Origin: an uncultured Acidimicrobiaceae bacterium
GTDB lineage: Bacteria; Actinomycetota; Acidimicrobiia; Spongiisociales; UBA5794
Assembly: GCA_964505525.1 (NCBI GenBank)
Contig: CAZDIQ010000001.1
Coordinates: 5,544-69,543 of the forward strand
Direction of reading: 5' to 3'
DNA length: 64,000 nt
Under the pieces are notes generated by a model. That model saw only the letters and a list, made by a program, of their open reading frames with translations, was not told the DNA's origin and searched no databases. The position numbers were made by a program, and so were the translations under genes. This document shows positions 1 to 64,000 of this stretch, piece by piece (within the stretch, counting starts at the first letter, position 1; each line of letters begins with the position of its first letter).

Positions 1-42
1 GACCGAGAACGTCGACATGCTCAACATGGCGACAGCCTACGA

Positions 43-3000
43 TCAGCCGCCAAGCTGTGCGAGGATGCCCGGCAGTTGCACATTGACCCGGTCGTCGACC
101 GTAGCAACCATCCGCGTCCGGACCGGGTCGCTGATACCAGCAGCAGCGAGCCGCCGATCGAACCCGGCGACGTCGAAACCCTGCAACTTCGACAACTGGA
201 ACGCCGCCTCCTGATCCGACATGTCGCCATACAGGCGCCGACCCTGAGTCGACGACCGCAACGTCGACGGTTCCACCCACGTCTTGCCCGGAGCGAACGA
301 CGGCTTGTCGGCACCCATCGCCCGGTACTGGCCGGAGCCGCCGACGTCAATCCGGTACAAGGTGCCACCAGACGTGAGGACGTTGTCGCCGCCCATCCCG
401 TACGCATCCCACGACGACGCCAACGCGTCAGCGTGGAACCCGTTACGTGCCTGCATCTGAATGTCCGGGGTCACGTCCGAACCGACGATCTTGCCGAGCG
501 AACCGTCCGGTTCCTGGATCGCCTTCTTCGCGATGAACGACCGGCCCTCATGATCGAAGATGGCGGTGTCGTCCACCGGGACGCCCAGCTGCCGGTACAG
601 CATCTGTGATGCCAACTCGGACTCGGCGTGCTGACGGGACTGGGCGGGCTTCACAAGATACTTCTGGCCGTCCTCGTCGCGGTACCAGCCGCCGCCGTTC
701 GAGCCGAGAGGGCCACCCGTCTTGTGCATCGCGTCGAACTCGGCCATCGACGACGGCATCGACGAGACAGGCGCATGAACCGCCTCCATCTCCGCTGCGG
801 CCGCCTTCTGCTTCTTCGTGTACGCCGCCTTCTGCCCCGGTGTCATCGAGTTGTAGTCGGTGGGCGGAACGGCCCCGCCGCTCTTGGTCCACTTCCCGTT
901 CGCGTCGCGAGGGACATCCCCCCCAGCAAACGCGAACGACACCGGGATACCCGACATCGCGATCCGTTGCGTCAACGACATCCCATGCCGTTTGCTGTCG
1001 ATCGACTCGCGGGCACCGAACAGACGGGCCTGGCCGAGCAGCTGAGTCATCGGCACCGAAACTTCAACGACACGCATCCGGCGCGGAGACTCACCGACCG
1101 ACAGCGTCGCCTCCGCCGCCCAACGATGATGCCCGTCGAGAATGAACCCGTCCGCTGACACCATGACCGGCTTATCGCCGGGCTCCATCCGGCCGGAATG
1201 AATCGCTGTGATCATCTGGCCGACCTTGCGGCCGTCCAGCTGGTTCTGCGTCGCACGCAGTTCGGCCGGGTCCTTCGTCGTCACCCGGCTAGTGATCCCC
1301 CGCTCACCGAGGTAACCGACGAAGTCATCAACCCGGTCCGACGGGATCTGCGGCATGTCATGACGAGCCAACTGATTGTCGGCCACCGCCCCGAACAGAT
1401 TCGGGTGACCGTCGATCGTCACCTTCGTCAAGTCGGACGAACCTGGCCGGGTACCCAACTCCTCGATCAACGGGACAGCAGCAGCCGAACCGACGGTCAC
1501 CTTGCCGCCGTCGATGATGACGTCTGCGTCACCGACTGCCGAGGCGTGAGCAACGCCACCGCCCCTCGCCCAGCGGCCCCACGAATCGCGGGGGACGTCC
1601 GACGACTTGAACACGACCGTCCCGGTGGCAGCAAACTCGCCGAGCCCAGACCCGCTCTCCACGATCGTCGCGCGCGGTTCCCGCTTCGAGATACCGGTGT
1701 TGTCGATCACGATCCACTCGTCCATCAAGCCGCGGGACGACCGGAAGTTCTCGAAGTTCTTCGTCGACCCGTTCGGCAGACGCGACTGTTCGATGTACGA
1801 ACCCGGCACGTAACGGCCGCCGTCCTGCCACCGCTTGAACGCGGACGCCTTCGACTCGGACACCGGGACCTTCACGAACACGCCACGCACCGAGTAGCCG
1901 TCGTTACGGAAGTTGCCGATATCACGGGCCGGACTCGACGCCATCGTCTTGTCGATGACGACGTTCATGCCACGAGCACGAGCCTCGATCACCATGCGGT
2001 CAGCGATGTGACCGGACTCGACATGCAGCAATGCGGCATGTTCCCCGTCCGTCATGCCCGGCACCCGTCGCACCATCCCCCGGTCCAACATCTCCTGCTT
2101 CACGCCGTCCGGGTCGATATGCAGGAAGCCGTCCGAGTCGACGAACGAACCACGCGTCTCGCGGCCACGATGGAAACCGTCAGGATGATTCAAGGCCGAA
2201 CCCTTACCTGCCCCCGGAGGCCCACCCAGGAACACGACCTCACGGTCGTAACGTGCGTCGCCGGACATCATCTTGTCGATGATCTCGTTGTGTTGTGCTG
2301 TGCGTTCAGCCGTCCATTCGTTGCCCGGCAACGCGTCATGTTGAGCGACCGTCGAAGCCGGGCCGTGCATATCCAGGTTCTCCAACACGGCGCTCCGGGC
2401 GTCGCCGACATCCGGGGCCGCAGCCAACCGATCGGAAAGATCGGAGATCGCCACATCAGTCTGAGCCGACGTAGCCCGACCAATCTGAGCGTCGCCGTGC
2501 AAGTCCGGGGCGCCGACCCCGCCCGCAGTCGGACCCTGCTGCGGTGCGCCCGGCGCCGAAGCGCACCCGGCACCCTTACACCACTTGCCGTCCGGTGCAC
2601 GCGGGACACCAGCCGTCGGGCCACCACCACGGTTACCACGGAACTCGGCGCGCTCGCCGCCGCAGGTAGGGCACACCGCGAACAACCGGAACGTGCGGAC
2701 CTGGTCACCCTCCCAGAACATGATCTCGTCGAACTCGACACGGCCGGAACCGTCACCGAGCGTCACGCCCCGAGACTTCTCGACGGTGAGCCCGGCCGCT
2801 GCCAGACTCGCAACCAACACCGACTGGGCGTCGCCCATCTCAACGAGCGGCCCCATCACGCCCTGACCGATCACGTCGCAGGAGAACGGGGCGACCCCCG
2901 CCGAGAACTCGTCCAACGACGCGGCGAGCACAGCAGCGTCGGCGTCGACAACAGCCGCCAGCGCAGTCACCTGATCGGATCGGAACGCGACGGTGAGCAC
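43..3000 (-). CDS. Polyvalent virion/cargo protein: zeta-toxin-like P-loop kinase + ParB-type nuclease + C-terminal kinase-like domain
   Basis: 985-aa ORF. Walker A 'VVFLGGPPGAGKGS' in a zeta-toxin/AAA-kinase-like context. 'ILDGHHRWAAEA' matches the ParB N-terminal nuclease DGHHR motif. C-terminal 'GGDNVLTSGG..YRIDVGGSG' resembles the HxDNxL / DFG catalytic loops of PI3/4-kinase or HipA-like kinases (weak). Carries three 'VPRDxxGKW' motifs and one 'TPGQKAAYTKK' motif shared with the neighbouring MuF protein. Confidence 0.6.
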   Translation of the reverse strand: MLTVAFRSDQVTALAAVVDADAAVLAASLDEFSAGVAPFSCDVIGQGVMGPLVEMGDAQSVLVASLAAAGLTVEKSRGVTLGDGSGRVEFDEIMFWEGDQVRTFRLFAVCPTCGGERAEFRGNRGGGPTAGVPRAPDGKWCKGAGCASAPGAPQQGPTAGGVGAPDLHGDAQIGRATSAQTDVAISDLSDRLAAAPDVGDARSAVLENLDMHGPASTVAQHDALPGNEWTAERTAQHNEIIDKMMSGDARYDREVVFLGGPPGAGKGSALNHPDGFHRGRETRGSFVDSDGFLHIDPDGVKQEMLDRGMVRRVPGMTDGEHAALLHVESGHIADRMVIEARARGMNVVIDKTMASSPARDIGNFRNDGYSVRGVFVKVPVSESKASAFKRWQDGGRYVPGSYIEQSRLPNGSTKNFENFRSSRGLMDEWIVIDNTGISKREPRATIVESGSGLGEFAATGTVVFKSSDVPRDSWGRWARGGGVAHASAVGDADVIIDGGKVTVGSAAAVPLIEELGTRPGSSDLTKVTIDGHPNLFGAVADNQLARHDMPQIPSDRVDDFVGYLGERGITSRVTTKDPAELRATQNQLDGRKVGQMITAIHSGRMEPGDKPVMVSADGFILDGHHRWAAEATLSVGESPRRMRVVEVSVPMTQLLGQARLFGARESIDSKRHGMSLTQRIAMSGIPVSFAFAGGDVPRDANGKWTKSGGAVPPTDYNSMTPGQKAAYTKKQKAAAAEMEAVHAPVSSMPSSMAEFDAMHKTGGPLGSNGGGWYRDEDGQKYLVKPAQSRQHAESELASQMLYRQLGVPVDDTAIFDHEGRSFIAKKAIQEPDGSLGKIVGSDVTPDIQMQARNGFHADALASSWDAYGMGGDNVLTSGGTLYRIDVGGSGQYRAMGADKPSFAPGKTWVEPSTLRSSTQGRRLYGDMSDQEAAFQLSKLQGFDVAGFDRRLAAAGISDPVRTRMVATVDDRVNVQLPGILAQLGG

Positions 3001-3013
3001 GACCAGATGCTAG

Positions 3014-3256
3014 TCAGACGGCATCCGGGAGAGCGTCGTACACGGCCCGCGCTTCCTCCTCGGTCATCAACCCGAGATGCTGCGCCGACGTGATCGTCGC
3101 GTTCGACACGTTGTTCACCACGTCAGCGCCGCCGTCCGTCTCCGGATACTGCGGGGTGTCCCGATACACGAACTGGGCTGCCGCCGCAGCACCAAACTCC
3201 TCCAACGTGAACTCGCCGTCATGCAACCGTTCGAGCAGAGCGAGGAGCTTGTTCAC
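3014..3256 (-). CDS. hypothetical small acidic protein (80 aa); possible immunity/chaperone for adjacent toxin proteins
   Basis: ORF with non-Arg-rich composition, sandwiched between the MazF-like and polyvalent genes and 3 nt upstream of the polyvalent gene. No recognisable motif. Confidence 0.35.
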   Translation of the reverse strand: MNKLLALLERLHDGEFTLEEFGAAAAAQFVYRDTPQYPETDGGADVVNNVSNATITSAQHLGLMTEEEARAVYDALPDAV

Positions 3257-3990
3257 GAATCCAGTGTACGAGAACGACCGACACGGAACCGGCGCATCCT
3301 CAGCTGCACCTTCGGTGCCCCCTGCCGTTCGGTCAGATTGTCGATGATGTCCTGGAACACCGGCTTCTTCACGTAGGCACCCTCACGCCGATAGTTGACG
3401 TCGTCGATCTGCACGAACCGGTCCAGCTTCAAGAACGACTCCCGCTCCGACTTGTCCCAGTCACCCGAACCGATCGACGGTCGGTCACCGTCACGCCCAG
3501 CCTTCGACGTCAACTGCACACCGACCAGGTTCTTGCCGTCCTTCGTCCGTCCGATGATCAGCACCGGACGGTCCTTCGACTGGCGCGGGTCCTCCTCGAA
3601 CGGCACCCTGGCCCACACGATCTCGCCGGGGTCGGCGTGACCGTCCGGGTGGCGCGGCCGGTACGCGATCCGAACGTCCTCGAACGGGACATCCGGAAGA
3701 ACACCAGCCGGACGCGTCGGACCGCCAGGCGGCGGCGGGATACGACGACCAGGCGGCGGCGGGATCGGACGACCGGAACCGCCCGGCCCACGAGTCCAGC
3801 GGCCATCCGAGTCGCGTGGCACATCAGCCGACCCGGCAGCGACCAAAGCCTCCTCGACCGGCGGATAGACGTACGGGTCGAAGTCCGGGTCGTCGTCAAC
3901 GATGTCCGCCCACCACTCGATCACCGTCGACGCGGCACCGTCGCTGACGATCTCCAACTCGGTGTCAGCCATCCGCGCTTGCGTACTCAT
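3253..3990 (-). CDS. MazF/PemK (Kid)-like mRNA-interferase toxin domain protein with N-terminal 'VPRD..GRW' motif and Pro-rich linker
   Basis: C-terminal 'GEIVWARVPFEEDPRQSKDRPVLIIGRTKDGKNLVGVQLTSKAG' aligns to the Kid/PemK core 'GEIWLVSLDPTAGHEQQGTRPVLIVTP...VVPVTSGG'. N-terminal ~110 aa contain 'ADVPRDSDGRWTRG' and 'RPIPPPPGRRIPPPPGG'. ATGA overlap with upstream MuF gene. Confidence 0.55.
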   Translation of the reverse strand: MSTQARMADTELEIVSDGAASTVIEWWADIVDDDPDFDPYVYPPVEEALVAAGSADVPRDSDGRWTRGPGGSGRPIPPPPGRRIPPPPGGPTRPAGVLPDVPFEDVRIAYRPRHPDGHADPGEIVWARVPFEEDPRQSKDRPVLIIGRTKDGKNLVGVQLTSKAGRDGDRPSIGSGDWDKSERESFLKLDRFVQIDDVNYRREGAYVKKPVFQDIIDNLTERQGAPKVQLRMRRFRVGRSRTLDS

Positions 3991-6900
3991 CAGTCGACCA
4001 ACTCCACTTCCATGTACCGGTAATGGCGTCCCTGGTTGCCGTAACTGTCGCCCGGCGTGATGTGATCAGAGATCATCGTCACTCGATACTTGCTGTTCGC
4101 GGGCATGATCGTCTCCGACTCGTGCGTGTAGGACACCAATGATGGCACCCGCCGCGAATCGGTGAGCTTCACGATGACACGACGGTTGCCATGATCGGAG
4201 AACGACTCGGCGATGTTGAGGTCAACCGACCATGACCCGAACCCCTTGTCGACGTAGACGTCGCCGACCTTCAAGTCCAATTCCTGCATCGTCGAACCCG
4301 AACCGGAACCCTTGCCCCGATACATCTGCCGGGGAGCCGGTGTCGCCGCAGGCCCCTTGTACGCCGACTTCATGTCGGCGACCTTCTTGGTCACAGCAGG
4401 GCCGTGACTCTCGCCGCGTTTCATCGTGCCGTTCATCGGCCCGTACCCGGACCCGCCATACGAGTCGATGGCATACCGCTGATCCGTCGTCAGCTTCGCT
4501 GATTGAGCCGACTGACGTTGCGAATGGTGACCCTTACCGACGTCCTCGCCCTTCAACGGTCCGGCAGCCTTCACCGAGTTCATGAACGACTCGCGCGCGG
4601 CGCCCCCGGTGTAGGTGTGGACCTCGTGCGCTCCAGCCGGACCGGACGTCTTCGCGCCCTTCAAGTTCTGGCCCTTCGTGTACGCCGCCTTCTGCCCGGA
4701 CGTCCACGAATCCCACTCCGGAGGCTTCGGAGTTTCGAACTTGTTCGGCTGCTTCGGGTTGTTCTTCTTCGTCCACGCCGCCTTCTGACCCGGAGACATC
4801 GACGACCAGTTCGCTGGCTTACCGACCGCGCCCGGCGCGGCGACAACCGGCACAGCCGTCGGCTTCGCCGGGAACCCGGAGGCCACCCCGTTCTGCATCT
4901 TCGCCGTCGCCAGATGCGAACGAGGGATCTGTTCGTCCTGATAACCGGACGCTTTCAAAGCAGAGACGTTCGCCTGATAGTCGGCCTCATGAAACTTGGC
5001 AAGCGACGCCCGTTCTTCCGGGGTGTGACTCGCCTTGACCTGATCGACGGACTTGCCGGAGTGGTGAGCGATCAGAGCGGCCCGCTTCTCATCCGACATG
5101 GCGTCGATCTGGTCATCGGTGAACATGACCCGAGCCCCCGTCGGGTTCGGGCCACCCGTCGGTCGACGTTCCCCCGTCTCACGCAACACGGCACGACGAG
5201 ACTCCCTCGGCCCGGCCGCGTGCCCGTCGTTGTAGCCCAACTGTTCGTTGAGCACCTTGCGGTCAGCGATGTGCTGATCGTTCATCGCGCGCATGGCGTC
5301 GCGACGCTCGTCCGGAGTTGACGGCGTCAGCTTCGGAGCGTTCTTCGCCAGGTAGGCGTCGACCGTCGCGTCCGACGCCCCGTCCACGTCCGGCTTGTCC
5401 AACGTCCTACCACCGTCGATCTTCGAGGAGATGTGGAACTGCTTCATCTCCTCCAATTCGGCGGCCTTCGCCAGCTTCTCCTGTTCGGCGTCGTACGCCG
5501 CCTGCTTCGCCGCGGCAGCCATAGCAGCGTTCTTCTTCTTCGTGGCGGCCGCCTTCTGCCCCGGCGTCATCGGAGACATGTCCATCTCCAACTGGCCGTT
5601 GCACTGTGCGCCTTTGCACCACTTCCCGGTCGGGTCGCGAGGCACCGCGGCAGCCGACGCGGTCACCGCCTCGATCCAGCCACCACAGTCCGGGCACATC
5701 ATCGACGCCGACGCGACCAACGGATCATCCAAGTCGTAGATGTGATCCGGGTCAACGACCTCACCGCCGACGATCCACTGGTCATACGCACCGAAGAACG
5801 GCGACACCCGCCGCGTCGCGAGGAGCCCCTGGACGGGCTGATCGAAGACGTCCAAGTCCGGGTCGTCCCAGCCAAGTGGGAACGCCACCACTTCGTCGTC
5901 GATCCGGTCAGTCGCCTCGGCCTCCGTGAGCGCGGCGAACCGGACACGAATCACCGACAGGCCAGCAGCCTCCCAGGACGGCCGTACCGGATACGGCTTC
6001 TCCCCGCGATGCTTGTTGCAGCCCGAGCATGACGGGATCAGGTTCGGGAACGACTTGATTCCACCGTACGATCCGCCTTCGTTCAACGTCAGGATCTTGT
6101 CCTGCTCCATCGACGCGTGACCGCCGCGTCCCTTCGGGGACGTCTTGATCCCGCAGTGAGTGCACGGCACATACCCGCGCTTGTTACCGCCGTACTCGTC
6201 GAACAAGGCTTCGCCGCGGGCGCGGCGTGTCGCCGCCGAACCACGGTTGTCGCCACCCGCCCGGCCCTTACCTTCCTTCGCTTTCTGGGCCTGCTCCTTA
6301 TTGTGGGCGATCTTCTCCGCTGACGGCTGCGGCACATCGCGGGCCTTCTGATTCGACAGGGCCTGCGTCTCGGCTAGCTCGGCTTCCGACGCGAACCATT
6401 CGGCCGGGGCCGACACACGAGCCTGCGGCGACTTCTTCGCGAACTCGGCCGCGTCCATCGTCTCCAACATCTGGCCTTCGTTGCACTGTGCGCCTTTGCA
6501 CCACTTCCCGGTCTGGTCGCGTGGCACCGCAGCGATCCCGGCAGCGAACTCCGACGGCACTTCTGGCAGGCCGCACCGGGCACATACCGAAACGGTCGAA
6601 GCGATGAGGACCTCGCCTGGCAGTGAGATGGGCTGAATGGTGTCTGAATCGACCGGTATGCCGTTCACGACGTACTGCGTGTAGTCCAGGTCATCGACAT
6701 AGTTGACGGTGAGAGGACCGACGAGAGTGGTCAACCGTGGCAGGTCGTCACGGGTGAGAGCGAAGTCGCCTCCGCCGATCATGTCCCAGCCGTAAGCCCG
6801 AGCCGACACGGTCTGACCGTCGACCCATCCGGCAGCGGCCACGAGCCCGCTAGCAGCCCGGAAACAGGACGTGCACGACGGCAGCAGATTCCCGGCAGCG

Positions 6901-8228
6901 AGCGACCCTCCCGCCGACCACGGCACGATCGGTTCCGGGACGATCATCGCCATCCCGGCCGTCGGGTCATCAGTCAGCTTCAACCCGCAATGCACACACG
7001 GCACGAAGCCACGGTCGTTCCCCCCGAACTCGGCGTACAGGTCCGAACGAGCCCGGTTCCGGGCAGTGACCGACGGTGCCCGCGTCGACCCGGACAACTC
7101 GACCCGGCCAGCACGGCCCCGCTTGTACCGGGCACGCTTCTGAGCGGCACCGAACACGGCCCGCGGCGAATAACCCTGCGCGGTGAGAACCGTGTCCGAG
7201 CCGCGCATCGTCGCTCGTAGCTGCTGGATCAGCTGACCACGAGTCATCGAATGACGACCGACAATCCCTTCACCGCGGGCGTAGGCGAGCAAGGTCGAAC
7301 GGTTCATCTGATCGAACCGGTCCGGGCAGTCCGGGCCTCCCGCCAACCCTTGCAGGCAGAGGGCGCGCAGCACCGCGGCTTGCAGTTCGCCACGGTTCAT
7401 CGTCGACCGGCCGTCGATCGACAAGGTTTGCGCCTTCGCTGTCAGTTCGGCCTTCGTCGCGCCGATCACGCGGCGGGCCTCGGAGCCTTCGACGTAGCCA
7501 AGCTCGCACCGGCAGTTCACCCTCAACTCGAACGGCAGCAGCGGGTCGCCGGGGTAGCGGGCCTGGTAGCCGCCGACTGTGAACGTCGACCCGAACGGGA
7601 CCGTTTCCTGGTCGGCTGCGGCATGCTCGAACCTGACCCGGATATCTCGTTGCGTGATCCAACGCAACGCCGCGGGCTGCGCGTCCTGCATCCCTTCGAA
7701 CAGGCCGCCGTTCGCTGCGCCCTGCAACTCGGTGCGAGCCACCTGATCGGCGATCGCGTCAGTGAACGGCCCGTCCGTCGTCAGTCCCTCGCGGACCGAG
7801 GCAGCATCCCATGCCAGCCCGGACTGTTCACGAGCAGCGATCCATTGATCGAGTCGCAACCGGATCGACGGGGCATAGTCGATCAGGCCAAGCAGTTCCG
7901 ACGCGGCATGACCTACCCGCAAACCGAGCACACCGAGCACACCGAACGTGAGCACCCCGGCCATCAGACCGTCCAAGGTGGCGTCGCCCATCTCGTCGGA
8001 GATGTGCTCGGTGATGATCTCCTCCCACTCGTCGTCGGTGATCAGCTGCTCGTCGTTCGCTGCGGCCGTGAGCGTGCCATGCCGGGCAGCGATCCGCGGG
8101 GCCACCAGGTCCGCGGCAGCCTGGTAGGCGCGCCGGAACGCTTCGAGGCCGACCAGCCATGTCTCGTCGTCGAGCAGCTGGACTGGTTCGGAGTCGACCG
8201 CTTCGGCCAAGTCCATCGCCACGGTCAC
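3990..8228 (-). CDS. MuF-like minor capsid protein / polymorphic toxin with C-terminal ADP-ribosyltransferase (exoenzyme R-S-E type) domain
   Basis: 1412-aa ORF immediately downstream of portal. 'ELRVNCRCELGYV' matches the MuF/SPP1 gp7 CRC signature. Two Cys-rich 'YVPCxHCG...NLxPSCxxC' modules. C-terminal ~200 aa carry 'YRG' (Arg), 'GFGSWS' (STS-like) and 'THESETI' (ExE), the ordered catalytic triad of C3/Vip2-type ARTs. Repeated 'VPRDxTGKWCKGAQCN' and 'PGQKAA(A/W/Y)TKK' motifs. Confidence 0.65.
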   Translation of the reverse strand: MTVAMDLAEAVDSEPVQLLDDETWLVGLEAFRRAYQAAADLVAPRIAARHGTLTAAANDEQLITDDEWEEIITEHISDEMGDATLDGLMAGVLTFGVLGVLGLRVGHAASELLGLIDYAPSIRLRLDQWIAAREQSGLAWDAASVREGLTTDGPFTDAIADQVARTELQGAANGGLFEGMQDAQPAALRWITQRDIRVRFEHAAADQETVPFGSTFTVGGYQARYPGDPLLPFELRVNCRCELGYVEGSEARRVIGATKAELTAKAQTLSIDGRSTMNRGELQAAVLRALCLQGLAGGPDCPDRFDQMNRSTLLAYARGEGIVGRHSMTRGQLIQQLRATMRGSDTVLTAQGYSPRAVFGAAQKRARYKRGRAGRVELSGSTRAPSVTARNRARSDLYAEFGGNDRGFVPCVHCGLKLTDDPTAGMAMIVPEPIVPWSAGGSLAAGNLLPSCTSCFRAASGLVAAAGWVDGQTVSARAYGWDMIGGGDFALTRDDLPRLTTLVGPLTVNYVDDLDYTQYVVNGIPVDSDTIQPISLPGEVLIASTVSVCARCGLPEVPSEFAAGIAAVPRDQTGKWCKGAQCNEGQMLETMDAAEFAKKSPQARVSAPAEWFASEAELAETQALSNQKARDVPQPSAEKIAHNKEQAQKAKEGKGRAGGDNRGSAATRRARGEALFDEYGGNKRGYVPCTHCGIKTSPKGRGGHASMEQDKILTLNEGGSYGGIKSFPNLIPSCSGCNKHRGEKPYPVRPSWEAAGLSVIRVRFAALTEAEATDRIDDEVVAFPLGWDDPDLDVFDQPVQGLLATRRVSPFFGAYDQWIVGGEVVDPDHIYDLDDPLVASASMMCPDCGGWIEAVTASAAAVPRDPTGKWCKGAQCNGQLEMDMSPMTPGQKAAATKKKNAAMAAAAKQAAYDAEQEKLAKAAELEEMKQFHISSKIDGGRTLDKPDVDGASDATVDAYLAKNAPKLTPSTPDERRDAMRAMNDQHIADRKVLNEQLGYNDGHAAGPRESRRAVLRETGERRPTGGPNPTGARVMFTDDQIDAMSDEKRAALIAHHSGKSVDQVKASHTPEERASLAKFHEADYQANVSALKASGYQDEQIPRSHLATAKMQNGVASGFPAKPTAVPVVAAPGAVGKPANWSSMSPGQKAAWTKKNNPKQPNKFETPKPPEWDSWTSGQKAAYTKGQNLKGAKTSGPAGAHEVHTYTGGAARESFMNSVKAAGPLKGEDVGKGHHSQRQSAQSAKLTTDQRYAIDSYGGSGYGPMNGTMKRGESHGPAVTKKVADMKSAYKGPAATPAPRQMYRGKGSGSGSTMQELDLKVGDVYVDKGFGSWSVDLNIAESFSDHGNRRVIVKLTDSRRVPSLVSYTHESETIMPANSKYRVTMISDHITPGDSYGNQGRHYRYMEVELVD

Positions 8229-10312
8229 ACTCCGACAGGAGCGAGGACAGCCTGCTCGACGATCCCCGCGACCATTGCCTGCGGGACGCGCAGCCCGTTG
8301 ACCGGACGGATATCACGCAACAGGTTGTCTTCGGCGTACTGCTGCATGTCCTCGGCCAGCCGGAACGCTGCGAACGATGCCCGGTCAGCAGCGTCGCGCG
8401 GTTCGAACCCGACTCCTTCCAGATAGTCGGACATCCAGGCCCGAGTCTGAATGGACAGTTCATCCCACGCGTCCTTCAACAGCACCTTCGGCGTCAGGGA
8501 GAACTCGGTCAACTCGCCAGCGGTGACCATCGACATGACCTGCGTCGCACGGACGTGCTTCACCCGGTCACGCAGGATCGGGTTCTTCGTCTTCGCCAGA
8601 TTCACGATCCGGTTCCCGGCGCGTTCCATCGCCCGGCCGAGAGCGGCGTCAGCGGCAGTCGTCAACCGTTCAACCATCATCGACGCGACCACAGCCTCAT
8701 CAACGTTCGCCGGTTCCTCCGAACCGGTAGCAGGCACAGTCTCATCGGGTGCCACCGGATCGTTCTCCGTCGTCTCGTTGTCGAGCGGGGTGCCGACCTG
8801 GCCGATCTGCTCCGCGTCGACGTCCTCCATGCCAGAGATCAACGGCAGCAACTTCGCGTACACCGCTGGCTGCGTCGACACCAGCTGCCACAGACGACGC
8901 TGACGGATCGTGTCCTTCGACGCCAGGTCGGCCTTGCTGAACCCGTTGGCCGTGAGAATCGCCTCGTCCGACAGCCAGTCAGCAAGGTCACGGGCCGACT
9001 TCGCTTCGTCATTCCGGGCGATGACCGGCGACGGATCAAACTCAACCTTGAACCCGGCGGCCTCCTCCTCAGACATGCCCTCGAACGCCATCAGCATCGG
9101 ACGCAGATACGAGTTCGTGATGAAGTCGGCGATCAGCTGCCCGATCGGCTGGATGTGCTTGACGATGAACTCGGCGTCGATGTTCGCTGCGGTCCAATGA
9201 TTCGCCGTCGACTTGCCGGACACGATCTCCGGAGGGGCGTCCAAGCCTGCCGCCAACCGGCCGAGCGCCTCTTGACGGAGCGACTGCAACGACAAGGCAT
9301 CCAGGTCGCGGGCCAGCACGATGATCTCAATCCCGGAGCCGCCCTCGCGGCGTGGCCCGGTGATCGCCAACGGCATTACCCGTGACGCCGACGTCGGGTC
9401 GAGCAGCGGGGCCGTCATGTGTTCGAACAGTTCGTCGACGAAGTCCGGTTCGCCGTCCTCGACGTCAGGGTCCGAGTCGTCGAGCGGCGTCGCGCCCATC
9501 ACCTGCAAGTCGTCCGGGATGTAGATGAGGTTCGCCGGGATACGCGACTTAGCGATGGCGTCGACCACCTGTGTGAGCGTGACGATCTCCTGCAAGATGG
9601 GCAGAACCCGGCGAACCTCAGAGTCAGCCAGATCCGAGTAACGCGGCGACGACCGCCAGATACGAGCCGTGTACGACTCGTCGTCCATCGGGACGGCCTC
9701 TGTGAAGTTCGCCCGCTTCCGCATCAACTTGCCTTCGGCGTCAACGTAGACCTCGTCGACCGACAGGAACTCCCACACCAAGTCCTGGTTCTCGTCGTTC
9801 GTGCCGCACAGATGCGCCTCACCCGTGCAGTACAAGTTCCAGGCGCAGCGGCGCACAAGGTCTTCCATGCCGCCCTGCGGGCCGACGAACGCCCGCATCA
9901 CGTTCGACGGCCGGTCGTCGTAGTCGTCGTCGGTTTCGTCCTTGTCGTCGATGGCCGGGTCGTTCGCCAGCCAGCTGGCCTGTTCCTTCGACCACTTCCG
10001 GACCGGGAACGAGCACAACGACACAGTGTTCGCCTGCAAGTTCAGCACCGCCCCGAGTTCCCCGACCTCGATCGCGAAGTCCATCGACTTCTGCTGCCAC
10101 GTCCGGTCGGTCTTCGACATGAGCCGACGCCGCGAACGGATGACCCGATCCTCGTCGCTGATCTTGCGGAGCGCCGACGACGACACTTTCGGGTTCCGGG
10201 ACGGTTGCTGCATCGCGAACTCGACCGGCTTCGTGGAGAACAGACGCTTCTTGCCCTCATCCAACGACACAGGCTTCTTCGGTTGACGCGCCATCGGCGT
10301 CACGCTACTCAA
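8225..10312 (-). CDS. portal protein
   Basis: 695-aa acidic protein directly upstream of the MuF gene; size, position and composition typical of portal proteins. No motif-level proof. Confidence 0.5.
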   Translation of the reverse strand: MSSVTPMARQPKKPVSLDEGKKRLFSTKPVEFAMQQPSRNPKVSSSALRKISDEDRVIRSRRRLMSKTDRTWQQKSMDFAIEVGELGAVLNLQANTVSLCSFPVRKWSKEQASWLANDPAIDDKDETDDDYDDRPSNVMRAFVGPQGGMEDLVRRCAWNLYCTGEAHLCGTNDENQDLVWEFLSVDEVYVDAEGKLMRKRANFTEAVPMDDESYTARIWRSSPRYSDLADSEVRRVLPILQEIVTLTQVVDAIAKSRIPANLIYIPDDLQVMGATPLDDSDPDVEDGEPDFVDELFEHMTAPLLDPTSASRVMPLAITGPRREGGSGIEIIVLARDLDALSLQSLRQEALGRLAAGLDAPPEIVSGKSTANHWTAANIDAEFIVKHIQPIGQLIADFITNSYLRPMLMAFEGMSEEEAAGFKVEFDPSPVIARNDEAKSARDLADWLSDEAILTANGFSKADLASKDTIRQRRLWQLVSTQPAVYAKLLPLISGMEDVDAEQIGQVGTPLDNETTENDPVAPDETVPATGSEEPANVDEAVVASMMVERLTTAADAALGRAMERAGNRIVNLAKTKNPILRDRVKHVRATQVMSMVTAGELTEFSLTPKVLLKDAWDELSIQTRAWMSDYLEGVGFEPRDAADRASFAAFRLAEDMQQYAEDNLLRDIRPVNGLRVPQAMVAGIVEQAVLAPVGV

Positions 10313-10326
10313 CCGCGGACAGAGAT

Positions 10327-11022
10327 TCAGCGACCGGCGACCAGCAGATCGCGGGCTTCGACCAGACGACGGAAGTCGTCGGCCGAACCGCCCGCGTCAG
10401 GATGCAACCGTTTCGCCGCCGTCCGGAACGCGGCCTCTACCTCATCGGCGTGGAACAACGCCGAGAACAGGACGTCGGCTTCCGTTTCCATGAACCGCTT
10501 CGCTTCGTCGTACGACATCGCGGCGGGCATCGGCATGCCCGAGCCGAGTTCGTTCCAGCCCTTGTACTGCTGACCGTCACGGGCGATGCCGTACCGGTCC
10601 ACGAGCCGCAGAGCTTCCAGTCCGAGAGCGACAGCGCGGACGTTGTCCTGCCACACAGGCCGCCCGCTGCCCCAAGGTGAGTGGATGAACTTGTCCGACG
10701 CATACCGCAACGGCCCGTACTGCGACTGGAACGAAACGATCACACCGTGATAGCCGGGCGGGCGGGCGTCGGCCCGGATGCCGCCGTCTCGACGGAAGTC
10801 CTTCGGACGGATGTCGACCTGCAACACGATCTCGCAACCCGCGGTGGCGATCATGTCGACCTCGCGGAACAGCAGGGACTTCGTCTGCGTCCACGTCGAG
10901 TCGAACCGGGACCGTTGCGGGTTCGGTTCACGCTTGAACGGCCACCCGGATTCGAACGGCCGGGCTACCAGCCGGTCAGTCACCGTCGTCCTTGCGGGCC
11001 TCGGCTTCGTCCGGTGTCTCAA
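10327..11022 (-). CDS. J-domain (DnaJ-like) protein
   Basis: C-terminal 'MSYDEAKRFMETEADVLFSALFHADEVEAAFRTAAKRLHPDAGGSADDFRRLVEARDLL' contains the invariant HPD tripeptide in J-domain helix II/III context. Confidence 0.6.
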   Translation of the reverse strand: MRHRTKPRPARTTVTDRLVARPFESGWPFKREPNPQRSRFDSTWTQTKSLLFREVDMIATAGCEIVLQVDIRPKDFRRDGGIRADARPPGYHGVIVSFQSQYGPLRYASDKFIHSPWGSGRPVWQDNVRAVALGLEALRLVDRYGIARDGQQYKGWNELGSGMPMPAAMSYDEAKRFMETEADVLFSALFHADEVEAAFRTAAKRLHPDAGGSADDFRRLVEARDLLVAGR

Positions 11023-11383
11023 CCACGATGTGTAGTTCGTCCTCGTCCAGTTCCTCCAAGTCGAAGCCCGGATACCACTGCACGAACGTCGACAGCAGCA
11101 GCGACCCGGCCAACGCGTTCAACACGACGCGGGGAAGCGGCAGCCGGTACAGGACGACGCAGCCGAGCGTCACCCAGAACCCGAGGCAGTGCGGGCAGCC
11201 GGTCAGATCGCCGAACCAGAACCGGATGCGAGTCCTCCGCATGTCGATCGAGCCGTCCTCACGGACCGATACCTCCGACAGCTTCTTCTCCAACACGGCG
11301 CGCGGCTTCTTGCCGATCTCCTCGAAGAACCATGCCCGGATGAGACGGGTAGCCGCCAACGCGGCCATCGCCGTGCGGATCAC
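10976..11383 (-). CDS. putative membrane protein
   Basis: Hydrophobic segments 'FWVTLGCVVLYRLPLPRVVLNALAGSLLLSTFVQW'; ATGA-type coupling to upstream gene. Confidence 0.35.
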   Translation of the reverse strand: MIRTAMAALAATRLIRAWFFEEIGKKPRAVLEKKLSEVSVREDGSIDMRRTRIRFWFGDLTGCPHCLGFWVTLGCVVLYRLPLPRVVLNALAGSLLLSTFVQWYPGFDLEELDEDELHIVVETPDEAEARKDDGD

Positions 11384-11820
11384 TTCGACCTGCCCTTCGT
11401 GGACTTGGTCTTCGGTTGCGGATTGAACCGTCGTTCGGTCTTCGGCTTCGACGGCAACACGGGCAGACCAGGGTCGTCGTCTTCCAACACGACGACCCCG
11501 ACCTGACGAGACTTCGACGGGACAGGCGGGTTCTCACCAAACATGGTGACGTACGCCGCCTGCGATTCGGGGGTGCGGAGCCGGTCGGTTTCACCGGCCC
11601 ACCACAGAATCGTCCGCCACTCCCAGGCACGGACACCGTTCACGTTGTCGTAGTCCGGTGGCGGCAACACACCACGACGGCGCATCATGTGCACCGACCG
11701 TTCCTGGACGCCGAGACGAGGCCCGATCTCCAACGCTCCGACCGGGTCCGGGTCACACGTCGGCGACGGTGGCACCGGTCGGTCGAATGGTCGCCACGTG
11801 CCGTTCGTGTCGTCGCTCAT
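11380..11820 (-). CDS. hypothetical protein, possible HTH DNA-binding
   Basis: Start placed at ATG with strong SD (GGAGGGAG) about 8 nt upstream. 'LEIGPRLGVQERSVHMMRRRGV' resembles an HTH. Confidence 0.4.
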   Translation of the reverse strand: MSDDTNGTWRPFDRPVPPSPTCDPDPVGALEIGPRLGVQERSVHMMRRRGVLPPPDYDNVNGVRAWEWRTILWWAGETDRLRTPESQAAYVTMFGENPPVPSKSRQVGVVVLEDDDPGLPVLPSKPKTERRFNPQPKTKSTKGRSK

Positions 11821-11859
11821 GGTGCTCCCTCCATCGGCCCGGCAATGTAGCACATCATG

Positions 11860-13935
11860 TCACGCCTCTCCGCCCAATGCTCGTTTCAGCAGACGGGCAA
11901 ACACTTCGCCGTAGGTCGACGTCGCAGCGATCTTCGCCTTGTCGCCGTCCGTGACAAACCGCATCTCCGCACGTTTCGTCGCCAGGACATCCATCCGGAT
12001 CTCGTCGATCGTGTCGACGCACACCAGATAGTGAGCGGCGATCGGATGCGGGTCGTTCATCCGCCACGCCGCCCGAGCATCAGCCTGATCGTGCTGGCCC
12101 GGTGTCCAGCACAGCTGCGCGTGCAGCACATTGTGCGCCTCAGTCAATGTGAGCCCCTCGCCCGCGGCGTCGATCTGTAGGACGATCGCCTGCAACGGCT
12201 CCAAGCCTTCGACGCCCTGGAACCGGTCGACGATCACGTCCCGGTCAGCGCGCTTCACCGACCCAGCGATGCGCGGTATCGGCGGGTCGACCGCCGTCGT
12301 CAACGCGTCGATCATGTCGATGTTCTCGGCGAACACCAGCAGCTTCTCCCCCGAGTCGAGGAAGTCGGCCGTCCATTCCTTCGCCGCGTGGATCTTCGCC
12401 TGCCCAGCCAACCGGCACAAGGTGTTCACCAGCATCAGCTGCGCCGCTGACCCCGCCTTCATCGCCGCGGCGACCGCCGCCGACTCCGGGTCCTGACCGA
12501 GTTCGATCGCCTTCTCGCGGGCCTTCGCCACGAGGAACTCCAGGAAGTTCTCCTCCGCCGCCCGATACTCGGCCAGCACAGCCGGGTCACCGTCGACGTA
12601 AGTGACCTGCGGGACGATCTCCGAAGTCCCGTCCTCGTTCAACACGCCGAGAGCCTTCAACACTTCGTCCGGGTCGGGACGCCAAGCGCACACCGTCCGC
12701 AACCGGCGCGACAGACGTTCGTCGGCGCGCAGCTGCTTCTTCGTTCCGAACTGGCCGCCCCGACCGATGATCGTCAACTGCGGGTGAACCTCATCCCGCT
12801 TGTTCCGGACCGGTGTCCCCGTCAACAGGTAACGGGGGGAGGCCATCGGCATCGACGCCGACACCGCCGCGACACCCTTCGTGCGACGGGTCCGCAGATT
12901 GATACAGCGATGACCCTCGTCGACGATCAACGACTTCACGCCGAGCGCTATGAACTGGTTCGACCAGGACGAGTCGCGGTCAGGGTCCCCGATGATGTCG
13001 TAGTTGCAGACCCAGTAGTCGGCCAGACGGTCGCCGAGCAGTTCCTTCGCCCGGCCGAGCCGATCCGCCTTGATCCCCTCACACACAACCGACGACCGGT
13101 GCGGGGTGATCGCCTTGATCTCGCGCGTCCAGTTCGTCTTCAACCCGGACGGTGGCACCACCAGACATGGGAACACGTCCTCACCCTGCGAGGCCAACTG
13201 TTCGAGAGCGGCGATCGCTACGGTCGTCTTGCCTGCGCCCATCGTGGCCCACGAGAAACACTGCCGCGCCGTGGCGAGATACTCGACACCGGGATGTTGG
13301 AACGGGCGAAGCTCGCGGACGACCTTGTCGGTCAGCAGCCAACCCTCCGAAGGTTCCAACGCCCGCGACAAGGCCAGCATCCGTTCGGCTTCCTCGATCG
13401 CCCGCGTCAGGTTCGACGCGTTCCCGACGAACTGCACCCTCGCTAGGACGCGCAGGTCGAGAACGACATCAGTGGCGTTCTCGTTCGGGATGAACCAACG
13501 GCCTGTCGCCATCTCCTGACGGCCGTCAGCCTTCTCCAACATCTGCCAGACGTCCTTACGGAACGGTCCCTCGACGATCAGTTGATCGCCCTCTGCTGAC
13601 ACCCGGTAAGGGAACTCGTCGGGTGACAGTTCAGGGATGGCCTTCACCGCTTGCGAGAGAACCCAGCCGTGTATGTGGGCCAGGTGGCGGATCTGTTGAA
13701 CGTTGCCGATGTGGATGGCCCACCGGTTCGCTTCCCGGTCGTATCGGTAGCCGGGGATCGACTTGATCGCCGTGATGTAGCCGTGGTGCTTCTCGGAGAA
13801 CTTGACGAACAACCACTGGCCGTCGCGGGTCACCACTCCGGCAACCCGGCGAGATCCGGTCTTCGTCGGCGCGGCGCGGCGCGTCGTACCGCCGCGTCGT
13901 GGAGTGCTGAACGGGAGAGCCTGACGGTTGTTCAT
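11860..13935 (-). CDS. SNF2-family DNA helicase
   Basis: Motifs 'GAGKT' (I), 'DEGH' (II), 'LTGTPVRN' (III) and C-terminal helicase motifs. Start moved to internal ATG (MNNRQ...) because the upstream 100 aa are Arg-rich overlap with the preceding gene. Confidence 0.75.
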   Translation of the reverse strand: MNNRQALPFSTPRRGGTTRRAAPTKTGSRRVAGVVTRDGQWLFVKFSEKHHGYITAIKSIPGYRYDREANRWAIHIGNVQQIRHLAHIHGWVLSQAVKAIPELSPDEFPYRVSAEGDQLIVEGPFRKDVWQMLEKADGRQEMATGRWFIPNENATDVVLDLRVLARVQFVGNASNLTRAIEEAERMLALSRALEPSEGWLLTDKVVRELRPFQHPGVEYLATARQCFSWATMGAGKTTVAIAALEQLASQGEDVFPCLVVPPSGLKTNWTREIKAITPHRSSVVCEGIKADRLGRAKELLGDRLADYWVCNYDIIGDPDRDSSWSNQFIALGVKSLIVDEGHRCINLRTRRTKGVAAVSASMPMASPRYLLTGTPVRNKRDEVHPQLTIIGRGGQFGTKKQLRADERLSRRLRTVCAWRPDPDEVLKALGVLNEDGTSEIVPQVTYVDGDPAVLAEYRAAEENFLEFLVAKAREKAIELGQDPESAAVAAAMKAGSAAQLMLVNTLCRLAGQAKIHAAKEWTADFLDSGEKLLVFAENIDMIDALTTAVDPPIPRIAGSVKRADRDVIVDRFQGVEGLEPLQAIVLQIDAAGEGLTLTEAHNVLHAQLCWTPGQHDQADARAAWRMNDPHPIAAHYLVCVDTIDEIRMDVLATKRAEMRFVTDGDKAKIAATSTYGEVFARLLKRALGGEA

Positions 13936-13954
13936 CGCAAGCGACGAGCGTAGG

Positions 13955-14698
13955 TCATCGTGCGACAGATTCGCAGAGTTCGATGGGGACGAGCAACGGG
14001 CCACTGCCAGTGTCCGGTTCGTTGCCCCAGCCTCGCGAACGGACGTCCACGGCGACGCCGATCCGTTCGCCTTCGTACATGATCCTGCCGACCGCTGGTC
14101 GTGGCTGCATCGCTCCCAACTGACCGTGGTCGGTGCCGTGCGGGGTCCGCCACCGGACCAGGCCGACGTCGTCAGCTTCGACGGTGGCGTGGCCGAGTTC
14201 GACCATCTCCGCGATCGACGCGTACTGGGCGTACATCCAGGCATCCTCGGCGTGGCGTTCGGCGGCGAGCTTCATGCCGTTCGAGGTCCGGTATTGGGAC
14301 TGGTCGTCACGGTCGTAGAACCCGAACTTGCCGTCGAACGCTGCCGGGTGCTGCTCGGCAAGTTCCGTCGCTGTGGTGACGGCCCAGGCATGTACCTTCG
14401 TGCGGACAGATTCCGATGCATCCTCGTAGCCGCAGTGACTGTCGTTCAGGCGACGGACCGCGCCGTACGACGAGACGTGCCATCCTCGTTCGCTGTCGAC
14501 CACGGTCAGCGAAGCGATGTCGTGGACGATGCCGTTCACTTCGATCGTGTGGCCGAGCCCGAACCGGTAGCCTCCGAACCGGACAGAACGTGTGAGCGCC
14601 GAGGTCAGGGCGTAGGCGACCGGCAGTGCGCCGAGCATCCGGTTGCCGACGACAAGGACTTCGGTCGGGGCGATGTCGCCCGCCAGCAGGACGTTCAT
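13955..14698 (-). CDS. hypothetical protein (247 aa)
   Basis: Clean ORF in operon, ATGA-coupled to neighbours; no recognisable motif. Confidence 0.4.
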   Translation of the reverse strand: MNVLLAGDIAPTEVLVVGNRMLGALPVAYALTSALTRSVRFGGYRFGLGHTIEVNGIVHDIASLTVVDSERGWHVSSYGAVRRLNDSHCGYEDASESVRTKVHAWAVTTATELAEQHPAAFDGKFGFYDRDDQSQYRTSNGMKLAAERHAEDAWMYAQYASIAEMVELGHATVEADDVGLVRWRTPHGTDHGQLGAMQPRPAVGRIMYEGERIGVAVDVRSRGWGNEPDTGSGPLLVPIELCESVAR

Positions 14699-14925
14699 TG
14701 TGGTTGCTCCATCAGGTCGGTTCGGTGGACGCGGGCTTCGTGGAACGTGACGTCACCGTCGCCGGTTGACGACGTCGCGCCGACCGAGCCGGTCACCGAA
14801 GCGGTGAGCGCAGCGGAACGGGCTTCGGCCAGGCAGTCGAGGCAGTCGTCGTGGAGCCAGGAGACGACCGTCCAGTAGTCCGGTTCAGTGCCGTCGTCGT
14901 TGTATTTGCCGATGCCGAACGTCAT
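14698..14925 (-). CDS. hypothetical small protein (about 76 aa)
   Basis: In-frame real-looking C-terminal part of track ORF 14695..15465; start ATG overlaps stop of upstream gene (ATGA). Confidence 0.35.
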
Positions 14926-16340
14926 GCTGCAACTCGATTCTTGCGTGTCCAGGCGGCCTTGCGGCCAGCGGTCCAGGTGTCGAAGTCGGCGGGCTTCTCG
15001 CCAGCGACGGTGACCGGAGCGGTCACGGCGACGGTGTGCTCCGGGCAGTGCGGCGTGTATCCCTTCGTGTCGGCGGTGGCGTACACGTCGTTGCGACAGC
15101 CCGACTGTTCGCACTGGTGAGCGACGAACGGGATCAGGTTCCCGTCGGCGTCGACCGGGGCCAGCTTGACCAGCTTGCATTCGGTCTGCTTGCCCCACTT
15201 CGGGTCGTCGATGTGGTTCTTCACCTTGCCGGTCCAACGGACCCGGTCGCCGACCCTGACGCCCCACAGGTCGTTGCCTGAACCGAACGTCGTGACGACG
15301 CCTTCGTCGGTCTGGACCGTGACCCGCTTCGAGGCGCCGTACGCCGTTTCGACGGTCAGTTCCACGATCACTTCGCCGATGACGACGATCTTCTCGCCGA
15401 CCTGGCCGATGAAGTTCTGGGGCCGTTCGGCCTTCGTCTCGGCCTCCTCGGTGTCCTTCCGCCACACGAACGGCAGAGCAGCCAGCAGGCCCGTCATGCG
15501 ACGGGAAACCTTCCCGGCGCTCAATGCCAGTTTGGCGTTGTAGATGAAGTCGCTGTCGTTCGCCGACTTCGTTTCCAGCCAGGCGACGACCTGATCGGCG
15601 TCGGCCCGACCGGCCGAGAGGTCGAAGCCATGAAACACTTCCGCCATCCGCTTCGCGGTCGTGCCGTAAGCGATCTCATCGGCCCGGTCACGGGTCGGCC
15701 AACCCTCGCTGGTCTTCGTGAAACCGTGGATGCGGGTCACCGCGGCGGCGATCGCGAGGTACTCCATCGGAAGAACGACGGGCTTCGCATGCCCCTGGAA
15801 GTCGTCGTCGTCGAAGAACCCGACGACCGCTTCACGGAGCCACAGGACGTTGGCCGGGTCGACACCGAGGAACTCCAACACGCAGGTCGTGCCGACAGCG
15901 AGCCACCGTTCGTCGTCGTGGCGGAACACGATCGTCGTGTTCCGTTTGACGTTGATCCCGCAGTGATCGCACAGCGAACCACGGAACCGGAACTCGTCCG
16001 GCAGGGCGATCTCGTCGGTGATCGCGCCGGGAAACAAGGCGACCCAGGCTTCACCGTCGACCAGAGTGTGGTCCAGGACGGCGATCGGAGCCCATCCGGC
16101 GTGGCGGGCTTCGAAGCCGTGGACGGTGACCTCGTCGTACTCGGTCCAGGTGCGCTTGATCCCGGTGACTTCGTCGTGTTCCTCGACGGTGACGATCTCG
16201 CCGAAGGTGACGGTGGCGGCCGGGGCGCCCAGTTTGGCGAGCCGCTTGTTCATCTTGACCAGCTTCTCGTTCACCTTCGCCGTGGCATCCGTGCGGATGC
16301 CGCGGACGGTGTGATCCACGGGGAACAGTTCAATCGTCAT
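14922..16340 (-). CDS. hypothetical protein (about 473 aa), Cys cluster, C-terminal 'TWTAGRKAAWTRKNRVAA' motif
   Basis: Long clean ORF preceded by conserved leader copy A (SD GAGAGGAAG). 'CDHCGINV...TTCVLEF' Cys motif. C-terminus shares the PGQKAA-TKK motif family. Confidence 0.5.
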   Translation of the reverse strand: MTIELFPVDHTVRGIRTDATAKVNEKLVKMNKRLAKLGAPAATVTFGEIVTVEEHDEVTGIKRTWTEYDEVTVHGFEARHAGWAPIAVLDHTLVDGEAWVALFPGAITDEIALPDEFRFRGSLCDHCGINVKRNTTIVFRHDDERWLAVGTTCVLEFLGVDPANVLWLREAVVGFFDDDDFQGHAKPVVLPMEYLAIAAAVTRIHGFTKTSEGWPTRDRADEIAYGTTAKRMAEVFHGFDLSAGRADADQVVAWLETKSANDSDFIYNAKLALSAGKVSRRMTGLLAALPFVWRKDTEEAETKAERPQNFIGQVGEKIVVIGEVIVELTVETAYGASKRVTVQTDEGVVTTFGSGNDLWGVRVGDRVRWTGKVKNHIDDPKWGKQTECKLVKLAPVDADGNLIPFVAHQCEQSGCRNDVYATADTKGYTPHCPEHTVAVTAPVTVAGEKPADFDTWTAGRKAAWTRKNRVAA

Positions 16341-16346
16341 GGGCAC

Positions 16347-16407
16347 TTCCTCTCTCGATCCGACAAAGTAAGTGTACCACGATCTGCTACAGAACGCAAC
16401 GGTCGGG
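16347..16407 (-). promoter_or_regulatory. conserved promoter/leader module copy A
   Basis: About 80% identical over 55 bp to 19680..19740; contains GTAcCA-N5-TGCTAC and SD GAGAGGAAG. Confidence 0.55.
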
Positions 16408-16770
16408 TCAGCGTTTCACGGCACCCGGTAGCTGTTCGATGTCGAGCAGGTCACGCCACACCCGGTGGAGAATCTGAGCGAACCCTCTCGAATGCTTCCG
16501 GAGGACCGCATCCTTGAAGTTGTCGTAGTCGATGTCCGCGGCTAGCTCGACGAGAGCAGCCTGCCACACGGTCCGTGGGATCGTAATGCGGTAGCGGTAG
16601 TCGGACTGACCGGGCTTCGATTCGACGATCTCGTCATCCCGATCGTCGAGCGCCTCGGTCTGCGTGAGAAAGACCAGGTCGGTGTACGACCTGGCCCGCA
16701 CCATGATGAGGTCAGGGTCGTCGCGGTGCTCGACCGCCGAGTACATGCCGAGAGTAGTGATGATCCACAT
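16408..16770 (-). CDS. hypothetical protein (120 aa)
   Basis: ORF between clamp gene and 473-aa gene. Confidence 0.4.
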   Translation of the reverse strand: MWIITTLGMYSAVEHRDDPDLIMVRARSYTDLVFLTQTEALDDRDDEIVESKPGQSDYRYRITIPRTVWQAALVELAADIDYDNFKDAVLRKHSRGFAQILHRVWRDLLDIEQLPGAVKR

Positions 16771-16783
16771 GTGTTTGAGCCTC

Positions 16784-17839
16784 TCAGTTCGGGCACCGGA
16801 CAGGCATCTGCAACAGAGTCCAGCCGGGGGCAGAGGGGTGGATCAGGACGGGCTTCAACTCGTCGAACACGGTGACCGTCACCGTGTCAGCGTCAGCCTC
16901 GGCCAGTACCTGACGGAGCAGTTTCGGGTTCAACGACACGGTCGGAACCTCCCGGTCAGTCTCAACGGGGATACCGGACTTCGATCCGGCGACGTCGCGC
17001 ATCGTGACCACCAGTTCGTCGTCAACGACAACGAACCTGGCCGACGCCCCTCCGGCCAGTTCCAGCTTGCCGAGACGGGCAGCGAGTTGACGACGGTCGA
17101 CCGTGAACGACGAACCGTACCCGGTCGGGATCAAGGCCTGCCAACTCGGGAACTCGCCGATCGTCTGACGGACCACAACAGACGTCGTGGCGTTGAAGAA
17201 GTGCACGGTGTCATTCGTTGCGAAGTCGACGTTCAGGTCGTCCCCGTCGAACATGGCGGCCACGATCTGGACACCGTCGCTGGGCAGCAGGACCGGCCTG
17301 CCGAAGTCGACGACATCGTCAACAACCATCAGACGGTACGAGTCCGTCGCGACCGCACGACCGGCGTCGAACAGCACCGACGTCAAGACAGCACGAGTCG
17401 GGTCAATCGACGCGGCCGTCGCGGCGAGACGGGCAGCCCGAGCGAACCCGGTCGAATCGACCTCAATGGGATCGTTCCGGTCCGGGATGACATACACCGG
17501 GTTCTCCATGAACGACAGCGAGTATTCCAAGTCGCCTGCGACCATGACGACCTCGTCGGACGTCACGTCGAGCGAGACACGTCCGGCGTGAGCCATCGCC
17601 CTCGCGAACCGCTTCAACAGCCCGGCGTCGACTGTGATCGTCGTCGCCTTCTTCCCGGCGACCGGGATCTTCGCCGACGCGGTCGTCATGTAGTCGGTCG
17701 CCGTGACCGTAACCCGTTGGTCACGGAACGCGAGAGTGATCGAACCGGCAGACGCCCTGCCGACAAGTGTCACCGCCTTAGCGAACGCGGTTGCGTCGGT
17801 AGTGAACGTGGCCGTCTTCACGGCGAGAGAAGTAGACAT
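16784..17839 (-). CDS. dnaN: DNA polymerase III beta sliding clamp (DnaN) homolog
   Basis: 'DSYRLMVV', 'FPSWQALIP', 'LNPKLLRQVL', 'KPVLIHP' correspond to conserved DnaN blocks. Start set at ATG (MSTSLAV) with AAAGGA SD. Confidence 0.65.
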   Translation of the reverse strand: MSTSLAVKTATFTTDATAFAKAVTLVGRASAGSITLAFRDQRVTVTATDYMTTASAKIPVAGKKATTITVDAGLLKRFARAMAHAGRVSLDVTSDEVVMVAGDLEYSLSFMENPVYVIPDRNDPIEVDSTGFARAARLAATAASIDPTRAVLTSVLFDAGRAVATDSYRLMVVDDVVDFGRPVLLPSDGVQIVAAMFDGDDLNVDFATNDTVHFFNATTSVVVRQTIGEFPSWQALIPTGYGSSFTVDRRQLAARLGKLELAGGASARFVVVDDELVVTMRDVAGSKSGIPVETDREVPTVSLNPKLLRQVLAEADADTVTVTVFDELKPVLIHPSAPGWTLLQMPVRCPN

Positions 17840-17853
17840 GGGTTGGGGTCCTT

Positions 17854-18657
17854 TCATTGCATGGATTGAGCTTCGGTGAGAAGCGGACCGTCGTAACCGA
17901 GTTCGGTCAACGTGTCCGACATTCTTCGAGTGAGATCGAGCAGCGCCGCAACGGATCGCTTCTGTCCGGTCATGGCTTTCGCCTTGTCGATCCACGGTTC
18001 AGGTTGCAACGCGAACCCGAACTGCATCTCGGCAGACTTGGCCTGTTCGGCGGCGATCTCGTCGACCAGTTTCCGGAAACGGACGGCCCCCATCCGAGGG
18101 TTCGCCAGCCACGCTTTCAAGCCGACCGACTGGTGGGCCGAGTCGAGTCGACGTAGCTCCAACGCTGCGGCAGGAGTGACCGCCTCAGCGTCGATCGCGG
18201 CTTGAACGTCGGAACCGAGTTCGAGCAGGTCGAGTCGCCACCGGACACGGAACTCGGCGACCCCCGCGATCGCAGCGATCTGTTCGACGGTCTGCCCGGC
18301 GTCGCGTCGTTTGCCGTAGGCGCGGGCTTCCTCCATGATCGACAAGTTCACGCGGCCGGTGTTCTCGGCGAGCATCAAATCGGCCTCGGCCTGTTCGTCG
18401 ACGTCGCGGATCGTCGCTTCGATCGTTACCCGGCCGAGCAGCTGATAGGCGCGCCAGCGGCGTTCCCCGGCGATCAGCCGGAAGCGGCCGTCGTCGAGTG
18501 GGCGCACCGCGATCGGTTCGGCGAGTCCGACCGCGGCGATCGACGCGGCCAACTGTTCGAGTTCGGCCAGGTCGAACACCTTCCGGTCGTTCGTGCCGGT
18601 GACGATCTGGTCGACCGGGATCGTGTCGACGTTCACTGGACGGTCACCATTCGGCAC
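17854..18657 (-). CDS. parB: ParB-like partition/nuclease-domain protein
   Basis: 'FRLIAGERRWRA' matches the ParB-N GERRxRA box, plus 'NLSIMEEARAY' in an HTH region. Confidence 0.6.
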   Translation of the reverse strand: MPNGDRPVNVDTIPVDQIVTGTNDRKVFDLAELEQLAASIAAVGLAEPIAVRPLDDGRFRLIAGERRWRAYQLLGRVTIEATIRDVDEQAEADLMLAENTGRVNLSIMEEARAYGKRRDAGQTVEQIAAIAGVAEFRVRWRLDLLELGSDVQAAIDAEAVTPAAALELRRLDSAHQSVGLKAWLANPRMGAVRFRKLVDEIAAEQAKSAEMQFGFALQPEPWIDKAKAMTGQKRSVAALLDLTRRMSDTLTELGYDGPLLTEAQSMQ

Positions 18658-19054
18658 CGTCGCGTTCGCCGAAGTGGTTGGGGCCGGAGCAGTTGATCGC
18701 CGACATGCCGTGCTCGCACTCCGCGAGTTCTTCGGCGGTGAGTGGGGGAGGTTCGTACCCTTCGGCGAGCAGGATGTCAGCGATCGCGTCGTACGCCGAC
18801 CACGGCGCGTACGGGAACACGGTCCGGTCGTCTACCGTGGTCCCGTCGGCCACAGCGACGATCAGGTACCGCTGCGGTGGACGCTGACCTGGTTCCTCCG
18901 GGAACCATGCGTCGTCGAAGTAGTCCTCGTCGTCGGCCGGGACGTACGGCTCGAACGCGACCGGCTTGATCGTGACCGGCACTCCGGCCGGGCTAACCCA
19001 CGTTTCGGTGGCAGGCATGCTCACCAGCCTTTCTGGTCGCACACGGCGACCCAC
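18644..19054 (-). CDS. hypothetical protein
   Basis: ORF, GTG or internal ATG start. Confidence 0.3.
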   Translation of the reverse strand: MGRRVRPERLVSMPATETWVSPAGVPVTIKPVAFEPYVPADDEDYFDDAWFPEEPGQRPPQRYLIVAVADGTTVDDRTVFPYAPWSAYDAIADILLAEGYEPPPLTAEELAECEHGMSAINCSGPNHFGERDGAEW

Positions 19055-19332
19055 TTGTCGATGGTCACACGGGCCAGGTTCTCGGCGTCGAGGCCGTACC
19101 CGCCGTGACCGGCCTCGGCGAGAACGGACGTCTTCGCACCGCGGGTCTTGCTGATGCGGACGGCGTACTCGTCCGACGGGAGGAGTTCGACGAACAGGTG
19201 GGCTGTCGCGTGGGCGAAGCCCATCTTGAAGCGGACGGTGTTGGCGTCGACAATCGTCGCCTCACGCAGTCCGAGTTCCATGAACGTCCGGATGCCCAGC
19301 TGGGCTTGAAGTTGGGCGTAGTCGATGCTCAT
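19021..19332 (-). CDS. hypothetical protein
   Basis: ORF in operon. Confidence 0.35.
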   Translation of the reverse strand: MSIDYAQLQAQLGIRTFMELGLREATIVDANTVRFKMGFAHATAHLFVELLPSDEYAVRISKTRGAKTSVLAEAGHGGYGLDAENLARVTIDKWVAVCDQKGW

Positions 19333-19673
19333 GCTGCGGCCCGCAGCTTCTTCGTGAGGGCGGCCTTCTGACCGGGGGTCAGTCCTTCGTACAGGTTGCT
19401 GACGTCCTCCTGGACGGCGACGAGACGCAGATTGACACCGACGGTGATCCGGTCGTCGTTCCGGAACGAGCGGGTCTTCTCGCGGCCGGGCTGCCCGCCG
19501 AACACGGTGAGTTCGGTGCCGCCGTGACGGGCGTACCGGAACTTGAATGGGAACTGTTCGCCGTCGACGTTGATCAACGCTCCGAGGGTCATCAGGTCAC
19601 CGGTCGTGGTGCTGGCGGTGGCCTCGTGGCCGAGGTTGACCTTCCCCATCTTGCGACTGGTTATTGCGGTCAT
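19329..19673 (-). CDS. hypothetical protein ending in 'LTPGQKAALTKKLRAAA'
   Basis: First gene after conserved leader copy B (SD GAAGGAG 7 nt from ATG); C-terminal shared motif. Confidence 0.5.
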   Translation of the reverse strand: MTAITSRKMGKVNLGHEATASTTTGDLMTLGALINVDGEQFPFKFRYARHGGTELTVFGGQPGREKTRSFRNDDRITVGVNLRLVAVQEDVSNLYEGLTPGQKAALTKKLRAAA

Positions 19674-19679
19674 CTGCAC

Positions 19680-19740
19680 TCCTTCTCTCTCGATCCGACA
19701 AGTTCAGTGTAGCAGGTCATGCTACGTAACGCAAATCGTG
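19680..19740 (-). promoter_or_regulatory. conserved promoter/leader module copy B
   Basis: Contains perfect GTAGCA-ggtca-TGCTAC (19709..19725) and SD GAAGGAG. Confidence 0.55.
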
Positions 19741-19822
19741 ATGCGAGAGAGCCCGCCCGGCCTGCCGGGTACAAACCGGCAACCGGACGGGCTCGACTCC
19801 CAGCGGACTGGGAGGAAGTTGC

Positions 19823-19858
19823 CTCCGGGGCGGTAGCGGGCGGACGCCACCCCGGAGG
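19823..19858 (-). terminator. GC-rich stem-loop (9-bp stem CCTCCGGGG/CCCCGGAGG), likely terminator of gene 19866..20135
   Basis: Perfect 9-bp inverted repeat 8 nt downstream (minus sense) of the stop codon; no U-tract, as is common in actinobacteria. Confidence 0.45.
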
Positions 19859-19865
19859 CGATCTG

Positions 19866-20135
19866 TCAGACGGACTTCCGTCGACGTGCAGCCACCGTAG
19901 CCGCGGCCCCGACACCGAGCACCAACGCCCCGGCCAGAGAGACGATCCGGGTCGCGTCAGAACCCGACGTCGCCAACTCGGCGGGAACGGTCGTCGGGGG
20001 AACAGTCGTGGTCGACACGGACGTCGCCGGGCATTCCGGGGACGGAACGTACGACTCGCAGTCGGCAGCAGAAACCGTCGGGGCCGCGACGAACGTGGCC
20101 ACCGCGGTGAGCAGGATCAGGATGCGGTCCATCAC
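19866..20135 (-). CDS. small secreted protein with sortase-type (LAxTG-like) C-terminal sorting signal
   Basis: N-terminal signal peptide 'ILILLTAVATFVAAPTVSA'; Thr/Pro-rich middle; C-terminal 'LATSG' + hydrophobic stretch + 'RRRKSV'. Confidence 0.45.
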   Translation of the reverse strand: MMDRILILLTAVATFVAAPTVSAADCESYVPSPECPATSVSTTTVPPTTVPAELATSGSDATRIVSLAGALVLGVGAAATVAARRRKSV

Positions 20136-20968
20136 AGCAATGTTGCCTGACCCACCGACACGGCCGTCCCGGCGATCGAATGACGGCCAGTCCAGCGGCC
20201 GACGACATCTTCTGTCCGGTCATCCGGATGCACCAACGGGTACTCCTCGATCAGCTGACCGTCCAACGTCATGCCCATCTCGGTGCGTGGGGCGGCGGAC
20301 TGTTTGAAGTAGAACGCGATCTCGGCAGCCGCGCATCGGTCGCGGACGTCGCGTGCCCAGTCATGATCCATCGGCCGGTAGCCGGGGCCGGACTCGCCGC
20401 CGACGATCACCCACTGGATGTTCGTCAGGTCAAGCGACGGGACCGGGCCGAGCATCGGCTCCACACTGAGGAAGTGAACGACCGCGGGGATCGACGTCAG
20501 GCTCTTGGTCCGGAACGTGTACCGGTCGTTCTCGATCGACGTCCCAACCCAGATGTTCGCCGGGACTTGTTTGAGGCCGTTGCGTGCCAGCCAGCCTTCC
20601 GAGTCTTCGGTGCCGTTGAAGTACGCGGCCATCAGCTGCGGCCGTTTCGTCAACACAAGATAGTCATGCTGGACGCGGAGCATCTGAGCGAAGATCGTGT
20701 CGCGCTGCTCGTCGTTGAAGTCGACGTGGAACAGATCCGACATCGAGTTGACGAACACACGAGACGGGCCAGACTTGCGAAGGAACTTCGACGGCTCACC
20801 GATCTTGTTCTCTTTGTAGGTCGGCGTGAACCCGTTGGGGAACGACCCCTTCCCGAACTTCGTGGTGATCGTCTCGGCGTAACAGTTGTCGCAGCCAGGC
20901 GAGATCTTGTCACATCCCGTCGTCGGATTCCAGGTGTGCTCCGCCCAGCGGATGCGAGTGTCTTTCAT
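20132..20968 (-). CDS. phage Gp37/Gp68 family three-Cys-motif protein (DUF5131)
   Basis: 'TWNPTTGCDKISPGCDNCYAE' and 'VFVNSMSDLFH' are the family signatures. Confidence 0.7.
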   Translation of the reverse strand: MKDTRIRWAEHTWNPTTGCDKISPGCDNCYAETITTKFGKGSFPNGFTPTYKENKIGEPSKFLRKSGPSRVFVNSMSDLFHVDFNDEQRDTIFAQMLRVQHDYLVLTKRPQLMAAYFNGTEDSEGWLARNGLKQVPANIWVGTSIENDRYTFRTKSLTSIPAVVHFLSVEPMLGPVPSLDLTNIQWVIVGGESGPGYRPMDHDWARDVRDRCAAAEIAFYFKQSAAPRTEMGMTLDGQLIEEYPLVHPDDRTEDVVGRWTGRHSIAGTAVSVGQATLL

Positions 20969-20998
20969 GGACCAAGTGTAGCACCACGGGCGACAGCA

Positions 20999-21583
20999 TC
21001 ACGACGGAGTGAATCCTTCGGGAATGAGAAGCTCGTACCGTTTGACCATGCCACCGTGAGAGAAGAACAGCAGCCGCGACTTCCGGTAGCCAAGCTTGTA
21101 CAGCCACGCCTCCCACAACTCGTCGGCGATTGTCGTGATCAACGTGACCGGTGCACCCTTCGGCAACGTGATGCCCAAGTCTTTCAAGATGATGTGCGGG
21201 ACAGGTCCGAGCGCACGAGCGATCCGTGTTGTCAACACCGGGGTCGTCGGAGCCTTCGCTGCGACGGTATTCAACTGGGTCGTCGGCCAGCCGTAAGCGT
21301 CCAAGTCGATCAGGTCGAACTTCGACAAGTCGAGCGCAACAAGCAGGCGAGCGTTGTCGACCTTCAACGTCCCGGCCCCACGTTCCTTGTGATCCGACCG
21401 ATACAGCTTCACGTCCCAACCGTCCGGCAGCACCGCCCTCGTCATGTCCCACAGACGGCCGTGGCCGTGGAACGCGTCCAACACCCGGATCGGCCGCGGA
21501 GTTCCGAGCAGTTCGACCGCCTCAACTCGGAGCGCGACCTTCGACGCGATGTGATCGTTGTCGGTCAGAGTCTGTTCGGTCAT
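20999..21583 (-). CDS. three-Cys-motif partner protein (TcmP-like, methyltransferase fold)
   Basis: Immediately upstream of and co-oriented with Gp37/Gp68. 'VLDAFHGHG' (SAM motif I-like) and 'LIDLDAYGWP' (motif IV-like). Confidence 0.5.
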   Translation of the reverse strand: MTEQTLTDNDHIASKVALRVEAVELLGTPRPIRVLDAFHGHGRLWDMTRAVLPDGWDVKLYRSDHKERGAGTLKVDNARLLVALDLSKFDLIDLDAYGWPTTQLNTVAAKAPTTPVLTTRIARALGPVPHIILKDLGITLPKGAPVTLITTIADELWEAWLYKLGYRKSRLLFFSHGGMVKRYELLIPEGFTPS

Positions 21584-22161
21584 CAGTTCACCGTCGAGCG
21601 GACCGTCACGCCGTCGATGCCGTCCAACTGGTCGAGGATCTCCGACACCCGATCCCACTCGTCGAGGTCGACCGACACGAGCACATGGGCACGCTTCAAC
21701 GGTTTCAAGTCGACCGACTTCGGCTTCTCGGCTGGCTCGTCGTCGGCTTCGGGCAGCAGGTCAGCGATCACCGCCGACAACGAGTCCGACAAGGTGCCCT
21801 GATCGACAAGTTCGTTCAACAGGTCCGAGTTGATCTCGGCCATGCTTCCGATCGGGTCCATCAACGCCAGCATCTCATTCTCCTCAGCCTCCGACAGTTC
21901 CACCCAAGCAACCGGGATCGGACCGTCCTGTGCGAGCCCGACACGCATGTGGCCGTCCACGACCAAGCCTGTCGTCCGGTTCACGATGACCGGCGCGACC
22001 CAGCCGACATCATCCAGCACCGACGTCATCGCAGCCTTCTGCTGATCGCCGTGCACCCGCGGGTTCCGCGGGTTGGCTTCCAACTCCGACGCGGTGATCT
22101 CGCCGTACTCGACGATCCGATTCCGCCACTTGGCGTCAACCTTCGGTTTGCGTACTGCCAT
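21583..22161 (-). CDS. ParB/Srx-like nuclease-domain protein
   Basis: 'VVDGHMRVGLA' resembles the ParB-N DGHHR core; acidic C-terminus. Confidence 0.45.
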   Translation of the reverse strand: MAVRKPKVDAKWRNRIVEYGEITASELEANPRNPRVHGDQQKAAMTSVLDDVGWVAPVIVNRTTGLVVDGHMRVGLAQDGPIPVAWVELSEAEENEMLALMDPIGSMAEINSDLLNELVDQGTLSDSLSAVIADLLPEADDEPAEKPKSVDLKPLKRAHVLVSVDLDEWDRVSEILDQLDGIDGVTVRSTVN

Positions 22162-22945
22162 CGCCCCATCTCACTTCTCTCATGGCGGCCTCATCACCGG
22201 CCGCCGCCTTGTATCGCTCCGCCAACTCGTACTGCTCCTGATGCCGGTCATGCCCGTACGTCTGCGTCAACGGCTGAGGATGCCACAGATGCCAGCAGGC
22301 GCCTTCAAGCCGGGTGTGCGGCCCCCACAGGGTGTCGACGGACAGACCGAACGACGTGTCGTCAGAACCCCACTTCGCGAACCGTTCGTCGTAGCCGGTC
22401 ACCGTCGCGAACGCGCCGCGCGGTACGACGACCATCCCGGACCAGGCGACGTTCTCGCCCACCCATTCGCAGTCCTCATCCGGCCACCGGATCGGCCTCG
22501 ACGGATGATCGCGCAGGACCCGTTCCGAAGCTCGACGGTTCAGCTTGACGTAGAAGCGGGGCATCACCCACGACGCCGCCCCGGACAGGACGAGGTCGGC
22601 GGCATGAACAATCCAATCCGGGTCGAACACGGTGTCCGCGTCGGCGATGACGAACACGTCACGCGCCGCCCTCGACGCCGCAAGGTTGATCGCCTTCGGA
22701 TGATTGAAGTCACCAGGATCTTGCCGACGCCCACCGCCGTCATCGGCGACGATCACTTCGACCGACGGCAACAGCGCCGCCCATCGCCGCGCCAGCCAAC
22801 GCCACGACGTAGTGCGATGCCCGCGATCCGGACGGTACGGGACCAGCACCGAGACATGAGGCTGGCTCACGCTACGCCCTTCGCCTGATTCCACCATTCC
22901 GGATGAGGACGGTCCGGGGAGTTCCGCCAGAACGTCGCCGCGCAC
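22136..22945 (-). CDS. family-2 glycosyltransferase
   Basis: 'VIVADDGGG', 'IADADTV', 'GYDERFAKWGSDDTSF' are GT-A signatures. Confidence 0.6.
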   Translation of the reverse strand: MRGDVLAELPGPSSSGMVESGEGRSVSQPHVSVLVPYRPDRGHRTTSWRWLARRWAALLPSVEVIVADDGGGRRQDPGDFNHPKAINLAASRAARDVFVIADADTVFDPDWIVHAADLVLSGAASWVMPRFYVKLNRRASERVLRDHPSRPIRWPDEDCEWVGENVAWSGMVVVPRGAFATVTGYDERFAKWGSDDTSFGLSVDTLWGPHTRLEGACWHLWHPQPLTQTYGHDRHQEQYELAERYKAAAGDEAAMREVRWGDGSTQTEG

Positions 22946-23457
22946 GACGGACAGAGCGGTCCGTGCCAGCCGCGGGCGTTCGTCTCATTCCCACAGTCCG
23001 GGGTCATGCACACCGTCGCCCACGGATCGAAACCCGCAGGCAGCACGATGTGAGCGTTCCGTTCGACGATCCACTGACACATGCCGACCAACTGTGCATG
23101 GATCAACGTCGACGACGGTGCATGCTTCCACGCCTTGAACAGAGCCTTCGTGTGCTTCCGGCACAGGCCGATCGTCTCGGCCCCGTTCTCGCAGTCCGAC
23201 ACGAGACACAACACCACAGGCGGCTCGCCGGAGAGAGCCCGGTCGACGACCTGCTCAATCGAGGACTCATCGACGAACAGGCCCGAAACGAGTTCGTGCA
23301 TGTTCCAGGTATGCCGGTTCGAGATCTTGCCGAGATAGCCCTTGCCGATGACCGGATCACCCCGCTTCAACCGGCGACGGGTCGTCGCTTCGGTCAAGCC
23401 AAGGAGATGGGCGACGGTGTCAATCCCAACGATGCGAGGCGGTGAGACAATCGGCAT
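22867..23457 (-). CDS. putative DNA-binding protein (N-terminal HTH, C-terminal Cys-rich)
   Basis: 'VAHLLGLTEATTRRRLKRG' HTH-like; 8 Cys in C-terminal half. Confidence 0.4.
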   Translation of the reverse strand: MPIVSPPRIVGIDTVAHLLGLTEATTRRRLKRGDPVIGKGYLGKISNRHTWNMHELVSGLFVDESSIEQVVDRALSGEPPVVLCLVSDCENGAETIGLCRKHTKALFKAWKHAPSSTLIHAQLVGMCQWIVERNAHIVLPAGFDPWATVCMTPDCGNETNARGWHGPLCPSCAATFWRNSPDRPHPEWWNQAKGVA

Positions 23458-23460
23458 AGC

Positions 23461-24516
23461 TCACAGAGGTTCTTCGCCGTTGTCGTCTTCGAGGTCGTCG
23501 AGGTCGTCGAACAACGGGCCGTCCAAGATGCAGACGTACTTGTCGTCTTCGAGAGCGATGGCGTTCAACTCAACCAGTTGATCGAGCAGCTGCTGGGCAC
23601 GTTCCGCCGACAAGTCCAAGTCGTCGGTGATGACCTGGACGGTCAAATGTCCGACCGTCGCGCCGTGGGCGTACACCTTCGCCAACTGGGCCTTCTCGGC
23701 TTCGGCCAGCATCCCATCATCGGATGCGTCCTCCGCGCCGAGGACCGAAGCAAGGAAGTCGTCGATCACGTCGCCGTAGTCCGATTCGATTATCAGGTCG
23801 ATGCCTTCCATCGACGGCATCGCGTTCACCGTCTCCTCCGACAGCTTCACCGGCATCACCAGGCCCGAGACGTTCACGTCGCCGGTCGCGTTGATCGAGA
23901 TCTTCGCGACGCCGTTCTGGCCGCCCAACGCGAACTCGATCGAAGCCTTGTCCCACAGGGCCGACAGCTTCCCGAGACGGAGGATGCCGTCCGCTCCGAA
24001 CCCGATCAGGCCGGTCGGCTTCCAGTCATGCCCGAACCACAACGCCCGCCACTCTGGGAACGCCCCCTCGAAGCGGGGAGTTTCGATCCGTTCGTCATAG
24101 GCGTTGTTCATCTGGAACCACACCGACGCCTGCGTCATCCCTTCGAACGAGCCCTGCGTCGACGCGTCGGACATCTCGCCGAAGCCGAGCGTGATCGACA
24201 CCGGAGTGTCCTCGCCGTCCTGTTTCGTCATCTGCTGCGCGTACTTCATCAGCCCCAGGACCCGTTGATCCGGGTCCGAGCAGATGGCAACCTCGTCGGG
24301 CAGGACGTCCGCTCCGGGCTCGGGGTCGTCGTAGCCGAGGACCGGAACCCACGCCTTCAACAGCAGATAGCCGTCCGTCGCGACCAGCCGGATGCCTTCG
24401 CCGTACATCTCGATCAGCGTCGACCGGTACAACGCCGGACGCTTCTCCTCGTTGCCGCAAGCGAGAGCTACCGAGTGCCAGGAACGGCCAAGCACCCAAG
24501 CGTTGAACTGCATCAT
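23461..24516 (-). CDS. second beta-clamp (DnaN)-like protein
   Basis: 'GIRLVATDGYLLLKAWV' matches the DnaN 'ATDGHRL' block. Start at tandem ATG with GAAGGAGA SD; first gene leftward from divergent promoter region. Confidence 0.45.
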   Translation of the reverse strand: MMQFNAWVLGRSWHSVALACGNEEKRPALYRSTLIEMYGEGIRLVATDGYLLLKAWVPVLGYDDPEPGADVLPDEVAICSDPDQRVLGLMKYAQQMTKQDGEDTPVSITLGFGEMSDASTQGSFEGMTQASVWFQMNNAYDERIETPRFEGAFPEWRALWFGHDWKPTGLIGFGADGILRLGKLSALWDKASIEFALGGQNGVAKISINATGDVNVSGLVMPVKLSEETVNAMPSMEGIDLIIESDYGDVIDDFLASVLGAEDASDDGMLAEAEKAQLAKVYAHGATVGHLTVQVITDDLDLSAERAQQLLDQLVELNAIALEDDKYVCILDGPLFDDLDDLEDDNGEEPL

Positions 24517-24604
24517 GTCTCCTTCGTCGGATTCCGGTCGGACGACAGGACCGTAGCACGAGTTGCGACATGTAGCATCCGGTGCTGCTACCGTCGCGTC
24601 GGTC
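24517..24604. promoter_or_regulatory. divergent promoter region between clamp-like operon and terS/terL with two GTAGCA palindromic sites
   Basis: GTAGCA-cgagt-TGCGAC (24553..24569) and GTAGCA-N8-TGCTAC (24572..24591). Confidence 0.5.
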
Positions 24605-25216
24605 ATGGCGAACAGGAAACGGAAGACGAAGGCGGAGCTTCAAGCCGAGGCCAAAGCCGCCGAGCAGGAACGGGTCGTGGTCTGGGCCGAACAGTTCGGG
24701 GCACCGATCGCGATTCTGCAAGGCTGGAACATCGACGACGGGACATGGCATCCTCAGTCACCGGTCGGGCTCATGTTGCAGGCCATCGCCTCACGAGGGG
24801 CGCATATCACGACCGCCGCACAACTCGGAGGGCTGCGGAACATCATGCAGCTGATCGCCCGTGGTCACGAGTACATGGTCGACGCCGCCGAAGACCGGGC
24901 CTACATCCCGATCGACGTGCGTGTGTTCGTCGACCTGGTCGTTCAGATTGAGCAGGCCGAAGCGTTGATCGAAGTCGAACTCGTGAAGACGGTCCGGGAC
25001 GGGGCGAAGACCGACCCGAAGATCGCGTTGGCGATGCTGTCGCGACGGTTCGGTCAACGCTGGCGTGAACAGCAGGCCATCTTCACCGCCGACGAACACG
25101 ACGAACGTGACGCCGCCGTGTCGAAGGTGCTCGCGAACCCGGACGCGGCGTTGGCGCTCGCCGAGATCGCCCACGAAGTCGAAGACACGGTGCAGGAGCA
25201 CGAACGCGGTAGCTGA
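24605..25216 (+). CDS. terS: terminase small subunit (putative)
   Basis: Basic N-terminus 'MANRKRKTKAEL', about 200 aa, stop overlaps terL start (TGATG). Confidence 0.5.
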   Translation: MANRKRKTKAELQAEAKAAEQERVVVWAEQFGAPIAILQGWNIDDGTWHPQSPVGLMLQAIASRGAHITTAAQLGGLRNIMQLIARGHEYMVDAAEDRAYIPIDVRVFVDLVVQIEQAEALIEVELVKTVRDGAKTDPKIALAMLSRRFGQRWREQQAIFTADEHDERDAAVSKVLANPDAALALAEIAHEVEDTVQEHERGS

Positions 25217-26742
25217 TGCGTACCCACGACCTGGCCTCACGGGCGTGGAAGGCAATGCCCGACACGATGGGCCGCCGACTGTCCGACGGCACCTACACGG
25301 CACCGGAGCACGTCAAGCTCATCTCATGGCTGCTGACGTTGAACGCGAACCGGTACGTCCCGCGGCTCGGGATCTCGATGCCTCCGGGTTCAGGGAAGTC
25401 GGAGGTCATCGACTACTACGACTCGATCCACCTGTTGGAACACGACCCGCGACGAAGGATCATTCTCGCCTCCTACTCCGGTGAACTGGCCGAGGAACAA
25501 GGCAAACGGGTCCGCAACACGATCGAGTCGAACTATGACCTGCTCAACCTCCGGCTCATGCAAGACAGCCGGGCCGCTGACCGGTGGCGTACCACGATGG
25601 GCGGCGGGATGTGGACCGTCGGCATCGGCGGTTCGATCACCGGTCGCCGCGCGTCGAACTTGAAGATCGACGACCCGCACAAGAACTTCGCCGAAGCCAT
25701 GTCGATCAAGAACCAGGTCGACACCTGGAACTGGTACGGGTCCGTGGCCCGCACCCGCATGCTGCCCCGCTCGTCGCTGGCAGTCGTCCAAACCCGGTGG
25801 GCTGAGGGTGACCTGATCGGCCGGTTGAAGTCGAACGACGAAGGCAAAGACGACTGGCTGTTCGTGTCGCTCCCGGCGATCGCCGAGAAAGACGAGACGA
25901 TCGTCACCGTCCTCGGCGACTGGTATTACAAGCTCACCGCGATGGGCGTCACCCGGTTCCCGGTATGGGAACGGGAGAAAGGTCAAGCCCTGTGGCCCGA
26001 GTTGGAACCGGGGGTGCCGTGGTTCGACGAAACGGAGTACGCCGAGATCCGCGCCGACGTCGGCGAAGTCGTCTGGGCTGGGCTGTACCAGCAACGCCCG
26101 TCGCCCGCCGAGGGCAACCTGTTCAAACGATACGACTGGCGGCGTCTCGACGGGCCGATGCCAGCAGGCACCTACACGTACGTTCGGCGTTGGGACTTGG
26201 CGTCAGTCGAAGGGGGCGGTGACTGGACGGCCGGGATGCTCATGGCGATCAATCACGAGACACGGCACATCTACATCATCGACGCCCGCCGTGCCCGGCT
26301 CGGCCCGACCGAAGTCGAAGCGTTCGTGCACATGACCGCTGTGGAGGACCGCGACAACTACGGCACCGTTCTCACCCGCGTTGAACGCGAACCGGGATCG
26401 TCCGGCAAGAACGTCGAGACGAACTACATGGCGAACGTCCTCGCCGGGTTCCCCGCCAAGTTCCTGCCGTCAACCGGAGCGAAGGAGGTTCGAGCCCTGC
26501 CGTTGTCCGGTCAGGTAGGTGCCCGCAACGTGTACCTGTGCCGACGGGTCCGAGCGAACGGGGAGACGACGATCCCGGACTGGTGGGAGTGGCTGATCGA
26601 GGAAGCGGCCGTGTTCCCGAACGGCACACACGACGACCTCATCGACGTCGCCTCACTCGCCTACGTCGATCTGATCGAGGAACAACCGCGCCGGTCACGG
26701 ACGAAGGTCGGGTCGTCGGCCCGCAAGCAACTCGGGTTCTGA
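25216..26742 (+). CDS. terL: terminase large subunit
   Basis: Walker A 'GISMPPGSGKS', Walker B 'LKIDDPH', 'LYQQRP', C-terminal nuclease 'THDDLIDVASLA'. Confidence 0.9.
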   Translation: MRTHDLASRAWKAMPDTMGRRLSDGTYTAPEHVKLISWLLTLNANRYVPRLGISMPPGSGKSEVIDYYDSIHLLEHDPRRRIILASYSGELAEEQGKRVRNTIESNYDLLNLRLMQDSRAADRWRTTMGGGMWTVGIGGSITGRRASNLKIDDPHKNFAEAMSIKNQVDTWNWYGSVARTRMLPRSSLAVVQTRWAEGDLIGRLKSNDEGKDDWLFVSLPAIAEKDETIVTVLGDWYYKLTAMGVTRFPVWEREKGQALWPELEPGVPWFDETEYAEIRADVGEVVWAGLYQQRPSPAEGNLFKRYDWRRLDGPMPAGTYTYVRRWDLASVEGGGDWTAGMLMAINHETRHIYIIDARRARLGPTEVEAFVHMTAVEDRDNYGTVLTRVEREPGSSGKNVETNYMANVLAGFPAKFLPSTGAKEVRALPLSGQVGARNVYLCRRVRANGETTIPDWWEWLIEEAAVFPNGTHDDLIDVASLAYVDLIEEQPRRSRTKVGSSARKQLGF

Positions 26743-26844
26743 CGCGGCAGAGCCCCCGCACACCTACGGGGACTCTGGTGCCGTGATGGGGAGGAGTCGA
26801 ACCTCAACGGCTGGAGCCGTCTACGACGCATCTACGTCGCGGCA

Positions 26845-26876
26845 GGCACACCGTCAGCCTGCTGCCGCATCCGGCG
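26845..26876. terminator. imperfect GC hairpin in convergent region between terL and 26878..27096
   Basis: GGCAGGC...GCCTGCtGCC inverted repeat directly after minus-strand stop. Confidence 0.3.
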
Positions 26877-26877
26877 A

Positions 26878-27096
26878 TCAGTGATCGGAACCGACCGCTA
26901 CCCGCGACCGCAACGTCGCGACGTACTTCCCGTCGATCCGGTCCGGGTAGACGTGGAACGTGCAACCCGGCCACGCGTCGACGACACGCGTGCAGGCGTC
27001 GACCAGGGCGTCCCGGTCAGAGTTCGCTACGTCGACGGTCTGCGACGTGGCGAGTTCCGCGCACAGCCGTGCGACCTGTTCGTGAGTCATCGTCAT
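26878..27096 (-). CDS. hypothetical protein (72 aa)
   Basis: ORF 'MTMTHEQVARLCAEL...'. Confidence 0.4.
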   Translation of the reverse strand: MTMTHEQVARLCAELATSQTVDVANSDRDALVDACTRVVDAWPGCTFHVYPDRIDGKYVATLRSRVAVGSDH

Positions 27097-27167
27097 TGTG
27101 CACCCCCTCAGAATCCATGTCGTTCACCATGCTACATGCGGTAGCGGTTCATGGCAATGGGGATTCG

Positions 27168-27485
27168 TCAGTACGACCAGCCGGGCTTGTCGACCACGTC
27201 CGCCCACGCCCGCGCGCCGTGGCGTTGACCGGCGCCGAGGCCGAGGATGCGGGAACAGTCCACGCAGCGCCGGTCGATCGGTGGAGGCCACGTCGCGGTG
27301 ATCGACATGTCCGGCTGCCCGGCGATGTCCCACAGCAACGGGAACGCGTCGGAGCCGCACACGGTGCGCTGCTCGCGGCGCGACCTGTCCCAGTCGATCG
27401 GTGGCCGCAGCGACGCGTGGATCGTCGTATGGGACGTCAACGCCAGACACACATGGTCGTCGAGGATCGGAAACAACAGGCCCAT
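27168..27485 (-). CDS. hypothetical protein (105 aa)
   Basis: Low-Arg ORF coupled 3 nt after upstream gene. Confidence 0.3.
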   Translation of the reverse strand: MGLLFPILDDHVCLALTSHTTIHASLRPPIDWDRSRREQRTVCGSDAFPLLWDIAGQPDMSITATWPPPIDRRCVDCSRILGLGAGQRHGARAWADVVDKPGWSY

Positions 27486-27500
27486 GTTTCACGTGGCACA
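27485..27500. promoter_or_regulatory. parS-like site TGTTTCACGTGGCACA (14/16 to TGTTTCACGTGAAACA)
   Basis: Direct comparison to the canonical chromosomal parS. Confidence 0.4.
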
Positions 27501-27944
27501 TGAAGGGGCAGGGGGTGCCGACGGTGGGCTGGACGGTGGCGGCCAGTTCGACGGGCGACGCGGGGACCGCGGGTCGATCGCCCAACCCAACCATCCGGAC
27601 GTGACCCCCAACTCGTCTGGAGGGTCAAGGTTACGCAACGTCGGTTCGGCCAGGCCGTTGCCGTCATCGTCGATCTGCTGCACTTGGATCGTCACGGACC
27701 CGGACGCCCGCCACTCGTTGCGTTGCGTTGTGAACGGGACGCCGTGCTCGTCCTCGTTCAACGTGCCGATCGTGACGAGCGTCTCCTCCAACCCGAAGTC
27801 GAGCACCTTGTACCGGGACAAGCCGTAGACGAGATGATCTTCGCGCCACAGGTTCTCGAAGGTGACCTTGCCGTCGACGGACCGGAGCGGGATGTCGATG
27901 TGTGGCAGGTTCAATCGCTGTACACGGCGGGTCGGTTTAGCCAT
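27489..27944 (-). CDS. hypothetical protein (151 aa)
   Basis: ORF. Confidence 0.4.
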   Translation of the reverse strand: MAKPTRRVQRLNLPHIDIPLRSVDGKVTFENLWREDHLVYGLSRYKVLDFGLEETLVTIGTLNEDEHGVPFTTQRNEWRASGSVTIQVQQIDDDGNGLAEPTLRNLDPPDELGVTSGWLGWAIDPRSPRRPSNWPPPSSPPSAPPAPSCAT

Positions 27945-27971
27945 GATCGAAGCGTACGACCCGGCCCGACA

Positions 27972-28655
27972 TCACCGAGCGGTGCCCCATGCCGGGACGG
28001 CAGCATCGCAGCGTAGAGCGGCGATGCAATGCTCGGTGCGGTCGGCGCGGATGACCCACACGGTCCAGCCGACCGGTTCGCCGTCGCGGCTGTGGCAGCG
28101 CATCTCCATCGTCCACGACCCGGCGCGCCACAAACGGCCGATGACATCAATCCAGGACTGCCATTCGTCGTCTGATTCCCACGGGACGGTCCGGCCTAAT
28201 GCTGCGACCTCGCCGCTCGTCATGGACCGGAAGCGGCGATAGTCGACGCCTTCGAGAGACGCCGCGATGGCGGCGATCTCGGCCAGCTGATGGTCGTCGG
28301 ACAGGACCGCGATCTTGTGGATGCCGGTCAACGGGCGGGGGACGTCGCGTTGGCGGCGGGCGACCGTCAGGAACAGGGCAGTCGGATCGCCGACCGGTGT
28401 GCCCGACAGGACGGTCGGGGCGGTACGTGGCGTGTTGAACCAGCGGGTGTCCACCCGGATGACAGGGCAGCCGATCAGGGTGTCACCGGACCAGATTCGG
28501 GCGTAGCCGGAGACGATGAGCGCACGAGCGGTCCGTCGGATGCGGGCTGTTGACTGTTCAGTCCAGGCCGGTTCGTGGTAGACGGAGCCGGACAGGTTCG
28601 ACAACGACAGCCACTCCCACATGGATTGCACGAGGCGGAAGTCGTCTACCGGCAT
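27972..28655 (-). CDS. hypothetical protein (227 aa)
   Basis: ORF. Confidence 0.4.
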   Translation of the reverse strand: MPVDDFRLVQSMWEWLSLSNLSGSVYHEPAWTEQSTARIRRTARALIVSGYARIWSGDTLIGCPVIRVDTRWFNTPRTAPTVLSGTPVGDPTALFLTVARRQRDVPRPLTGIHKIAVLSDDHQLAEIAAIAASLEGVDYRRFRSMTSGEVAALGRTVPWESDDEWQSWIDVIGRLWRAGSWTMEMRCHSRDGEPVGWTVWVIRADRTEHCIAALRCDAAVPAWGTAR

Positions 28656-28833
28656 CGCACCAGGACGCTACTTGACGTCGGAAGTGGAGTGTGGCCCGGC
28701 GCAACCCTGCGGTCACGCCGAGCCTCACTCGGCACTGGGTTCCGGCTCTGAAACTGAGCTTGTCGGATCAGAAGTCAGGAGCCGTAGGCCCAGTGACAAC
28801 AGTGTAGGCGTGGGGGCGACAGTGTCGTCAACG

Positions 28834-30183
28834 TCAGAACACTTCGTCCTGATTGTGCGGCCGGTAGTCGCTCGCCGGGACGCCGCCGTATCGGGCACCG
28901 AACAGCGTCGAGCCGTAACGGAGCGGGTCGTTGCGGTCCTCGACCGACCAAGGCAGCCGTTTGTCGGCACCGCGGATCACAGTCGACGGCAGCCAGATGT
29001 CCGAGTCGCGGGGGACACGGAACTGTTTGACGGTCATCTCGACCCCGGTGCCGCCAGGGACGATCCTGGTCGACGTGTCGTCGTCGGGCGGATGAATCGA
29101 GAAACCGACGTCAGGCCAGTCAACCCATCGTTCGGAGCCTCCCGGCGCGCCGTGGTCACCGCGGGAGAAGTGGGCTTCCAACGCGATCGCGAAGCCGTAC
29201 CGGGCCGACAAGGTATTCAGCGTGGCATGCAACGCGAGGGCGGCTGTCTCATAGTTCTCGCCGGGTTTCATCATCGACATGTACTTGATCGGCCCCATGA
29301 CAAGCACCTGCGGCTGGGACCGTTGGATCGCGGCTTCGAGCGCGGCGAGTCCTTCCGGGGATCGGATGTCGATCCCGCCAGGCCGGTGCAGCAACGCGGG
29401 CCGTCGAAGGTCGAACACGGAGTGCGAGTCGACTGAGCGTTGCAGCCCGAACAGGATGGTCCGAGTCGACGACGTGATATCCCAAGCCCCCGCTTCTAGC
29501 TCGACGATCAAGGCGCGGCGTTCCTGTTCGGTTCGTTGCCCCGTCCACGGGTGCACGCCATTCTCGGCGCAGTACCCGATCTGGCGGAGCAGCGTCGACT
29601 TGCCGATCCCTGCCTTCGCGACGACGAGCAGGCGTTGCCCGCGGCGCAGGAGGCCACGCGCGATCCACGGTTGGACTTCGTCTCGGTCTTCGCCGGAGTC
29701 CAAGGTCGCCATGTCGTCGTAGTAGCCGTGGATGATCGAGTCGGCGTGACGGCGTAACAGTTCTGACTCGGCCAACTGATCCGACACGGTGCGGGCCACG
29801 TCGACGGCTTGTTCTTGTGCGTATCCGGCGTCGGTGAGACGTGCCCCGATGACGATGAGCGCCCGCGACTTCGAATGGTCGAGCACGACCTGCGCGTATC
29901 GGCCGACGTTCGACACCGCTGGCGTTTCGTTCATCAGTTCCGTCAGCCAAACGATCGCGTCGTGCTGGTCCGGGATGCCAGCCGCGACGACAACCTGGTC
30001 CACTCGTTCGCCTGCGGCGGTGAGCGTGGCGATCGCATGGAACGCTGCCTGGTGTTGCGGGGCGTAGAAGTCGGCTGACGTCAACGCTGCTGTCGCTGTC
30101 TCGCAGGCTTCTCGTGCTATCAGGCACGACCCGATGACGGCACGTTCGGCGTTGAGGTCGTGCGGTGGGATGCGGTCAGCCAT
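28834..30183 (-). CDS. dnaB: DnaB-like replicative helicase
   Basis: N-terminal 'IPPHDLNAERAVIGSCLI' (DnaB N domain), Walker A 'VVAKAGIGKST', RecA-fold C-terminal. Confidence 0.65.
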   Translation of the reverse strand: MADRIPPHDLNAERAVIGSCLIAREACETATAALTSADFYAPQHQAAFHAIATLTAAGERVDQVVVAAGIPDQHDAIVWLTELMNETPAVSNVGRYAQVVLDHSKSRALIVIGARLTDAGYAQEQAVDVARTVSDQLAESELLRRHADSIIHGYYDDMATLDSGEDRDEVQPWIARGLLRRGQRLLVVAKAGIGKSTLLRQIGYCAENGVHPWTGQRTEQERRALIVELEAGAWDITSSTRTILFGLQRSVDSHSVFDLRRPALLHRPGGIDIRSPEGLAALEAAIQRSQPQVLVMGPIKYMSMMKPGENYETAALALHATLNTLSARYGFAIALEAHFSRGDHGAPGGSERWVDWPDVGFSIHPPDDDTSTRIVPGGTGVEMTVKQFRVPRDSDIWLPSTVIRGADKRLPWSVEDRNDPLRYGSTLFGARYGGVPASDYRPHNQDEVF

Positions 30184-30709
30184 CCGCGGGAACGAGTTCG
30201 ATCGTCAGCGGGCCGTGCACGATCCGATGCTCGATGCCGACCATCACCGAGATGAACTTCGCGAGGTCGATCGCTTCGAGCCGTCCGTCGAGTTCCAGGT
30301 CGTTCCTGATCCCTGCGATGTCGTCGGCCAGCTGGGAGGCAGCGAGCGCCGGGTCGGACTGGACGATGCGCTTGTATCGCTCCTCCTGCTCGATCAGCAG
30401 GTTGTCCCGGTGGTCGGATTCCATCACCCGGATCAGCAGATCGACTCGCCTCGCTCGGCGTGCCCCCATGTCGGCGGCATGCTCGATGATCGCTGACGGC
30501 AAGATGTCCTGCGGGGACGTGGTCAGCATCATCGCCTTGATCGCGGTCATCACGTCATCGACGATGATCCGGCCGTGCTTCGTCCCGGCGATCAGATGCT
30601 GCCACACCTTGCGTTGCAAGTCCTTGCGGGCCGGGTCCAACCAGCTGGGCCGGTTGAGCATCACAGCGTACGCCTGGACGGACTGGTCGATCACGAGTGT
30701 GTCATTCAT
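30176..30709 (-). CDS. hypothetical protein (177 aa)
   Basis: ORF between initiator and helicase; could be a helicase loader. Confidence 0.35.
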   Translation of the reverse strand: MNDTLVIDQSVQAYAVMLNRPSWLDPARKDLQRKVWQHLIAGTKHGRIIVDDVMTAIKAMMLTTSPQDILPSAIIEHAADMGARRARRVDLLIRVMESDHRDNLLIEQEERYKRIVQSDPALAASQLADDIAGIRNDLELDGRLEAIDLAKFISVMVGIEHRIVHGPLTIELVPADG

Positions 30710-31787
30710 CGTTGGCCTCCGGAAGCTGATGGAAGCTAGAGCTTCGCGCTCGTTCCGACATCACTTGCCGCAATGCCCGAACCTTCGCCACCTGCTCTAC
30801 GGACACGTCAGCGATGATCGCCACGGTCGCATCGTCGCCTCCGCGGGCGATCTGGTTGTCGGCGGTGATGAACCACTTCTCGCCGCGGGCCTGGGCTTTG
30901 TCTCGCACGATCTGCCAGGCCCCGTCGAAGTCGCCGCGGGCGATCGCGGCGTCCATCTCGTCGACCTGGGCCATCTCGATCGCCTTGTCGATCCCGGCCG
31001 CCGTGATCGCCGCGACCTCAACCGAACCAATCTCGTCGGTCCAGCGACGATCGTTCAGCCACGTCGAAGCATGCGGCCGTTTCGAGTGCGGGGTCTTCGC
31101 CTGCTCCCACCAGCGGCCCCGCGCGATGGCCGCGTCGATGATCACCTGCGGGTCCACCTTGTCCTTCATCGCCTTCGCCCACGCGCGCTGAGCCGGAGCC
31201 TTACCATCCTTCGTCCGCGGATAGATCGACCAGAACTCATCAAACCGATCAGCAACTTCAACACGCTCCACCGCAGGTGGAGCAAGCCCCAAGTCCAACG
31301 AAGGAGCCGCGGTGTTGTTCTCCTGATCTTCTTCTGTTGTTCTAGTAGAAGCGGTCACCACATGACCAGGCCCTGGTCGTGCCATGACCGGGGCCTGGTC
31401 ACCACATGACCGGGCTTCGTCGACCCTGGTCACCACATGACCAGGGTCGCCTTCCCATACAGCGTGGTCGAACCAGATGACCCATCGCTTGCCGCCCTCG
31501 CCCTGCGGTATCTGAATCGTCTCTAACTCGATGATGCCCGCAGTGACCAGCGTGGCGACAGCCGCGCTCACCTTGCCCGACGAGATCTTCAATCTGGCGG
31601 CGATGGAGTTCCTGGTGACGTTCTCCTCGTACCCGTCAGCGTGCGACGCGAGCCACACAGCGATACGGAACGCGTACGGATCGAGCGACATGTCCTCGGT
31701 CCGCCAATTGGGGGTGCTCGTCCAGCCTCGACGGCCCTTCGATCGGATAGCACCTGGCGTAGAGGCGGGGCGGATGTTAGAGTTCAT
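30702..31787 (-). CDS. putative replication initiator (winged-HTH) containing iterons
   Basis: N-terminal 'NSIAARLKISSGKVSAAVATLVTAGIIE' wHTH; gene sits upstream of dnaB-like; the coding sequence contains 4-5 GGTCACCACATGACC repeats. Confidence 0.5.
   Translation of the reverse strand: MNSNIRPASTPGAIRSKGRRGWTSTPNWRTEDMSLDPYAFRIAVWLASHADGYEENVTRNSIAARLKISSGKVSAAVATLVTAGIIELETIQIPQGEGGKRWVIWFDHAVWEGDPGHVVTRVDEARSCGDQAPVMARPGPGHVVTASTRTTEEDQENNTAAPSLDLGLAPPAVERVEVADRFDEFWSIYPRTKDGKAPAQRAWAKAMKDKVDPQVIIDAAIARGRWWEQAKTPHSKRPHASTWLNDRRWTDEIGSVEVAAITAAGIDKAIEMAQVDEMDAAIARGDFDGAWQIVRDKAQARGEKWFITADNQIARGGDDATVAIIADVSVEQVAKVRALRQVMSERARSSSFHQLPEANDE
31354..31483. repeat. iteron array: GGTCA-N5-TGACC palindromes at 31354, 31376, 31398, 31429 (+ variant 31467)
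   Basis: Three exact copies of GGTCACCACATGACC, one GGTCGTGCCATGACC, one GGTCGAACCAGATGACC; first three spaced 22 bp. Confidence 0.7.
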
Positions 31788-31867
31788 CTGTTCCTTTCGA
31801 TCTCATCGGGTACGGGTCCTCCCACGCTCATGGATTGGTTGGAGTGCCATGCGGATGGCTTCTGTCA

Positions 31868-31906
31868 GCGAACCCCGGTCGGCCTCGAAGCCCGGCCGGG
31901 GTTCGC
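31868..31906. promoter_or_regulatory. 11-bp perfect inverted repeat GCGAACCCCGG/CCGGGGTTCGC (17-nt spacer) in divergent region
   Basis: Seen directly in sequence between initiator start (31787) and plus-strand small genes (32005). Confidence 0.5.
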
Positions 31907-32004
31907 TCGTTCTCACGAGCTTCCGAGCATCGCGCGAGCCACGACGGGATGCAAGAACAACACACCTGTAGTTCACATGTCGCCATGACAGATACGGTTC
32001 CGAC

Positions 32005-32199
32005 ATGCAGCCACTCGTCGTCGTACCCCACCACGTCGGCATCGGCGAAACCAGCCTCGACGGCAAGAAACTCGGTGTGCTCTGCATCAAAGGCGCCGAC
32101 ATCACCGGCCGCATCTCCATCGACGTCGTCCTCGACATGCCCACACTCGGCCAAGTCGTCGCCGCTCTCGACGAACTACGAATGAGCATGATCGAGTGA
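32005..32199 (+). CDS. hypothetical small protein (64 aa)
   Basis: ORF, first of three plus-strand genes. Confidence 0.35.
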   Translation: MQPLVVVPHHVGIGETSLDGKKLGVLCIKGADITGRISIDVVLDMPTLGQVVAALDELRMSMIE

Positions 32200-32417
32200 T
32201 GTGGTGCATCCACACCAACGACGACGGCCGGTTCCGGTTCGCTACCAGCGGCCCCCTCACCGTCACGTCCGTCGACGCATGGCTCCACGCCGATACCGCC
32301 GCCGCGCAACAATGGCAGGTACCGGACGACAACGACCGCACCGTGCAGTTGAAGTTCATGCACGCAACCGGGCTCACGGCAAACGTCGGAGCAGTCATCA
32401 CACATGAGGGAGCCTGA
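32196..32417 (+). CDS. hypothetical small protein (73 aa)
   Basis: ORF, ATGA-coupled. Confidence 0.35.
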   Translation: MMWCIHTNDDGRFRFATSGPLTVTSVDAWLHADTAAAQQWQVPDDNDRTVQLKFMHATGLTANVGAVITHEGA

Positions 32418-32778
32418 CATGGCAGCATTCCGAACCGGCACCGGCAAGACCGAAGACGCACCGAAGGTGCTCGGCCAACCAGACGGCCGCCCACCGATCT
32501 TCGTCGAAGCGACCGGCAGCTACGAAAGCCTCCGCGTCCGCGACCGGCGCTGGGTCACCGGCAGCGCCGTCCCACGAGGACTCGCGGTCGGTGTGCTCGT
32601 CGAGATCCAAGTCCAAACAGCGAAAGCCAAGCCCGTCGACGTCGACGTCGTGATCACACCAGCCAAGCAGGCCCCCGCCAAGGCCGCAGCGAAGGCACCC
32701 GTCAAGAAGGCTGCGCCGGTCAAGAAGGCGGCAGCGAAGAAGACTCCGGCGAAGAAGGCGGCTCCTCGATCGAAGTGA
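32404..32778 (+). CDS. DNA-binding protein with Ala/Lys/Pro-rich histone H1 / HupB-like C-terminal tail
   Basis: C-terminal 'PAKQAPAKAAAKAPVKKAAPVKKAAAKKTPAKKAAP' repeats. Confidence 0.5.
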   Translation: MREPDMAAFRTGTGKTEDAPKVLGQPDGRPPIFVEATGSYESLRVRDRRWVTGSAVPRGLAVGVLVEIQVQTAKAKPVDVDVVITPAKQAPAKAAAKAPVKKAAPVKKAAAKKTPAKKAAPRSK

Positions 32779-33937
32779 GATAGGACGCCGCGCTGGCCTC
32801 CATCTCGCCGACAGCATTCATCAGTTCGACCCGCGACGGCTGTTCCACCCGCCATACCACCGCGGACGGGACACGCTTCTCAGTCGGCGCGGACGGCATC
32901 ACGTCGTCGAAGATCGGTTCCTCACGCAACGTGACCTCGTACAGCATCGGCCGTTCGTGCCGTGCCGCGTACATGAGAGCGTTCTTCCGGTCCGTCGTGA
33001 TGTACACCATCGTCTTGTCCGACGCGTCGAGGCCAGGCCACACACCAGTCTCTGACGGTGGCAGCAGAATGTCACCGCGCTTCAAGCCGTGGCGACCGCC
33101 ATGCCACCAACGGACCCGCTGCCACCACTCCATCGCGTTCGTGCCGTCGCGGCGTTCCATGAACACGCCCATCGCTTCACGGATCGCCGCCAACGGATCA
33201 GTCCCCGTTGGCACCCGGAGATGCACGCCAGAATGCGCCCATTCGGCCTGTGGGGCCGGTGAGGCGTCGACCGCGTCATCCGGGTCGTGTGAGAGCGGAG
33301 TGAACTCCACGACCTCCACCGGTCGTCCACCGGATACGCCGTTCTGAGCAGCCCAGGCGGTCGCCCACGCCTCACCCGCGGCTTGGCGCATCGCTTCGGC
33401 CTGCCACGGCGACACGATCAGCCGCAACGGTTCGAACGGGTCCGTCGGCTTCGAGAACATCGCGAGCGTCTTCGCGACCTCCTCGACGATGTCGATGTTC
33501 GTCGTGTCGTCGTACACGAACTGGTGCACCCACCAGCCTTCATCCCAGTCATCGTCGACCGGCTGCGAGTAGCGGCGCAGGATCGCCTTGCCCGGCCGTC
33601 GCGGTGGAGGCCCGTACTGGTCAGCGAGACTGCCGACAACAATGTCGCGTTCCGTCTCCGACAGTGCGAGCAGCGCGTCGACCAGCTGCTTCATCAAAGG
33701 TTCGTTCAACGGCGTCCAGTCGTCGCTGCCCGCCTCGGCCCAACTGTTCCACGAGGCCCGTTCCTTCCAACACCATTCGATGTGATGGTCCTCGGTGTTG
33801 TCGTCGTCCACGACGCTGTGCAACGCGCCACCGACCCCGTTGCCGGGCTGGTCATACCACTCGCGGACCAGCATGGCGCAGTCCCACATCGCGTCGGTGA
33901 CGTCGATGTCCATGAACTCCATGTCATCCTCGCTCAT
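32720..33937 (-). CDS. Arr-family (rifampin ADP-ribosyltransferase-like) domain fusion protein
   Basis: C-terminal 'WWHGGRHGLKRGDILLPP...VYITTDRKNALMYAARH...PMLYEVTLREEPIFDDV' aligns with Arr blocks 'FYHGTKANLAIGDLL...IYFSALMEPAVWGA...GYIYIVEPTGPFEDDP'. N-terminal about 270 aa unknown. Confidence 0.55.
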   Translation of the reverse strand: MSEDDMEFMDIDVTDAMWDCAMLVREWYDQPGNGVGGALHSVVDDDNTEDHHIEWCWKERASWNSWAEAGSDDWTPLNEPLMKQLVDALLALSETERDIVVGSLADQYGPPPRRPGKAILRRYSQPVDDDWDEGWWVHQFVYDDTTNIDIVEEVAKTLAMFSKPTDPFEPLRLIVSPWQAEAMRQAAGEAWATAWAAQNGVSGGRPVEVVEFTPLSHDPDDAVDASPAPQAEWAHSGVHLRVPTGTDPLAAIREAMGVFMERRDGTNAMEWWQRVRWWHGGRHGLKRGDILLPPSETGVWPGLDASDKTMVYITTDRKNALMYAARHERPMLYEVTLREEPIFDDVMPSAPTEKRVPSAVVWRVEQPSRVELMNAVGEMEASAASYLTSIEEPPSSPESSSLPPS

Positions 33938-34626
33938 GACAGCACAATGTGAATGTTGCGGCCGCAGCCGTCCGTGCCCGAAGGCGCCCACGTGACACCA
34001 GGCAGATACTCGCCGCCCGGCGCGACCTCACCAGTCTCCGTGTCGACCACAGGCGGCCGCCAGAACTGGCCGGACTCGAACTGGCCGAACGGCTTCCGCC
34101 ACGCAGCACCGGCCGGGATGACCACATGCTCACCGCTGGTCGACACGATCACCTGTTCCAACTCGCCGTCGGCGATCATCCGATCAAGTTTGGCCCGCAG
34201 CTTCTTCACGTCGACCTTCGGTTTCCACGACACGAGATCCGGGTCCAGATCCTCCCAGTAGTTCCCGGCCCGTTCGTCGTCGACGGTCAACACCGGTTTC
34301 GTCTGGTTCGACGAGATCGTCCCGTTCGGGGTACCAATCTTCGTCTTGTCGAAGTCGAGGAACGACCGGACCGCGTACTGTTCGACCGTCGACCGCAACC
34401 AATCCAACCGGCGCCGGGTCGGCCCCACGACTCGTTCCTTCTGCTCCGACAAGCGGGCCAGTTCGTTCTGATGCAGGATCTCGTACTCGGCGATCCGGTT
34501 CGTCAACCGGCGCATCGCCGCCAACATGCGCGACACCGTTTCCAGGTTCGCTTCGGATGCGTCAGGGATGGATGGTTCGGCGTCCGGGTCGTCCCAGTCG
34601 ACGTCGTCGAACAGTTCGTACGTCAT
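33934..34626 (-). CDS. hypothetical protein (230 aa)
   Basis: ORF, ATGA-coupled to Arr-like gene. Confidence 0.4.
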   Translation of the reverse strand: MTYELFDDVDWDDPDAEPSIPDASEANLETVSRMLAAMRRLTNRIAEYEILHQNELARLSEQKERVVGPTRRRLDWLRSTVEQYAVRSFLDFDKTKIGTPNGTISSNQTKPVLTVDDERAGNYWEDLDPDLVSWKPKVDVKKLRAKLDRMIADGELEQVIVSTSGEHVVIPAGAAWRKPFGQFESGQFWRPPVVDTETGEVAPGGEYLPGVTWAPSGTDGCGRNIHIVLS

Positions 34627-34655
34627 CGCCTCATCATGCCCGCGAGGGCGACAAG

Positions 34656-34862
34656 TCAGGCTTCGACAAGATGGATCGTCGCGCCCGGATGCGCCTTCAC
34701 CAACGCAGCCGCGCCAGTCACCGTCGAGAACGAGTCGAGCAGTTCGTCACCCAACCGGACGTCATACTTCGGATGGGCAATCCCTGCGGTCGCCGCCGCC
34801 AACGCCGCCTTCCGAGCAGCGGCCCGCTTAGCACACGTACTGCAATCACTGCCTTTAGCCAT
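34656..34862 (-). CDS. hypothetical small protein (68 aa)
   Basis: ORF. Confidence 0.3.
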   Translation of the reverse strand: MAKGSDCSTCAKRAAARKAALAAATAGIAHPKYDVRLGDELLDSFSTVTGAAALVKAHPGATIHLVEA

Positions 34863-34924
34863 CGCCGCGAGGATACCGCGGAGGCCGTCGACGCATCGTG
34901 ATCGTCACAGACCACAGACCGGCT

Positions 34925-35323
34925 TCACTCGACCGGCCACGCGTGCGACCCCGGATGATCCTTGATCGACGCCGCCGCCTCAGAGATCGTGTCGAACGTG
35001 CCCCACACCGTCCCCGACGTGTCGTCACGGACCTGATAACGGGCAGGGACTTCCACCTGCACACTCGACCACATCACCAGACGACCCCCAGCGACAGCGC
35101 GAGCCTCCGCCACCGTGTCGAACATGACGTCGAGCCCGGCCACCGAGTACGCCGACCGGTTGACCGTCACCGTAGTCGGCAGTTTCCGTTTCCGCTTGGC
35201 ACAGTCCGCGCACTCCACGACGTTGACCGTACCCGACAACCCGTCAGTCCTGTCGTTCGTAACGAACGACCAGACCTCCAGACATGCCCTGCACCAGAGT
35301 TGGAGAGGAGTTGGCGCCATGCG
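34925..35323 (-). CDS. hypothetical Cys-motif protein (start uncertain)
   Basis: 'VECADCAKRKRK' region real-looking; upstream part overlaps tail gene so start may be a GTG/TTG near 35225-35237. Confidence 0.25.
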   Translation of the reverse strand, partial: RMAPTPLQLWCRACLEVWSFVTNDRTDGLSGTVNVVECADCAKRKRKLPTTVTVNRSAYSVAGLDVMFDTVAEARAVAGGRLVMWSSVQVEVPARYQVRDDTSGTVWGTFDTISEAAASIKDHPGSHAWPVE

Positions 35324-36623
35324 CCCCATACCCCAGACCACGCGGCTCCGAGAACGCGCCGATCGTTGCCCCCGATCCGCGCCCAGCACCACCACCGCAG
35401 TGATACACAACGGCCCCGGACCAGTGCCATGCCGATGGATACCCGTCCCCCCCTGCGCCTGGAGTCGTCCCGGTATTATCGCCACCGTCGCTCAATGCCC
35501 CGCCGCCGCCACCACCGGCCTGGCTGGCGGTGCCAGTGCCACCCAAATGGTAGTAGGGGCCGCTGGAAGCATTGGGGGCAACATTGCCGCCGTTGACACT
35601 TGCCGAGAACGACGTGAAGTTCGGGGTGAACCCATCGGCGGTGTACCCCTCGAACGAGTTCCGCTTGTTCACGATGGAGGCCACACCGACTCCCTTCACG
35701 AGAGACGTGGTGCTGGTGGGTGCTGGGTGTCCGAACACGGGAATGATCTCTCCGGCCCCGCCGCCGCCACCACGGTTCACGTTGGTGCCGCCCCGCGACT
35801 GCTCACCGCCGCCGATCAGGAGAAAGTCAATCGTGGCTGGAAGGGCGGCCCCCGAGATCGGGTTCATGTGCGCGGTGAAGTTCGCCTTGTCGGCGTTGGT
35901 GTTGCCGGTGTTGATCCAGTGGTAGCAATAGTCGGAGTCGTACCATGTGCGAATCCCGGCAGATTGACTCGTGAACACGTACGAGAACGGGTTGTAAGCG
36001 GGCGCAGCGAAGTACGCATCCCAGTAGGCGAACGTGGCCGGATCGGGCTCCCCTCGGGCGAAGACGAACCCGACAAGACCCGCCTCTGGTGGGCTGTCCG
36101 GGGCAGCGAAGGTGCTTGTGAGCCCGAACTGCACATTCACTCCGTTCGCGTTCGGTACCAACGCGCACGAATTGACCCCTCCCGTCCTGGTGGGACTGAC
36201 AGGAGTGTCGTCGACCCATATGGTCGATCCGCCATCGACTGGGTCGTAGGTTGCGACCCACGAGTCCCAGTTCGTGCCCGAGATGACGTTACTGATGACC
36301 GAGCCGCCCGCCTGGAAGTTGATCCCGACGTTCGACGCTGCGAGGAACCCGATCCGCGACGATGTGCCGGTGTTGACGTCAGGCCACCCCAGCGCCGCTC
36401 GCTGTAGCGTGGCCCCGTTGGCCTTCCTGAACGCCATCACAGTGAACGGGCCGTCGCATGGTGGACCTCCGAAGTGGTTGGTCCAGTTCCCGACGATGTT
36501 CCCCAAGGCGACCACCGAGTTCAGGGTGTCGTTGTTGCCTGAGATGATCAGATCGAAGTCCGACCCAGCGATTCCTTGATTCTCAATGACCTGATCGTCG
36601 GTCATCCCGTTCCAACTGCGCAT
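35244..36623 (-). CDS. Gly-rich minor tail protein
   Basis: Poly-Gly tracts 'GGGGGAGE', 'GGGGGGALSDGGDNTGTTPGAGGDGY' typical of actinophage minor tail proteins; N-terminal 124 aa of track ORF are Arg-rich and excluded. Confidence 0.5.
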   Translation of the reverse strand: MRSWNGMTDDQVIENQGIAGSDFDLIISGNNDTLNSVVALGNIVGNWTNHFGGPPCDGPFTVMAFRKANGATLQRAALGWPDVNTGTSSRIGFLAASNVGINFQAGGSVISNVISGTNWDSWVATYDPVDGGSTIWVDDTPVSPTRTGGVNSCALVPNANGVNVQFGLTSTFAAPDSPPEAGLVGFVFARGEPDPATFAYWDAYFAAPAYNPFSYVFTSQSAGIRTWYDSDYCYHWINTGNTNADKANFTAHMNPISGAALPATIDFLLIGGGEQSRGGTNVNRGGGGGAGEIIPVFGHPAPTSTTSLVKGVGVASIVNKRNSFEGYTADGFTPNFTSFSASVNGGNVAPNASSGPYYHLGGTGTASQAGGGGGGALSDGGDNTGTTPGAGGDGYPSAWHWSGAVVYHCGGGAGRGSGATIGAFSEPRGLGYGAHGANSSPTLVQGMSGGLVVRYERQD

Positions 36624-36703
36624 GTCCCAGACGATCAGAGCGTCGCGGAGCGGTTCGATCGGATGCACAACCAGAGGGTCGCCAGCGTTGAAGCGTTGCC
36701 GTC

Positions 36704-37114
36704 TCACGCCAAGCCGATCCACATTCCGCGTGACGCGCCGCCCCCGAAACTGGCGACATCCAGCGACACCAACGCGCCCGGCGGGACGGAGACAGACAGC
36801 GCGCCGCCCCCGTTGCCGCTGATCGACAGCGTCTGCGCGGTCACACCGTTGACTCGAACGTTCACCGACAATGCCGACGTGTTGACGATCAGCGATGCAT
36901 ACCAGATCGACAGGCTCGTCCCAGCGAACGACAGGATGCCCGGCGACTCGTCGGTGTAGTTGATCAGCCCCGGCCACGAAAACTGGAACGGCCACTCCGA
37001 CCCGCCGCCACCGCCGCCACCGGCCTGTTGACGAATACGACGATCGGCCCTGTTCGGTGCCGGATCGAACAGAGGCTCCGACGCCGGAGAGAACCGCGAC
37101 GACCGGCCGCTCAC
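36704..37114 (-). CDS. Gly-rich minor tail protein (136 aa)
   Basis: 'QQAGGGGGGGSEW', ATGA-coupled to upstream tail gene. Confidence 0.4.
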   Translation of the reverse strand: MSGRSSRFSPASEPLFDPAPNRADRRIRQQAGGGGGGGSEWPFQFSWPGLINYTDESPGILSFAGTSLSIWYASLIVNTSALSVNVRVNGVTAQTLSISGNGGGALSVSVPPGALVSLDVASFGGGASRGMWIGLA

Positions 37115-39036
37115 TCCGTCACCCCCAACGCCTTCGAGAACGCCATCTGCGAGTTCCGGTACTTCGTGTCACCCACAAGCCCTTGCCCGATGCCCTTCAA
37201 CAATTCGAACTGCTCACGCTGCTGCAAATTGATCCGGGCGTTCAACTCCAACGTGATGTCCGCCCGACCCATGTCGGTCTGGACGACCGTGATCGCATGC
37301 ACCTGATACTGGGTCAGGACACCAGTCGGACCGGGACACCCAACCTGATTCCCGACCGAGTACGCGTCGTACGGTGAGTCCGCTTCGCCGAGCGGGTCGA
37401 TCGCGACCACGACCGCATACTTCGGGTTGGCGTTCTCCTCCAACATCACTCCCGCCTGGGACAATGCGTCGTTCAACGTCGGAGCGTCGACGGTCATGAA
37501 CCCCTCGTACTGACCCCACAACGCCTGCGACGCCACATCCTCAATCTCGAAGTAGCCGGACGTCCACTTCACCAGATACCTGTTCCGAGGCTGCACCTGC
37601 GGCACGAACGACAACGACCGGATCGTCTGCGTGTCGACGTCATGCGTGACCTGATAATCGATACCGGAGGGCGTAGCGATCGACCCCTGCACGAACATCT
37701 GCAACAACTTCGTGCCCGGCCTGACCCGCCAATCCACCCACCCTTGATCGACCAGACCGCCAAGCAGATCGAGGACACTGTTCCCGATCGCGATCGAGTA
37801 GCCAGGCAGATACTCCCACGGGTTGCCGAGCGAATCGTTCCAGTCGGTGAAGTCGGTAGCGAACCCGGACAACGCACCGCGGGCCTGTACCTCGCCGATC
37901 GCGTCAAGCATGATCTGGCCCGGCGTCCATCCCGGATCAGGCACCGGATACGGCAACGCGATCCACGACCCGTCGGTGACAACGATGTTCTCAACCGGGT
38001 CAGCGTGATCGTCCAGCCGGGCGACTGCGCACATGAACCCGCCAGGGTTGTAGAACTCCGGAGGCCATTCCGAGTTCACTACCAACGCCGCCAACGTGTA
38101 CGTCCCTGCGGGCAACGTCATGTCGACCCGCTTGTATTCCTGCCAGCAGTGCATGTTGACCAGTTCACCGAGGATCGGCGTGCCGTCGAGGTACAGCGTG
38201 TAGTAGTTGTCGCCGGTGACGAAGATGCCGACGTTCGTTTCGCTGGTCAAGGTGAACACCCGTCGGAAGTAGTTCTTGCCGGGCGGCTGCAAGTCGTCCT
38301 GCCCCCAGATCCAGTAGGCGTCCGGGATCGGCCAGCCGATCGGTGCAGGCACCGGAACGATCTCGACGACGTCCTCCTCACCGTCAAGTTCGGTCGTGTA
38401 TTCCAGGAACGAGAACCGGCCAGGGTCGATCACGTTCGCCTTGTATCCGACAGTGGCCGGGACCCAACCGCCGAGGTTGGGGTAGTCCGGCGACGCGAAC
38501 GTGTACAGCCGATGCTGCGCGTTGACTGGATTCTCCAACCCCTTCGGCGGGTAGACGATCGCCTCGTCTAGCAGGGTGGCCCGGCCCTGCCCGGCCGCCG
38601 TAATCCGCTCACCGGCTTCCTCGCTTTCCGTCAACGCCACAATCTGTGGAGGTTGAAGGATCTCCCAGGTGAACACGACGTCACCGAACATGTAGCAGCG
38701 AACCTCACGGCCGGGGACCAGCTGCGCGGCGTCTGGATCGTCACGTTGGATCGTGAGCCGCCCTGAGCCGACGTCGTTCAACGTGTCCTGGAACTGCACC
38801 CCCGTCTGGGTCGACAACGTCGAGATGAACGTCCCTGACGCGGACCACAGTTCGGCGTACATCGACGGCACGAACGGGTCAGGATCAGGGTCGGCGTTAC
38901 GGACCGAGATACCAGCCACCGGGGTAGCCCCGTCGAACGAGGCCAAGTCGAGAATGTTCGTCTGTGGTGGCCCGACCGCAATCGGGCCGACGACCGCGGT
39001 TTCACCGTCGAATGACGCCAGATCAAGCTCGACCAT
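37111..39036 (-). CDS. minor tail protein (641 aa)
   Basis: Large ORF downstream of tape measure. Confidence 0.5.
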   Translation of the reverse strand: MVELDLASFDGETAVVGPIAVGPPQTNILDLASFDGATPVAGISVRNADPDPDPFVPSMYAELWSASGTFISTLSTQTGVQFQDTLNDVGSGRLTIQRDDPDAAQLVPGREVRCYMFGDVVFTWEILQPPQIVALTESEEAGERITAAGQGRATLLDEAIVYPPKGLENPVNAQHRLYTFASPDYPNLGGWVPATVGYKANVIDPGRFSFLEYTTELDGEEDVVEIVPVPAPIGWPIPDAYWIWGQDDLQPPGKNYFRRVFTLTSETNVGIFVTGDNYYTLYLDGTPILGELVNMHCWQEYKRVDMTLPAGTYTLAALVVNSEWPPEFYNPGGFMCAVARLDDHADPVENIVVTDGSWIALPYPVPDPGWTPGQIMLDAIGEVQARGALSGFATDFTDWNDSLGNPWEYLPGYSIAIGNSVLDLLGGLVDQGWVDWRVRPGTKLLQMFVQGSIATPSGIDYQVTHDVDTQTIRSLSFVPQVQPRNRYLVKWTSGYFEIEDVASQALWGQYEGFMTVDAPTLNDALSQAGVMLEENANPKYAVVVAIDPLGEADSPYDAYSVGNQVGCPGPTGVLTQYQVHAITVVQTDMGRADITLELNARINLQQREQFELLKGIGQGLVGDTKYRNSQMAFSKALGVTE

Positions 39037-39048
39037 GCCAGCCTTCGT

Positions 39049-39459
39049 TTACAGTCGGAACATCTTCGTCGTGCCGTTCGACCAGCGGACGATCACATCC
39101 CCACCGTCCGTTTCGACGTCGATCATCGCCGCCGACGCGAGCGTGTCGTAGAAGATCACCACCCGCGACGTCGCCGCGGAACCGGTCCACTGATAGACGA
39201 TGATCGACCGGATGTCATCACCTGCGCCGACCGCGGTGAACGTGACGTCGTTCGCGTCGCACACACCGTGCACGTTCGTCTTGCCGGACAGGTTGGCCGA
39301 GGCGACGATGACGCTGCCCGACACATCGTCGTAGAACTCGTCGGCGGCGTCGTAGCTGTAGGTGTCGTCCATGAGGGCGCACCGCCAGTCGCTGCCGGTG
39401 AAGTCCAGGTCGCCGTCGGCGAACGCCTGCCGCGACAGCGGGTACATCTGGTTGGACAT
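39049..39459 (-). CDS. minor tail protein (136 aa)
   Basis: Position after TMP. Confidence 0.4.
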   Translation of the reverse strand: MSNQMYPLSRQAFADGDLDFTGSDWRCALMDDTYSYDAADEFYDDVSGSVIVASANLSGKTNVHGVCDANDVTFTAVGAGDDIRSIIVYQWTGSAATSRVVIFYDTLASAAMIDVETDGGDVIVRWSNGTTKMFRL

Positions 39460-39495
39460 GGCCGCAGCCTATGCGATCGGCCGACGAGGGCCGGG

Positions 39496-39996
39496 TTACG
39501 AGCCGACGAGCACGAACCGGCCAGCCGGAACGGTCAACGTCACCCGATACACGGCGTAGCCGGGGTCCTCGACTGGGTTCACAGCACGAGGCAACGTGAA
39601 CTTGACGTCGGCCTTCATCTTCGTGGCCCCGTCCGGCAACGTCAACGTCGCCGGGATCGTGCCACGCCCCGTCGTGACCGGCCCGAAAGCGCCCGAGATG
39701 AGGGTCTGCAAGTTGGCCCACAATCCCATCCACGCGTCGTCGTGTGCCACCCCGTTCTGGTCGGCGTACCCATTCACGAACAAAGTCAACTCGTAGTCCG
39801 ATTCGTCATACCGCGACGGATACGACCGTTGACCGGCCGCGGTCGGCAACAGCACCGAGTCCGCCCGGATCGCATGCTCAACCCACAAGGCTTGCAGGTC
39901 AGTGATGTCCCAGGCCGGGCAGTTCAACGGGAAGTCGTCATCGCCGACGTCGAGCGCGCCGAGGCACCCGTACTCGTTCTCACACCACCCGGCCAT
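39496..39996 (-). CDS. minor tail protein (166 aa)
   Basis: Start overlaps TMP stop. Confidence 0.4.
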   Translation of the reverse strand: MAGWCENEYGCLGALDVGDDDFPLNCPAWDITDLQALWVEHAIRADSVLLPTAAGQRSYPSRYDESDYELTLFVNGYADQNGVAHDDAWMGLWANLQTLISGAFGPVTTGRGTIPATLTLPDGATKMKADVKFTLPRAVNPVEDPGYAVYRVTLTVPAGRFVLVGS

Positions 39997-42900
39997 CAGA
40001 ACTCCTCATCCCAGTCGATCCTGCCCGCGCCCAGGTCGGACAGCTGCGACACGATACGCGTCGCCGTCTTATGTGCGTTCTTCGCTTCGTTCACCGTGAT
40101 CTGCTCGACGTTCACCGACCGGTCCATCGAACGCGATACCGCCTGACGTGCCGCCGCCGACGGCACCAAAGGACGTCCCCCACGGGAACCGTGCGCGACG
40201 TCAGCGGACACCGGGTCCCTACGAGACAAGGCCAGCCCGAACATTTCGGCCACCTGCGACAGCACCTTCTCAGATTGGCGACGCTTCCGCACCCCCAACG
40301 GGATGTACGCCTCGCCACCGGTTTCCGGCTCGGCAAAGACCCGCCACGCCCCGGCCGGTGCCATGTGGGCCGTATGGTTCTCGCGGACCCCACCGTTCCG
40401 GAAGAACAGGAGGCCACCGTCAGCGAACGGGATGCCACCACCGTTTGCCGAGACACGCTGGTTCCGTCCCGCGCTCTCAACTTGCAACGCTTCAAGGATC
40501 TGCCGGTCCCGTTCGGAGATGACGACGTTCACGTTCACCGGCACTTCGATCCCCGCGGCAGCCGCGATGTTCGCGGCTGTGATCGCCGCCTCAACAGCTT
40601 CCTGCATCTTCGTCGACAGCAGGTCCGGTTGGATCAGATTGTCGACCAGCTGCTGCGCGATCGCCGGGTCGAGCCCACCAGCCGTCAACTGGTTCGTCAA
40701 GTCCTGCGACGCCGACGCCAGGAACAGCTGGGCGGCGGTCGCGCCTTGCGTCTCGAAGATGCCCTGAGCCTGAGACAGAATCCCGTTGATCGTCGGCGCG
40801 AGCGTGTCCTGGAACAGCTGCTTCGATTCTTCGGTCGGCGCGGCCAGGATGAACTGGTACAGGCCGATCCCGGCCTCAGCGGCCTGCTGCTTCACGATGT
40901 CGAGCAGCCCGCCAGGGTTCGACAAGTCGATGCCACCGAGCCGGGCTTCCAACTCGTCCAGTTCCCGCAACGCGTCATCAAGGTTGCGTTGAGCCTTCTC
41001 AGCGTCCTGGAACACGAGCGCCCGTTCACGTTCAAGCGCCGCCGCGCCGACCGTCGCGCCAGCGGCACGGGCCGCTTCGATCCGGGCGTCGAGAATGTCG
41101 GCTTCGGTCTGGGCGTCGGCCTGTTCGCGGGCGACGTCCGCGCGTAGATCGGCGATCGTGTCGCGCTGATCGTTGATATCTTCGATCAGCCGCTTGGCTT
41201 CCTCCTGAGCCTTCTTGAATCCGTCGGAGTCGACCAACCCGAGCAACGCCGATGAGATCCCAGCGATGTCCGTCTCGATGTTCTGGCGGGCGACGGTGAG
41301 CGACAGGTTCTTGTCGAGCCCGGAGAACGCTGTCGACACCAACTTCGTCGCGGCCTCAACCCCCTTCAACGCCTCCTCGTATGCCTCCTCCAAGTCTTTG
41401 ACGCTCTTGGCTTCGTCGTCGAGCAGCTGCTGCCGTTCCTTCGCGACCCCGGCCATGTACCGCTGGTTCGCCGCGTAGGCGTCGGCCATCGTCTTGTAGG
41501 ACTTACCGGTCTGGTCGGCGTCAAACTCGGCGCGGGTTCGCAGGGAGTCGAGCACAGGGGAAACGACCCGGTCAATCTCATCAAGTCGTCCAGCGATACG
41601 GGCGACGTCCTCGACGTTGACGATGCGGTTGGCCAACCCTCCCTCGTAGACGTACAACGAGTCGAGGAACGCTGCAATGTCGGCGTCGGTGCCTGCCAGA
41701 AGCTCCTTCAACTCGTCACGATTGATCCGCACCCCGTTCGGCAGCCCGGACAGCAGTTCCTCCATGAAGTCGGTGTCCAGCTGCTGGGACAGGAACTCGT
41801 CGAACGACTCGGTGTCAATGACGTCCTCGGCGGTCAGCTTCTGGGCTTCGGTGATACCGAAGGCTTCACCGAACTCGGTGCGGATCGTGTCGGCGAGCGT
41901 TTCGACGGTCGCCTGGAACTCCTCGGCTTCACGCTTCCCGGCTTGCAGCTGACCGACGATCGCACCGATCGCGGTCGCCCCGACAGCCAACCCCAGCCCG
42001 ATCGGTCCACCGGCCGCGAACCCTGCGGCGGCCGACCCGACCGCCGACACGAACGACGTCACCTTCCCTGCGGTGTCATCGGCGGCGAACCCGATCCCGG
42101 AGATGGCCCCGACGATCGCGGCCGACCCGACGACCGCGGCCGACGAGAACTTCTTGACCGCACCACCAGCGGTATCCATCGACGTCGTCGTCGTCTCCAC
42201 AGCGGCGCCTGCTTCGCTCGCGGCCTTCGCCGTGCCAGGCAGCACCGCCGAGAACCGGGAGAACGACGCCGTGATCGACGTGATCGTCCCAGCGACCCCT
42301 TGTGCGGCCTTGAACGCGACGAAGGCAGTCACCATCGAGGTCAGTACAGGGACTGGGATGATCTCCAAGACGTCGGCGAGAGCGGTGAGCCCCGGCACCA
42401 GAATTGACGCCAACGTCGTACCGGTCTGGGCGACGGCGGGGCCAAGCTCAGCGATGATCCGACCGATCTCTGGCAGCACCCGCCCCATCAACGGCAACAG
42501 TTGAGTGATAACCGGCACGACCCCTTCGAGGGCTGAGCCGAGCCCCGTGAACAATCCTTCGAACGCTGGCGCGAGAGCGAGGCCGAGGTCGTCGACCAAC
42601 GGAAGGATCTGGGGGATGAGCCCCTCGAACGACCGGGCCAGGGCAGGCCCGATGGCCTTCAACGCAATGTCGACCTGACCCTCCAACGGGCCGAGAGCGT
42701 CCGCGACCAAGGTCGACACACCAGAAAACGCGGAGATCAGGTTCAGCTGGATCGTGTCACCGAACGCGGACAGCTTGCCTTGCAAGGTTTCAGCAGCCGC
42801 TTCGATCGACCCGGCGACACCAGGGAACTCCTGCATCCGTTCGAGCAGAATGTCGACGGCGTCTTCCCCGGTGATCGCCCCGTCCTTGATCTTCTCCTGA

Positions 42901-44159
42901 GCCTCCTGGAACGACACTCCAAACCGCTCAGCGACCCCTTCGGCCAGCTGCATCTCGGTGTTGAAGCCAGGCAGAGTCGACGTGATCTGGCGCAGGTCCT
43001 GCGTCAACGGCTTGACACTGGTACGAATCTGGCCGAGCGCGAGCGTCAGCCGACCGAACGCCTCCGGGCTGCTGTTGCCGAGCAACGCGACGATCGCCCC
43101 CAGATCCTTGACGGTCGGGACGACCTCCTCAGCGGTGATACCAATCGCGAGCAGCTGACGGGCAGTGTTCGCGAGGGTTTGCGTGTCGAACGGTGACGGG
43201 ATCGCGAACGCTTGCAGTTCCTTGAACAAGACGTCGGCCTGTTCCGCGGAGCCGAGGATGTTCTCGAACGACTTGATCGTCCCTTCGAGCGCGGCCGCCG
43301 ACTGGACACCCATGACAGTGATCGCTGCGCCAGCCGCGCCGATCGCCGCGACCCCGCCGACTGCCAGGAACCCGAGACGACTGACGAGTCGCCCGATCCC
43401 ACCATTATTCGACGCGGCCTTGTCAGCGACCGCGTCGACCGCTTCGATCTGTGCGGCAGCCGACGCGATCCCGTTGACATCGAACTGAATGTCGATATCT
43501 CGACCGTCCAACGCGGCGACAGCCGCGGTGACCGTCGACAATTGAGACAACGCCGTCGCCGCGTCGACGTCCACGTCGATGTCGACCGGCTGGCCGGACA
43601 CGGCCGTGATGAGCGTCGAGATACGAGCCAGTTCCGCCCGTGCCCCAGCGTCACGGACGATCGGATCAATGATGATCGTGTCCGACTCGACCGACTTCGC
43701 GATAGCCGCCAACCGGAGCAGAGCGGCGTTGGCTTCCTCGATCTGGTCCGTGCGGAGATCGGCCTGCAACTTGATCGTGTCGAACGCGTTGAGGCCAGCG
43801 ACAAGCTGGGCGATGTCACCGCGGGCGGTAGCCAGGTCAAGCTTGACCGGGATATCAATCCCGACTGCCTCGGCCGCCGCCTTGACCCCGGCGATCTCGC
43901 GGGCCATCGGCGCGGTGTCGGCATCGACCGGGACCGTGATCCCACCGGCCGCAGCAGTCCGTTGCAGGACGGCAAGCTCACGACGAATCTCGGCCCGCAC
44001 CTTCGACAAGTCAACGGTGACACCGATGTTGACCTTCGCCTGCTCCTCCAACGTCCGCATCTCTTGCAGCAGACGTCGACGGATAGCGGCGATGTCCCGC
44101 AGCAGCTTCTCGTCAGAGAGCCGAAGGTCACCGGTTGCGGTCGCCAGCGGATCTGCCAC
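39996..44159 (-). CDS. tape measure protein
   Basis: 1387 aa, Ala/Gly/Leu-rich coiled-coil-like, internal hydrophobic segment, GVT start; largest tail gene. Confidence 0.8.
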   Translation of the reverse strand: MADPLATATGDLRLSDEKLLRDIAAIRRRLLQEMRTLEEQAKVNIGVTVDLSKVRAEIRRELAVLQRTAAAGGITVPVDADTAPMAREIAGVKAAAEAVGIDIPVKLDLATARGDIAQLVAGLNAFDTIKLQADLRTDQIEEANAALLRLAAIAKSVESDTIIIDPIVRDAGARAELARISTLITAVSGQPVDIDVDVDAATALSQLSTVTAAVAALDGRDIDIQFDVNGIASAAAQIEAVDAVADKAASNNGGIGRLVSRLGFLAVGGVAAIGAAGAAITVMGVQSAAALEGTIKSFENILGSAEQADVLFKELQAFAIPSPFDTQTLANTARQLLAIGITAEEVVPTVKDLGAIVALLGNSSPEAFGRLTLALGQIRTSVKPLTQDLRQITSTLPGFNTEMQLAEGVAERFGVSFQEAQEKIKDGAITGEDAVDILLERMQEFPGVAGSIEAAAETLQGKLSAFGDTIQLNLISAFSGVSTLVADALGPLEGQVDIALKAIGPALARSFEGLIPQILPLVDDLGLALAPAFEGLFTGLGSALEGVVPVITQLLPLMGRVLPEIGRIIAELGPAVAQTGTTLASILVPGLTALADVLEIIPVPVLTSMVTAFVAFKAAQGVAGTITSITASFSRFSAVLPGTAKAASEAGAAVETTTTSMDTAGGAVKKFSSAAVVGSAAIVGAISGIGFAADDTAGKVTSFVSAVGSAAAGFAAGGPIGLGLAVGATAIGAIVGQLQAGKREAEEFQATVETLADTIRTEFGEAFGITEAQKLTAEDVIDTESFDEFLSQQLDTDFMEELLSGLPNGVRINRDELKELLAGTDADIAAFLDSLYVYEGGLANRIVNVEDVARIAGRLDEIDRVVSPVLDSLRTRAEFDADQTGKSYKTMADAYAANQRYMAGVAKERQQLLDDEAKSVKDLEEAYEEALKGVEAATKLVSTAFSGLDKNLSLTVARQNIETDIAGISSALLGLVDSDGFKKAQEEAKRLIEDINDQRDTIADLRADVAREQADAQTEADILDARIEAARAAGATVGAAALERERALVFQDAEKAQRNLDDALRELDELEARLGGIDLSNPGGLLDIVKQQAAEAGIGLYQFILAAPTEESKQLFQDTLAPTINGILSQAQGIFETQGATAAQLFLASASQDLTNQLTAGGLDPAIAQQLVDNLIQPDLLSTKMQEAVEAAITAANIAAAAGIEVPVNVNVVISERDRQILEALQVESAGRNQRVSANGGGIPFADGGLLFFRNGGVRENHTAHMAPAGAWRVFAEPETGGEAYIPLGVRKRRQSEKVLSQVAEMFGLALSRRDPVSADVAHGSRGGRPLVPSAAARQAVSRSMDRSVNVEQITVNEAKNAHKTATRIVSQLSDLGAGRIDWDEEF

Positions 44160-44385
44160 GCTGGAACACTAACCGCCTCGGTGCCAGGCCGGATGGAGCG
44201 TCACCCGAACAGGTCGTCGGCCTGCTTCAACTGGGCCTGCTTGCGTTGCTCGACGAGGAACTCGTCTTCGACGATCGGGATTCCGAACTTCTTCGCCATG
44301 TCCTTCCACATGCGGCGACGTTCGGCTTCCTTCGGGTACACCCGTTCCATCTGGTAGACGGCGACGATCGCCGCGTCGCGCAGAG

Positions 44386-44949
44386 TCAGTCCGTGGAGGT
44401 TGATTCCGTGGAGTCGCCATCTAGCCCAGATGCCGGGGTTCCCGACGAGGGCGATGGCGGTGGCAGCAACGTAGGGTCCACGGACGCGACGGCCTCTACC
44501 TCCTTCTGCACCCGTCCGAGAACGACTTCTTCAAGCCAAACTCGGAGGGCTCGAACCTCGGCCGGGTCACCGTTGAGTAGCAGCGGGCCGAGTTCGTCCA
44601 CGTCTCGTTCGTCGATGAGCAGAAGACTCTGGTTGACCACCTTGCGCCATTCCTCGGCTTCCTCCTTGACGGCGAGTTCCCGAGAATCGTTCAGCATCTT
44701 CATCAGTTCTTCGTCCGTGACAGAGTCGTCCGCGGCCATCGCCAGTTCACGCCGGGCGCGCCGGGCACGTTCCACGACATGGGCTTGCAGTTGCGCGGAG
44801 ATCGACTCGTATTCCAAGTGCCCGTCGTAGCTGTACGACGCCTTCGCCCGGAACTGCTTCACGCTGACTTCATGCGTGGCCGGGTCGACGACACCCCACT
44901 CGAACGTCTTGCCTACGAACTTGACACCGAACTTTGGGATATCTGCCAT
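44386..44949 (-). CDS. tail assembly chaperone (G); -1 frame continues open to about 44201
   Basis: Directly upstream of TMP; the -1 frame is open from about 44530 to a stop at about 44201-44203 and encodes 'AIALVGNPGIWARWRLHGINLHGLTLRDAAIVAVYQMERVYPKEAERRRMWKDMAKKFGIPIVEDEFLVEQRKQAQLKQADDLFG'. Confidence 0.5.
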   Translation of the reverse strand: MADIPKFGVKFVGKTFEWGVVDPATHEVSVKQFRAKASYSYDGHLEYESISAQLQAHVVERARRARRELAMAADDSVTDEELMKMLNDSRELAVKEEAEEWRKVVNQSLLLIDERDVDELGPLLLNGDPAEVRALRVWLEEVVLGRVQKEVEAVASVDPTLLPPPSPSSGTPASGLDGDSTESTSTD

Positions 44950-44979
44950 GCCGGGATCGTAGCATCGGCTGCGACAGTG

Positions 44980-45288
44980 TCAGCGAGGGTGGCGTTGCAC
45001 CTTCCGGAAGCCGAGCCGACGGAACGTCGAGTAGAAGAACGGCCGCGCCTTCACCGGCCGCACACGACGAGCGAACACGACCACCCCCGCCTTGTTCACC
45101 CACCGCAACGCCTTCGCCTTCTTCGGGAAGATCCATCCGTGCCCCTCATGCACGTACACCCCATACTTCACGCGGGTGTAGAACGTGACGACGAACCCCC
45201 CGGCGACACGAACCGGCCGCAAGATGCCGGACTGATCACGCATGCGTCCGGTGTCGTACGGCTCCTCGGCGCGCAGCACCGCCAACAT
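44980..45288 (-). CDS. putative head-tail connector/tail completion protein (102 aa)
   Basis: Small basic protein in structural operon. Confidence 0.3.
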   Translation of the reverse strand: MLAVLRAEEPYDTGRMRDQSGILRPVRVAGGFVVTFYTRVKYGVYVHEGHGWIFPKKAKALRWVNKAGVVVFARRVRPVKARPFFYSTFRRLGFRKVQRHPR

Positions 45289-45341
45289 CTGCTTGTTATT
45301 CGCGACCCACCAGGCGTCGGCGAGTTCGCGTTCGAACTGCT

Positions 45342-45590
45342 CTACGGCCCGCTGGTCGATGTCGACTCTGGCGATGGCTCGGCTCCTTCCACGACGACCA
45401 CAACGTCGGCCGCTGCGTCCGGTACGGCACGCGTGCGCGGCTTCCGTTCTTTCGGTAGCACCAGTTCAACGGCGTGCCCCGCGGCGATGAACCGGTCAAC
45501 TCGATCGTCGTCCCACGACTTCGCGTCGAATATCGACCCGACCGGGCCTTGCGTCAGGAACGGCCGTTGAATTATCAGACGTCTGCCCAC
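45342..45590 (-). CDS. hypothetical structural protein (82 aa)
   Basis: ORF. Confidence 0.3.
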   Translation of the reverse strand: MGRRLIIQRPFLTQGPVGSIFDAKSWDDDRVDRFIAAGHAVELVLPKERKPRTRAVPDAAADVVVVVEGAEPSPESTSTSGP

Positions 45591-45605
45591 AGAACTCTCC
45601 TTCTC

Positions 45606-46094
45606 TCAGGAACCAGTGTTGCACGGATCGCAGAACGTGACGTCGACTGACAGACGCATCGTCCACCCGGCGCAGTTCCCCATCGGCGGGTCGTCAGTCA
45701 ACGACACGAACCTGATCCACTGGTTCCACGGCGCGCAACACTTGATCGCCGCCAAGGCTTCCCAGCCGGACGCGACGAGTTCCATGCCGTCGATCGACAG
45801 TTTCTCCGCTGACCGTGCCTTCCCGGACTTCGTGTTCGACATGAAGCACTGCGAGTAGATGACGTCAACTTCGGTGCGTAGCTGCATGCACTTCGTCGAC
45901 ATCGCCGCCTCACCACCGGCCGGTGACGTCGACACTTCCTCAACGCGCAGCACGCACGGCGCCGAGCAGCATTCGATCGTCTCGCCGGAGCCAGTGGACC
46001 CGGTATGAACTTCCATACCGGGGCACAATTCTCCGAGGCAGTCGACGATGCGAGCCAACGCGTGCGCCGGGGACGGGAAACCCTTGACTGCCAC
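45606..46094 (-). CDS. Cys-rich hypothetical protein (162 aa, 12 Cys)
   Basis: ORF. Confidence 0.4.
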   Translation of the reverse strand: MAVKGFPSPAHALARIVDCLGELCPGMEVHTGSTGSGETIECCSAPCVLRVEEVSTSPAGGEAAMSTKCMQLRTEVDVIYSQCFMSNTKSGKARSAEKLSIDGMELVASGWEALAAIKCCAPWNQWIRFVSLTDDPPMGNCAGWTMRLSVDVTFCDPCNTGS

Positions 46095-46177
46095 GGGGGA
46101 ACCTTACCCTCGGACGCGACGTGCCCCCGGCATCAGTCAGGCCGGGGGCACGTCTGTAGTCGCTAGGAGGCGAAAGG

Positions 46178-46897
46178 TCAGCTGCCGGTTTCAATCGGCG
46201 AGAACACGCACGCCGACTCGGTGTCTTCTGGCGGGCAGTCAATGAACCGGGTGTACTGCCATCCGACGCCGTCGTTGATCGCCTCGAACGTGTCCTCGTC
46301 GGCCCACGCCGACAGGTAAGTCGGCAGTTCACCGACCGTCGAGTAGTTCCCGAAGATGGACGCCGAAACGGCCGACTGGCCGGTCATCACGAGGTCCGGG
46401 ACGTCGTCACCGTTGTACGTCGCGGCCGTGGTCTGCGCCCACTGTTCGAGGCGAGGGATGAGCACCGCCCGGCACTGCGGCTGCTCGCCGGGAACGCAGG
46501 AGTCCGACGTCGGCTCGAAGATGATCTCCAACGCGACCGAGGTCGTACCGGCGATGTTCACGTCGATGAACCCGACGATGTCCTCACCGTCGTACTGGAT
46601 CGTCTTGTATCCGGTCGCGGCTTCGAACAGCGGGTTCGACCCACAGAACGTGATCGCGTACGAGAACCCGTTGTCGGTCGGGTTCGGACGAGGCTTGTTA
46701 CAGGTCCGGCCCGACACGACCTTCGTGGGGGTCGTCGTCGGGATGTCGACGTTGCGGGTGATCTCCAACGTCTGGATCGCGTCAGCGAGGCCCTTCAACG
46801 CTGGCGTGTCGTTCTCGATGTCGGTCGGGATACGACCGCACTCGTCGAGGACGAACACCGTCATGCGACGGATCACCTGGGAATCGAAACAGGTCAC
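46178..46897 (-). CDS. putative major tail protein (239 aa)
   Basis: Size/position only. Confidence 0.3.
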   Translation of the reverse strand: MTCFDSQVIRRMTVFVLDECGRIPTDIENDTPALKGLADAIQTLEITRNVDIPTTTPTKVVSGRTCNKPRPNPTDNGFSYAITFCGSNPLFEAATGYKTIQYDGEDIVGFIDVNIAGTTSVALEIIFEPTSDSCVPGEQPQCRAVLIPRLEQWAQTTAATYNGDDVPDLVMTGQSAVSASIFGNYSTVGELPTYLSAWADEDTFEAINDGVGWQYTRFIDCPPEDTESACVFSPIETGS

Positions 46898-46967
46898 GGT
46901 TGTACCTCCGAGTTACGGCCGTTCATGGACGGCATCTTAGACACGGCCAACAGGCCGATCGCGGACT

Positions 46968-47783
46968 TCACGACCCGCCGCTCGCTGGACGGACAAGGCG
47001 GCCACGCTTCGGTGCGTCAGCGCGACGAACCCTCGGCCGCTTCTTCACGCCGTGCGGGTTGACGGCACGAATCCAGTAGTCGACGAGCAGCAGGCCGGTG
47101 AGTCCTTGATCGAGGAACGACATCGGGTCGAGAAACCCGACGGTCACACCCTGCCGGGTGACGGTCGCTACCCGTTCCGGGAGCCCACACTCGTCGGGGC
47201 AGACAACCGCTTTCGTGATCTCACAGGCCAGTCTGGCGGCAGCGAGTTCACCACCGGCTGGGACGTCGCGACCCCAAACGTAGGTGACTTCCCACGAGCC
47301 GGGCTGTCCCGGTTCGGCTTCCTGGTCTTGGCAACGCGGCCACGGGTCGCCGTCGACGCGGATCAGCAGCGGCCCCAGCTTCGACGTGCCGAGACGGTAC
47401 GCGGCAGGATCGAGAGTGTCGCCGTCGATGACGACCGACACGATCTCGGTGATCCGCTTCGACGGGAGCAACAGCTTCTCGACCCGCCCACACGAGCAGT
47501 TCCCGTATCCACAACCTCCGCACAGGTATGGGTACAACTGGAAACCTTCGACCAACGGCCAACCGGTCGGGGCCGGGCACGGCTCCGGAGTGTCGCACGG
47601 CTGGATCGTTTCGGTGCACAGCCCGAACCGGCGTCCGGTCGCAGCCCACAGGATCTCGATCGCGAACTGGGTTGCCAACTCGACGAGCAACGGGTCCGGG
47701 TCGTCGCAGTCTTCGCAGGCGATGTCAGCGACCGGCCACCAGCACGGCGCAGTGCCGTCGTCCTCGGCGCTCCATGTCGTCAC
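46968..47783 (-). CDS. Cys-rich hypothetical protein (271 aa), possible Zn-binding structural protein
   Basis: 'YLCGGCGYGNCSCG', 'CPDECGLPE'. Confidence 0.4.
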   Translation of the reverse strand: MTTWSAEDDGTAPCWWPVADIACEDCDDPDPLLVELATQFAIEILWAATGRRFGLCTETIQPCDTPEPCPAPTGWPLVEGFQLYPYLCGGCGYGNCSCGRVEKLLLPSKRITEIVSVVIDGDTLDPAAYRLGTSKLGPLLIRVDGDPWPRCQDQEAEPGQPGSWEVTYVWGRDVPAGGELAAARLACEITKAVVCPDECGLPERVATVTRQGVTVGFLDPMSFLDQGLTGLLLVDYWIRAVNPHGVKKRPRVRRADAPKRGRLVRPASGGS

Positions 47784-47793
47784 ACGGGTGACG

Positions 47794-48495
47794 CTACTCG
47801 GATTCGATCGGGTCCTCGCGGAACTCGTTGAGCAGGGCTTCCATCATCTCCGGTTTGCGGCGGGCGAGCCGATACCTGTTCCGCAGAGCGAGGCCGACGT
47901 CGGAACCGACGGCCCGGTCGCGGCGAGGCGGCGTCGGATGCCACAGATGGATGCAATCTCTCGGTGCCCGGTGGACCGGTCCGGCGAGCGTCGTGAGCGC
48001 CATCCCCCACGCTTCGTCCTCCTGACCCCAGCCAACGAACCGCGAGTCGAGCGGCACCTGCTGGTACAGGTTGGCGCGCATCACGACGCAGCCGCCCCCG
48101 GTGACCGCCGTGTACGGACGTTCGGCGTGATGCTTCGGTCCGATCTGATGCAAGCCGAGCGTCCCCGCGAGCAGCTGTTCAGTGGCGGCACGGGTGAGCC
48201 GAACGACACGACGGTGAGGCATGGCCCAACGAGATGAACCCTGACGGACCGCGGTGATCGCCTGGTCGATGGCAGGAACAACGACATCGGCGTCGGTGAT
48301 GACGAGCACGTCGTCAGGGTCCGGTTCGATCACCGAGAGCGCGGCGTCGACGGCGAGCGCCTTGCACCACGGTTCGTCATGCAGGTTGCCGACCGACACC
48401 TGGAACCCGGCGTCCATCCATCTGGCCCCGACGAAGTTGAGGGCGTCGGCCCGGTGCCGGTCGTCGCCGCCGTACGGGATGACCACTCGGATCAC
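47794..48495 (-). CDS. glycosyltransferase (GT-A fold), GTG start
   Basis: 'VIRVVIPYGGDDRHR', 'VITDADVV'; N-terminal 70 aa of track ORF are antisense-like and excluded. Confidence 0.5.
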   Translation of the reverse strand: MIRVVIPYGGDDRHRADALNFVGARWMDAGFQVSVGNLHDEPWCKALAVDAALSVIEPDPDDVLVITDADVVVPAIDQAITAVRQGSSRWAMPHRRVVRLTRAATEQLLAGTLGLHQIGPKHHAERPYTAVTGGGCVVMRANLYQQVPLDSRFVGWGQEDEAWGMALTTLAGPVHRAPRDCIHLWHPTPPRRDRAVGSDVGLALRNRYRLARRKPEMMEALLNEFREDPIESE

Positions 48496-48710
48496 GGCAC
48501 GACATCCAGGAAACCGGGGATGTCCTCGGTGAACTTGACGCCGTGCCGTTCGAGGATGGCTTCGACGTCGATACCGCACAGGCAGACGTCCCGGTCGGTG
48601 GCCCAGTCTTCCCACGGTTCCCAGTCCCAGTCGGCTTCGGTCACCGGCCAACCAGCCGCGGCCATTCCGTGCACCCCTGAGATCCACTGGCCGCCAGGCA
48701 GCACCACCAT
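48492..48710 (-). CDS. hypothetical small protein (72 aa)
   Basis: Real-looking C-terminal part of ORF 48492..48920. Confidence 0.3.
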   Translation of the reverse strand: MVVLPGGQWISGVHGMAAAGWPVTEADWDWEPWEDWATDRDVCLCGIDVEAILERHGVKFTEDIPGFLDVVP

Positions 48711-48720
48711 CGTGCACACG

Positions 48721-49536
48721 TCAGAACCCTTGCACCGGGGCCGGGTCGTAGATGAGCGGCGGCTGAACATCACCGTCAATTTCGATCGCTGCGCGGGGAC
48801 GGTCCCGGTAGAACCAGCGGTGGAACAGTTCGTCGATCGTTTCGTCGTCGAACTGGCCCCACTGCCGCCAGTGTGCACCGTACATCGGGTCGAGGTCGGT
48901 GGCCTGATAGGCGGCAGCACCGTTACGGATCTTCGACAGGACCTGCTCGACCGAACGGTACGGGAAGTGACGGACGACGAGCGCCGGATTGAACAACGGC
49001 TGCCACTGGTCGTAGACAGCGCCGTGGTTGCCCATCTCGATCACCAGAGACTCGTGCCAGCGCACCGCGACCTTCGGGAACTTCCCTGGAGTGGTGCGCC
49101 GCCAACCGATGCGGAGCACCGGGTCGGGTTCGTCCGGGTCTTCGGCGGTGCACACATGGTCGTACAAGTCGGCGGGCACCACCATGTACGGGTTCGGGAT
49201 GCCAGCCAACGTGTCCGCGATCCGAGGAGCGAACGGCGAGTACCAGATCTCGTCGGCGTCGAACGGGACGATCCAGTCGGCGTCGAACATGTCGTGAGCC
49301 ATCCGGGCGAGGCCGGTCATCTTCGTCGACTGGTAGTAGCCGACTTCGTCGTCAAGCAGCTGCATCGACGGGATGTTGAGGTCGGCCAACGTTTCTTGGA
49401 TGATCTCCCCGGTGCCGTCGGTCGACATGTTGTCGGCGACGATCAACGCGTCGACCTGCGTCGCCATGTGCCGGATCGTCGTCGCGATGACATCGGCTTC
49501 ATCCTTCACCATCGTGCAACCGACTGTCGTCGTCAT
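48721..49536 (-). CDS. family-2 glycosyltransferase
   Basis: 'TMVKDEADVIATTIRHMATQVDALIVADNMSTDGTGEI'. Confidence 0.6.
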   Translation of the reverse strand: MTTTVGCTMVKDEADVIATTIRHMATQVDALIVADNMSTDGTGEIIQETLADLNIPSMQLLDDEVGYYQSTKMTGLARMAHDMFDADWIVPFDADEIWYSPFAPRIADTLAGIPNPYMVVPADLYDHVCTAEDPDEPDPVLRIGWRRTTPGKFPKVAVRWHESLVIEMGNHGAVYDQWQPLFNPALVVRHFPYRSVEQVLSKIRNGAAAYQATDLDPMYGAHWRQWGQFDDETIDELFHRWFYRDRPRAAIEIDGDVQPPLIYDPAPVQGF

Positions 49537-50174
49537 CGGCCTGCCTTCCGGACGTGGTCCCACAGGACCGGGTGGACCATCGGCAGCACGTAGCTGCTGT
49601 TGAGGTCGAAGACCAAGTCCTGGCGCCAGGCGATCAGCAGGTTCTGCCGATACCAGTTCTCGATCTCGTCGTCGTCCCATATCTCGTATCGCAGGTCACC
49701 GGACACACGGAAACCCGACACGTGGAACTGGGACTGCCAGTAGCCGGGCCATTGCTCGTTCAGATGACCGGTGCCACCCTGACCGGGGATCGCAGCCGAG
49801 AAGACGACGACCGGGGCAGCAGCGCACAGTTCACGGATGAACGAGTCGGCCCTGGACCGGTGCAGGTGTTCAGCGACCTCCAAGCAGACGGCCACATCGA
49901 ACGAGTCGGCGAGCCAGTCAAGCGAACCCTTCTTGCCGAGGTCGGCCCGATAGTACCGGTCGCCGAGCGGTGAGCCGTCACCGTCATGACCGTCGACACC
50001 GACGACCTCCCAGCCATGTCCGGCGAACTCGTGAGCCCACCATCCTTCGCCACAACCGACGTCGAGCAGACGCCCAGGTTCCAATGCCAGCCGGTCGATG
50101 AGGAACGGGACCAGCGCCGCCGCCGACGACTTGATCCCCTCTCGGATCACGTCATAGAAGTGTGCGTCGTACAT
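49533..50174 (-). CDS. class I SAM-dependent methyltransferase
   Basis: 'LLDVGCGEGWW' motif I, 'AVCLEVAEHL' motif II/post-I. Confidence 0.65.
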   Translation of the reverse strand: MYDAHFYDVIREGIKSSAAALVPFLIDRLALEPGRLLDVGCGEGWWAHEFAGHGWEVVGVDGHDGDGSPLGDRYYRADLGKKGSLDWLADSFDVAVCLEVAEHLHRSRADSFIRELCAAAPVVVFSAAIPGQGGTGHLNEQWPGYWQSQFHVSGFRVSGDLRYEIWDDDEIENWYRQNLLIAWRQDLVFDLNSSYVLPMVHPVLWDHVRKAGR

Positions 50175-50836
50175 CAGAGTCCTCTCGCTTCGTGGGTTTG
50201 CCGGTAATAGTCGTCGCCGTCCTCGGTGACGTTGAGGTATTCCATCGTCGGACGACTAGAGAACACACGGGTATAGCCGCGAGCCCAGACGTCACGCGTC
50301 AACTGCTGATCTTCTCCCGAGGCTTCCGGCGTCCAGATGATCTCCTCGTAGCGGAGGCCCTCATCCCACAACGAACGCCGGATGATCGAAGCCCCACCGA
50401 CCGGCCACGTCGGCCAGAACGCCGTCTCCTCGTCGCCGGACGCGATCAACCCGTACTGGCCGACTCCCGGATCTTTGAACGCTTCCACGACGTCGTCGCA
50501 CCAGCCGGGCAGGAACCGGGTGTCGTTGTCGATCCGATGCAGCAGCGTGGCTTCTGGCGGTGCAAGGTCGAACCCACGGTTAGTGGCATAGCCGGGGTAC
50601 ATGTTGACGCGCAGCAACAACACACGGACGGGGAGGGAGCCGAGCCATTCCTGGACGTCGCGGCGGGAACCGTTGTCGACGATGACCAACGAGTACGGCA
50701 ACGTGACAGTCGCCAGGTACGACTCCAACGTCTCAGCGGTCAAGTCGCGCCGGTTGTACGAGACGATCACCGAGTGGATGTGATGGACGGTCAATAGCCG
50801 GTTCCGTTCCGTTCGAGGCCGGTGTGATGAACCCAC
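50174..50836 (-). CDS. family-2 glycosyltransferase
   Basis: 'HSVIVSYNRRDLTAETLESY', 'LVIVDNGS'. Confidence 0.6.
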   Translation of the reverse strand: MGSSHRPRTERNRLLTVHHIHSVIVSYNRRDLTAETLESYLATVTLPYSLVIVDNGSRRDVQEWLGSLPVRVLLLRVNMYPGYATNRGFDLAPPEATLLHRIDNDTRFLPGWCDDVVEAFKDPGVGQYGLIASGDEETAFWPTWPVGGASIIRRSLWDEGLRYEEIIWTPEASGEDQQLTRDVWARGYTRVFSSRPTMEYLNVTEDGDDYYRQTHEARGL

Positions 50837-51486
50837 GGGGCGTCGTTACGGGCACCCCAGTACGCGAACCGGTATCCGGCTTCGCGCAACATCATCGTGA
50901 ACTGGCCTTCGGACTGTTCCCCTTCGGGCCAAGCGAAGTCGAACAGACTCTTGCGGTAGATGCACGGGTTCGTGGTGAAGAACAGGCTGTGCTCCAACCA
51001 GCGGTCGCCGTACATCGTCAGCAGTTCCAGGAACGCTTCCGGGTTCGCTTCGACCACGCCGCCAGCGGCCTTCTCGACCGGGTTCCACGCTTGCCGTCGC
51101 AGCGCGACCTGCGCGATGTTGGGATACGAGTCGAGGAGTTCGATCATGCCGTCCAACGGGATCAGCCGGTTGAACGTGAAGTCGTCCTCCAAGTGGAAGA
51201 TGTAGTCGGCTTCCGTCTCGGTTTGCAACACGGACCAGGCGGTACGGATCGCTCCACCGAACCCTTGACGACCGCGGGCATGGAACACGAGCGTCCATGT
51301 CGGGAACATCGACCGTAGCCAACGGTGGTTCTCCTCGTCACCGGAGTCGTCGTACAACCAACGTTCAGTGACCGCCCCGTACGGGACGTTCAGTTCGAAC
51401 GATGCGATCGTGTCGGCGATGTGCTCGCGGCGGCCGTCGGTGATCACCAAGGCTGCGACGTTCCGCCTCGGCCCGTCAATGGTCAT
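50791..51486 (-). CDS. glycosyltransferase-like protein
   Basis: 'YIFHLEDDFTF' DxD-like. Confidence 0.45.
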   Translation of the reverse strand: MTIDGPRRNVAALVITDGRREHIADTIASFELNVPYGAVTERWLYDDSGDEENHRWLRSMFPTWTLVFHARGRQGFGGAIRTAWSVLQTETEADYIFHLEDDFTFNRLIPLDGMIELLDSYPNIAQVALRRQAWNPVEKAAGGVVEANPEAFLELLTMYGDRWLEHSLFFTTNPCIYRKSLFDFAWPEGEQSEGQFTMMLREAGYRFAYWGARNDAPWVHHTGLERNGTGY

Positions 51487-52144
51487 GTCGCTCCTGTCTC
51501 TTCTGTTCGAGGGCTTGGCCGTCAGCAACACCCTTGTCGTAGGCCCGTTGCCGGACCATCACCCCGGCATCCGCTGCGCCCCTCAACAGGGCGACGCATT
51601 CCTCCTGGGTCAACGGGTCCGGGTGGTTGGTGACAGCCTTCACGACGGCCCGACACCGGGCCCCGTTCACGGCGAGCAGTCCCCAACCTTCCGGTAGTTC
51701 CGGGACGATGCGGTCAGCGAGCGGCTTCGGCGCGGCGATCCAGAACCGGTGTGCCCGGCGTCGCCATTCCTCGTTCTTCGTCAGGTCCGGGGTGACCACG
51801 CGGGCGACGGTTCCAGGTCCTCCGTGGTGGTTCGCCATCCAACTGTCAGCGGCGATCTGCTTCAACGCTGCGACCGTCACCCGACTGTGATGGTTCTCGA
51901 CACGCCCGTCCGGCCAGGTCGTCGTGTAGGTGATCGACTCGATCTCCTTCCGCCAGTCCGAATAGGAAACCTTCACTTCCACCGCGTCCATCTCGTACCG
52001 GTTCGATCGCCACAACGCGAGGACGAGCACATCAATCTTCGCCCGATACGACAACGTCGGATGCAGGCAGGCTTCCCGCAGGTGCAGGTACTTGCCGTCC
52101 GGCCAACGGCCGACCAGGGCGGCCTTCACGTCCTCCGCGGTCAT
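51476..52144 (-). CDS. MmcB-like PD-(D/E)xK nuclease family protein
   Basis: 'VGRWPDGKYLHLRE...RAKIDVLVLALW...DAVEVKVSYSDWRKE...RFWIAAP' follows the MmcB pattern. Confidence 0.45.
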   Translation of the reverse strand: MTAEDVKAALVGRWPDGKYLHLREACLHPTLSYRAKIDVLVLALWRSNRYEMDAVEVKVSYSDWRKEIESITYTTTWPDGRVENHHSRVTVAALKQIAADSWMANHHGGPGTVARVVTPDLTKNEEWRRRAHRFWIAAPKPLADRIVPELPEGWGLLAVNGARCRAVVKAVTNHPDPLTQEECVALLRGAADAGVMVRQRAYDKGVADGQALEQKRQERHDH

Positions 52145-52764
52145 CTTGCTAGCGGCCATCGACCCTCCGCCAGCCAGGCGTCGTGCGACGCGATGATCTT
52201 GTCGCGCAGCTTGCGGTCGCCAGCCGCCGACCTGTTCCTGCCGCCCTCACGGGGCACCTGATAGACCGAGTCCACGAACATCAGGTTCGCTCCGGTGATG
52301 AACGCGCGGCGGAACAGCGACCAGTCCTCCCATGCCTCCTCATCCCAGAAGCCTCCGACATCGTCGAACACGGACCGGTGGATCGCTGTGCCGATCGGGC
52401 ACGGGTTCATCGTCCGAATGTCCCGCTCCTGGAAGTGCACAGGCTTCCCGCCACGATGCTGCAAACGGGGGACCATGAGACGACCCCACGGTCCGCCGAC
52501 CTTCTCCATCGTCGCGATATAGCCGGGGGCGAGCGCGTCGTCGGCGTCGAGGAACACGATCCAACCCTGCGGGTCGAACTCGGCCACCGCCTGATTACGG
52601 GCCTGACCGCAGGACTCCGGTTGGTCATGGTGGTACACGCGGACCGGGACCGGCCGGTCGCCTTTGTGGCGGGTCTGTGTAGCCGCTGACGGCACAGCCC
52701 GCCCCATCGCCAGGTCATGCCACTTGCGGTCGCCGTACGTGGCGACGATGACGGTCACGTCCAT
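52141..52764 (-). CDS. family-2 glycosyltransferase
   Basis: 'VTVIVATYGDRKW', 'IVFLDADDAL'. Confidence 0.6.
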   Translation of the reverse strand: MDVTVIVATYGDRKWHDLAMGRAVPSAATQTRHKGDRPVPVRVYHHDQPESCGQARNQAVAEFDPQGWIVFLDADDALAPGYIATMEKVGGPWGRLMVPRLQHRGGKPVHFQERDIRTMNPCPIGTAIHRSVFDDVGGFWDEEAWEDWSLFRRAFITGANLMFVDSVYQVPREGGRNRSAAGDRKLRDKIIASHDAWLAEGRWPLAR

Positions 52765-53007
52765 CTAGAGCCACGTCTCCATGATGACCGGGTCGTCGCT
52801 GGGGGCACGTTCGATCCTCGTCAGGCCCATGTGCCGCATCTCGTCGCGTATTACCTCGACGTCGCCTGCCAGCACGAACTCGCCGTCGCTGGTTCGTGCC
52901 CCGTCAGCAGTGATCGTCCAACGTCGGGCGACGAACCATTCCGGGGCGTCACTCGGATGATCGTAGACCGTCCAGAGTGCCATCGCATCCGGGTCCTCGT
53001 CGCTCAT
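52765..53007 (-). CDS. hypothetical small acidic protein
   Basis: ORF. Confidence 0.3.
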   Translation of the reverse strand: MSDEDPDAMALWTVYDHPSDAPEWFVARRWTITADGARTSDGEFVLAGDVEVIRDEMRHMGLTRIERAPSDDPVIMETWL

Positions 53008-53687
53008 GCCCACAGATGCTTCCGTTTCGCGTAGACAATCCTCCCGGTCCGCATCCGACGTGGCTCGTCCCGGTACATCTTGTCGAGCGGGGCCTTACCC
53101 CACGACGGGTGCAGATGCTCGACGACCGAGTCGTCGGCGAACACCCACGCACCACGCGACTTCGCTGTTTCAACGAACTCGTCGTCGACGAACTCGTGCG
53201 GATACCCCTCGTGCAACACGAGGCCACACCGGTCGATCGTGCCGAACTGGTCGGCGTAGGAACGACGCACGAACGAATGTGTGGCGTGCTTCCCGGCGAT
53301 CACCCGCGGTGACCCGAGATCCTGTGTGCCGACGACACCGACCGTCGGGTCGTCGAAGTAGGCGAGCCCGGCTTCCAGCCAGCCCTCATGGAAGTGCAGG
53401 TCGTCGGCGGCCAGGAACAGGACCGGTTCGACGGTGGCCCGGTATCCGTGGTTGATCTTCTTCGCGTAGTCGCCGATGTGGGCGGCCTTCATCGTCGACT
53501 GACCGACCGAAGTCCTGTTCTCGGCGATGACGTCGTCCACTTCTGCGATCACCGCCGTGTCACCGCTGGTCGTCAGGAACTCGACATGCACCCGACGTAG
53601 ATCGGTGGCATCGGCGAGCGAATCGAAGAACGGGCGGACTCGATGCGGCCGTTGCAACAGAGGGACCAGGATCGCGACGTCAGGCAC
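53004..53687 (-). CDS. glycosyltransferase-like protein
   Basis: 'VAILVPLLQRPHRV', 'FLAADDLHF'. Confidence 0.5.
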   Translation of the reverse strand: MPDVAILVPLLQRPHRVRPFFDSLADATDLRRVHVEFLTTSGDTAVIAEVDDVIAENRTSVGQSTMKAAHIGDYAKKINHGYRATVEPVLFLAADDLHFHEGWLEAGLAYFDDPTVGVVGTQDLGSPRVIAGKHATHSFVRRSYADQFGTIDRCGLVLHEGYPHEFVDDEFVETAKSRGAWVFADDSVVEHLHPSWGKAPLDKMYRDEPRRMRTGRIVYAKRKHLWA

Positions 53688-53717
53688 GACGTCAGTGTGG
53701 CATGTCGACCGACAGCA

Positions 53718-54131
53718 TCATCCGTCGTTGAGACGGCGTTGCATGTCGGCGATCGTCGCTTCGTGCCGTTCGATCGTGGCTTCCATGTCCCGGATCTGTC
53801 GAGACGACGTGACCTCGTACGCCAAGAACTCGCGGCGCGTCAACATGTACTTCTCGTCCTTCGCTATCGCCTCGGCCTCCAACTGGTCGATACGGGCGCG
53901 GAGCTTGTTGTTCTCCTCGACGTAGAAGTTCGTGAACTCCCGCTGGTACTTCATCATCCACCGGACGATGAAGAACACGCCGGTCACACCGGACGTGGCA
54001 AGCAGGACGATCGCGGGAAGGTTGGCGTCCTGCAACGTCTCGGTCAGCCCCCCAGGATCAGCGGTCGCCGTGGTAAGGATCAGATGGGCGACGTCAATCG
54101 GGTTCACCGCGGGCACCCCACACCTGCACAT
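53718..54131 (-). CDS. membrane/coiled-coil protein
   Basis: TM 'AIVLLATSGVTGVFFIVRWMM' then coiled coil. Confidence 0.3.
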   Translation of the reverse strand: MCRCGVPAVNPIDVAHLILTTATADPGGLTETLQDANLPAIVLLATSGVTGVFFIVRWMMKYQREFTNFYVEENNKLRARIDQLEAEAIAKDEKYMLTRREFLAYEVTSSRQIRDMEATIERHEATIADMQRRLNDG

Positions 54132-54531
54132 CGGCTTGGCGGCGGGAGATCGCGACAAGGTTCAGGAACCCGAACACGAGAGTGGTCCCCCCGATCAACG
54201 TCCACACCGACGCGGCTGTCATCCGTGCCCGCATGTCGTAGTCCACTCCGAACAGCAGCACTTCGGAAGCGCGCAGCAGCAGCCCGACGGCGATCGTCGC
54301 CGACGAGAAGATCGTCATGTCGATCGACGTCGTACGGAACCACCAGAGCCCGGCGACGATCGCGAGAACCATGAACGGGATCGGCCGGAGCCAGCCGTCG
54401 AGCAGCACACCGTTCGCGACGACAGCGTTCCAGGCGAGCATCACACCGATCATCGCGATCCACACTCTCAGCCCGGTGTTCACCCGATGCAACGGGTGTT
54501 CCATTGGCAGGTGGTCGGCCGGGTGTTCCAT
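54094..54531 (-). CDS. multi-pass membrane protein (holin candidate)
   Basis: Four hydrophobic helices; follows endolysin. Confidence 0.4.
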   Translation of the reverse strand: MEHPADHLPMEHPLHRVNTGLRVWIAMIGVMLAWNAVVANGVLLDGWLRPIPFMVLAIVAGLWWFRTTSIDMTIFSSATIAVGLLLRASEVLLFGVDYDMRARMTAASVWTLIGGTTLVFGFLNLVAISRRQADVQVWGARGEPD

Positions 54532-54947
54532 CAGTCCGTTTCGCATGCGATCACCGCGTCCGCTCGTTCGAGGGCGAGCGTTTCGAGTTCGCCCGTCACT
54601 TGGTCCAGTTCGGCTGCTATCGCATCGAGAGGTTCGCCACGAGCCAGCAGCACCAGTCCCTCGGCGATGAGGGCGTCCATCTCGCCGTGCTTGATCGCGA
54701 AGTCCGACGCGATCTGTGACCGGCATCCCAGTTCGATACGTAGTTCGCCGTTGATCTTCTGTTGCTCGTCGACGTCGTTCTGGGCTGACGACGCGATCTG
54801 TAACACGCCGACCAGAGATATGACCATCACCAAGATGACCACGACCAGGCAGAACACCGAGAAGTACATGGTGCGCTGCCCGATGTGGCGCAGCTGCTCG
54901 TTCTCGGCGATCGGATCATGCCCATCCGACCGGGGGGTCACCGACAT
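54531..54947 (-). CDS. single-pass membrane protein (holin/spanin candidate)
   Basis: TM 'FSVFCLVVVILVMVISLVGVL' + coiled coil. Confidence 0.4.
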   Translation of the reverse strand: MSVTPRSDGHDPIAENEQLRHIGQRTMYFSVFCLVVVILVMVISLVGVLQIASSAQNDVDEQQKINGELRIELGCRSQIASDFAIKHGEMDALIAEGLVLLARGEPLDAIAAELDQVTGELETLALERADAVIACETD

Positions 54948-54989
54948 GCCCTCACCCTACCCACCACGCTCGGTGGGCAAGCGGACCCG

Positions 54990-56021
54990 TCAGGACACCC
55001 GCGGGTACACGCCGATCAGGTCCACCAGGACATGGATCGGAGTCGGCTGACCGTTGCCGCCGTCGTTCGCTCCCATCAGGATCGTGCCGTCCGGTTGAAG
55101 CGGGAACGGGCGGGCGTTGTCGACGACCTGCCACGGCTGAAAGTTGTTGAACGACGTCGACGCGTTCACACTCATGTAGCCGGGCCGGGCCTGGGCGATG
55201 GCGGTGACGTTCACCATCACCGCCGAATGCTTGACCGGGTCGACTCCGGTCGGCACAGCGAACAGGGCGGCCGGAAGCCGGTTCCCTGCGGTCCGCGAGT
55301 CGTAGATGCGGCGTTCGTCGGTCATGATGATGTCTCCCAGTTTGAGAACGATGCCAGGGTCCGGGCCAGGACCAGGGTCGGGCGGGATCGGCGGTGAGAG
55401 GTACTCAGACAGCCGCAGACGCCACATGGAGGCGTTCCACGGGTCGTACAGGCCGTTGAACGGCTCAGCGTCCCACGCGCCGGACGGGTCGATCTTGCGG
55501 CCACGCGGGGTCGCGTACTCGAAGTGGGTTGTGACCTGGCCGACATGCCAGCCACGGTTACGGAGCAACGCTGTGGAGACGCGGCCCCGGAAGTCGATGA
55601 GCCCGTCCGGCCAGTCCTCGAACGGCCCGCACCCTTCGATCCCGATCGACGAGCCGTTCCCGGCTGGCGCACCCCAGACGTAGCTGCCTACCCCGGCGTG
55701 GTTGCTGCGGCCCGCAGCGATGAGGATGACGTGCGGGTCCAAGTTCTTACCGGTCCACTTCACACCCGGCCGAGTCGCGGTGACCAGCAGCTGCGAGATC
55801 GGGCCCGGCGCGACCGTGTTCCCGGCGATGATCCCGTTGATACAGGACTGCGGGTCGTGACCGACCCGGCACATGCAGGCGGTGTGATGCTCGACGATCC
55901 CGGACGGGAAGAACGCGCCGGGCCGGTAGCTCGACGCCCATCCGGGCACGGTGATGATCTTCGGCTTCACGACCGGGTCCGCCTGCAACGCGGGCAGCAT
56001 CCACAACGCCAGATCAGGCAT
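54990..56021 (-). CDS. endolysin, N-acetylmuramoyl-L-alanine amidase (Amidase_2/PGRP) domain
   Basis: 'VEHHTA', 'RSNHAGVG', 'SSIGIEGCG', 'THFEYA..RKIDP' correspond to Amidase_2 zinc-binding blocks. Confidence 0.65.
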   Translation of the reverse strand: MPDLALWMLPALQADPVVKPKIITVPGWASSYRPGAFFPSGIVEHHTACMCRVGHDPQSCINGIIAGNTVAPGPISQLLVTATRPGVKWTGKNLDPHVILIAAGRSNHAGVGSYVWGAPAGNGSSIGIEGCGPFEDWPDGLIDFRGRVSTALLRNRGWHVGQVTTHFEYATPRGRKIDPSGAWDAEPFNGLYDPWNASMWRLRLSEYLSPPIPPDPGPGPDPGIVLKLGDIIMTDERRIYDSRTAGNRLPAALFAVPTGVDPVKHSAVMVNVTAIAQARPGYMSVNASTSFNNFQPWQVVDNARPFPLQPDGTILMGANDGGNGQPTPIHVLVDLIGVYPRVS

Positions 56022-56232
56022 GCGGGAACTCCACCGTCTGGCCGGTCGTACGGCCAGGGACGTAGTCGATCTCCGGGAGCGTGTCGGGCACGTCCGGGAC
56101 CGGCACCCCGAACGCCTCCGCGGCCTCGTGCAGTTCGGCCTTGTACGCCTCGACAGCTACGGAGTCATCGACATCCTCGTCGAAGTCGTCGAACGTGTTC
56201 TCGTCGGTCACGGAGAGCACGCTACCCGTCAC
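56014..56232 (-). CDS. hypothetical small acidic protein
   Basis: ORF. Confidence 0.3.
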   Translation of the reverse strand: MTGSVLSVTDENTFDDFDEDVDDSVAVEAYKAELHEAAEAFGVPVPDVPDTLPEIDYVPGRTTGQTVEFPHA

Positions 56233-56279
56233 CCGACAGCGCCCGCTCGTCCTCGAACAAGCGGGCGCGCCGTGGAACG

Positions 56280-56742
56280 TCAGTCAGGCGATGGACCGAT
56301 ACCGAAGTTCGGGAACAGCTTCGGGTCTGGTTGACTCGGTCCGGTCGTCGAAGATGTGACACCGAACGGCTTGTAGATGCCGAGGTACATGCCGACCGAG
56401 ATGACGAAGCCGATCAGCCAGGTGATGATCACAGGTTCGGTCAGGGCGAGGGAGCCGTCACCGACGGTGTTGTTCACGATGAGAGCGTTCAAGGCGTTCA
56501 ACGCGAGAGTGATCAGCGCCTTCCATTTCGCGGCGAGCGCAGCGGTCGTGGCGATGCCGTTGACGATCGGGATGACCGCGGCGACGAGCAACGACACCGC
56601 CAACGCGGACAGGCGTAGCTCGGCGACCGTGTCACCCGGATCGACGTCAGCCGCCGACGCGACGAGCGGCGCGGCGCACCAGGCGACGAAGGCCAGCAGG
56701 AACGCTGCGAGCAGCATCCGCCAGCGGGTGGTGAGGTTCATG
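56280..56742 (-). CDS. membrane protein with signal peptide
   Basis: 'MLLAAFLLAFVAWCAAPLVASA' + 3 TM. Confidence 0.4.
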
Positions 56743-56802
56743 GTCGAGACTCCTTCGGTAGATGGTTCGACGAGAACCAGCATGACACGCGAAGCGGTCA
56801 GG

Positions 56803-58479
56803 TCAGGTGAACTCCATCGTGTACGAGATCCGCATCGCATCATCCACCGTCTTCTCGATCGGATCAGGCAGCAGGGAACGGGACGCGAAGTTCGGTTCGT
56901 CGGTGAACGCGTGGAAGCTGACGTTCGCGACACCGTTCGCGGGACCTTGCGTAGCGTCTTGCACCCAGATTGCCCCGTCCATCGCGACAAGCCGAGGCCC
57001 CGCGATGCTGATTCCTACCGGTTCCGTGGTCGGGGTGAAGGACGCAATCGGGGACCACGGGTCCGTTGCGACAGACGAGTTGTTGTTGGCGACGGACGGA
57101 ACGAAGGTATCAACGTCGTATGGGCCACGGTTACTTTGGATACTGGTGGTCCCTGATTGGGGTGAAGCCAACGTCAGTGATGCACTCGCCTGCGCGTAGA
57201 CGACGAGCACCCCAGCCCACGCTCCGGTCTGATCGACGTTGAAGATGAACCCATCCAACGTCTTGATCCACAGGAATGTGCCGTCCCATTCGACGCCGGT
57301 CATCTGGCGGGCGGCTGCATCAACCGTCGGGAAGCTGGCGGGAAGACCGGTCACAGCGATCGTTGAGATGATGCTCCCGTCGGAAGCATCAATCTTGTAC
57401 AGCCGAGACGTCGTACCTGCGGCGACGGAACCGACAGCCCAGATGTCGGTGCCGTCGTAGGTGACGTCCAGCAGGTATGACTCAGTAGTAAACGTCGCTG
57501 CGTTCGCGTTGGAGTAGGTCAACGATCCACCGTTGGTGACACGTCGCACGAAAGGTCGGCGGCCGGTCGTCGAACCGGTCGAACCGACTGCGATCCAGTC
57601 TGTGCCGATGCGGTGCAACCCGAGGGTCGTGAACGTTGCTGCGGCGATGGCGTTCCCACCGACTCCGGCAGCGAAAGCGGCGGCGCTCTCATCGGCGGCT
57701 GCGTCGACGGTGTAGTTGCCGTTGACGTCGAACGTCACGTTGTAGGAGATCAGCTTACGACCCGACGCGGAGATCGAAAGCTGGTACAGCTTCCCTGATC
57801 CCGGATCATAGTAGGAAGCCATGTCATTGATCGCTGTCCCGAGAGTCAGGAATTGAGTCGAACTACCCGAGAGGACGCCGTTGGACCATCCAACTGTCGA
57901 CGAGTACCGGCGCGAGTACAGGGCGACGTCACAGATGAGCGGGTCACCGGACGCTGACGACCAATAGAGACGTCGCCAGCCGACCGACTGGAAGATGCCG
58001 TTGCCGTTCCCGGTGGTCCATTCCCACGCGAACCCTGCCGAGTCCGGACCGACCGTGCACAACGACGGCACAACCAAACCCTGCTTCGCCGACGGTGCTG
58101 CCTGCCCCCACTTGTGTGCCCACGCGATGACATCACCGAACGCGAACATGTCCGTCGGGTCTTCCGCCGTGTCATCAGTCCAGCAGGCAAGATGATCATT
58201 CGAGAGCCGTTTCGCTGACCGCGGGTCGCGGCCCTTCTCATCCAACGTGATCCCGTCCAGTGGCGCGGCCAGCCCCCACGTCCACGCCAGACGTTGCAGG
58301 GCCTTCGCGTACCGTTCCCACTGGACGGTGTTGACGTAGTTGTCGGCCTCTTGTCGTTCCTTCACGCGGCCACGCGAGTCGAGTAGTTCGACCCGGACGC
58401 GGCCCTTGACGCGCAGGTTCGGGGTGTTGACGATCTCGGCGATCTGTCCTGCGGCACGGCGGTCATCAAGCTTCATGGA
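56803..58479 (-). CDS. putative tail fibre/receptor-binding protein
   Basis: Ser/Thr/Gly-rich beta-rich sequence; start at MKLDDRRAAG. Confidence 0.4.
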   Translation of the reverse strand, partial: SMKLDDRRAAGQIAEIVNTPNLRVKGRVRVELLDSRGRVKERQEADNYVNTVQWERYAKALQRLAWTWGLAAPLDGITLDEKGRDPRSAKRLSNDHLACWTDDTAEDPTDMFAFGDVIAWAHKWGQAAPSAKQGLVVPSLCTVGPDSAGFAWEWTTGNGNGIFQSVGWRRLYWSSASGDPLICDVALYSRRYSSTVGWSNGVLSGSSTQFLTLGTAINDMASYYDPGSGKLYQLSISASGRKLISYNVTFDVNGNYTVDAAADESAAAFAAGVGGNAIAAATFTTLGLHRIGTDWIAVGSTGSTTGRRPFVRRVTNGGSLTYSNANAATFTTESYLLDVTYDGTDIWAVGSVAAGTTSRLYKIDASDGSIISTIAVTGLPASFPTVDAAARQMTGVEWDGTFLWIKTLDGFIFNVDQTGAWAGVLVVYAQASASLTLASPQSGTTSIQSNRGPYDVDTFVPSVANNNSSVATDPWSPIASFTPTTEPVGISIAGPRLVAMDGAIWVQDATQGPANGVANVSFHAFTDEPNFASRSLLPDPIEKTVDDAMRISYTMEFT

Positions 58480-58531
58480 CGTCTCCTTGGATGTGAATCG
58501 TACGGTGCCCGAACAGGCATGGTGGTGATCG

Positions 58532-61500
58532 TCATTCCGGGAACCCAGGGAAGCCGTCCGCCACCCGCAACGGCCCGTAGTAATCGAACCACACGGTCTG
58601 ACCGTTGATATAGGCACCGTTCAGCACCTGGGTGACCCCCTCGTGCTCGAATGACGCGGACAGGGACTCGCGGTCGCTGATGTTCAGGTAACACATCCCC
58701 ACCAAATAATCTTCGATGCCTTCGTCGTACAGTTCGGCCGGGATCGGGATGACATCAACGAACGTCTGATACTTGTAAGGCCGTCGCTGACCGTTGGCGT
58801 ACACGACACCCGAGGTCGACATACCGCCAAACGGCTGATCCAGCAAGTTGAGGAAGTTGAAAATCGACGATTCCTTGATCACATCGACCACAACAGGCGA
58901 TTCCGGATCGGACAGGTCGATCGAGGCGATGCTGGAGCCGACGTCTTCGCAGCGCACCACGGCCCAGCCCGGCCCATCAATCATCACGTACGAGTTATCG
59001 TTCAAGCTGATCGTGACGTTCTCGGTTGCGGCCACGAACGGGGCGGTGGGGTCGGACACGTCGATCAACAGCAGGATGCCGTCATCGTTGGAGTCCGCGC
59101 CACAAGCGATGTAGATGTGGCCGTCCATGACGTGCATGCGGGAGAGGTCGCCATCCGCGAGCGGCACGGTGGTGAGCGACCCGATAATCGACATGTCGGC
59201 CGGGTCCGAGACGTCGACAACGAACAACACTCCACCGTCTTCGGCAAGGTTCGAGTCGACGACCCACAGGTATGCGAGCCCCGCGTGGAGGCCGAACGCG
59301 ACCGACTTGATCACCGCGTAGAAGCCCGTCGCAGCATCCATGTCGATCTCCGACAGAACGATCCCGTCGGCGTCGTATGCGGACAGCATGGACGCGTAGT
59401 CGTTGTCTGTGTCCCAACGTTGGATGAACGCGACCTGCTCGGTCGCCGCGAGCAGCAGCCCGTCGGATGGTCCCGCCCCGATAGAGAACGTGACCTCCGT
59501 GATCGGGTCATCGTCCGGCAGCAACTGGGTGAAGCTGACCGTAACGGGATCGCCCCACTCAGCGGTGATCACCTTGCCGCCAGGCGTGATACCCAACCAC
59601 CGCCAGTCCTCCGGCATGTCCCACGACCCGACCTTGAACCCGGAGCCGCCCCCCACTTCGACGGGGATCGGCGCGGACCATTCCGACTTGCCTCCGGCGT
59701 TCACCGACCGAATCCGGTAGGCGTACGAACCGGGCGGAACTTCTGCTGACGAGAAGATCGGCCCCCACCAGATCGGTCCACCCGGTGCAGGCACATACGT
59801 CCCGCCACCCGTCGACACTTCAACCTCGTACCAGACGGCACCCGGCACCGGAGGCCATTCGATCGTGACTGTCGACCCGTCGACATCGACCACAGCTTCG
59901 GACTCGTCGACCGGGATCGGCGCGATCCAACCGTCCACCTGCGCTGCTTCCATCAACGAACCGATCTGTTCCTCTGTGAGCACACCCGTGAAGATGGCGA
60001 AGAAAGCGTGACCGCCCGCCACCGAGTTGTTCAGGGAGTACGACGAGGCGAGCCACAGATCCGCCGTGTCGTTGGGGACGGTACCCGTAGCTCCGGAGAA
60101 GTCGGTCTTGCCGAGCGGCGTGTTCGAGTTCTTGTACTGCTCAATCGTGGCGGCGTCGGTGTTGCCGTCCATCGTGACGCAGAATGCCTGCCACGCGTTC
60201 AAGCCAACTGCGGCAGTGGGCGCCGTCGCGCGCCGCAGGATGCCGCCGTTCGCGATCATGAGTTCGCTGATCAGCTGGCCGGTCGGATTGAGTCGAACAG
60301 CGAACTCGTTGCGTTGGTTGGGCGCCACACCCTTGCCCCAGAACCGCTTGTCGTCGAGCGTGATCGGCCGTGACAGCCAGAACAGGGTGATGCCCGAAGA
60401 TCCCGGCGTCCAGGCGTCGGCATCCGGGATGACGACGGCCGACGAGATCATTTGCACAAACCGATCGGAGATCGGCCCCTGCACCGCCCGGTAGGTCACC
60501 CCCCCGGCCGTGGTGCTGTGTCGGGCGTTGCCGGAGGAGTCCTGCATTTGCCCTGAGGCGTCGTTCAGCTTCCAGAACCCGGTCGGCGTCAACGCCAGGA
60601 TGGCGGCGCTCAACGCGGGTGAGAACACGTCGACCTGCGGTTCGTCGTCGACGTCCAAGACGGTGTAGTCGATGTTCTCGGTCGCGTCGACGTCGATCAC
60701 ATCCAACAGTTCCACGACAGCCGTATCGTCCACCGCGAGCACGTCGTACGGAACCTCATCGTCCACGTCGAAGTCGATCTCCGGTGGAATGACCAACTCG
60801 AACGTGCAGATGCCACGGAGGCTGTTGGAGGAAGGGCCGAACTGCATCGTCCGTATCGGCGCGGCCCCACCATCCGGATCTTCTTCCCACGCAATCAGGG
60901 TTCCGTAGCCATCCGACAGTGAGTTCTGCTTCAACAGTTCGGTCGCCACGTCGAAGCTCGTGAACGTCAAGGTGTTGTATCCGTGCGCGAAGTACATGAC
61001 GGTGCTCGGCGCACGCTGCAACGCCAACGCAGGGGATGACGCAAGGTTGACGTTCGCGCGCCGCGCGTCAACCGCCGCACCCAACTGTGCCGGAGAAGTG
61101 CGAATGCACACCGCTCCGGACGAGGCTGTGGTTCCCGACGCGATCGGGACCGGTCCCGTCTCGTCGCCGACCGCGCTGGGCAGATGGCTGATCGTCATGA
61201 CGTAACCCGAGCCGTACGACGTCTGCGTGAACACATCCGTGAACCCGACATAGGTCGGCAACGAGAACCCCCATTGAAGAACCCACAGCGACTCGCCGGG
61301 CTGGATTCCGTCCGGGTAGGAAAGCGTCCGGGGGGACGCCGGTCCGGATGTCGTGACGTCGTAGATGATCGGCGGATTCGGGAGCGTCTCAGCACAGACC
61401 GGGGCCGACCACGGCGACATGCTCTCCGGGCCGATGGCTCGGACCCGATAGCAGTATTCGGTGCCTTCGTCGAGGCCCGTCTCCTCGAACGACGTGCCCA

Positions 61501-61729
61501 CGAACGGTGACCCGGCCACAGCGTTCCAGGAGCCACCGTCGATCGACACCTGGACCGCGTAGCCGGTCGCGTCGTCGACCGCGTCCCAGGAGACGAATAT
61601 CTTGTCGTCGTCCTCGGCTATGACGGTCAGCCCGGCCGGTGTCGGGAACGGCGGCCCACTGGTGACCCCGGTGCCTTGTGACCCTTCACGGAGCCCGGTG
61701 CCGTTCGACCCCGCCCGTACGCCGGTCAC
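58532..61729 (-). CDS. large fibre-like protein with FN3, LamG/ConA-like and LVIVD beta-propeller repeats
   Basis: FN3 ('TGYAVQVSIDGGSWNA...EYCYRVRAIG', 'VWYEVEVSTGGGTYV...YAYRIRSVNAGGKSEWSAP'), LamG-like ('ITLFWLSRP...NEFAVRLNPTGQL'), LVIVD-like repeats ('LFVVDVSDP','LLLIDVSDP','SIASIDLSDP'). Confidence 0.55.
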   Translation of the reverse strand: MTGVRAGSNGTGLREGSQGTGVTSGPPFPTPAGLTVIAEDDDKIFVSWDAVDDATGYAVQVSIDGGSWNAVAGSPFVGTSFEETGLDEGTEYCYRVRAIGPESMSPWSAPVCAETLPNPPIIYDVTTSGPASPRTLSYPDGIQPGESLWVLQWGFSLPTYVGFTDVFTQTSYGSGYVMTISHLPSAVGDETGPVPIASGTTASSGAVCIRTSPAQLGAAVDARRANVNLASSPALALQRAPSTVMYFAHGYNTLTFTSFDVATELLKQNSLSDGYGTLIAWEEDPDGGAAPIRTMQFGPSSNSLRGICTFELVIPPEIDFDVDDEVPYDVLAVDDTAVVELLDVIDVDATENIDYTVLDVDDEPQVDVFSPALSAAILALTPTGFWKLNDASGQMQDSSGNARHSTTAGGVTYRAVQGPISDRFVQMISSAVVIPDADAWTPGSSGITLFWLSRPITLDDKRFWGKGVAPNQRNEFAVRLNPTGQLISELMIANGGILRRATAPTAAVGLNAWQAFCVTMDGNTDAATIEQYKNSNTPLGKTDFSGATGTVPNDTADLWLASSYSLNNSVAGGHAFFAIFTGVLTEEQIGSLMEAAQVDGWIAPIPVDESEAVVDVDGSTVTIEWPPVPGAVWYEVEVSTGGGTYVPAPGGPIWWGPIFSSAEVPPGSYAYRIRSVNAGGKSEWSAPIPVEVGGGSGFKVGSWDMPEDWRWLGITPGGKVITAEWGDPVTVSFTQLLPDDDPITEVTFSIGAGPSDGLLLAATEQVAFIQRWDTDNDYASMLSAYDADGIVLSEIDMDAATGFYAVIKSVAFGLHAGLAYLWVVDSNLAEDGGVLFVVDVSDPADMSIIGSLTTVPLADGDLSRMHVMDGHIYIACGADSNDDGILLLIDVSDPTAPFVAATENVTISLNDNSYVMIDGPGWAVVRCEDVGSSIASIDLSDPESPVVVDVIKESSIFNFLNLLDQPFGGMSTSGVVYANGQRRPYKYQTFVDVIPIPAELYDEGIEDYLVGMCYLNISDRESLSASFEHEGVTQVLNGAYINGQTVWFDYYGPLRVADGFPGFPE

Positions 61730-61732
61730 GGC

Positions 61733-62983
61733 TTACGGCTCCGTGATGTAAAGAACGCCGACGACGGAGCCTGCCTCGACAGTGACGAACAGATCCTGCG
61801 ACGGCAACGGCGTCGGGAACGCCCACGTGACCGTCTCACCGATCGCCAAGTTGATCGGGATGAACGGATCAGCCGAGCCGTCGACACCGAACCGAACGTA
61901 CACCGTCGACACATCCTCAGCCGTGTTCTCGATCGACCAGCCATGCAACGCACCCTCATAGGCCGTGTCATCCGAGACAGCGATGACCGACGCCACCCCC
62001 ATCCGACCCGACACCAACGTCTGCGAAAACAGTAGCTGCGCTTCGACGTCCTCGTCAGTCCAACCCTCCGACGTGTTCGCCAGCAACACTTCGATCTGAC
62101 CGGTCGTCCACGCCCCATCCCCGCCACCGCCGCCACCACCGCCGAGCGCGGAGACATCAACCAGGACACCGAAATGGCAGCACGGATCGAAGTTGGCTGC
62201 CGCGAACCGTTCCGCCCGATACTCGATCCGGTTGTGCCGGTAATCAGTCGCCTCCGTCAGCGTGTCCGGGTAGACGGTGATGTCACCGAGCCGATACTGG
62301 ACCGGGCCGGTCGCATAGACCCACATCGTCCCGGTTTCCGGGGTCGCGTTGTCCGGGCCGAGGCCCGGATAACCAGTCCCAGCGACGACAATGTCGCCAC
62401 GGTTCGGGGTGACGATACGTTGCCCGTCCGTCTCGACAGCGGAATCAGCGAACCAGGCGTCAGCGATCAACGTCGGGGCGTGGATCATCCCGCGGCCACC
62501 ATGCGCGCAATCCGACAGGGCCTGACTGAGCGTCGCGAGTGCCGTGACCGGGTCGAGCGGCGCTCCCCCGGCAAGGACTTCCGCGCCTGCCGTCAGGTGA
62601 GCATTGTCCGGCTTCAACGTGCCGGTCCACAGTTCGTACTCCAACGCCTTCGACGACGCCGCGTCCAGCTGGCGTCGGGCACGCCCGGCGTAGTCCTGTG
62701 TCGAGAACCCGACCGCCGAACATTCGAACGCCGACTCGACAATGAACGGGTCCGTGTCGTAGCAGTCCAAGTTCTCCGGGGCGGCCGACTTCGACGGCGG
62801 TTCGCCTTCGGGCCACGTGTCGCAGTCCGGGTCCCACAGGCCGACCTCGACACAGTTCTCCGGGCAGACAGTGAAACCAAGCTCCCAACGGGTCGGGTCC
62901 GTCGCGGCGACAGCCGACAACACCAGCCCATGCTTGGCTCCGGTCGCCGGGATCGGGTTGGCGATTGCGTACAGACCTGGCAT
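61733..62983 (-). CDS. structural protein with poly-Gly tract (416 aa)
   Basis: 'SALGGGGGGGGDGAW'. Confidence 0.35.
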   Translation of the reverse strand: MPGLYAIANPIPATGAKHGLVLSAVAATDPTRWELGFTVCPENCVEVGLWDPDCDTWPEGEPPSKSAAPENLDCYDTDPFIVESAFECSAVGFSTQDYAGRARRQLDAASSKALEYELWTGTLKPDNAHLTAGAEVLAGGAPLDPVTALATLSQALSDCAHGGRGMIHAPTLIADAWFADSAVETDGQRIVTPNRGDIVVAGTGYPGLGPDNATPETGTMWVYATGPVQYRLGDITVYPDTLTEATDYRHNRIEYRAERFAAANFDPCCHFGVLVDVSALGGGGGGGGDGAWTTGQIEVLLANTSEGWTDEDVEAQLLFSQTLVSGRMGVASVIAVSDDTAYEGALHGWSIENTAEDVSTVYVRFGVDGSADPFIPINLAIGETVTWAFPTPLPSQDLFVTVEAGSVVGVLYITEP

Positions 62984-63159
62984 CAGTAGTCCCCTACCCC
63001 GGTGACGTCGGCGTTCATGCGAGCGATCCTAACGACGCCGCACCGCTTCGGGTGGGAACCCTGTAGCCGACGGGACCCGACACGCGGGATGGCCCCGACA
63101 TTGCTGCCGGGGCCATCCACTCGCTGTGCAGCCTCTCGGCCGCTATGTGATGTCCAGGG

Positions 63160-63915
63160 TCAGCTGGACCCGCAAGCCCGCAGCGCCGAGGCGTACGGTG
63201 CACGGGCACCCGACGGGCAAACCACCGAGTCGATGCGGACCGATTCGCAACCGAGCATCGCGAAGCCGATCCACTCCTCCATGAACATGGCGAAGTCGTT
63301 CGTCTTGTTGAGCGTGTGGTCACGGACCAGGCCGAGGTCGAGAGTGCCGCCGTCGAGCCGGACGAACGTGCCCGGCGCAAACAGGAAGCTCGTGACTTCC
63401 AGCGGGAAGTCGTTGAGGTCACCCTCGATCTGCGGGTCGGCGAGCGTGTTCAACGCCTCGGTCGACGTCGGGTCGTCGTAGTAGAACGTGACGTCCAGGT
63501 TCCGGACCGAAAGCGCTTCGGTCACGGCCGAGTCCGGCACGTTCATGTAGTCGAGGCCCTGCGACCCGTCGTTGAACAGGTCGGCCTTGACCAGATCGAT
63601 CGACCAGTCCGGCATCAGAGCGTTGAGACGTGCCCCTCGCGGCATGTGGTGACGCTTCCGGTAGCCGACCGCTGCGACCGTCAGGTCGTAGAGCAGGCTA
63701 CGAGAAGCACCGTACGAGCCGATGCCGTTGGCGTGCGTCGAATGCGCGTCGATGGCGTCGAGGTAGTACCTCTGCTTCTTCAACGTGAACTGGACGGCGA
63801 CGTCCTCCTGGAAGTTCTCGATCAACTCCGGGAACGTCCGGTATTGGAGGTTGTCGAACAGCGTGCACTGCGTGATCGCCTCCACGAGCACTTCGTCGAT
63901 CTCCGGGCATGTCAC
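63160..63915 (-). CDS. hypothetical structural protein (possibly capsid-related; may extend beyond window)
   Basis: ORF at window edge. Confidence 0.25.
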   Translation of the reverse strand: MTCPEIDEVLVEAITQCTLFDNLQYRTFPELIENFQEDVAVQFTLKKQRYYLDAIDAHSTHANGIGSYGASRSLLYDLTVAAVGYRKRHHMPRGARLNALMPDWSIDLVKADLFNDGSQGLDYMNVPDSAVTEALSVRNLDVTFYYDDPTSTEALNTLADPQIEGDLNDFPLEVTSFLFAPGTFVRLDGGTLDLGLVRDHTLNKTNDFAMFMEEWIGFAMLGCESVRIDSVVCPSGARAPYASALRACGSS

Positions 63916-64000
63916 CCGGTCGCACGGCTTCTCGACGAGCGGGTTGGTCTGCGCCGAGTCCTCGCAGTCGTAGAAGCCGATCGCGCCAGCGCCTGCGATG

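Follow-up and report, generated by a model that had tools for sequence, protein, structure and literature searches.

Two short motifs recurring in predicted head-carried proteins of a phage locus: a candidate effector-module header and a putative basic tether helix

Phage T4 has a capsid targeting sequence with a gp21 cleavage motif, and in phages phiKZ and SPN3US a prohead-protease motif is common to many head and ejection proteins; T4 Alt is an injected ADP-ribosyltransferase. Polymorphic toxins contain pre-toxin junction motifs, VENN in CdiA and PxxxxDPxGL in Rhs, and SPP1 gp7, which binds DNA and the portal, is an example of short basic DNA-binding arms or tails. Processing of the SPN3US head proteins has been described (PMC7411985). 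Polyvalent proteins and toxins fused to MuF or portal domains are thought to enter the cell with the phage DNA. As far as the accessible portions of the published accounts go, polyvalent proteins (Iyer et al. 2017, PMC5512222) and MuF polymorphic toxins (Jamet et al. 2017, PMC5576092; Zhang et al. 2012, PMC3482391) are the closest known kinds to the proteins presented here. Judged by those same portions, the locus resembles them in three respects: several unrelated effectors (ART, Zeta, HNH, ParB-like, MazF) follow a MuF head domain in one polypeptide, the portal gene is next to the cargo genes, and packaging and injection are predicted for the products.

The DNA analysed is a stretch of 64 kb, referred to as the window, which contains tail, lysis and capsid genes as well as the following cargo genes and their neighbour:

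8225..10312, minus strand: portal protein (phrog_776, E=2e-79), directly upstream of the cargo genes
3990..8228, minus strand: MuF-type polyvalent cargo protein of 1412 aa, with Pfam and PHROG matches
3253..3990, minus strand: MazF/PemK-like toxin of 245 aa (Pfam PemK_toxin at residues 121-218)
43..3000, minus strand: polyvalent protein of 985 aa (Pfam Zeta_toxin at residues 254-423, phrog_2859 at 487-660)

Two short peptide motifs, named M1 and M2, recur in the three cargo proteins, and M2 is also present on two proteins encoded elsewhere in the window. The explanation that we favour, with a probability of about 0.55, is that M1 would be an effector-module header in head-carried proteins and M2 a distinct basic helix, putatively a nucleic-acid or partner tether.

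The 1412-aa protein starts with the MuF domain, two HeH/Rho-N-like motifs and a tandemly duplicated module made up of HNH, a middle part and Cys-knuckle/M1 (residues ~362-592 versus ~641-884, 33% protein identity). These are followed by M2, a helical region, two further M2 copies and a C-terminal ADP-ribosyltransferase. Residues 142-258 match PHROG head-morphogenesis families (E=4e-21), the Pfam Phage_Mu_F match reaches only E=0.016, short of the cut-off, and ADPrib_exo_Tox matches residues 1242-1394 (E=7e-7). The 245-aa toxin is extended at its N-terminus by an acidic stretch and also contains M1 and a linker rich in proline. The order in the 985-aa protein, which has an ortholog with 54% identity (P0004), is N-terminal domain, Cys-knuckle/M1, Zeta-toxin kinase, M1, ParB-like (DGHHR) module, M1-M2 composite and kinase-like C-terminal domain; its phrog_2859 region shows the ParB-like sequence DGHHRW. 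The domain assignments of the initial annotation proved right; MuF, two HNH-like regions and an ADP-ribosyltransferase, PemK/MazF, Zeta with phrog_2859, and the portal were recovered. The 1412-aa and 985-aa proteins thus each combine at least two disparate activities in one polypeptide, as polyvalent proteins do, and they are phage-encoded beside virion genes, with the portal gene upstream and a head-maturation-protease-like gene directly downstream of the 985-aa gene, just beyond the window. An N-terminal MuF domain together with a C-terminal toxin domain, as in MuF polymorphic toxins, is present in the 1412-aa protein. An 80-aa ORF (3014-3256) comes after the MazF-like gene. Searches against cultured phages by megablast with 20 kb gave no match; tblastn with the MuF, portal and 473-aa proteins gave distant domain matches only, and with the related polyvalent protein P0007 a match confined to its MuF domain.

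The two other motif-bearing proteins are encoded behind similar regulatory regions:

14922..16340, minus strand: early/replication-region protein of 473 aa, function unknown (phrog_2319)
19329..19673, minus strand: DUF7246-like protein of 114 aa with an SH3/KOW-like beta-barrel, a helix and a C-terminal M2 helix
16350..16399, minus strand: promoter-like site and leader upstream of the 473-aa gene
19685..19734, minus strand: second copy of the promoter-like site and leader, upstream of the 114-aa gene

The duplicated promoter/leader that had been proposed for these two genes was confirmed. Its copies, 16350-16399 and 19685-19734, have 80% identity and are the only two in the window; each reads, on the sense strand, -35 TTGCGT, -10 TACACT, leader TTGTCGGATCGAGAGAG, RBS and ATG.

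All six reading frames of the window were scanned with the patterns VPR[DA]..G[KR]W for M1 and [TS][PSA]G[QR]KAA.T[KR][KG] for M2. Exactly six matches were obtained for each motif, all in real genes and, for M1, all on the minus strand:

2581..2607, minus strand: M1 in the 985-aa ORF, GVPRAPDGKW inside CPTC...CKGAGC, conserved in P0004
1570..1596, minus strand: M1 in the 985-aa ORF, DVPRDSWGRW, between the Zeta and ParB-like modules
889..915, minus strand: M1 in the 985-aa ORF, DVPRDANGKW, first half of an M1-M2 composite
811..843, minus strand: M2 in the 985-aa ORF, MTPGQKAAYTKKQ, 14 residues past M1
3796..3822, minus strand: M1 in the MazF-like ORF, DVPRDSDGRW, without Cys
6501..6527, minus strand: M1 in the MuF ORF, AVPRDQTGKW, with CxxC before and CKGAQC after
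5619..5645, minus strand: M1 in the MuF ORF, AVPRDPTGKW, then CKGAQC; first half of an M1-M2 composite
5535..5567, minus strand: M2 in the MuF ORF, MTPGQKAAATKKK, 17 residues past M1
4764..4796, minus strand: M2 in the MuF ORF, MSPGQKAAWTKKN, first of a doublet N-terminal to the ART domain
4671..4703, minus strand: M2 in the MuF ORF, WTSGQKAAYTKGQ, second of the pre-ART doublet
14940..14972, minus strand: M2 at the C-terminus of the 473/474-aa protein, WTAGRKAAWTRKN; the protein ends RVAA
19347..19379, minus strand: M2 at the C-terminus of the 114/116-aa protein, LTPGQKAALTKKL; the protein ends RAAA

Looser patterns gave no extra matches in any frame of the window. In agreement with the initial annotation, M1 is found three times in the 985-aa, twice in the MuF and once in the MazF-like protein, and M2 three times in the MuF protein, once in the 985-aa protein and once at each C-terminus of the 473-aa and 114-aa proteins. 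Its wording of the motifs needs some adjustment: VPRD holds for five M1 copies and one reads VPRA, and the extension TGKWCKGAQCN is restricted to the two MuF copies, the first copy of the 985-aa protein having the similar GKWCKGAGC. Four cysteines, as would be needed for a metal-binding zinc ribbon or Cys knuckle (CxxC ... CxxxxC), surround M1 in three of the six window copies and none in the other three. The position of the 889..915 copy reads WCKGAxC in P0004 and P0021, and one M1 position alternates between WCKGAGC and WTKSGGA in orthologs. M1-M2 composites occur at two places, in the 985-aa and the MuF protein, with a spacing of 14-17 residues. Similarity among the five motif-bearing window proteins is limited to 12-67 residues around the motifs, which are, as had been claimed, non-random linear motifs common to otherwise unrelated proteins.

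M1 is not peculiar to this phage. By its sequence, the window form VPRDxxG[KR]W is a local, sometimes Cys-flanked variant of a general motif of ~20 residues that is spread over many phyla, with the consensus K[FY][DSN]P[DN]-QPRD-xx-GRWT-x-GGGG and copies lacking the cysteines. A full HMMER scan with the window motifs retrieved 72 proteins at E<=1e-3; many of the matched M1 proteins are 1000-3800 aa long and contain 4-8 copies. The extended consensus was derived from 191 instances, whose median spacing is 252 aa. The first M1 lies at most 45 residues from the N-terminus in 24 of 47 database proteins; in the window the copy nearest to an N-terminus is found at residue 57, the majority of copies being internal. 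QPRDxxGRWT was found on at least 120 viral contigs and in at least 120 bacterial or archaeal genomes of many phyla, and among the matches listed the positions outside the search pattern reproduce K[FY]xPD and GGGG.

M1 is located just before Pfam domains, after portal and MuF domains and before ART, Zeta, nuclease and kinase-like modules. The commonest Pfam families on the 26 largest M1-bearing matches are ART-PolyVal (6), DUF7178 (6), ADPrib_exo_Tox (4) and MuF (3), with InPase, Acb1 and Zeta once or twice each. Among 74 M1 proteins from viral contigs, 21 have a portal domain and 8 a MuF domain, the remainder being ART, Zeta, nuclease, RNase and kinase-like toxins. This supports a link, seen at the level of predicted domains, between M1 and head-internal cargo. 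None of the 74 matches a capsid or scaffold Pfam family, which argues against M1 being a general prohead-protease site of the T4 kind. At loci L007 and L151, neither the protease-like protein nor its neighbours contain M1, and homologs of the protease-like protein accompany M1 at only one extra locus at BLAST sensitivity. The statement that neither motif is a described domain agrees with our searches: no Pfam or NCBIfam model matches M1 or M2, and string searches of the searchable literature found neither. A profile search of the PDB gave for M1 a marginal best match (SQPRDASGRF in 9rku chain Af, phage 7-7-1 baseplate core, E=0.025) and for M2 no match; a word-indexed protein search with the short motif alignment scored none of 26 candidates.

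The M2 consensus is …[ML][TS][PA]GQKAAxT[KR][KR], with an invariant core K-A-A-x-T, a preceding G-Q that is reported as invariant too, and aromatic residues upstream. As modelled, M2 is an N-capped (T/S-P/A-G-Q) basic alpha-helix, and it is an element independent of M1. AlphaFold2 predicts it as helical in the 114-aa protein and draws the 811..843 copy as a helix at low confidence. M2 is used as a C-terminal tail, in tandem arrays and in doublets before domains. The pre-ART doublet is kept in relatives P0002, P0003 and L007, and the M2 tail in all seven homologs of the 114-aa protein. In the 473-aa protein it is part of an addition, a Cys-rich segment plus the C-terminal M2 tail; homologs from cultured phages span residues 11-394 only. 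A fold search with the 114-aa model gave no significant match, the top non-significant folds being SH3-like barrels (KOW, Tudor and PWWP domains, ribosomal proteins). Searches by tblastn with M2-rich peptides against cultured phages gave nothing useful.

The initial annotation had read the two motifs as one common signal for capsid targeting or head-protease processing, which would imply packaging of each of the five proteins that bear them, the 473-aa and 114-aa proteins among them. We regard this as improbable. It accounts well for the location of 10 of the 12 copies in three adjacent genes between the portal and the protease-like gene, for the two places where M1 and M2 are adjacent, and for the matches of M2 to phrog_20538 and phrog_12582, tiny families labelled 'head protein' that are the only PHROG families matching M2 (P0046, E=3e-9). 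Outside this clade, however, the motifs are uncoupled: an M2-like motif lies within 70 residues of M1 in 2 of 333 general M1 instances, both being the window copies. A KAWxTRR-type motif as general follower of M1 was rejected on this same count. M2 is not virion-specific either, since it flanks an HTH regulator, is present on clamp-like, ParB-like, ART and SH3-like DUF7246 proteins and forms tandem arrays in tiny proteins; furthermore, the 473-aa and 114-aa genes are part of the replication region and have a promoter of their own in common. What remains of the common signal is the part concerning M1, which is tied to head cargo (21 portal and 8 MuF proteins among the 74). The HTH, ParB-like, clamp-like and SH3-like company of M2 speaks for a tether that links the proteins bearing it to nucleic acid or to a single shared partner, and M2 is probably such a tether and not a capsid signal.

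M1 marks module boundaries, and homology between proteins stops at it. Alignments end at M1 in 30% of cases versus 5.5% for random positions and start at M1 in 23.5% versus 2.2%, and of the 150 alignments spanning 150 aa or more in which both partners stop at M1, 136 are followed by unrelated sequence. In relatives of this phage, M1 is the point at which modules move to another carrier or are split off as genes of their own. In P0009 the MazF module (76% identical) forms part of a MuF polyprotein, with one M1 copy on either side, in P0011 the ART is located in a Zeta protein, and P0021 is the C-terminal kinase-like module of the 985-aa protein as its own gene, starting 9 residues before M1. 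M1 also evolves in concert within a gene. These observations have to be weighed against a purely DNA-level role, in which M1 would be a flexible linker or recombination scar that is kept alike by gene conversion and serves module swapping only. Such a role agrees with the shuffling at M1 and with the two MuF copies (the 6501..6527 region versus 5597-5651), which are 95% identical at the DNA level over 55 nt, with near-identical synonymous sites, inside a protein duplication of 33% identity. It also agrees with the 1570..1596 copy, which sits within a clean 16-residue insertion relative to P0004; that one M1 copy is dispensable in this ortholog speaks against a functional header. On the other hand, the amino-acid consensus is constant across low- and high-GC hosts and many phyla, over which DNA identity cannot be maintained; residues P, R, D, G and W vary hardly or not at all in spite of different codons; and M1 is retained even at the extreme N-terminus of stand-alone modules. 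We therefore consider a scar without function at the protein level unlikely.

Still less credit is due to the idea that M2 is a C-terminal degradation or adaptor tag setting the lifetime of early proteins and injected fragments, and not a nucleic-acid tether. The ssrA tag ends in Ala-Ala, such a C-terminus being recognised by ClpX, and 13 of 17 C-terminal M2 tails end in AA (15 of 17 in A), with alanine-rich runs also following internal M2 copies. Many M2 copies, however, are internal or N-terminal, and the invariant part is G-Q-K-A-A-x-T and not the terminus. Finally, chance or low-complexity matches, in whose favour G/A-rich flanks and nothing else can be cited, are already refuted by the expected counts (1.9e-4 for M1 and 1.1e-6 for M2, computed from the amino-acid composition of the window ORFs, 18,032 aa, versus six observed each), by the lack of matches in other reading frames and by the conservation of the motifs in homologs.

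We return to the reading of M1 as a header and M2 as a tether. In polyvalent proteins and in portal/MuF-toxin fusions, every effector module would have the header at its N-terminal side. The header may consist of a short hairpin plus a glycine linker, and it probably serves as a signal for docking, for processing or for both within the procapsid. Cleavage at M1 is a step that we infer: processing there would free the portal- or MuF-fused modules, which would then leave with the DNA. Since M1 repeats within proteins, it would also be a junction for module shuffling. The AlphaFold2 model of the 985-aa protein, made with two sequences, has a mean pLDDT of 39 with all M1 copies in the lowest-confidence stretches, so that whether M1 is free or packed cannot be read from it. 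Tethering by M2, which would not be a capsid address, may apply to the injected enzymes (ART, kinase-like) and to the two co-regulated early proteins. A bolder form of this explanation, which we offer tentatively and hold to be doubtful, is that M1 might be a near-universal address and release tag of the injected proteins that tailed phages carry in their heads, with every effector module, be it fused to portal or MuF or encoded alone, docked and cut free inside the procapsid, and that M2 might then direct the released enzymes, in this clade, to incoming or host nucleic acid.

The position of M1 at module boundaries would explain how such proteins can be reshuffled freely. The header is a concrete mutable site for testing processing and packaging, and its sequence offers a simple way of locating injected effector modules, including anti-defence Acb1, ARTs and kinases, in metagenomic data. 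M2 is a second portable element, which may bring early phage proteins as well as injected ones to the same target. If the universal-tag reading were true, the M1 sequence alone would identify injected effectors across bacterial and archaeal viruses, and M1 could be used for loading foreign cargo into capsids.

Like the T4, phiKZ and SPN3US signals, M1 is a short linear candidate signal on unrelated, predicted head-internal proteins with a protease-like gene in the same module. It differs from them in its unrelated sequence and in occurring not only at N-termini but also internally and in several copies; none of the 74 viral proteins that bear it is a capsid or scaffold protein by Pfam, and its cleavage is putative. 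M1 resembles VENN and PxxxxDPxGL in being a conserved motif directly upstream of a variable toxin module, where homology breaks and cassettes are exchanged. It differs from these in its predicted phage-head delivery, its many copies per protein and its presence on stand-alone modules, and with its consensus QPRDxxGRW and no Pfam or NCBIfam match it is not a member of the described junction motifs (VENN, DPxGL, PT-HINT). M2 is, like the basic DNA-binding arms exemplified by SPP1 gp7, a small basic helix on DNA-associated domains and on a MuF-family protein; unlike those arms it has a fixed specific consensus, GQKAAxT[KR][KR], an N-cap and upstream aromatic residues, and its binding is putative. 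With respect to polyvalent proteins, the M1-rich database matches contain the hallmark Pfam families ART-PolyVal, InPase and Acb1, as described in the accessible portions of the literature. No mention of a header motif between modules was found in those portions of PMC5512222, PMC5576092 and PMC3482391. Relative to the polyvalent and MuF picture drawn there, the additions are the recurring M1 header, the occurrence of M1 after portal domains, and M2.

Two short peptide motifs, M1 (VPRDxxG[KR]W) and the basic-helix motif M2 (GQKAAxT[KR][KR]), had been proposed in the initial annotation to constitute a common targeting, processing or binding signal. The window is a phage genome segment of ~64% GC on which the majority of the genes lie on the minus strand. 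A six-frame regular-expression scan with VPR[DA]..G[KR]W and [TS][PSA]G[QR]KAA.T[KR][KG] detected six copies of M1 and six of M2, all where they had been named, and neither motif was found in the other reading frames, even when the patterns were relaxed. The numbers expected by chance from the composition of the window ORFs are 1.9e-4 for M1 and 1.1e-6 for M2. Five proteins bear the motifs:

3990-8228, minus strand: MuF-type protein (1412 aa) comprising a MuF region, a pair of HNH-like regions and, at its C-terminus, an ADP-ribosyltransferase
3253-3990, minus strand: MazF/PemK-like protein (245 aa)
43-3000, minus strand: polyvalent protein (985 aa) containing a Zeta-toxin kinase and phrog_2859
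14922-16340, minus strand: phrog_2319 protein (473/474 aa)
19329-19673, minus strand: DUF7246-like protein (114/116 aa)

In pairwise BLAST comparisons these five proteins resembled each other only across 12-67 residues around the motifs. The observation as first made is correct, yet the reach of the motifs is more general than the sequence alone could reveal.

The first three bearers form part of a head-gene region with the order portal (8225-10312), MuF protein, MazF-like protein, 80-aa ORF and 985-aa protein. The source contig measures 72 kb, and its next gene, just beyond the window (contig positions 5600-7084), encodes a 494-aa protein. Its counterpart on a related viral contig shares 60% identity with it and matches a head-maturation-protease PHROG (E=6e-31). 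Early-type genes (AAA_24, DUF2786) and not a capsid gene lie past the protease-like gene, and the C-terminal part of a capsid gene is located at 63160-63915 of the window, which together indicate that the head module is split on the 72-kb genome. The 80-aa ORF (3014-3256, minus strand), situated between the MazF-like and 985-aa genes, overlaps the stop codon of the toxin gene and was called in the annotation of the source contig too; it could encode an antitoxin or immunity protein for a neighbouring toxin.

M1 copies sit between recognisable domains: they precede the MazF domain, the Zeta domain, the ParB-like module and the C-terminal module of the 985-aa protein, and in the MuF protein M1 closes each of two duplicated HNH modules. 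Three of the six window copies are embedded in a CxxC...VPRDxxGKW-CxxxxC context, the cysteines being absent from the other three, and at two places M2 comes 14-17 residues after M1. The repeated part of the MuF protein (5529-7151, minus strand) is an old tandem duplication of an HNH-like, a middle and a Cys-knuckle/M1 module with 33% protein identity. The M1 ends of the two modules (last 55 nt), however, are 95% identical at the DNA level and nearly identical at synonymous sites, so the motif is homogenised within the gene, a sign of gene conversion at M1. The same protein contains, after its MuF domain, two successive HeH (Rho-N/SAP-like) motifs at residues ~260-335 (~7230-7450, minus strand), TKAELTAKAQTLSIDGRSTMNRGELQAAV and NRSTLLAYARGEGIVGRHSMTRGQLIQQL; the Pfam Rho_N match of this region is weak (E=0.013). 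PMC5512222 lists DNA-binding motifs of this kind among the rare constituents of polyvalent proteins. The last module of the 985-aa protein (residues ~740-985; 43-780, minus strand) displays the kinase-like motifs GDNVL and IDVGGS and gave no match in Pfam; two unrelated M1-bearing viral proteins match Pfam PI3_PI4_kinase.

The exact M1 form of the window is rare in IMG/VR (8 loci), and several large ORFs of relatives among these loci (viral contigs L005, L007 and L009) contain both motifs. A HMMER profile built from the twelve window copies and run against 1.84 billion representatives retrieved 72 proteins at E<=1e-3. The sequences of these matches established M1 as one version of a longer motif that recurs within giant proteins; 191 instances of the longer motif gave the consensus K[YF][SDN][PE]D-Q-P-R-D-[ED]-x-G-R-W-T-x-G-G-G and a median spacing between copies of 252 residues. 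In 24 of 47 proteins the motif first appears no more than 45 residues from the N-terminus, and in the large matches M1 is positioned immediately ahead of Pfam domains. The commonest Pfam families in the 26 largest M1-bearing matches were ART-PolyVal, DUF7178, ADPrib_exo_Tox, MuF and DRAT, with InPase, topoisomerase IB, Acb1 and Zeta toxin found in one or two proteins each. The large matches correspond to the polyvalent proteins described by Iyer et al. 2017.

DNA scans for QPRDxxGRWT detected at least 120 loci in viral contigs and at least 120 in bacterial and archaeal genomes, the genomes listed coming from, among others, Alphaproteobacteria, Actinomycetota, Chloroflexota, Myxococcota, Desulfobacterota, Neisseria, Prevotella, Ruminococcus and a Thermoplasmatales bin. 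Positions left unfixed by this pattern agreed with the consensus of the flanks among the matches listed (F/Y in 81/108, P in 69/108, and the glycine run), indicating that these matches are true copies. Portal and MuF domains were present in 21 and 8, respectively, of 74 complete M1-bearing proteins from viral contigs; the remainder carried ART, Zeta, restriction-fold, RNase A-like, colicin E5, topoisomerase IB or PI3/4-kinase-like domains.

All-against-all BLAST of 165 M1 proteins revealed where their similarity breaks off. Internal alignment ends fell 0-25 residues past the start of M1 in 30% of cases versus 5.5% at random positions, and alignment starts 0-10 residues ahead of it in 23.5% versus 2.2%. 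Among 150 alignments that spanned at least 150 residues, stopped at M1 on both sides and left 100 or more residues in each partner, 136 had unrelated downstream parts. In the clade of this phage itself the exchange can be followed in individual proteins. The MazF module of P0009, 76% identical to that of the window, lies inside a MuF polyprotein flanked by two M1 copies; the Zeta protein P0011 holds an ART module resembling the one that ends the window's MuF protein; and P0021 corresponds to the C-terminal module of the 985-aa protein, encoded by a gene of its own that begins 9 residues ahead of M1. Furthermore, the second M1 of the 985-aa protein lies in a clean insertion of 16 residues that the ortholog P0004 (54% identical) lacks. 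M1 is therefore a module boundary at which modules are exchanged.

M2 behaves differently: it was found near M1 in only 2 of 333 M1 instances, and outside the clade of this phage the two motifs are uncoupled. Its consensus from 56 instances is [DN]-W-x-[ST]-[ML]-[TS]-[PA]-G-Q-K-A-A-x-T-[KR]-[KR], after which comes an alanine-rich stretch. M2 also occurs as tandem arrays in proteins of ~90-300 aa and as doublets ahead of ART domains. It flanks the HTH regulator P0062 on both sides, opens a ParB-like protein at the N-terminus and closes a clamp-like protein. M2 is further matched by two very small PHROG families annotated as 'head protein'. The company that M2 keeps points to a tether to nucleic acid or to a common partner. 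As a C-terminal tail it is present in 17 proteins (including window positions 14925-14972 and 19332-19379), 15 of which end in Ala and 13 in Ala-Ala. Such ends bring ssrA-type tags to mind, and a degradation tag is the weaker alternative to a tether. A role as capsid address is not supported, given the uncoupling from M1 and the occurrence on HTH, ParB-like and clamp-like proteins.

The M2 tail is retained in each of the seven homologs of the 114-aa protein (44-61% identity), and its T, Q, K, A, A and T do not vary. For the 114-aa protein AlphaFold2 predicts a small barrel of SH3/KOW type followed by a helix, with M2 forming the terminal helix (pLDDT ~60-74), and a fold search with this model gave no significant match. 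The homologs that cultured phages encode for the 473-aa protein have neither the M2 tail nor a Cys-rich segment; in the window protein a Cys/His-rich segment, HQCEQSGC...HCPEH (residues ~420-455; 14975-15080, minus strand), is added together with the tail, and the database protein P0005 has a similar Cys-rich-plus-M2 end. The duplicated promoter and leader reported upstream of the 473-aa and 114-aa genes proved to be real. On the sense strand they read -35 TTGCGT, spacer, -10 TACACT and an identical 17-nt leader, TTGTCGGATCGAGAGAG:

16350-16415, minus strand: promoter-like site and leader copy
19685-19750, minus strand: promoter-like site and leader copy

No further copies are present elsewhere in the window, and this restriction to the two M2-tailed genes, both situated away from the head module, suggests co-regulation or a shared leader element.

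The cargo proteins of the window belong to the known polyvalent and MuF-toxin proteins. No model or clear example of M1 or M2 was found in Pfam-A, NCBIfam or PDB, and full-text searches with typical strings returned nothing relevant. Term searches of the papers defining polyvalent proteins and MuF toxins found no M1-type header, though publications outside the searchable library could describe one. Among solved structures an M1-like string is seen in a single chain, Af of PDB 9rku (phage 7-7-1 baseplate core; SQPRDASGRFAYSGG, residues 82-96, E=0.025); this match may be coincidental, and if real it would provide a structural view of M1. The M1 header and the M2 helix appear to be undescribed features of these proteins, for which we infer a processing or docking role and a tethering role, respectively.

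Together, the results identify M1 as a conserved header that marks the N-terminal edge of effector modules that are attached to, or encoded beside, head-internal proteins. A portal-fused effector would have no exit from the capsid unless it were cut off, and stand-alone modules keep the M1 header at their extreme N-terminus, which makes M1 a probable recognition site within the procapsid that serves docking and/or cleavage. The evidence argues against a plain maturation-protease site, because none of the 74 complete viral-contig proteins has a capsid or scaffold domain, one copy is dispensable (the second of the 985-aa protein, as compared with P0004) and no tie of M1 to one protease family was detectable. 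A pure DNA-level scar is unlikely, since the amino-acid consensus is kept across phyla and base compositions. Recognition of M1 within the procapsid would liken it to the capsid targeting sequence of T4 and the protease motifs of phiKZ and SPN3US, which are recognised there for docking and/or cleavage.

Follow-up and report, generated by a model that had tools for sequence, protein, structure and literature searches.

Results

A polyvalent protein gene in a phage head module

The window, by which we mean the whole 64,000-nucleotide stretch of DNA that was analysed, carries near its start a minus-strand open reading frame of 985 aa with a GTG start and its stop codon at positions 43-45. An earlier note, made from the letters alone, had described its product as a polyvalent protein next to MuF, and all four motifs quoted there were found at their places in the frame. 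The GC content at codon positions 1/2/3 (0.66/0.50/0.80) resembled the values for the MuF (0.64/0.50/0.81) and portal (0.64/0.43/0.84) genes. Because of this resemblance, together with a Pfam match, thousands of homologues of the C-terminal domain and an orthologue, the frame was taken to be a real gene and not an accident of high GC content. In an overlapping plus-strand frame of 631 aa (1198..3093), codon GC showed a shadow pattern (0.79/0.52/0.66).

The minus-strand genes follow one another in the order portal, MuF polyprotein, MazF/PemK-like protein, 80-aa ORF and 985-aa gene (Table 1). The 985-aa gene is therefore separated from MuF by two small genes, and the proximity to MuF, which is borne out by this gene context, has to be qualified to that extent; the two proteins are separate and not fused. 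The portal is about 25% identical to its counterparts in phages of Gordonia, Mycobacterium and Microbacterium, and tape-measure and tail genes are found elsewhere in the window. The MuF polyprotein contains two PR[DA]xxG[KR]W linker motifs and three GQKAAxTK motifs, and the MazF-like protein shares the PRDxxG(K/R)W linker motif with the polyproteins in its N-terminal extension (3796-3819). Pfam and PHROG searches with the 80-aa ORF gave no match, including none to epsilon/PezA, MazE or HipB; its product is a candidate immunity/antitoxin or chaperone partner.

Table 1. Features of the 985-aa gene and of the genes upstream of it (positions in the window).
Feature	Position	Strand	Evidence
Whole gene, polyvalent protein	43..3000	-	ORF list; codon GC; orthologue on IMG/VR contig L003, 56% identity over 791 aa
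C-terminal protein-kinase-like domain, residues 752-985	46..747	-	AlphaFold2 pLDDT 97, pTM 0.92; Foldseek
Linker with third motif PRDANGKW (889-912) and TPGQKAAYTK (814-843)	811..915	-	Motif search
ParB/sulfiredoxin-like domain, residues 487-660, family phrog_2859	1021..1542	-	phrog_2859 E=1.3e-24
Motif PRDSWGRW in the zeta/ParB-like linker, residues 470-477	1570..1593	-	Motif search
Zeta-toxin-type P-loop kinase, residues 254-423	1732..2241	-	Pfam PF06414 Zeta_toxin E=7.4e-12, 45.6 bits (cut-off 22.3)
N-terminal region, residues 1-225, no family	2326..3000	-	26% identity to orthologue, 28 gap positions: fast-evolving
CPTCG...VPRAPDGKWCKGAGC element, residues 110-146	2563..2673	-	BLASTP to two counterparts in the MuF polyprotein, E 1e-6 and 2e-4
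80-aa ORF directly upstream of the 985-aa gene	3014..3256	-	44% identical to L003:5604-5849, which lies in the corresponding place and orientation
PemK/MazF-like toxin domain protein, 245 aa, with N-terminal extension	3253..3990	-	Pfam PemK_toxin E=3.6e-7
MuF-HNH-HNH-ADP-ribosyltransferase polyprotein, 1412 aa	3990..8228	-	phrog_2468 head morphogenesis E=3.9e-21; phrog_960 HNH E=3e-26; Pfam ADPrib_exo_Tox E=6.7e-7
Portal protein, anchoring the head-morphogenesis module	8225..10312	-	phrog_776 portal E=2.1e-79

Conservation of the three-domain architecture

The L003 orthologue has the same three-domain architecture and shares the position in the head module. Alignment with it was gapless over the C-terminal domain (68% identity, all kinase motifs kept), the zeta domain (63%, Walker A and HIDPD kept) and the ParB-like domain (51%, DGHHRWAA kept), whereas the linkers and the N-terminus were 26-41% identical and held all the gaps; three separately conserved enzymatic domains are thus joined by fast-evolving linkers. 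The architecture also recurs in the metagenomic proteins P0012 and P0020, so the combination, which the earlier note suggested may be new, is not confined to the window. Among records of cultured phages none covers at least 80% of the protein.

The N-terminal region had no Pfam match at E<=10 and was weakly similar to the N-terminal parts of P0012 and of a further metagenomic protein, P0015. It ends with a four-cysteine element, CPTCG...VPRAPDGKWCKGAGC, followed by a low-complexity Gly/Pro/Ala stretch. The element is possibly a zinc ribbon, and the first copy of the PR[DA]xxG[KR]W motif sits inside it.

Zeta-toxin-type kinase domain

The zeta-toxin-like kinase proposed in the earlier note was recovered by Pfam above the curated cut-off, with the orthologue scoring still higher (57.9 bits), and the domain also matched phrog_24083 and phrog_16619. 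Its Walker A motif GGPPGAGKGS occupies residues 259-268 (window 2197-2226), and HIDPD (residues 293-297), assigned by eye, contains the candidate catalytic Asp; the two motifs are putative equivalents of Lys46 and Asp67 of zeta. No zeta toxin from the PDB was aligned to the domain by phmmer. The substrate of classical zeta toxins is UDP-GlcNAc, and that of AvrRxo1 is NAD.

A kinase-like fold with a non-canonical catalytic loop

Foldseek comparison of the modelled C-terminal domain with the PDB returned 78 matches at E<=1e-3; the best 50 of these 78 were all kinase-fold proteins (probability 0.97-1.00), among them RioK1, CtkA, HipA, APH, Bud32 and ASK1. These matches support a kinase fold for the predicted structure, in agreement with the description of the domain as atypically kinase-like and reminiscent of PI3/4-kinase or HipA. 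When 48 members of the family were searched against Pfam, HipA_C was matched weakly by 12, HipA_2 by three, and APH and PI3_PI4_kinase by one each. The window protein stayed below the threshold of the HipA family (PF07804/PF20613), with HipA_C at E=0.065 and 13.3 bits against a cut-off of 30.5, and the best E-value of a relative with a HipA model was 4.5e-5; Pfam and PHROG searches found neither HipA_N-type domains nor an adjacent HTH gene. The domain did not conform to the PI3/PI4-kinases (PF00454): the single matching relative had E=0.0028, and the window domain has GGDN and IDVGG in contrast to DRHxxN and DFG.

The domain contains a Gly-rich loop GSNGG (residues 766-770), Lys784 (window 649-651), a helix-C Glu795, the catalytic loop WDAYGMGGDN (864-873, window 382-411; GGDNVL at 870-875) and the segment IDVGGSG (884-890; IDVGG 884-888, window 337-351). 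Over 166 copies of the domain these motifs were near-invariant, with G766, K784, E795 and N873 each kept in 164, D865 in 162, G868 in all 166 and D885 in 145, with Glu in 16 more. The Gly loop, K784, E795, D865...N873 and D885 follow in kinase order on matching secondary-structure elements with 87-99% conservation. Other conserved residues were R893, K899, E910, R915 and R971.

Kinases normally carry the catalytic Asp five residues before the Asn (Asp-x4-Asn). This arrangement was absent from the 166 copies: Gly occupies the position five residues ahead of the Asn in every one (166/166), and Asp is found at -8 (162/166) and -1 (146/166); the consensus N-W-D-V-x-G-L-x-x-D-N has the spacing Asp-x7-Asn. 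Because the loop is non-canonical, the activity of the domain, or its type, is uncertain. We considered that the domain might have a kinase fold without being a protein kinase, acting on small molecules as APH and PI3/4-kinases do, transferring nucleotides as SelO does, or serving as an inactive binding module. Besides the divergent loop, the matches of members to APH and PI3_PI4_kinase agree with this reading, fusions to NUDIX, ART and 2H domains suggest a nucleotide-centred chemistry, and the co-resident zeta and ParB/Srx-like domains are likewise nucleotide enzymes. However, RioK1, CtkA and HipA, the best structural matches, are protein kinases, the HipA models were the commonest sequence matches, and the near-invariance of the ATP- and metal-binding residues makes an inactive module less likely. 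On balance we regard a function other than protein phosphorylation as rather unlikely.

Distribution of the kinase-like family

Homologues of the C-terminal domain formed at least 4,508 representative clusters at 50% identity. The family gave no significant match in Pfam, NCBIfam or PHROGs, and its members in cultured phages are labelled "hypothetical" or "ADP-ribosyltransferase"; it is apparently undescribed. Its hosts are phages of Actinobacteria and Proteobacteria and one haloarchaeal virus. Elsewhere the domain is combined with MuF, portal, prohead protease, ART, zeta, NUDIX and 2H domains; in 44 proteins the partners included MuF (6), S78 prohead protease (3), ART (9) and zeta (6). On one contig (L004) a portal-MuF fusion is immediately followed by a gene for an S78 protease joined to the kinase-like domain. 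In Gordonia phage GodonK the domain is part of gp67, whose gene directly follows the portal gene, and BFVD matches (TM 0.75-0.77) fell within proteins annotated as "portal protein" and "ADP ribosyltransferase". One protein bears five tandem copies of the domain.

The middle domain and the ParB/sulfiredoxin fold

The middle domain contains the motifs NLF, R..MPQ, LRATQNQLDGRKV and ILDGHHRWAA, with DGHHRW at residues 622-627 (window 1120-1137); the D, G, H and H of ILDGHHRWAA were invariant across 68 relatives. Many of these relatives matched ParB-like PHROGs, namely phrog_1033 "ParB-like" (39/68), phrog_8071 (33/68) and phrog_2159 (19/68), with a best E of 2e-5; the best such match of the window protein itself had E=0.016. 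Elsewhere the domain is fused to MuF, S78 protease, ART and RelA/SpoT.

It was weighed whether the domain lacks the ParB/Srx fold altogether, in which case DGHHRW would have arisen by chance in a phage domain of other descent. Pfam ParBc (PF02195) gave no match at E<=10 with the window domain or five relatives, and it was absent from the precomputed Pfam annotation of the 120 relatives listed, which was blank for nearly all and otherwise named fusion partners (ART, MuF, RelA_SpoT, S78). The PDB matches rested on about 15 residues around DGHHRW (E 0.03-0.9), and hhalign found no match to Spo0J. For the P1 DdrB ParB domain, the prototype of the "DdrB-like ParB" subfamily among polyvalent proteins (PMC5512222), the 68-sequence profile detected no similarity (hhalign probability 0.08%, E=0.66), the target being a single sequence and a very remote link possible. 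Nevertheless, more than half of the 68 members match several ParB-like PHROGs independently, and the two best matches among 177,635 PDB sequences were both ParB/Srx-fold serine kinases (1vk1, E=0.033; SerK, E=0.16). With human sulfiredoxin, hhalign reached a probability of 8.8% (P=0.0038), yet it paired LRATQ...DGHHRWAA with IRPLP...GGCHRYAA in the right register, over the strand-helix-strand-strand-helix segment expected for the fold. A chance motif is, in our judgement, improbable. The earlier designation as a ParB DGHHR "nuclease" is borne out for the motif and for the family-level ParB likeness; as to activity, the data do not favour a nuclease over NTP binding, hydrolysis or phosphotransfer.

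Discussion

Proposed function

We consider it somewhat probable that the product is a polyvalent effector which a tailed, actinophage-like virus expresses late, and which would be packaged, ejected with the DNA and act early. Packaging in the virion and delivery with the DNA are suggested by the joining of these domains, in other proteins, to MuF, portal and S78 protease; each domain type is elsewhere fused to proteins inside phage proheads. The protein would enter the capsid together with the portal/MuF assembly or by way of it, for which its variable N-terminal region and the shared linker elements of the PRDxxG(K/R)W type may serve, and would be ejected into the host together with the phage DNA, all three domains acting within the first minutes of infection. 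The zeta-type P-loop kinase would phosphorylate a nucleotide-sugar or nucleotide, the ParB/Srx-like domain would bind and hydrolyse an NTP, with DNA nicking or phosphate transfer as possible further activities, and the HipA/RIO-like kinase domain would phosphorylate host proteins, leading to a shutdown of host functions or defences. HipA phosphorylates GltX, and the T7 kinase phosphorylates defence systems. The upstream 80-aa gene may silence one toxic domain in the producing cell.

We give little credence to the alternative that zeta, MazF-like and kinase domains form an unpackaged toxin or exclusion module, expressed from a prophage as TA-type, abortive-infection or superinfection-exclusion toxins with the 80-aa ORF as antitoxin, and acting in the producer or released as MuF-type polymorphic toxins against competitors. 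In its favour, zeta, PemK/MazF and HipA-like folds each belong to the classical toxins of type II systems, the zeta-containing gene is immediately preceded by a small conserved ORF, as zeta is by epsilon, and MuF-toxin fusions have been interpreted as polymorphic toxins (PMC5576092). Against it, the genes stand on one strand within a portal-MuF head module, in other proteins the domains are partnered by prohead protease, portal and MuF, the 80-aa ORF resembles no known antitoxin of these types in Pfam or PHROGs, and the MazF-like protein bears the polyprotein linker motif, unlike toxins of toxin-antitoxin systems.

Returning to a packaged effector, the three-domain combination may join nucleotide-dependent phosphotransfer-type folds, namely zeta, SerK/sulfiredoxin-like and kinase-like. 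A further-reaching proposal, which we advance as tentative and somewhat doubtful, is that the C-terminal domain represents a very large unnamed family of virion-delivered phage kinases with a HipA/RIO-like fold and a rearranged catalytic loop, and that the phage would inject a "triple phosphotransferase". If true, a zeta P-loop kinase, a SerK/sulfiredoxin-like ParB fold and a kinase would rewire or disarm the host before phage gene expression. Of the whole protein, it is the unnamed kinase family that most deserves further study.

Comparison with known systems

SerK (5x0e, 1vk1) has a DGHHRWA motif identical to that of the middle domain, with similarity confined to the motif region; the E-values of SerK and sulfiredoxin for single sequences are not significant, and neither has a counterpart to the extra N-terminal sub-domain (NLF...R..MPQ). 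In these proteins the ParB/Srx fold serves as an ATP/ADP-binding phosphotransfer module (PMC12704722).

The C-terminal domain resembles HipA and CtkA in fold (TM 0.45-0.60). Its helix-C "NE" motif aligns with residues 198-224 of E. coli HipA, and the L-x-N-x-D loop start and the R-(L/I)-x-D metal-binding strand appear alike by eye. In contrast to HipA, it is about half the size, lacks the HipA N-terminal domains and a HipB-like partner, has the loop spacing Asp-x7-Asn where HipA has Asp-x4-Asn, and is embedded in polyproteins of phage head modules instead of toxin-antitoxin operons. RioK1 (PDB 4otp) gave the best Foldseek E-value (1.2e-5) and is of similar length (236 aa aligned over 235 columns), and both are compact, without a classical activation loop or substrate-binding lobe, whereas identity was 12%, TM about 0.5, and there was no match at the sequence level. 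RIO kinases act in archaea and eukaryotes as ATPases of ribosome biogenesis.

The role proposed for the kinase-like domain, that of a phage-delivered kinase acting on host proteins when infection begins, resembles by functional analogy only that of T7 gp0.7 and JSS1_004, documented examples of phage kinases by which host defences are disarmed (PMC13645617, PMC12345140). These two are products of early-expressed genes, and the window protein belongs to a virion module. A kinase family described in 2017 by Iyer et al., mainly from Verrucomicrobia-Chlamydia and Bacteroidetes, has lost the whole C-terminal subdomain and has a His...Asp insert, a Glu before strand 2 and a Gln in the last N-lobe strand (PMC5512222). 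Compared with it by text description only, the window domain appears to differ in its consensus NWD without the catalytic-loop His, in a retained helical C-terminal half (model helices 159-233), in an Asp before strand 2 and in a Ser in the last N-lobe strand.

Halovirus HCTV-5 gp114 (KC292027), a "zeta toxin and ParB nuclease domain protein" of 1293 aa, is likewise a large virion-module protein with a Pfam zeta toxin followed by a DGHHR-type segment, the order seen in the window protein. Its gene lies about 3.6 kb downstream in a cluster with Mu gpF-like and HNH genes, past sialidase and integrase genes. Homology was detectable only in the zeta domain (34% identity over 180 aa); the DGHHR region matched the middle-domain family profile over about 18 residues, no kinase-like domain was present (family profile E=0.064), and HCTV-5 is an archaeal virus whose protein has different linker repeats.

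Polyvalent proteins were described from phages and conjugative elements by Iyer, Burroughs, Anand, de Souza and Aravind in 2017, and the concept takes in zeta-MuF fusions (PMC5512222). Members of the class are proposed to enter the host together with the phage DNA. Pfam, PHROGs and NCBIfam revealed no zincin-like metallopeptidase or other processing domain in the 985-aa protein, in which it differs from others; a metallopeptidase for self-processing is frequent in the class but not obligatory (PMC5512222). Several catalytic-type domains (Zeta_toxin, phrog_2859 and the kinase-like fold) stand in one polypeptide, and the gene lies among late/virion genes, with portal, MuF, tape measure and tail in the window. 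Common to this protein and the class are unrelated enzymatic domains in one chain, encoded beside MuF and portal, and a shared repertoire of zeta-like kinase, ParB/Srx-like, ART, HNH and kinase domains with mosaic re-use. The 985-aa protein is a new member of the polyvalent-protein class that carries an unnamed kinase-like family.

Coding strand and genomic context

The 985-aa protein is encoded by a minus-strand ORF with a GTG start, taken from the ORF listing of the window, and it carries the four motifs quoted in the earlier note: GGPPGAGKGS (residues 259-268), DGHHRW (622-627), GGDNVL (870-875), and IDVGGSG (884-890). Because chance long ORFs are common on both strands at the window's G+C content of 64-66%, the coding strand was checked by codon-position GC. 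The values for positions 1/2/3 (0.66/0.50/0.80) were like those of the MuF gene (0.64/0.50/0.81) and the portal gene (0.64/0.43/0.84). A 631-aa plus-strand ORF that overlaps most of the gene was rejected, its values being the shadow-frame pattern of high-GC DNA. The minus strand is the coding strand, and the homology results settle the matter.

The gene sits within the head-morphogenesis module. It had been described as next to MuF; the two genes do share the same minus-strand head module, but a MazF-like gene and an 80-aa ORF intervene. A tape-measure gene and tail genes were found further along the window in PHROG and Pfam scans. Portals of Gordonia, Mycobacterium, and Microbacterium phages share about 25% identity with the portal encoded here, and a search of the phage collection with the window DNA returned no near-identical record. 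Together, these two results point to an uncultured, actinophage-like tailed virus or prophage.

Features of the window and of the 985-aa gene and its neighbors
Feature	Window position	Strand	Basis
Tape-measure gene	39996..44159		PHROG/Pfam scans
794-aa helicase-like protein	11860-14244	minus	phrog_62 'DNA helicase' E=1e-65
Portal	8225..10312	minus	phrog_776 E=2e-79
1412-aa polyprotein (MuF, two HNH modules, C-terminal ADP-ribosyltransferase)	3990..8228	minus	phrog_2468 E=4e-21; phrog_960 E=3e-26; Pfam PF03496 E=7e-7
245-aa protein with PemK/MazF-type toxin domain (residues 121-218)	3253..3990	minus	E=4e-7
80-aa ORF	3014..3256	minus	no family match (Pfam, PHROG)
985-aa gene	43..3000	minus	domain matches
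631-aa ORF (rejected)	1198..3093	plus	codon-position GC 0.79/0.52/0.66
Catalytic loop (residues 864-873; family reading N-W-D-V-x-G-L-x-x-D-N)	382-411	minus	kinase-like family
Region of the two family Cys (residues 487-560)	1321-1542		ParB-like family alignment
PR[DA]xxG[KR]W, six copies	889-912, 1570-1593, 2581-2604, 3796-3819, 5619-5642, 6501-6524	minus	motif search
Four-Cys elements (one in 985-aa protein, two in MuF polyprotein)	2563-2673; 5601-5696; 6483-6584	minus	
(S/T)xGQKAAxTK(K), four copies	814-843; 4674-4703; 4767-4796; 5538-5567	minus	motif

Two genes upstream of the portal, the helicase-like gene occupies the place where a terminase is expected; a scan of ten large ORFs of the window revealed no terminase. 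The MuF polyprotein is a polyvalent protein in its own right, and its counterpart on L003, an IMG/VR contig encoding an orthologue of the 985-aa protein, consists of two genes, MuF alone and then an HNH...ART-like gene. The toxin domain of the MazF-like protein is preceded by a 120-residue extension that contains the shared linker motif PR[DA]xxG[KR]W as well as a Pro-rich repeat (RPIPPPPGRRIPPPPG), which suggests a further packaged effector rather than the toxin of a toxin-antitoxin pair. The 80-aa ORF has a counterpart at L003:5604-5849 (44% identity) in the same position beside the orthologue, whereas the MazF-like gene is not conserved there. The ORF may be a candidate immunity protein or antitoxin, or a chaperone partner.

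Recurrence of the three-domain architecture

The L003 orthologue, a 937-aa protein with 56% identity over 791 residues, contains a zeta-toxin domain (Zeta_toxin E=1e-15), DGHHRWAAEA, and all kinase motifs, and its gene lies downstream of a MuF gene. Segment-wise identity was high in the zeta (63%, no gaps), ParB-like (51%, no gaps), and kinase-like (68%, 1 gap) domains, and lower in the N-terminus (26%, 28 gaps), the zeta/ParB-like linker (33%, 19 gaps), and the ParB-like/kinase-like linker (41%, 10 gaps). This is the pattern expected of three folded, selected domains on free linkers. The three domains recur in unchanged order in two metagenomic proteins, P0012 (919 aa) and P0020 (911 aa); the combination, earlier suggested as possibly new, is not unique to the window. 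Four other metagenomic proteins combine the zeta and kinase-like domains in another order or with other partners. None of the cultured phage records covers at least 80% of the protein, and a peptide-pattern search of GTDB genomes and IMG/VR gave no close relatives; the broad alignment was too diverse for such a search, and the closer alignment led to two loci.

The zeta-toxin domain

The proposed zeta-toxin-like kinase was borne out by a Pfam Zeta_toxin match over residues 254-423 (E=7.4e-12; 45.6 bits, curated cut-off 22.3). Its P-loop belongs to the GKG(S/T) type and is followed at residues 293-297 by HIDPD, presumably placed where zeta toxins hold their catalytic Asp. No solved zeta toxin was aligned in a phmmer search of this segment against the PDB. 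AvrRxo1-like action on NAD is an alternative to the activity proposed for zeta domains of polyvalent proteins. That proposal is phosphorylation of UDP-GlcNAc to weaken the cell wall (PMC5512222).

The middle domain

Residues 487-660 had been called a ParB nuclease on the strength of DGHHRW. They belong to phrog_2859, annotated 'unknown function' (E=1e-24), and Pfam gave nothing for them even at E<=10. More than 600 relatives came up in a profile search, mostly proteins of 180-600 aa without Pfam annotation, some of them fused to MuF, S78 prohead protease, ART, or RelA/SpoT. Invariant elements of the family include R..MPQ, Q, G, and DGHH. In a 68-sequence alignment, 39 members matched phrog_1033, 33 matched phrog_8071 (best E=2e-5), and 19 matched phrog_2159, with others matching further PHROG families; the matched families are annotated as ParB-like partition protein or nuclease, or are of the ParB-methylase type. 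The 985-aa protein's own middle domain matched phrog_8071 at E=0.016.

When the 68-sequence profile was run against all PDB sequences, the top match was 1vk1 (E=0.033), with the free serine kinase SerK in second place (E=0.16); both were matched via DGHHRWA. The 1vk1 entry is titled only 'Conserved hypothetical protein'; we take it to be the Pyrococcus homologue of SerK, with the ParB/Srx fold. An hhalign comparison with human sulfiredoxin paired LRATQNQLDGRKV...DGHHRWAA with IRPLPSVLDPAKV...GGCHRYAA (P=0.0038, probability only 8.8%), and the aligned segment is the fold's core strand-helix-strand-strand-helix.

A chromosomal-type ParB was rejected, as hhalign gave no meaningful alignment with B. 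subtilis Spo0J, and a DdrB-like ParB likewise, there being no match to P1 DdrB. The rival reading, that the middle domain is not ParB at all, fits the Pfam result; the DGHHRW motif and the family-level PHROG matches speak for ParB likeness, and nothing supports 'nuclease'. We consider residues 487-660 probably a divergent ParB/Srx-superfamily domain without detectable relation to P1 DdrB. In SerK, SbnI, and sulfiredoxin, this fold is an ATP/ADP-binding phosphotransfer module, and a 2025 survey describes it as binding CTP, ATP, or GTP depending on the protein (PMC12704722).

Two Cys are near-invariant in the family (FDLCxV...NLFC). Since both are absent from the 985-aa protein (DLTKV...NLFG) and the L003 orthologue (DLTLI...NMFR), these two form a divergent subgroup.

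Fold and active site of the C-terminal kinase-like domain

A model of residues 752-985 built from 48 diverse domain sequences (pLDDT 97, pTM 0.92) superseded a 5-sequence model whose catalytic region had a pLDDT of 60. The tentative kinase-like assignment of the C-terminus was upheld by Foldseek, which gave 78 PDB matches at E<=1e-3, the best 50 of the 78 all having a kinase fold. RioK1 had the best E-value (1.2e-5) and H. pylori CtkA the best TM-score (0.60); further matches included HipA, aminoglycoside phosphotransferases, Bud32, and eukaryotic-type kinases. The domain is thus modelled with high confidence as a compact HipA/RIO-like kinase, and the order of its elements is kinase-like: a strand, a Gly-rich loop, a strand, a strand with Lys, helix C with Glu, two strands, two helices, the catalytic loop, two short strands, and the metal-binding Asp.

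Positions conserved across 166 domain copies, the putative active-site residues among them, are: G766 (164), S767 (149), K784 (164), E795 (164), Y802 (162), D858 (161), W864 (153), D865 (162), G868 (166), D872 (146), N873 (164), R883 (159), D885 (145, with Glu in 16 more), G887 (159), G888 (162), R893 (159), and K899 (160). The 985-aa protein keeps every one of them, its sole departures from the consensus being N794 (Ser) and N863 (Ser).

In usual kinases the catalytic Asp lies five residues before the Asn; in this family that place holds the invariant Gly (166/166), and conserved Asp residues are displaced to -8 and -1, counted from the metal-binding Asn. Comparison of the family with E. coli HipA by hhalign and hmmsearch gave an alignment over the helix-C 'NE' region only, so equivalence of the catalytic loop to HipA D309/N314/D332 was judged by inspection: by eye, L-x-N-W-D resembles the HipA segment L-I-G-A-T-D309, three residues being inserted ahead of the Asn. 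Weak Pfam matches among the 48 domain-only sequences were to HipA_C (12; best 2.9e-4), HipA_2 (3), APH (1), and PI3_PI4_kinase (1), and the 985-aa protein's own HipA_C match had E=0.065. Queried against PDB sequences, neither the whole protein nor the zeta segment nor the kinase-domain profile gave more than noise (enoyl-CoA hydratase, calmodulin), and NCBIfam likewise gave the 985-aa protein only noise-level nucleoside kinase matches.

Size, carriers, and partners of the kinase-like family

A word-indexed search with residues 752-985 found four relatives only; when 1.84 billion representatives were searched exhaustively with a profile, 4,508 matched at E<=1e-3 and 3,104 at E<=1e-10, most of them proteins of 1,000-7,000 aa. 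The family had no significant match in Pfam (newest models 2025), NCBIfam 20, or PHROGs v4, its stand-alone members had no Pfam match, and literature searches found no description of it. In about 40 of the best 150 matches, the profile matched at two or three places, and several of these are clearly distinct copies of the domain; the metagenomic protein P0010 (3416 aa) has five in tandem (residues 104-298, 685-915, 1884-2092, 2410-2620, and 2962-3161).

Pfam partners in 44 full-length carriers were ART (9), Zeta_toxin (6), MuF (6), NUDIX (3), S78 prohead protease (3), and DUF3626 (3), along with ferritin, DRAT, 2H, and HNH. On a second IMG/VR contig, a portal-MuF fusion (L004:2915-5200) is directly followed by a 1585-aa protein combining an S78 prohead serine protease and the kinase-like domain (L004:5280-10037). 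In BFVD, the domain model matched parts of proteins named 'portal protein HK97' and 'ADP ribosyltransferase', as well as proteins of Gordonia phages Sixama and GodonK (TM 0.75-0.77), and proteins of Mycobacterium phage Onyinye and Haloarcula hispanica tailed virus 1 (TM 0.60-0.61). With tblastn, 20 cultured phage records were found, all annotated 'hypothetical protein' or 'ADP-ribosyltransferase', from phages of Gordonia, Pseudomonas, Yersinia, Aeromonas, Escherichia, Enterobacter, and Morganella and an Actinomycetia phage. Carriers include Gordonia GodonK, Sixama, and Forza, Pseudomonas Jeremy and Dolphis, Yersinia fHe-Yen8-01, and Escherichia ECML-606-1, and in GodonK the gene of the carrier protein, gp67, comes immediately after that of the portal. 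Prohead protease, portal, and MuF all belong to the procapsid interior, and fusion to them is the main, indirect argument that the kinase-like domain may travel in the capsid.

Direct fusions of the kinase-like domain to a NUDIX hydrolase occur in the metagenomic proteins P0045 (402 aa) and P0131 (452 aa) and in BFVD A0A6J5L3S4; they hint at a nucleotide-related substrate or regulator.

N-terminal region and linker motifs

Residues 1-225, the least conserved segment, have no family match in Pfam and end in CPTCG...VPRAPDGKWCKGAGC, an element of which the MuF polyprotein has two further copies (BLASTP E 1e-6 and 2e-4). In a six-frame translation of the 64-kb window, all six copies of PR[DA]xxG[KR]W fell within three adjacent genes (985-aa, MazF-like, and MuF polyprotein), each between recognizable domains. 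Among fetched relatives, 27 were observed against 0.35 expected by shuffling, usually as (E/H/Q)PRDxxG(K/R)(W/F)xxGGG. The motif may mark a processing site, signal packaging, or serve as a structural connector. Three copies sit inside a four-Cys arrangement, CxxCG-(10-20 residues)-VPRxxxGKWCKGAxC, that resembles a small zinc ribbon. There is also a second linker motif, (S/T)xGQKAAxTK(K), with one copy in the 985-aa protein and three in the MuF polyprotein; the related forms SPGQKAAHTKR and TSEGARRAWESR precede the kinase-like domain of the stand-alone relatives P0001-P0003. The PRDxxG(K/R)W motif, and likewise the small gene conserved upstream, could help explain packaging, processing, or silencing of such proteins.

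Proposed role

With context, domain identities, conservation, and fusion partners established, the best-supported reading of the 985-aa protein is the polyvalent-protein model (PMC5512222). The protein would be made late and presumably packaged in the capsid; it would then be ejected with the DNA and act on putative substrates before phage transcription. HipA, which phosphorylates GltX, is a near functional precedent for the kinase-like domain. Among phage kinases, that of T7 disarms many defense systems through phosphorylation (PMC13645617), and JSS1_004 also disarms defense systems (PMC12345140). Two rivals concern function: a toxin-antitoxin or exclusion role, and a kinase fold with a non-protein substrate. 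If the kinase-like domain is present in the cell before transcription, as the polyvalent-protein model would have it, so widespread a kinase would be a plausible general counter-defense or takeover tool, and it is directly testable in the cultured carrier phages.

Comparison with known systems

On testable features, the 985-aa protein fits the definition of polyvalent proteins (PMC5512222), although the metallopeptidase common in that class is absent. The named precedent for a zeta plus ParB-type domain is gp114 of halovirus HCTV-5, in a gene cluster with MuF and HNH genes; only the zeta domains of the two proteins are detectably related. The kinase family described in polyvalent proteins in 2017 appears, from its stated features and distribution, to differ from the present one. 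Polyvalent head-packaged effectors are a recognized, almost untested class, and another member is unsurprising. The class and two of the three domains were already known; the third is a large kinase-like family that appears to be undescribed and has an atypical catalytic loop, and whose size and consistent capsid-interior link are the potential surprises.

Follow-up and report, generated by a model that had tools for sequence, protein, structure and literature searches.

The 245-aa gene on the minus strand at 3253..3990 of the window (the whole 64-kb stretch of DNA analysed here) encodes a protein with a predicted MazF fold, and we favour, with moderate confidence, the view that it is a stand-alone cargo cassette, expressed late as part of the phage's arsenal of head-packaged effectors and injected into the next host. 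The gene is probably not a toxin-antitoxin module: it has no antitoxin and it carries the boundary motif of the neighbouring multi-toxin proteins, which together suggest a weapon that travels in the virion and enters the host with the DNA. Comparative evidence supports this virion-cargo reading, in which the steps of packaging and ejection are suggested by genomic context. Head-packaged polyvalent effectors are already known as a kind, to which this gene would add a MazF-fold module in stand-alone, leader-tagged form.

The window is phage DNA with a G+C content of 64% and genes for portal, tape measure, terminase, amidase and tail. A near-identical DNA search with nt 1–9000 returned no match among deposited phages, and the portal was only ~25% identical to the portals of Mycobacterium and Gordonia phages, which are known actinophages. 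The features of the head-gene block that are referred to below are the following:

8225..10312, minus strand: portal gene, at the head of the block (PHROG 776 portal, E 2e-79)
3990..8228, minus strand: polyvalent protein of 1412 aa with MuF, two HNH and ADP-ribosyltransferase (ART) domains (Pfam, PHROG)
6501-6527 and 5619-5645, minus strand: the two boundary motifs in the 1412-aa MuF/HNH/ART protein (motif scan)
3253..3990, minus strand: MazF-fold gene, 245 aa (ORF with ATG start), comprising acidic leader, boundary motif, proline-rich linker, MazF-fold domain and basic tail
3826..3990, minus strand: acidic leader, aa 1-55, net charge about -12, predicted to be disordered (pLDDT <50)
3781..3843, minus strand: boundary ("junction") motif VAAGSADVPRDSDGRWTRGPG, with its core VPRDSDGRW at 3796-3822, one of six copies in the window
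3703..3780, minus strand: proline-rich linker GSGRPIPPPPGRRIPPPPGGPTRPAG, accompanying the MazF cassette elsewhere too
3295..3702, minus strand: predicted MazF/PemK-fold domain, aa 97-232 (Pfam, AlphaFold2 model, Foldseek against the PDB)
3568-3570, minus strand: candidate catalytic Arg141 (conservation and hhalign)
3505-3510, minus strand: candidate catalytic Thr161/Ser162 (conservation and hhalign)
3256..3294, minus strand: basic C-terminal tail RRFRVGRSRTLDS (sequence; pLDDT about 72)
3014..3256, minus strand: acidic ORF of 80 aa, predicted four-helix, whose GTG start overlaps the stop of the MazF gene
43..3000, minus strand: Zeta-toxin kinase/ParB-like polyvalent protein, 985 aa (Pfam Zeta_toxin, E 7e-12)
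2581-2607, 1570-1596 and 889-915, minus strand: the three boundary motifs in the 985-aa Zeta/ParB protein (motif scan)

Read along the minus strand, the order of genes is thus portal, MuF/HNH/ART protein, MazF gene, 80-aa ORF and Zeta/ParB protein, followed by a 494-aa gene that was found next in line on a longer assembled contig with identical genes. The product of this last gene matched the PHROG family "head maturation protease" (E 5e-30), and a sequence search of the PDB with it gave no match. The 245-aa gene therefore sits among virion head genes (portal, MuF and protease-like). The stop codon of the MuF-ART gene overlaps the start of the 245-aa ORF as TGATG, and the stop of the 245-aa ORF overlaps the GTG start of the 80-aa ORF as GTGA, in agreement with the first-pass annotation, which had described the gene as embedded and translationally coupled between the MuF-ART and polyvalent protein genes. 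These overlaps tie the MazF gene into a long late operon, unlike a self-contained, autoregulated two-gene unit. HExxH zincin motifs were sought in the three motif-bearing proteins of the window as the mark of a processing peptidase, and none was found. The neighbouring ART, Zeta kinase, HNH and ParB-like modules are likewise without visible immunity genes.

The 245-aa protein was found in identical form on four assembled contigs. Compared with its 69%-identical homologue in the metagenomic contig L005, the gene had a dN/dS of 0.28, indicating purifying selection; translation of the ORF may in truth begin at Met7, as in the L005 homologue. Residues 121-218 matched the Pfam family PemK_toxin (PF02452) with an E-value of 3.6e-7 and 30.8 bits, above the gathering cut-off of 23.1 bits, and the protein also matched PHROG 1936, "MazF-like growth inhibitor"; NCBIfam and PADLOC gave no matches. 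An AlphaFold2 model built from 59 homologues had a pLDDT >90 over aa ~100-225 and contained one globular domain only. When this model was compared with the PDB in Foldseek, the best 50 matches were all MazF/YdcE/MoxT/MazF-mt toxins (probability 1.0, target TM 0.63-0.75), among them S. aureus and B. subtilis MazF, MoxT, M. tuberculosis MazF-mt1/3/9 and E. coli MazF. The 245-aa ORF is thus confidently predicted to carry the SH3-like barrel of the MazF/CcdB fold. The resemblance of the C-terminal half to Kid/PemK, noted at first pass from the sequence, is borne out by the Pfam match and by the model, and the structure check suggested at the same time returned a confident MazF fold. Sequence searches of the PDB, both with the protein itself and with a nine-sequence profile, found no MazF match. 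Solved MazF structures are thus out of reach of sequence alone, which indicates that the domain is a divergent branch.

The residues expected of a MazF active site appear to be present. The pair Arg141-Pro142 is invariant in the 59 homologues, positions 161 and 162 are kept as Thr/Ser, and Ser162 is ≥90% conserved. An hhalign comparison placed R141 opposite R29 and T161 opposite T52 of E. coli MazF, at low probability. The proposed equivalence with the MazF active site thus derives from the fold and from a weak profile alignment, and endoribonuclease activity is suggested by genomic context and by the conserved residues. The domain also has a conserved insert of 20 aa (G174-x-G176-x-W178) that is not found in classical MazFs. 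Phage genes were searched for k-mers depleted on the sense strand only, as might be expected of a self-avoided MazF cleavage site; nothing convincing emerged, and the only signal was avoidance of palindromes.

The part of the protein that precedes the domain is of a different nature. Residues 1-96 are predicted to be disordered and hold the sequence VPRDSDGRW (aa 57-65, nt 3796-3822) and the linker GRPIPPPPGRRIPPPPGG. The acidic leader was conserved solely in the L005 homologue, P0002; its region of the model is covered by two sequences and has low confidence. The lead-in "RPIPPPPG...LPDVPF" also occurs in P0002, P0010, P0122-P0125 and L022. All six reading frames of the whole 64-kb window were scanned with the pattern [VIL]PR[DA]x2-3G[KR]W, which gave six matches: two in the MuF/ART protein, one in the MazF gene, three in the Zeta/ParB protein, and none elsewhere. 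The copies have a stretch of ~20 residues in common, after which comes Gly-rich sequence. At the DNA level the six vary at synonymous positions, showing that selection acts on the peptide and not on the DNA; the possibility that the motif is a mere DNA recombination hotspot was ruled out on the same grounds. An N-terminal extension of cargo type, with a "VPRD..GRW" motif and a Pro-rich linker, had been proposed at the outset, and this proposal has gained in two ways: in the window the motif is common only to this protein and its two polyvalent neighbours, and homologous MazF modules elsewhere are internal to polyvalent proteins, where they are flanked by equivalent boundary motifs.

These homologous modules were collected by a word-indexed search, which gave 858 relatives, and by an exhaustive HMMER search of 1.84 billion representatives, which gave 614 clusters. 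The closest relatives of the MazF module were of phage type. In 20 of the 33 best representatives from the exhaustive search, the module was internal to a multidomain protein of 497-2745 aa, in company with topoisomerase IB, GNAT, RelA/SpoT, ART and ParB-like domains, and three of the polyvalent relatives had HEYGH zincin motifs. In one of these relatives, P0125, the junctions are of the same type as in the window (a Zn-ribbon plus VPRxxDGKWCKGAGC), and the MazF cassette, including an RPIPPPP linker, lies between two of them in a polyvalent protein that also has an HNH domain. Two syntenic contigs bear on the mobility of the gene: L005 has the stand-alone MazF gene arranged as in the window, and L020 has the same neighbours and no MazF gene, so that the gene behaves as an optional cassette that can be moved or inserted. 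A tblastn search of deposited phages with the 245-aa protein gave two matches. One (MT835738.1) was rejected as a phage relative, since it is a bacterial lepA/rpsT locus misfiled as phage; the other, also deposited as phage, is unannotated and 42% identical over the domain.

Beyond the window, four types of motif were found to flank phage-type modules: (F/Y)xxxQPRDxxG(K/R)(W/F), xFACxDxxCxPPxxGGxGGS, FHLQGQHDQQxHAG and FTHxGAxKAW. A boundary motif was present ≤60 aa upstream in 28 of 29 phage-type modules and ≤45 aa downstream in 19 of 22. Different types co-occur within one protein and are interchangeable. In contig L013, many effectors encoded by separate genes (RelA/SpoT-like, ART and glycosyltransferase-like ones among them) have the Cys-type motif near the N-terminus (10-15 aa), with at least 13 copies within 20 kb. 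The generic form HPRDxxGKF occurs at no fewer than 120 viral contig loci, in ORFs whose median length is 701 aa, where it is preceded by (E/D)(F/W)xE and followed by a run of Gly/Ser; in nine carriers analysed with Pfam it separated a portal or DUF2213 domain from ART, NUDIX, TopoIB, LPD3 or kinase-like domains. The boundary motif is too short for profile searching: among 5.8 billion proteins, its profile had no match at E≤10. Text searches of PMC5512222 and PMC5576092 turned up no description of boundary motifs.

The nearest cellular relatives of the domain are actinobacterial proteins of 160-200 aa that are annotated as PemK/MazF toxins. Proteins from Nocardia, Rhodococcus, Arthrobacter and Pseudonocardia were 40-50% identical over the domain (E 1e-24 to 1e-26), and the subfamily signature ADPGEIVW...GKDRPVLV...LTSK...REGA is common to the window protein and these Rv2405-type proteins. 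In Rhodococcus and Arthrobacter the gene is divergent from lepA and close to rpsT, and in Pseudonocardia it is also solitary; the cellular loci have neither room for an antitoxin gene nor any sign of one. One candidate for a small upstream antitoxin, an ORF in L010, was discarded, since its translation is Cys/Ser/Pro-rich and unprotein-like and an equivalent ORF is missing from L006 and L009. The M. tuberculosis protein Rv2405, of 189 aa, is listed in TASmania as a lone PemK_toxin (PMC6504116), and its length, Pfam family and lepA adjacency, rather than an alignment, suggest that Rv2405 itself belongs to the subfamily. Since Rv2405-type proteins are solitary, the missing antitoxin is a trait of the subfamily and not a peculiarity of the phage gene. 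That cellular relatives exist without an antitoxin also means that the domain may be weakly toxic, tightly regulated or very substrate-specific.

The first-pass annotation had stated that the MazF gene has no cognate antitoxin, and the same conclusion was reached here. There is no antitoxin-like gene upstream, where the MazE/AbrB-, RHH- or Phd-type antitoxin of a type II module usually lies, because the upstream gene encodes the 1412-aa MuF/HNH/ART protein, and none of the 36 small predicted proteins of the window matched an antitoxin Pfam family. This leaves the 80-aa ORF downstream, which had been put forward as an immunity or chaperone factor. The ORF is a real, conserved gene: it is 62% identical to its L005 homologue, where it also lies beside the MazF gene, with a dN/dS of 0.14, indicating purifying selection. 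A single-sequence AlphaFold2 prediction gave four helices (pLDDT 67). If the two genes formed a type II toxin-antitoxin pair in reverse order, the acidic 80-aa protein would act as antitoxin or immunity protein and neutralise the MazF domain in the producer or in lysogens. The GTGA overlap that couples the genes, their joint conservation in L005 and the opposite charges of the products (about -10 for the strongly acidic 80-aa protein, about +4 for the basic MazF domain) are what such a pair would lead one to expect, as is the usual position of immunity genes, immediately downstream of polymorphic-toxin genes. However, L020, which lacks the MazF gene, retains an 81-aa homologue (45% identity) in the same place, with the ART protein on one side and the Zeta polyvalent protein on the other, so that a dedicated immunity factor is unlikely, and some 20 embedded modules, as well as the solitary cellular relatives, do without such a partner; the proposal of an immunity or chaperone factor is weakened on both counts. 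Furthermore, the 80-aa protein had no Pfam, PHROG or NCBIfam/PADLOC family, no significant fold match and no DNA-binding or antitoxin family, a word-indexed search with it found only itself, and both genes lie inside a late structural operon and not in an autoregulated unit of their own. We therefore consider a toxin-antitoxin pair very unlikely. An association of the 80-aa ORF with head assembly or with the Zeta/ART proteins is more likely than one with the MazF toxin.

The two other explanations concern what the domain does and where. It could be a non-packaged, intracellular RNase, made late to degrade host or early phage RNA for the benefit of late expression or nucleotide recycling, with the leader as a linker left over from domain shuffling. 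The conserved fold and catalytic residues would suit such a role, as would expression with the late genes, and related proteins are filed under host takeover in PHROG. Neither Pfam nor PHROG detected a MuF domain in the 245-aa ORF, the MuF domain belonging to the preceding gene, and the absence of any MuF or portal anchor of its own from the 245-aa protein counts for this explanation and against the cargo reading. On the other hand, the motif is under selection at the peptide level and confined to proteins of the head module, and homologous modules are fused into polyvalent architectures of portal, MuF or zincin type, which makes a purely intracellular RNase unlikely in our judgement. Alternatively, the module might be non-catalytic and act by binding, with nucleic acid or a host protein as its partner; a decoy directed at gyrase or at an antitoxin would be one example, whether packaged or not. 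The CcdB/MazF fold supports non-nuclease functions too, the cellular relatives are tolerated without an antitoxin, and the 20-aa insert sets the domain apart from classical MazFs. We give this explanation only a slim chance, since the 59 homologues show little or no variation at the Arg-Pro and Thr/Ser positions and the top fold matches were all MazFs of RNase type, with no CcdB among them.

Under the favoured reading, that of a packaged and injected cassette, the protein would be one of a set of late products that also comprises the portal, the MuF/HNH/ART and Zeta-kinase/ParB proteins and the head protease. Its disordered leader carries the boundary motif of the lineage, VPRDxxG[KR]W followed by a Gly-rich stretch, and leader and motif might bring the protein into the procapsid or mark a point of trimming, as they might for the neighbouring polyvalent proteins; trimming at the motif could be carried out by the adjacent 494-aa protease-like protein. 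On ejection of the DNA, the MazF-fold domain would pass with it into the next host cell, where it may act on host RNA as a sequence-specific, ribosome-independent endoribonuclease, resulting in host shut-off or counter-defence. An antitoxin would not be needed, because the producing cell is already bound to lyse and the subfamily as a whole does without antitoxins.

Nearly all work on MazF toxins has concerned members of toxin-antitoxin pairs. In this phage, what appears to be an offensive module, delivered by the virion and without an antitoxin, is a MazF-fold domain from a solitary actinobacterial family that includes an uncharacterised type of M. tuberculosis protein. If this is true, the repertoire of head-packaged phage effectors would gain an RNA-cleaving activity, and there would be a starting point for working out what Rv2405-type proteins do. 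Of the whole finding, the boundary-motif system most deserves attention. As a tentative extension, which we regard as possible but rather doubtful, the short motifs (VPRDxxGKW/HPRDxxGKF, xFACxDxxCxPPxxGGxGGS, FHLQGQHDQQxHAG and GAxKAWxTR) may constitute a general boundary code for capsid-packaged cargo, acting as a signal for packaging or for proteolytic release, with an antitoxin-free, injected MazF-fold RNase derived from the solitary Rv2405-type family among the cargo under this code. The boundary motifs would then be a simple signature for packaged cargo in the genomes of uncultured phages, and could possibly serve for engineering proteins into capsids.

Several known systems share parts of this arrangement. 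Rv2405-type proteins resemble the phage gene product in having an N-terminal low-complexity extension and no antitoxin, but they are encoded at a conserved chromosomal housekeeping locus (lepA/rpsT), have a different N-terminal segment and lack both the boundary motif and the phage context. Effectors fused to a portal, MuF or head protease have been interpreted as head-packaged and injected (PMC5512222, PMC9503650, PMC3482391), and text searches of these papers and of the MuF-toxin paper (PMC5576092) found no mention of MazF, PemK or CcdB. Like the polyvalent, MuF- and portal-fused effectors (Iyer et al. 2017, PMC5512222; Zhang et al. 2012, PMC3482391; Jamet et al. 2017, PMC5576092), the window gene lies among head-morphogenesis genes, adjoins the MuF-ART and Zeta-kinase proteins and has their inter-domain motif, and its domain occurs inside large phage proteins with ART, ParB-like, TopoIB, GNAT, RelA/SpoT and HEYGH-zincin-like elements. 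It differs from them in being single-domain, translated separately and devoid of a MuF, portal or peptidase domain; the several unrelated effector domains of polyvalent proteins are absent from the window protein and present in at least 20 proteins with homologous modules. In MuF polymorphic toxins (Jamet 2017), an N-terminal MuF domain is joined to a C-terminal toxin and an immunity gene follows directly downstream; in the window, this downstream position is taken by the acidic, coupled 80-aa ORF that is kept in L020 without the MazF gene.

With the classical MazEF, Kis-Kid and PemIK systems, the window protein has in common the predicted fold and the predicted catalytic Arg and Thr/Ser, but it has no antitoxin or autoregulated two-gene operon, and it has an N-terminal extension of ~96 aa and the insert of ~20 aa. 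A further parallel is offered by the internal proteins and Alt of phage T4, in which an N-terminal capsid-targeting sequence is removed by the prohead protease. These are not related in sequence to the window protein, for which targeting and cleavage are proposed, and the window motif also occurs at internal domain junctions. By analogy, however, the T4 proteins are like the cargo proposed here in being small enzymes with a short common N-terminal signal that are encoded with the head genes, packaged and injected, steps that the window protein would share.

A ParB-like domain with a DGHHR or GHHR motif follows the MazF-like module within the same protein in eight relatives (P0005, P0006, P0122, P0124, P0126, P0127, P0128 and P0140), usually as the directly adjacent domain. 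The window instead has its ParB-like domain in the next gene but one from the MazF gene, within the Zeta polyvalent protein encoded at 43-3000. The pairing of MazF-like and ParB-like domains is a recurrent one.

The head module of the window phage has an unusual layout. About 15 kb separate the large terminase gene (25216-26742, plus strand) from the portal gene (8225-10312), which is on the opposite strand, and in the longer contig carrying identical genes, the protease-like gene is followed by replication-type genes (AAA_24 and others) rather than capsid genes. L145 (MT835738.1) is titled "Bacteriophage sp." in INPHARED. The part examined looks bacterial and, because it carries an actinobacterial chromosomal locus (ATP-grasp, alpha-E, PemK-like, rpsT and holA), the record may have been wrongly filed as phage.

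Palindromes of 6 bp are strongly avoided across the window: 11 of the 35 whose expected count is 10 or more occur no more than twice, a scarcity that looks like restriction-site avoidance.

Observed and expected counts of selected 6-bp palindromes (window, 1-64000)
CCCGGG: observed 0, expected 51.5
GCCGGC: observed 0, expected 47.4
GGATCC: observed 0, expected 20.7
CTCGAG: observed 0, expected 19.7
ATCGAT: observed 2, expected 24.2
CCATGG: observed 0, expected 12.4
CTGCAG: observed 0, expected 12.3

Three of the six VPRD boundary motifs, in the minus-strand MuF (3990-8228) and Zeta (43-3000) polyvalent protein genes, are enclosed by CxxC...CxxxxC arrangements (for example, MCPDCGG...VPRDPTGKWCKGAQCN), which look like zinc ribbons; these cysteines are missing from the MazF gene's copy. 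The window also contains five copies of another short motif, M(S/T)PGQKAA(Y/W/A/L)TKK:

823-840, minus strand, motif copy
4683-4700, minus strand, motif copy
4776-4793, minus strand, motif copy
5547-5564, minus strand, motif copy
19359-19376, minus strand, motif copy

The MuF and Zeta proteins hold four of these copies, two of them preceded by a VPRD motif at a distance of 12-20 aa, and the remaining one lies at the C-terminal end of a 116-aa ORF (19329-19679, minus strand).

In L013 (1-20582) and L004 (7900-14200), two further uncultured phage lineages distinct from the window phage, many genes in a row carry the motif xAVFAC(H/Y)SxxC(R/A)PPxSGGxGGS at 10-15 residues from the N-terminus. The motif also occurs at internal junctions, with at least 13 copies inside 20 kb in L013; it looks like a leader common to a whole effector battery. 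Relatives P0122, P0124 and P0126 (1846-2745 aa) carry up to 10 repeats of FHLQGQHDQQ(S/T)HAGG together with HEYGH zincin-like motifs, and the repeat could be the site cut by the peptidase of the same protein. M(S/T)PGQKAA(Y/W/A/L)TKK resembles the AAxKAWxTRK/GAxKAW boundary type of loci L012, L016 and L018.
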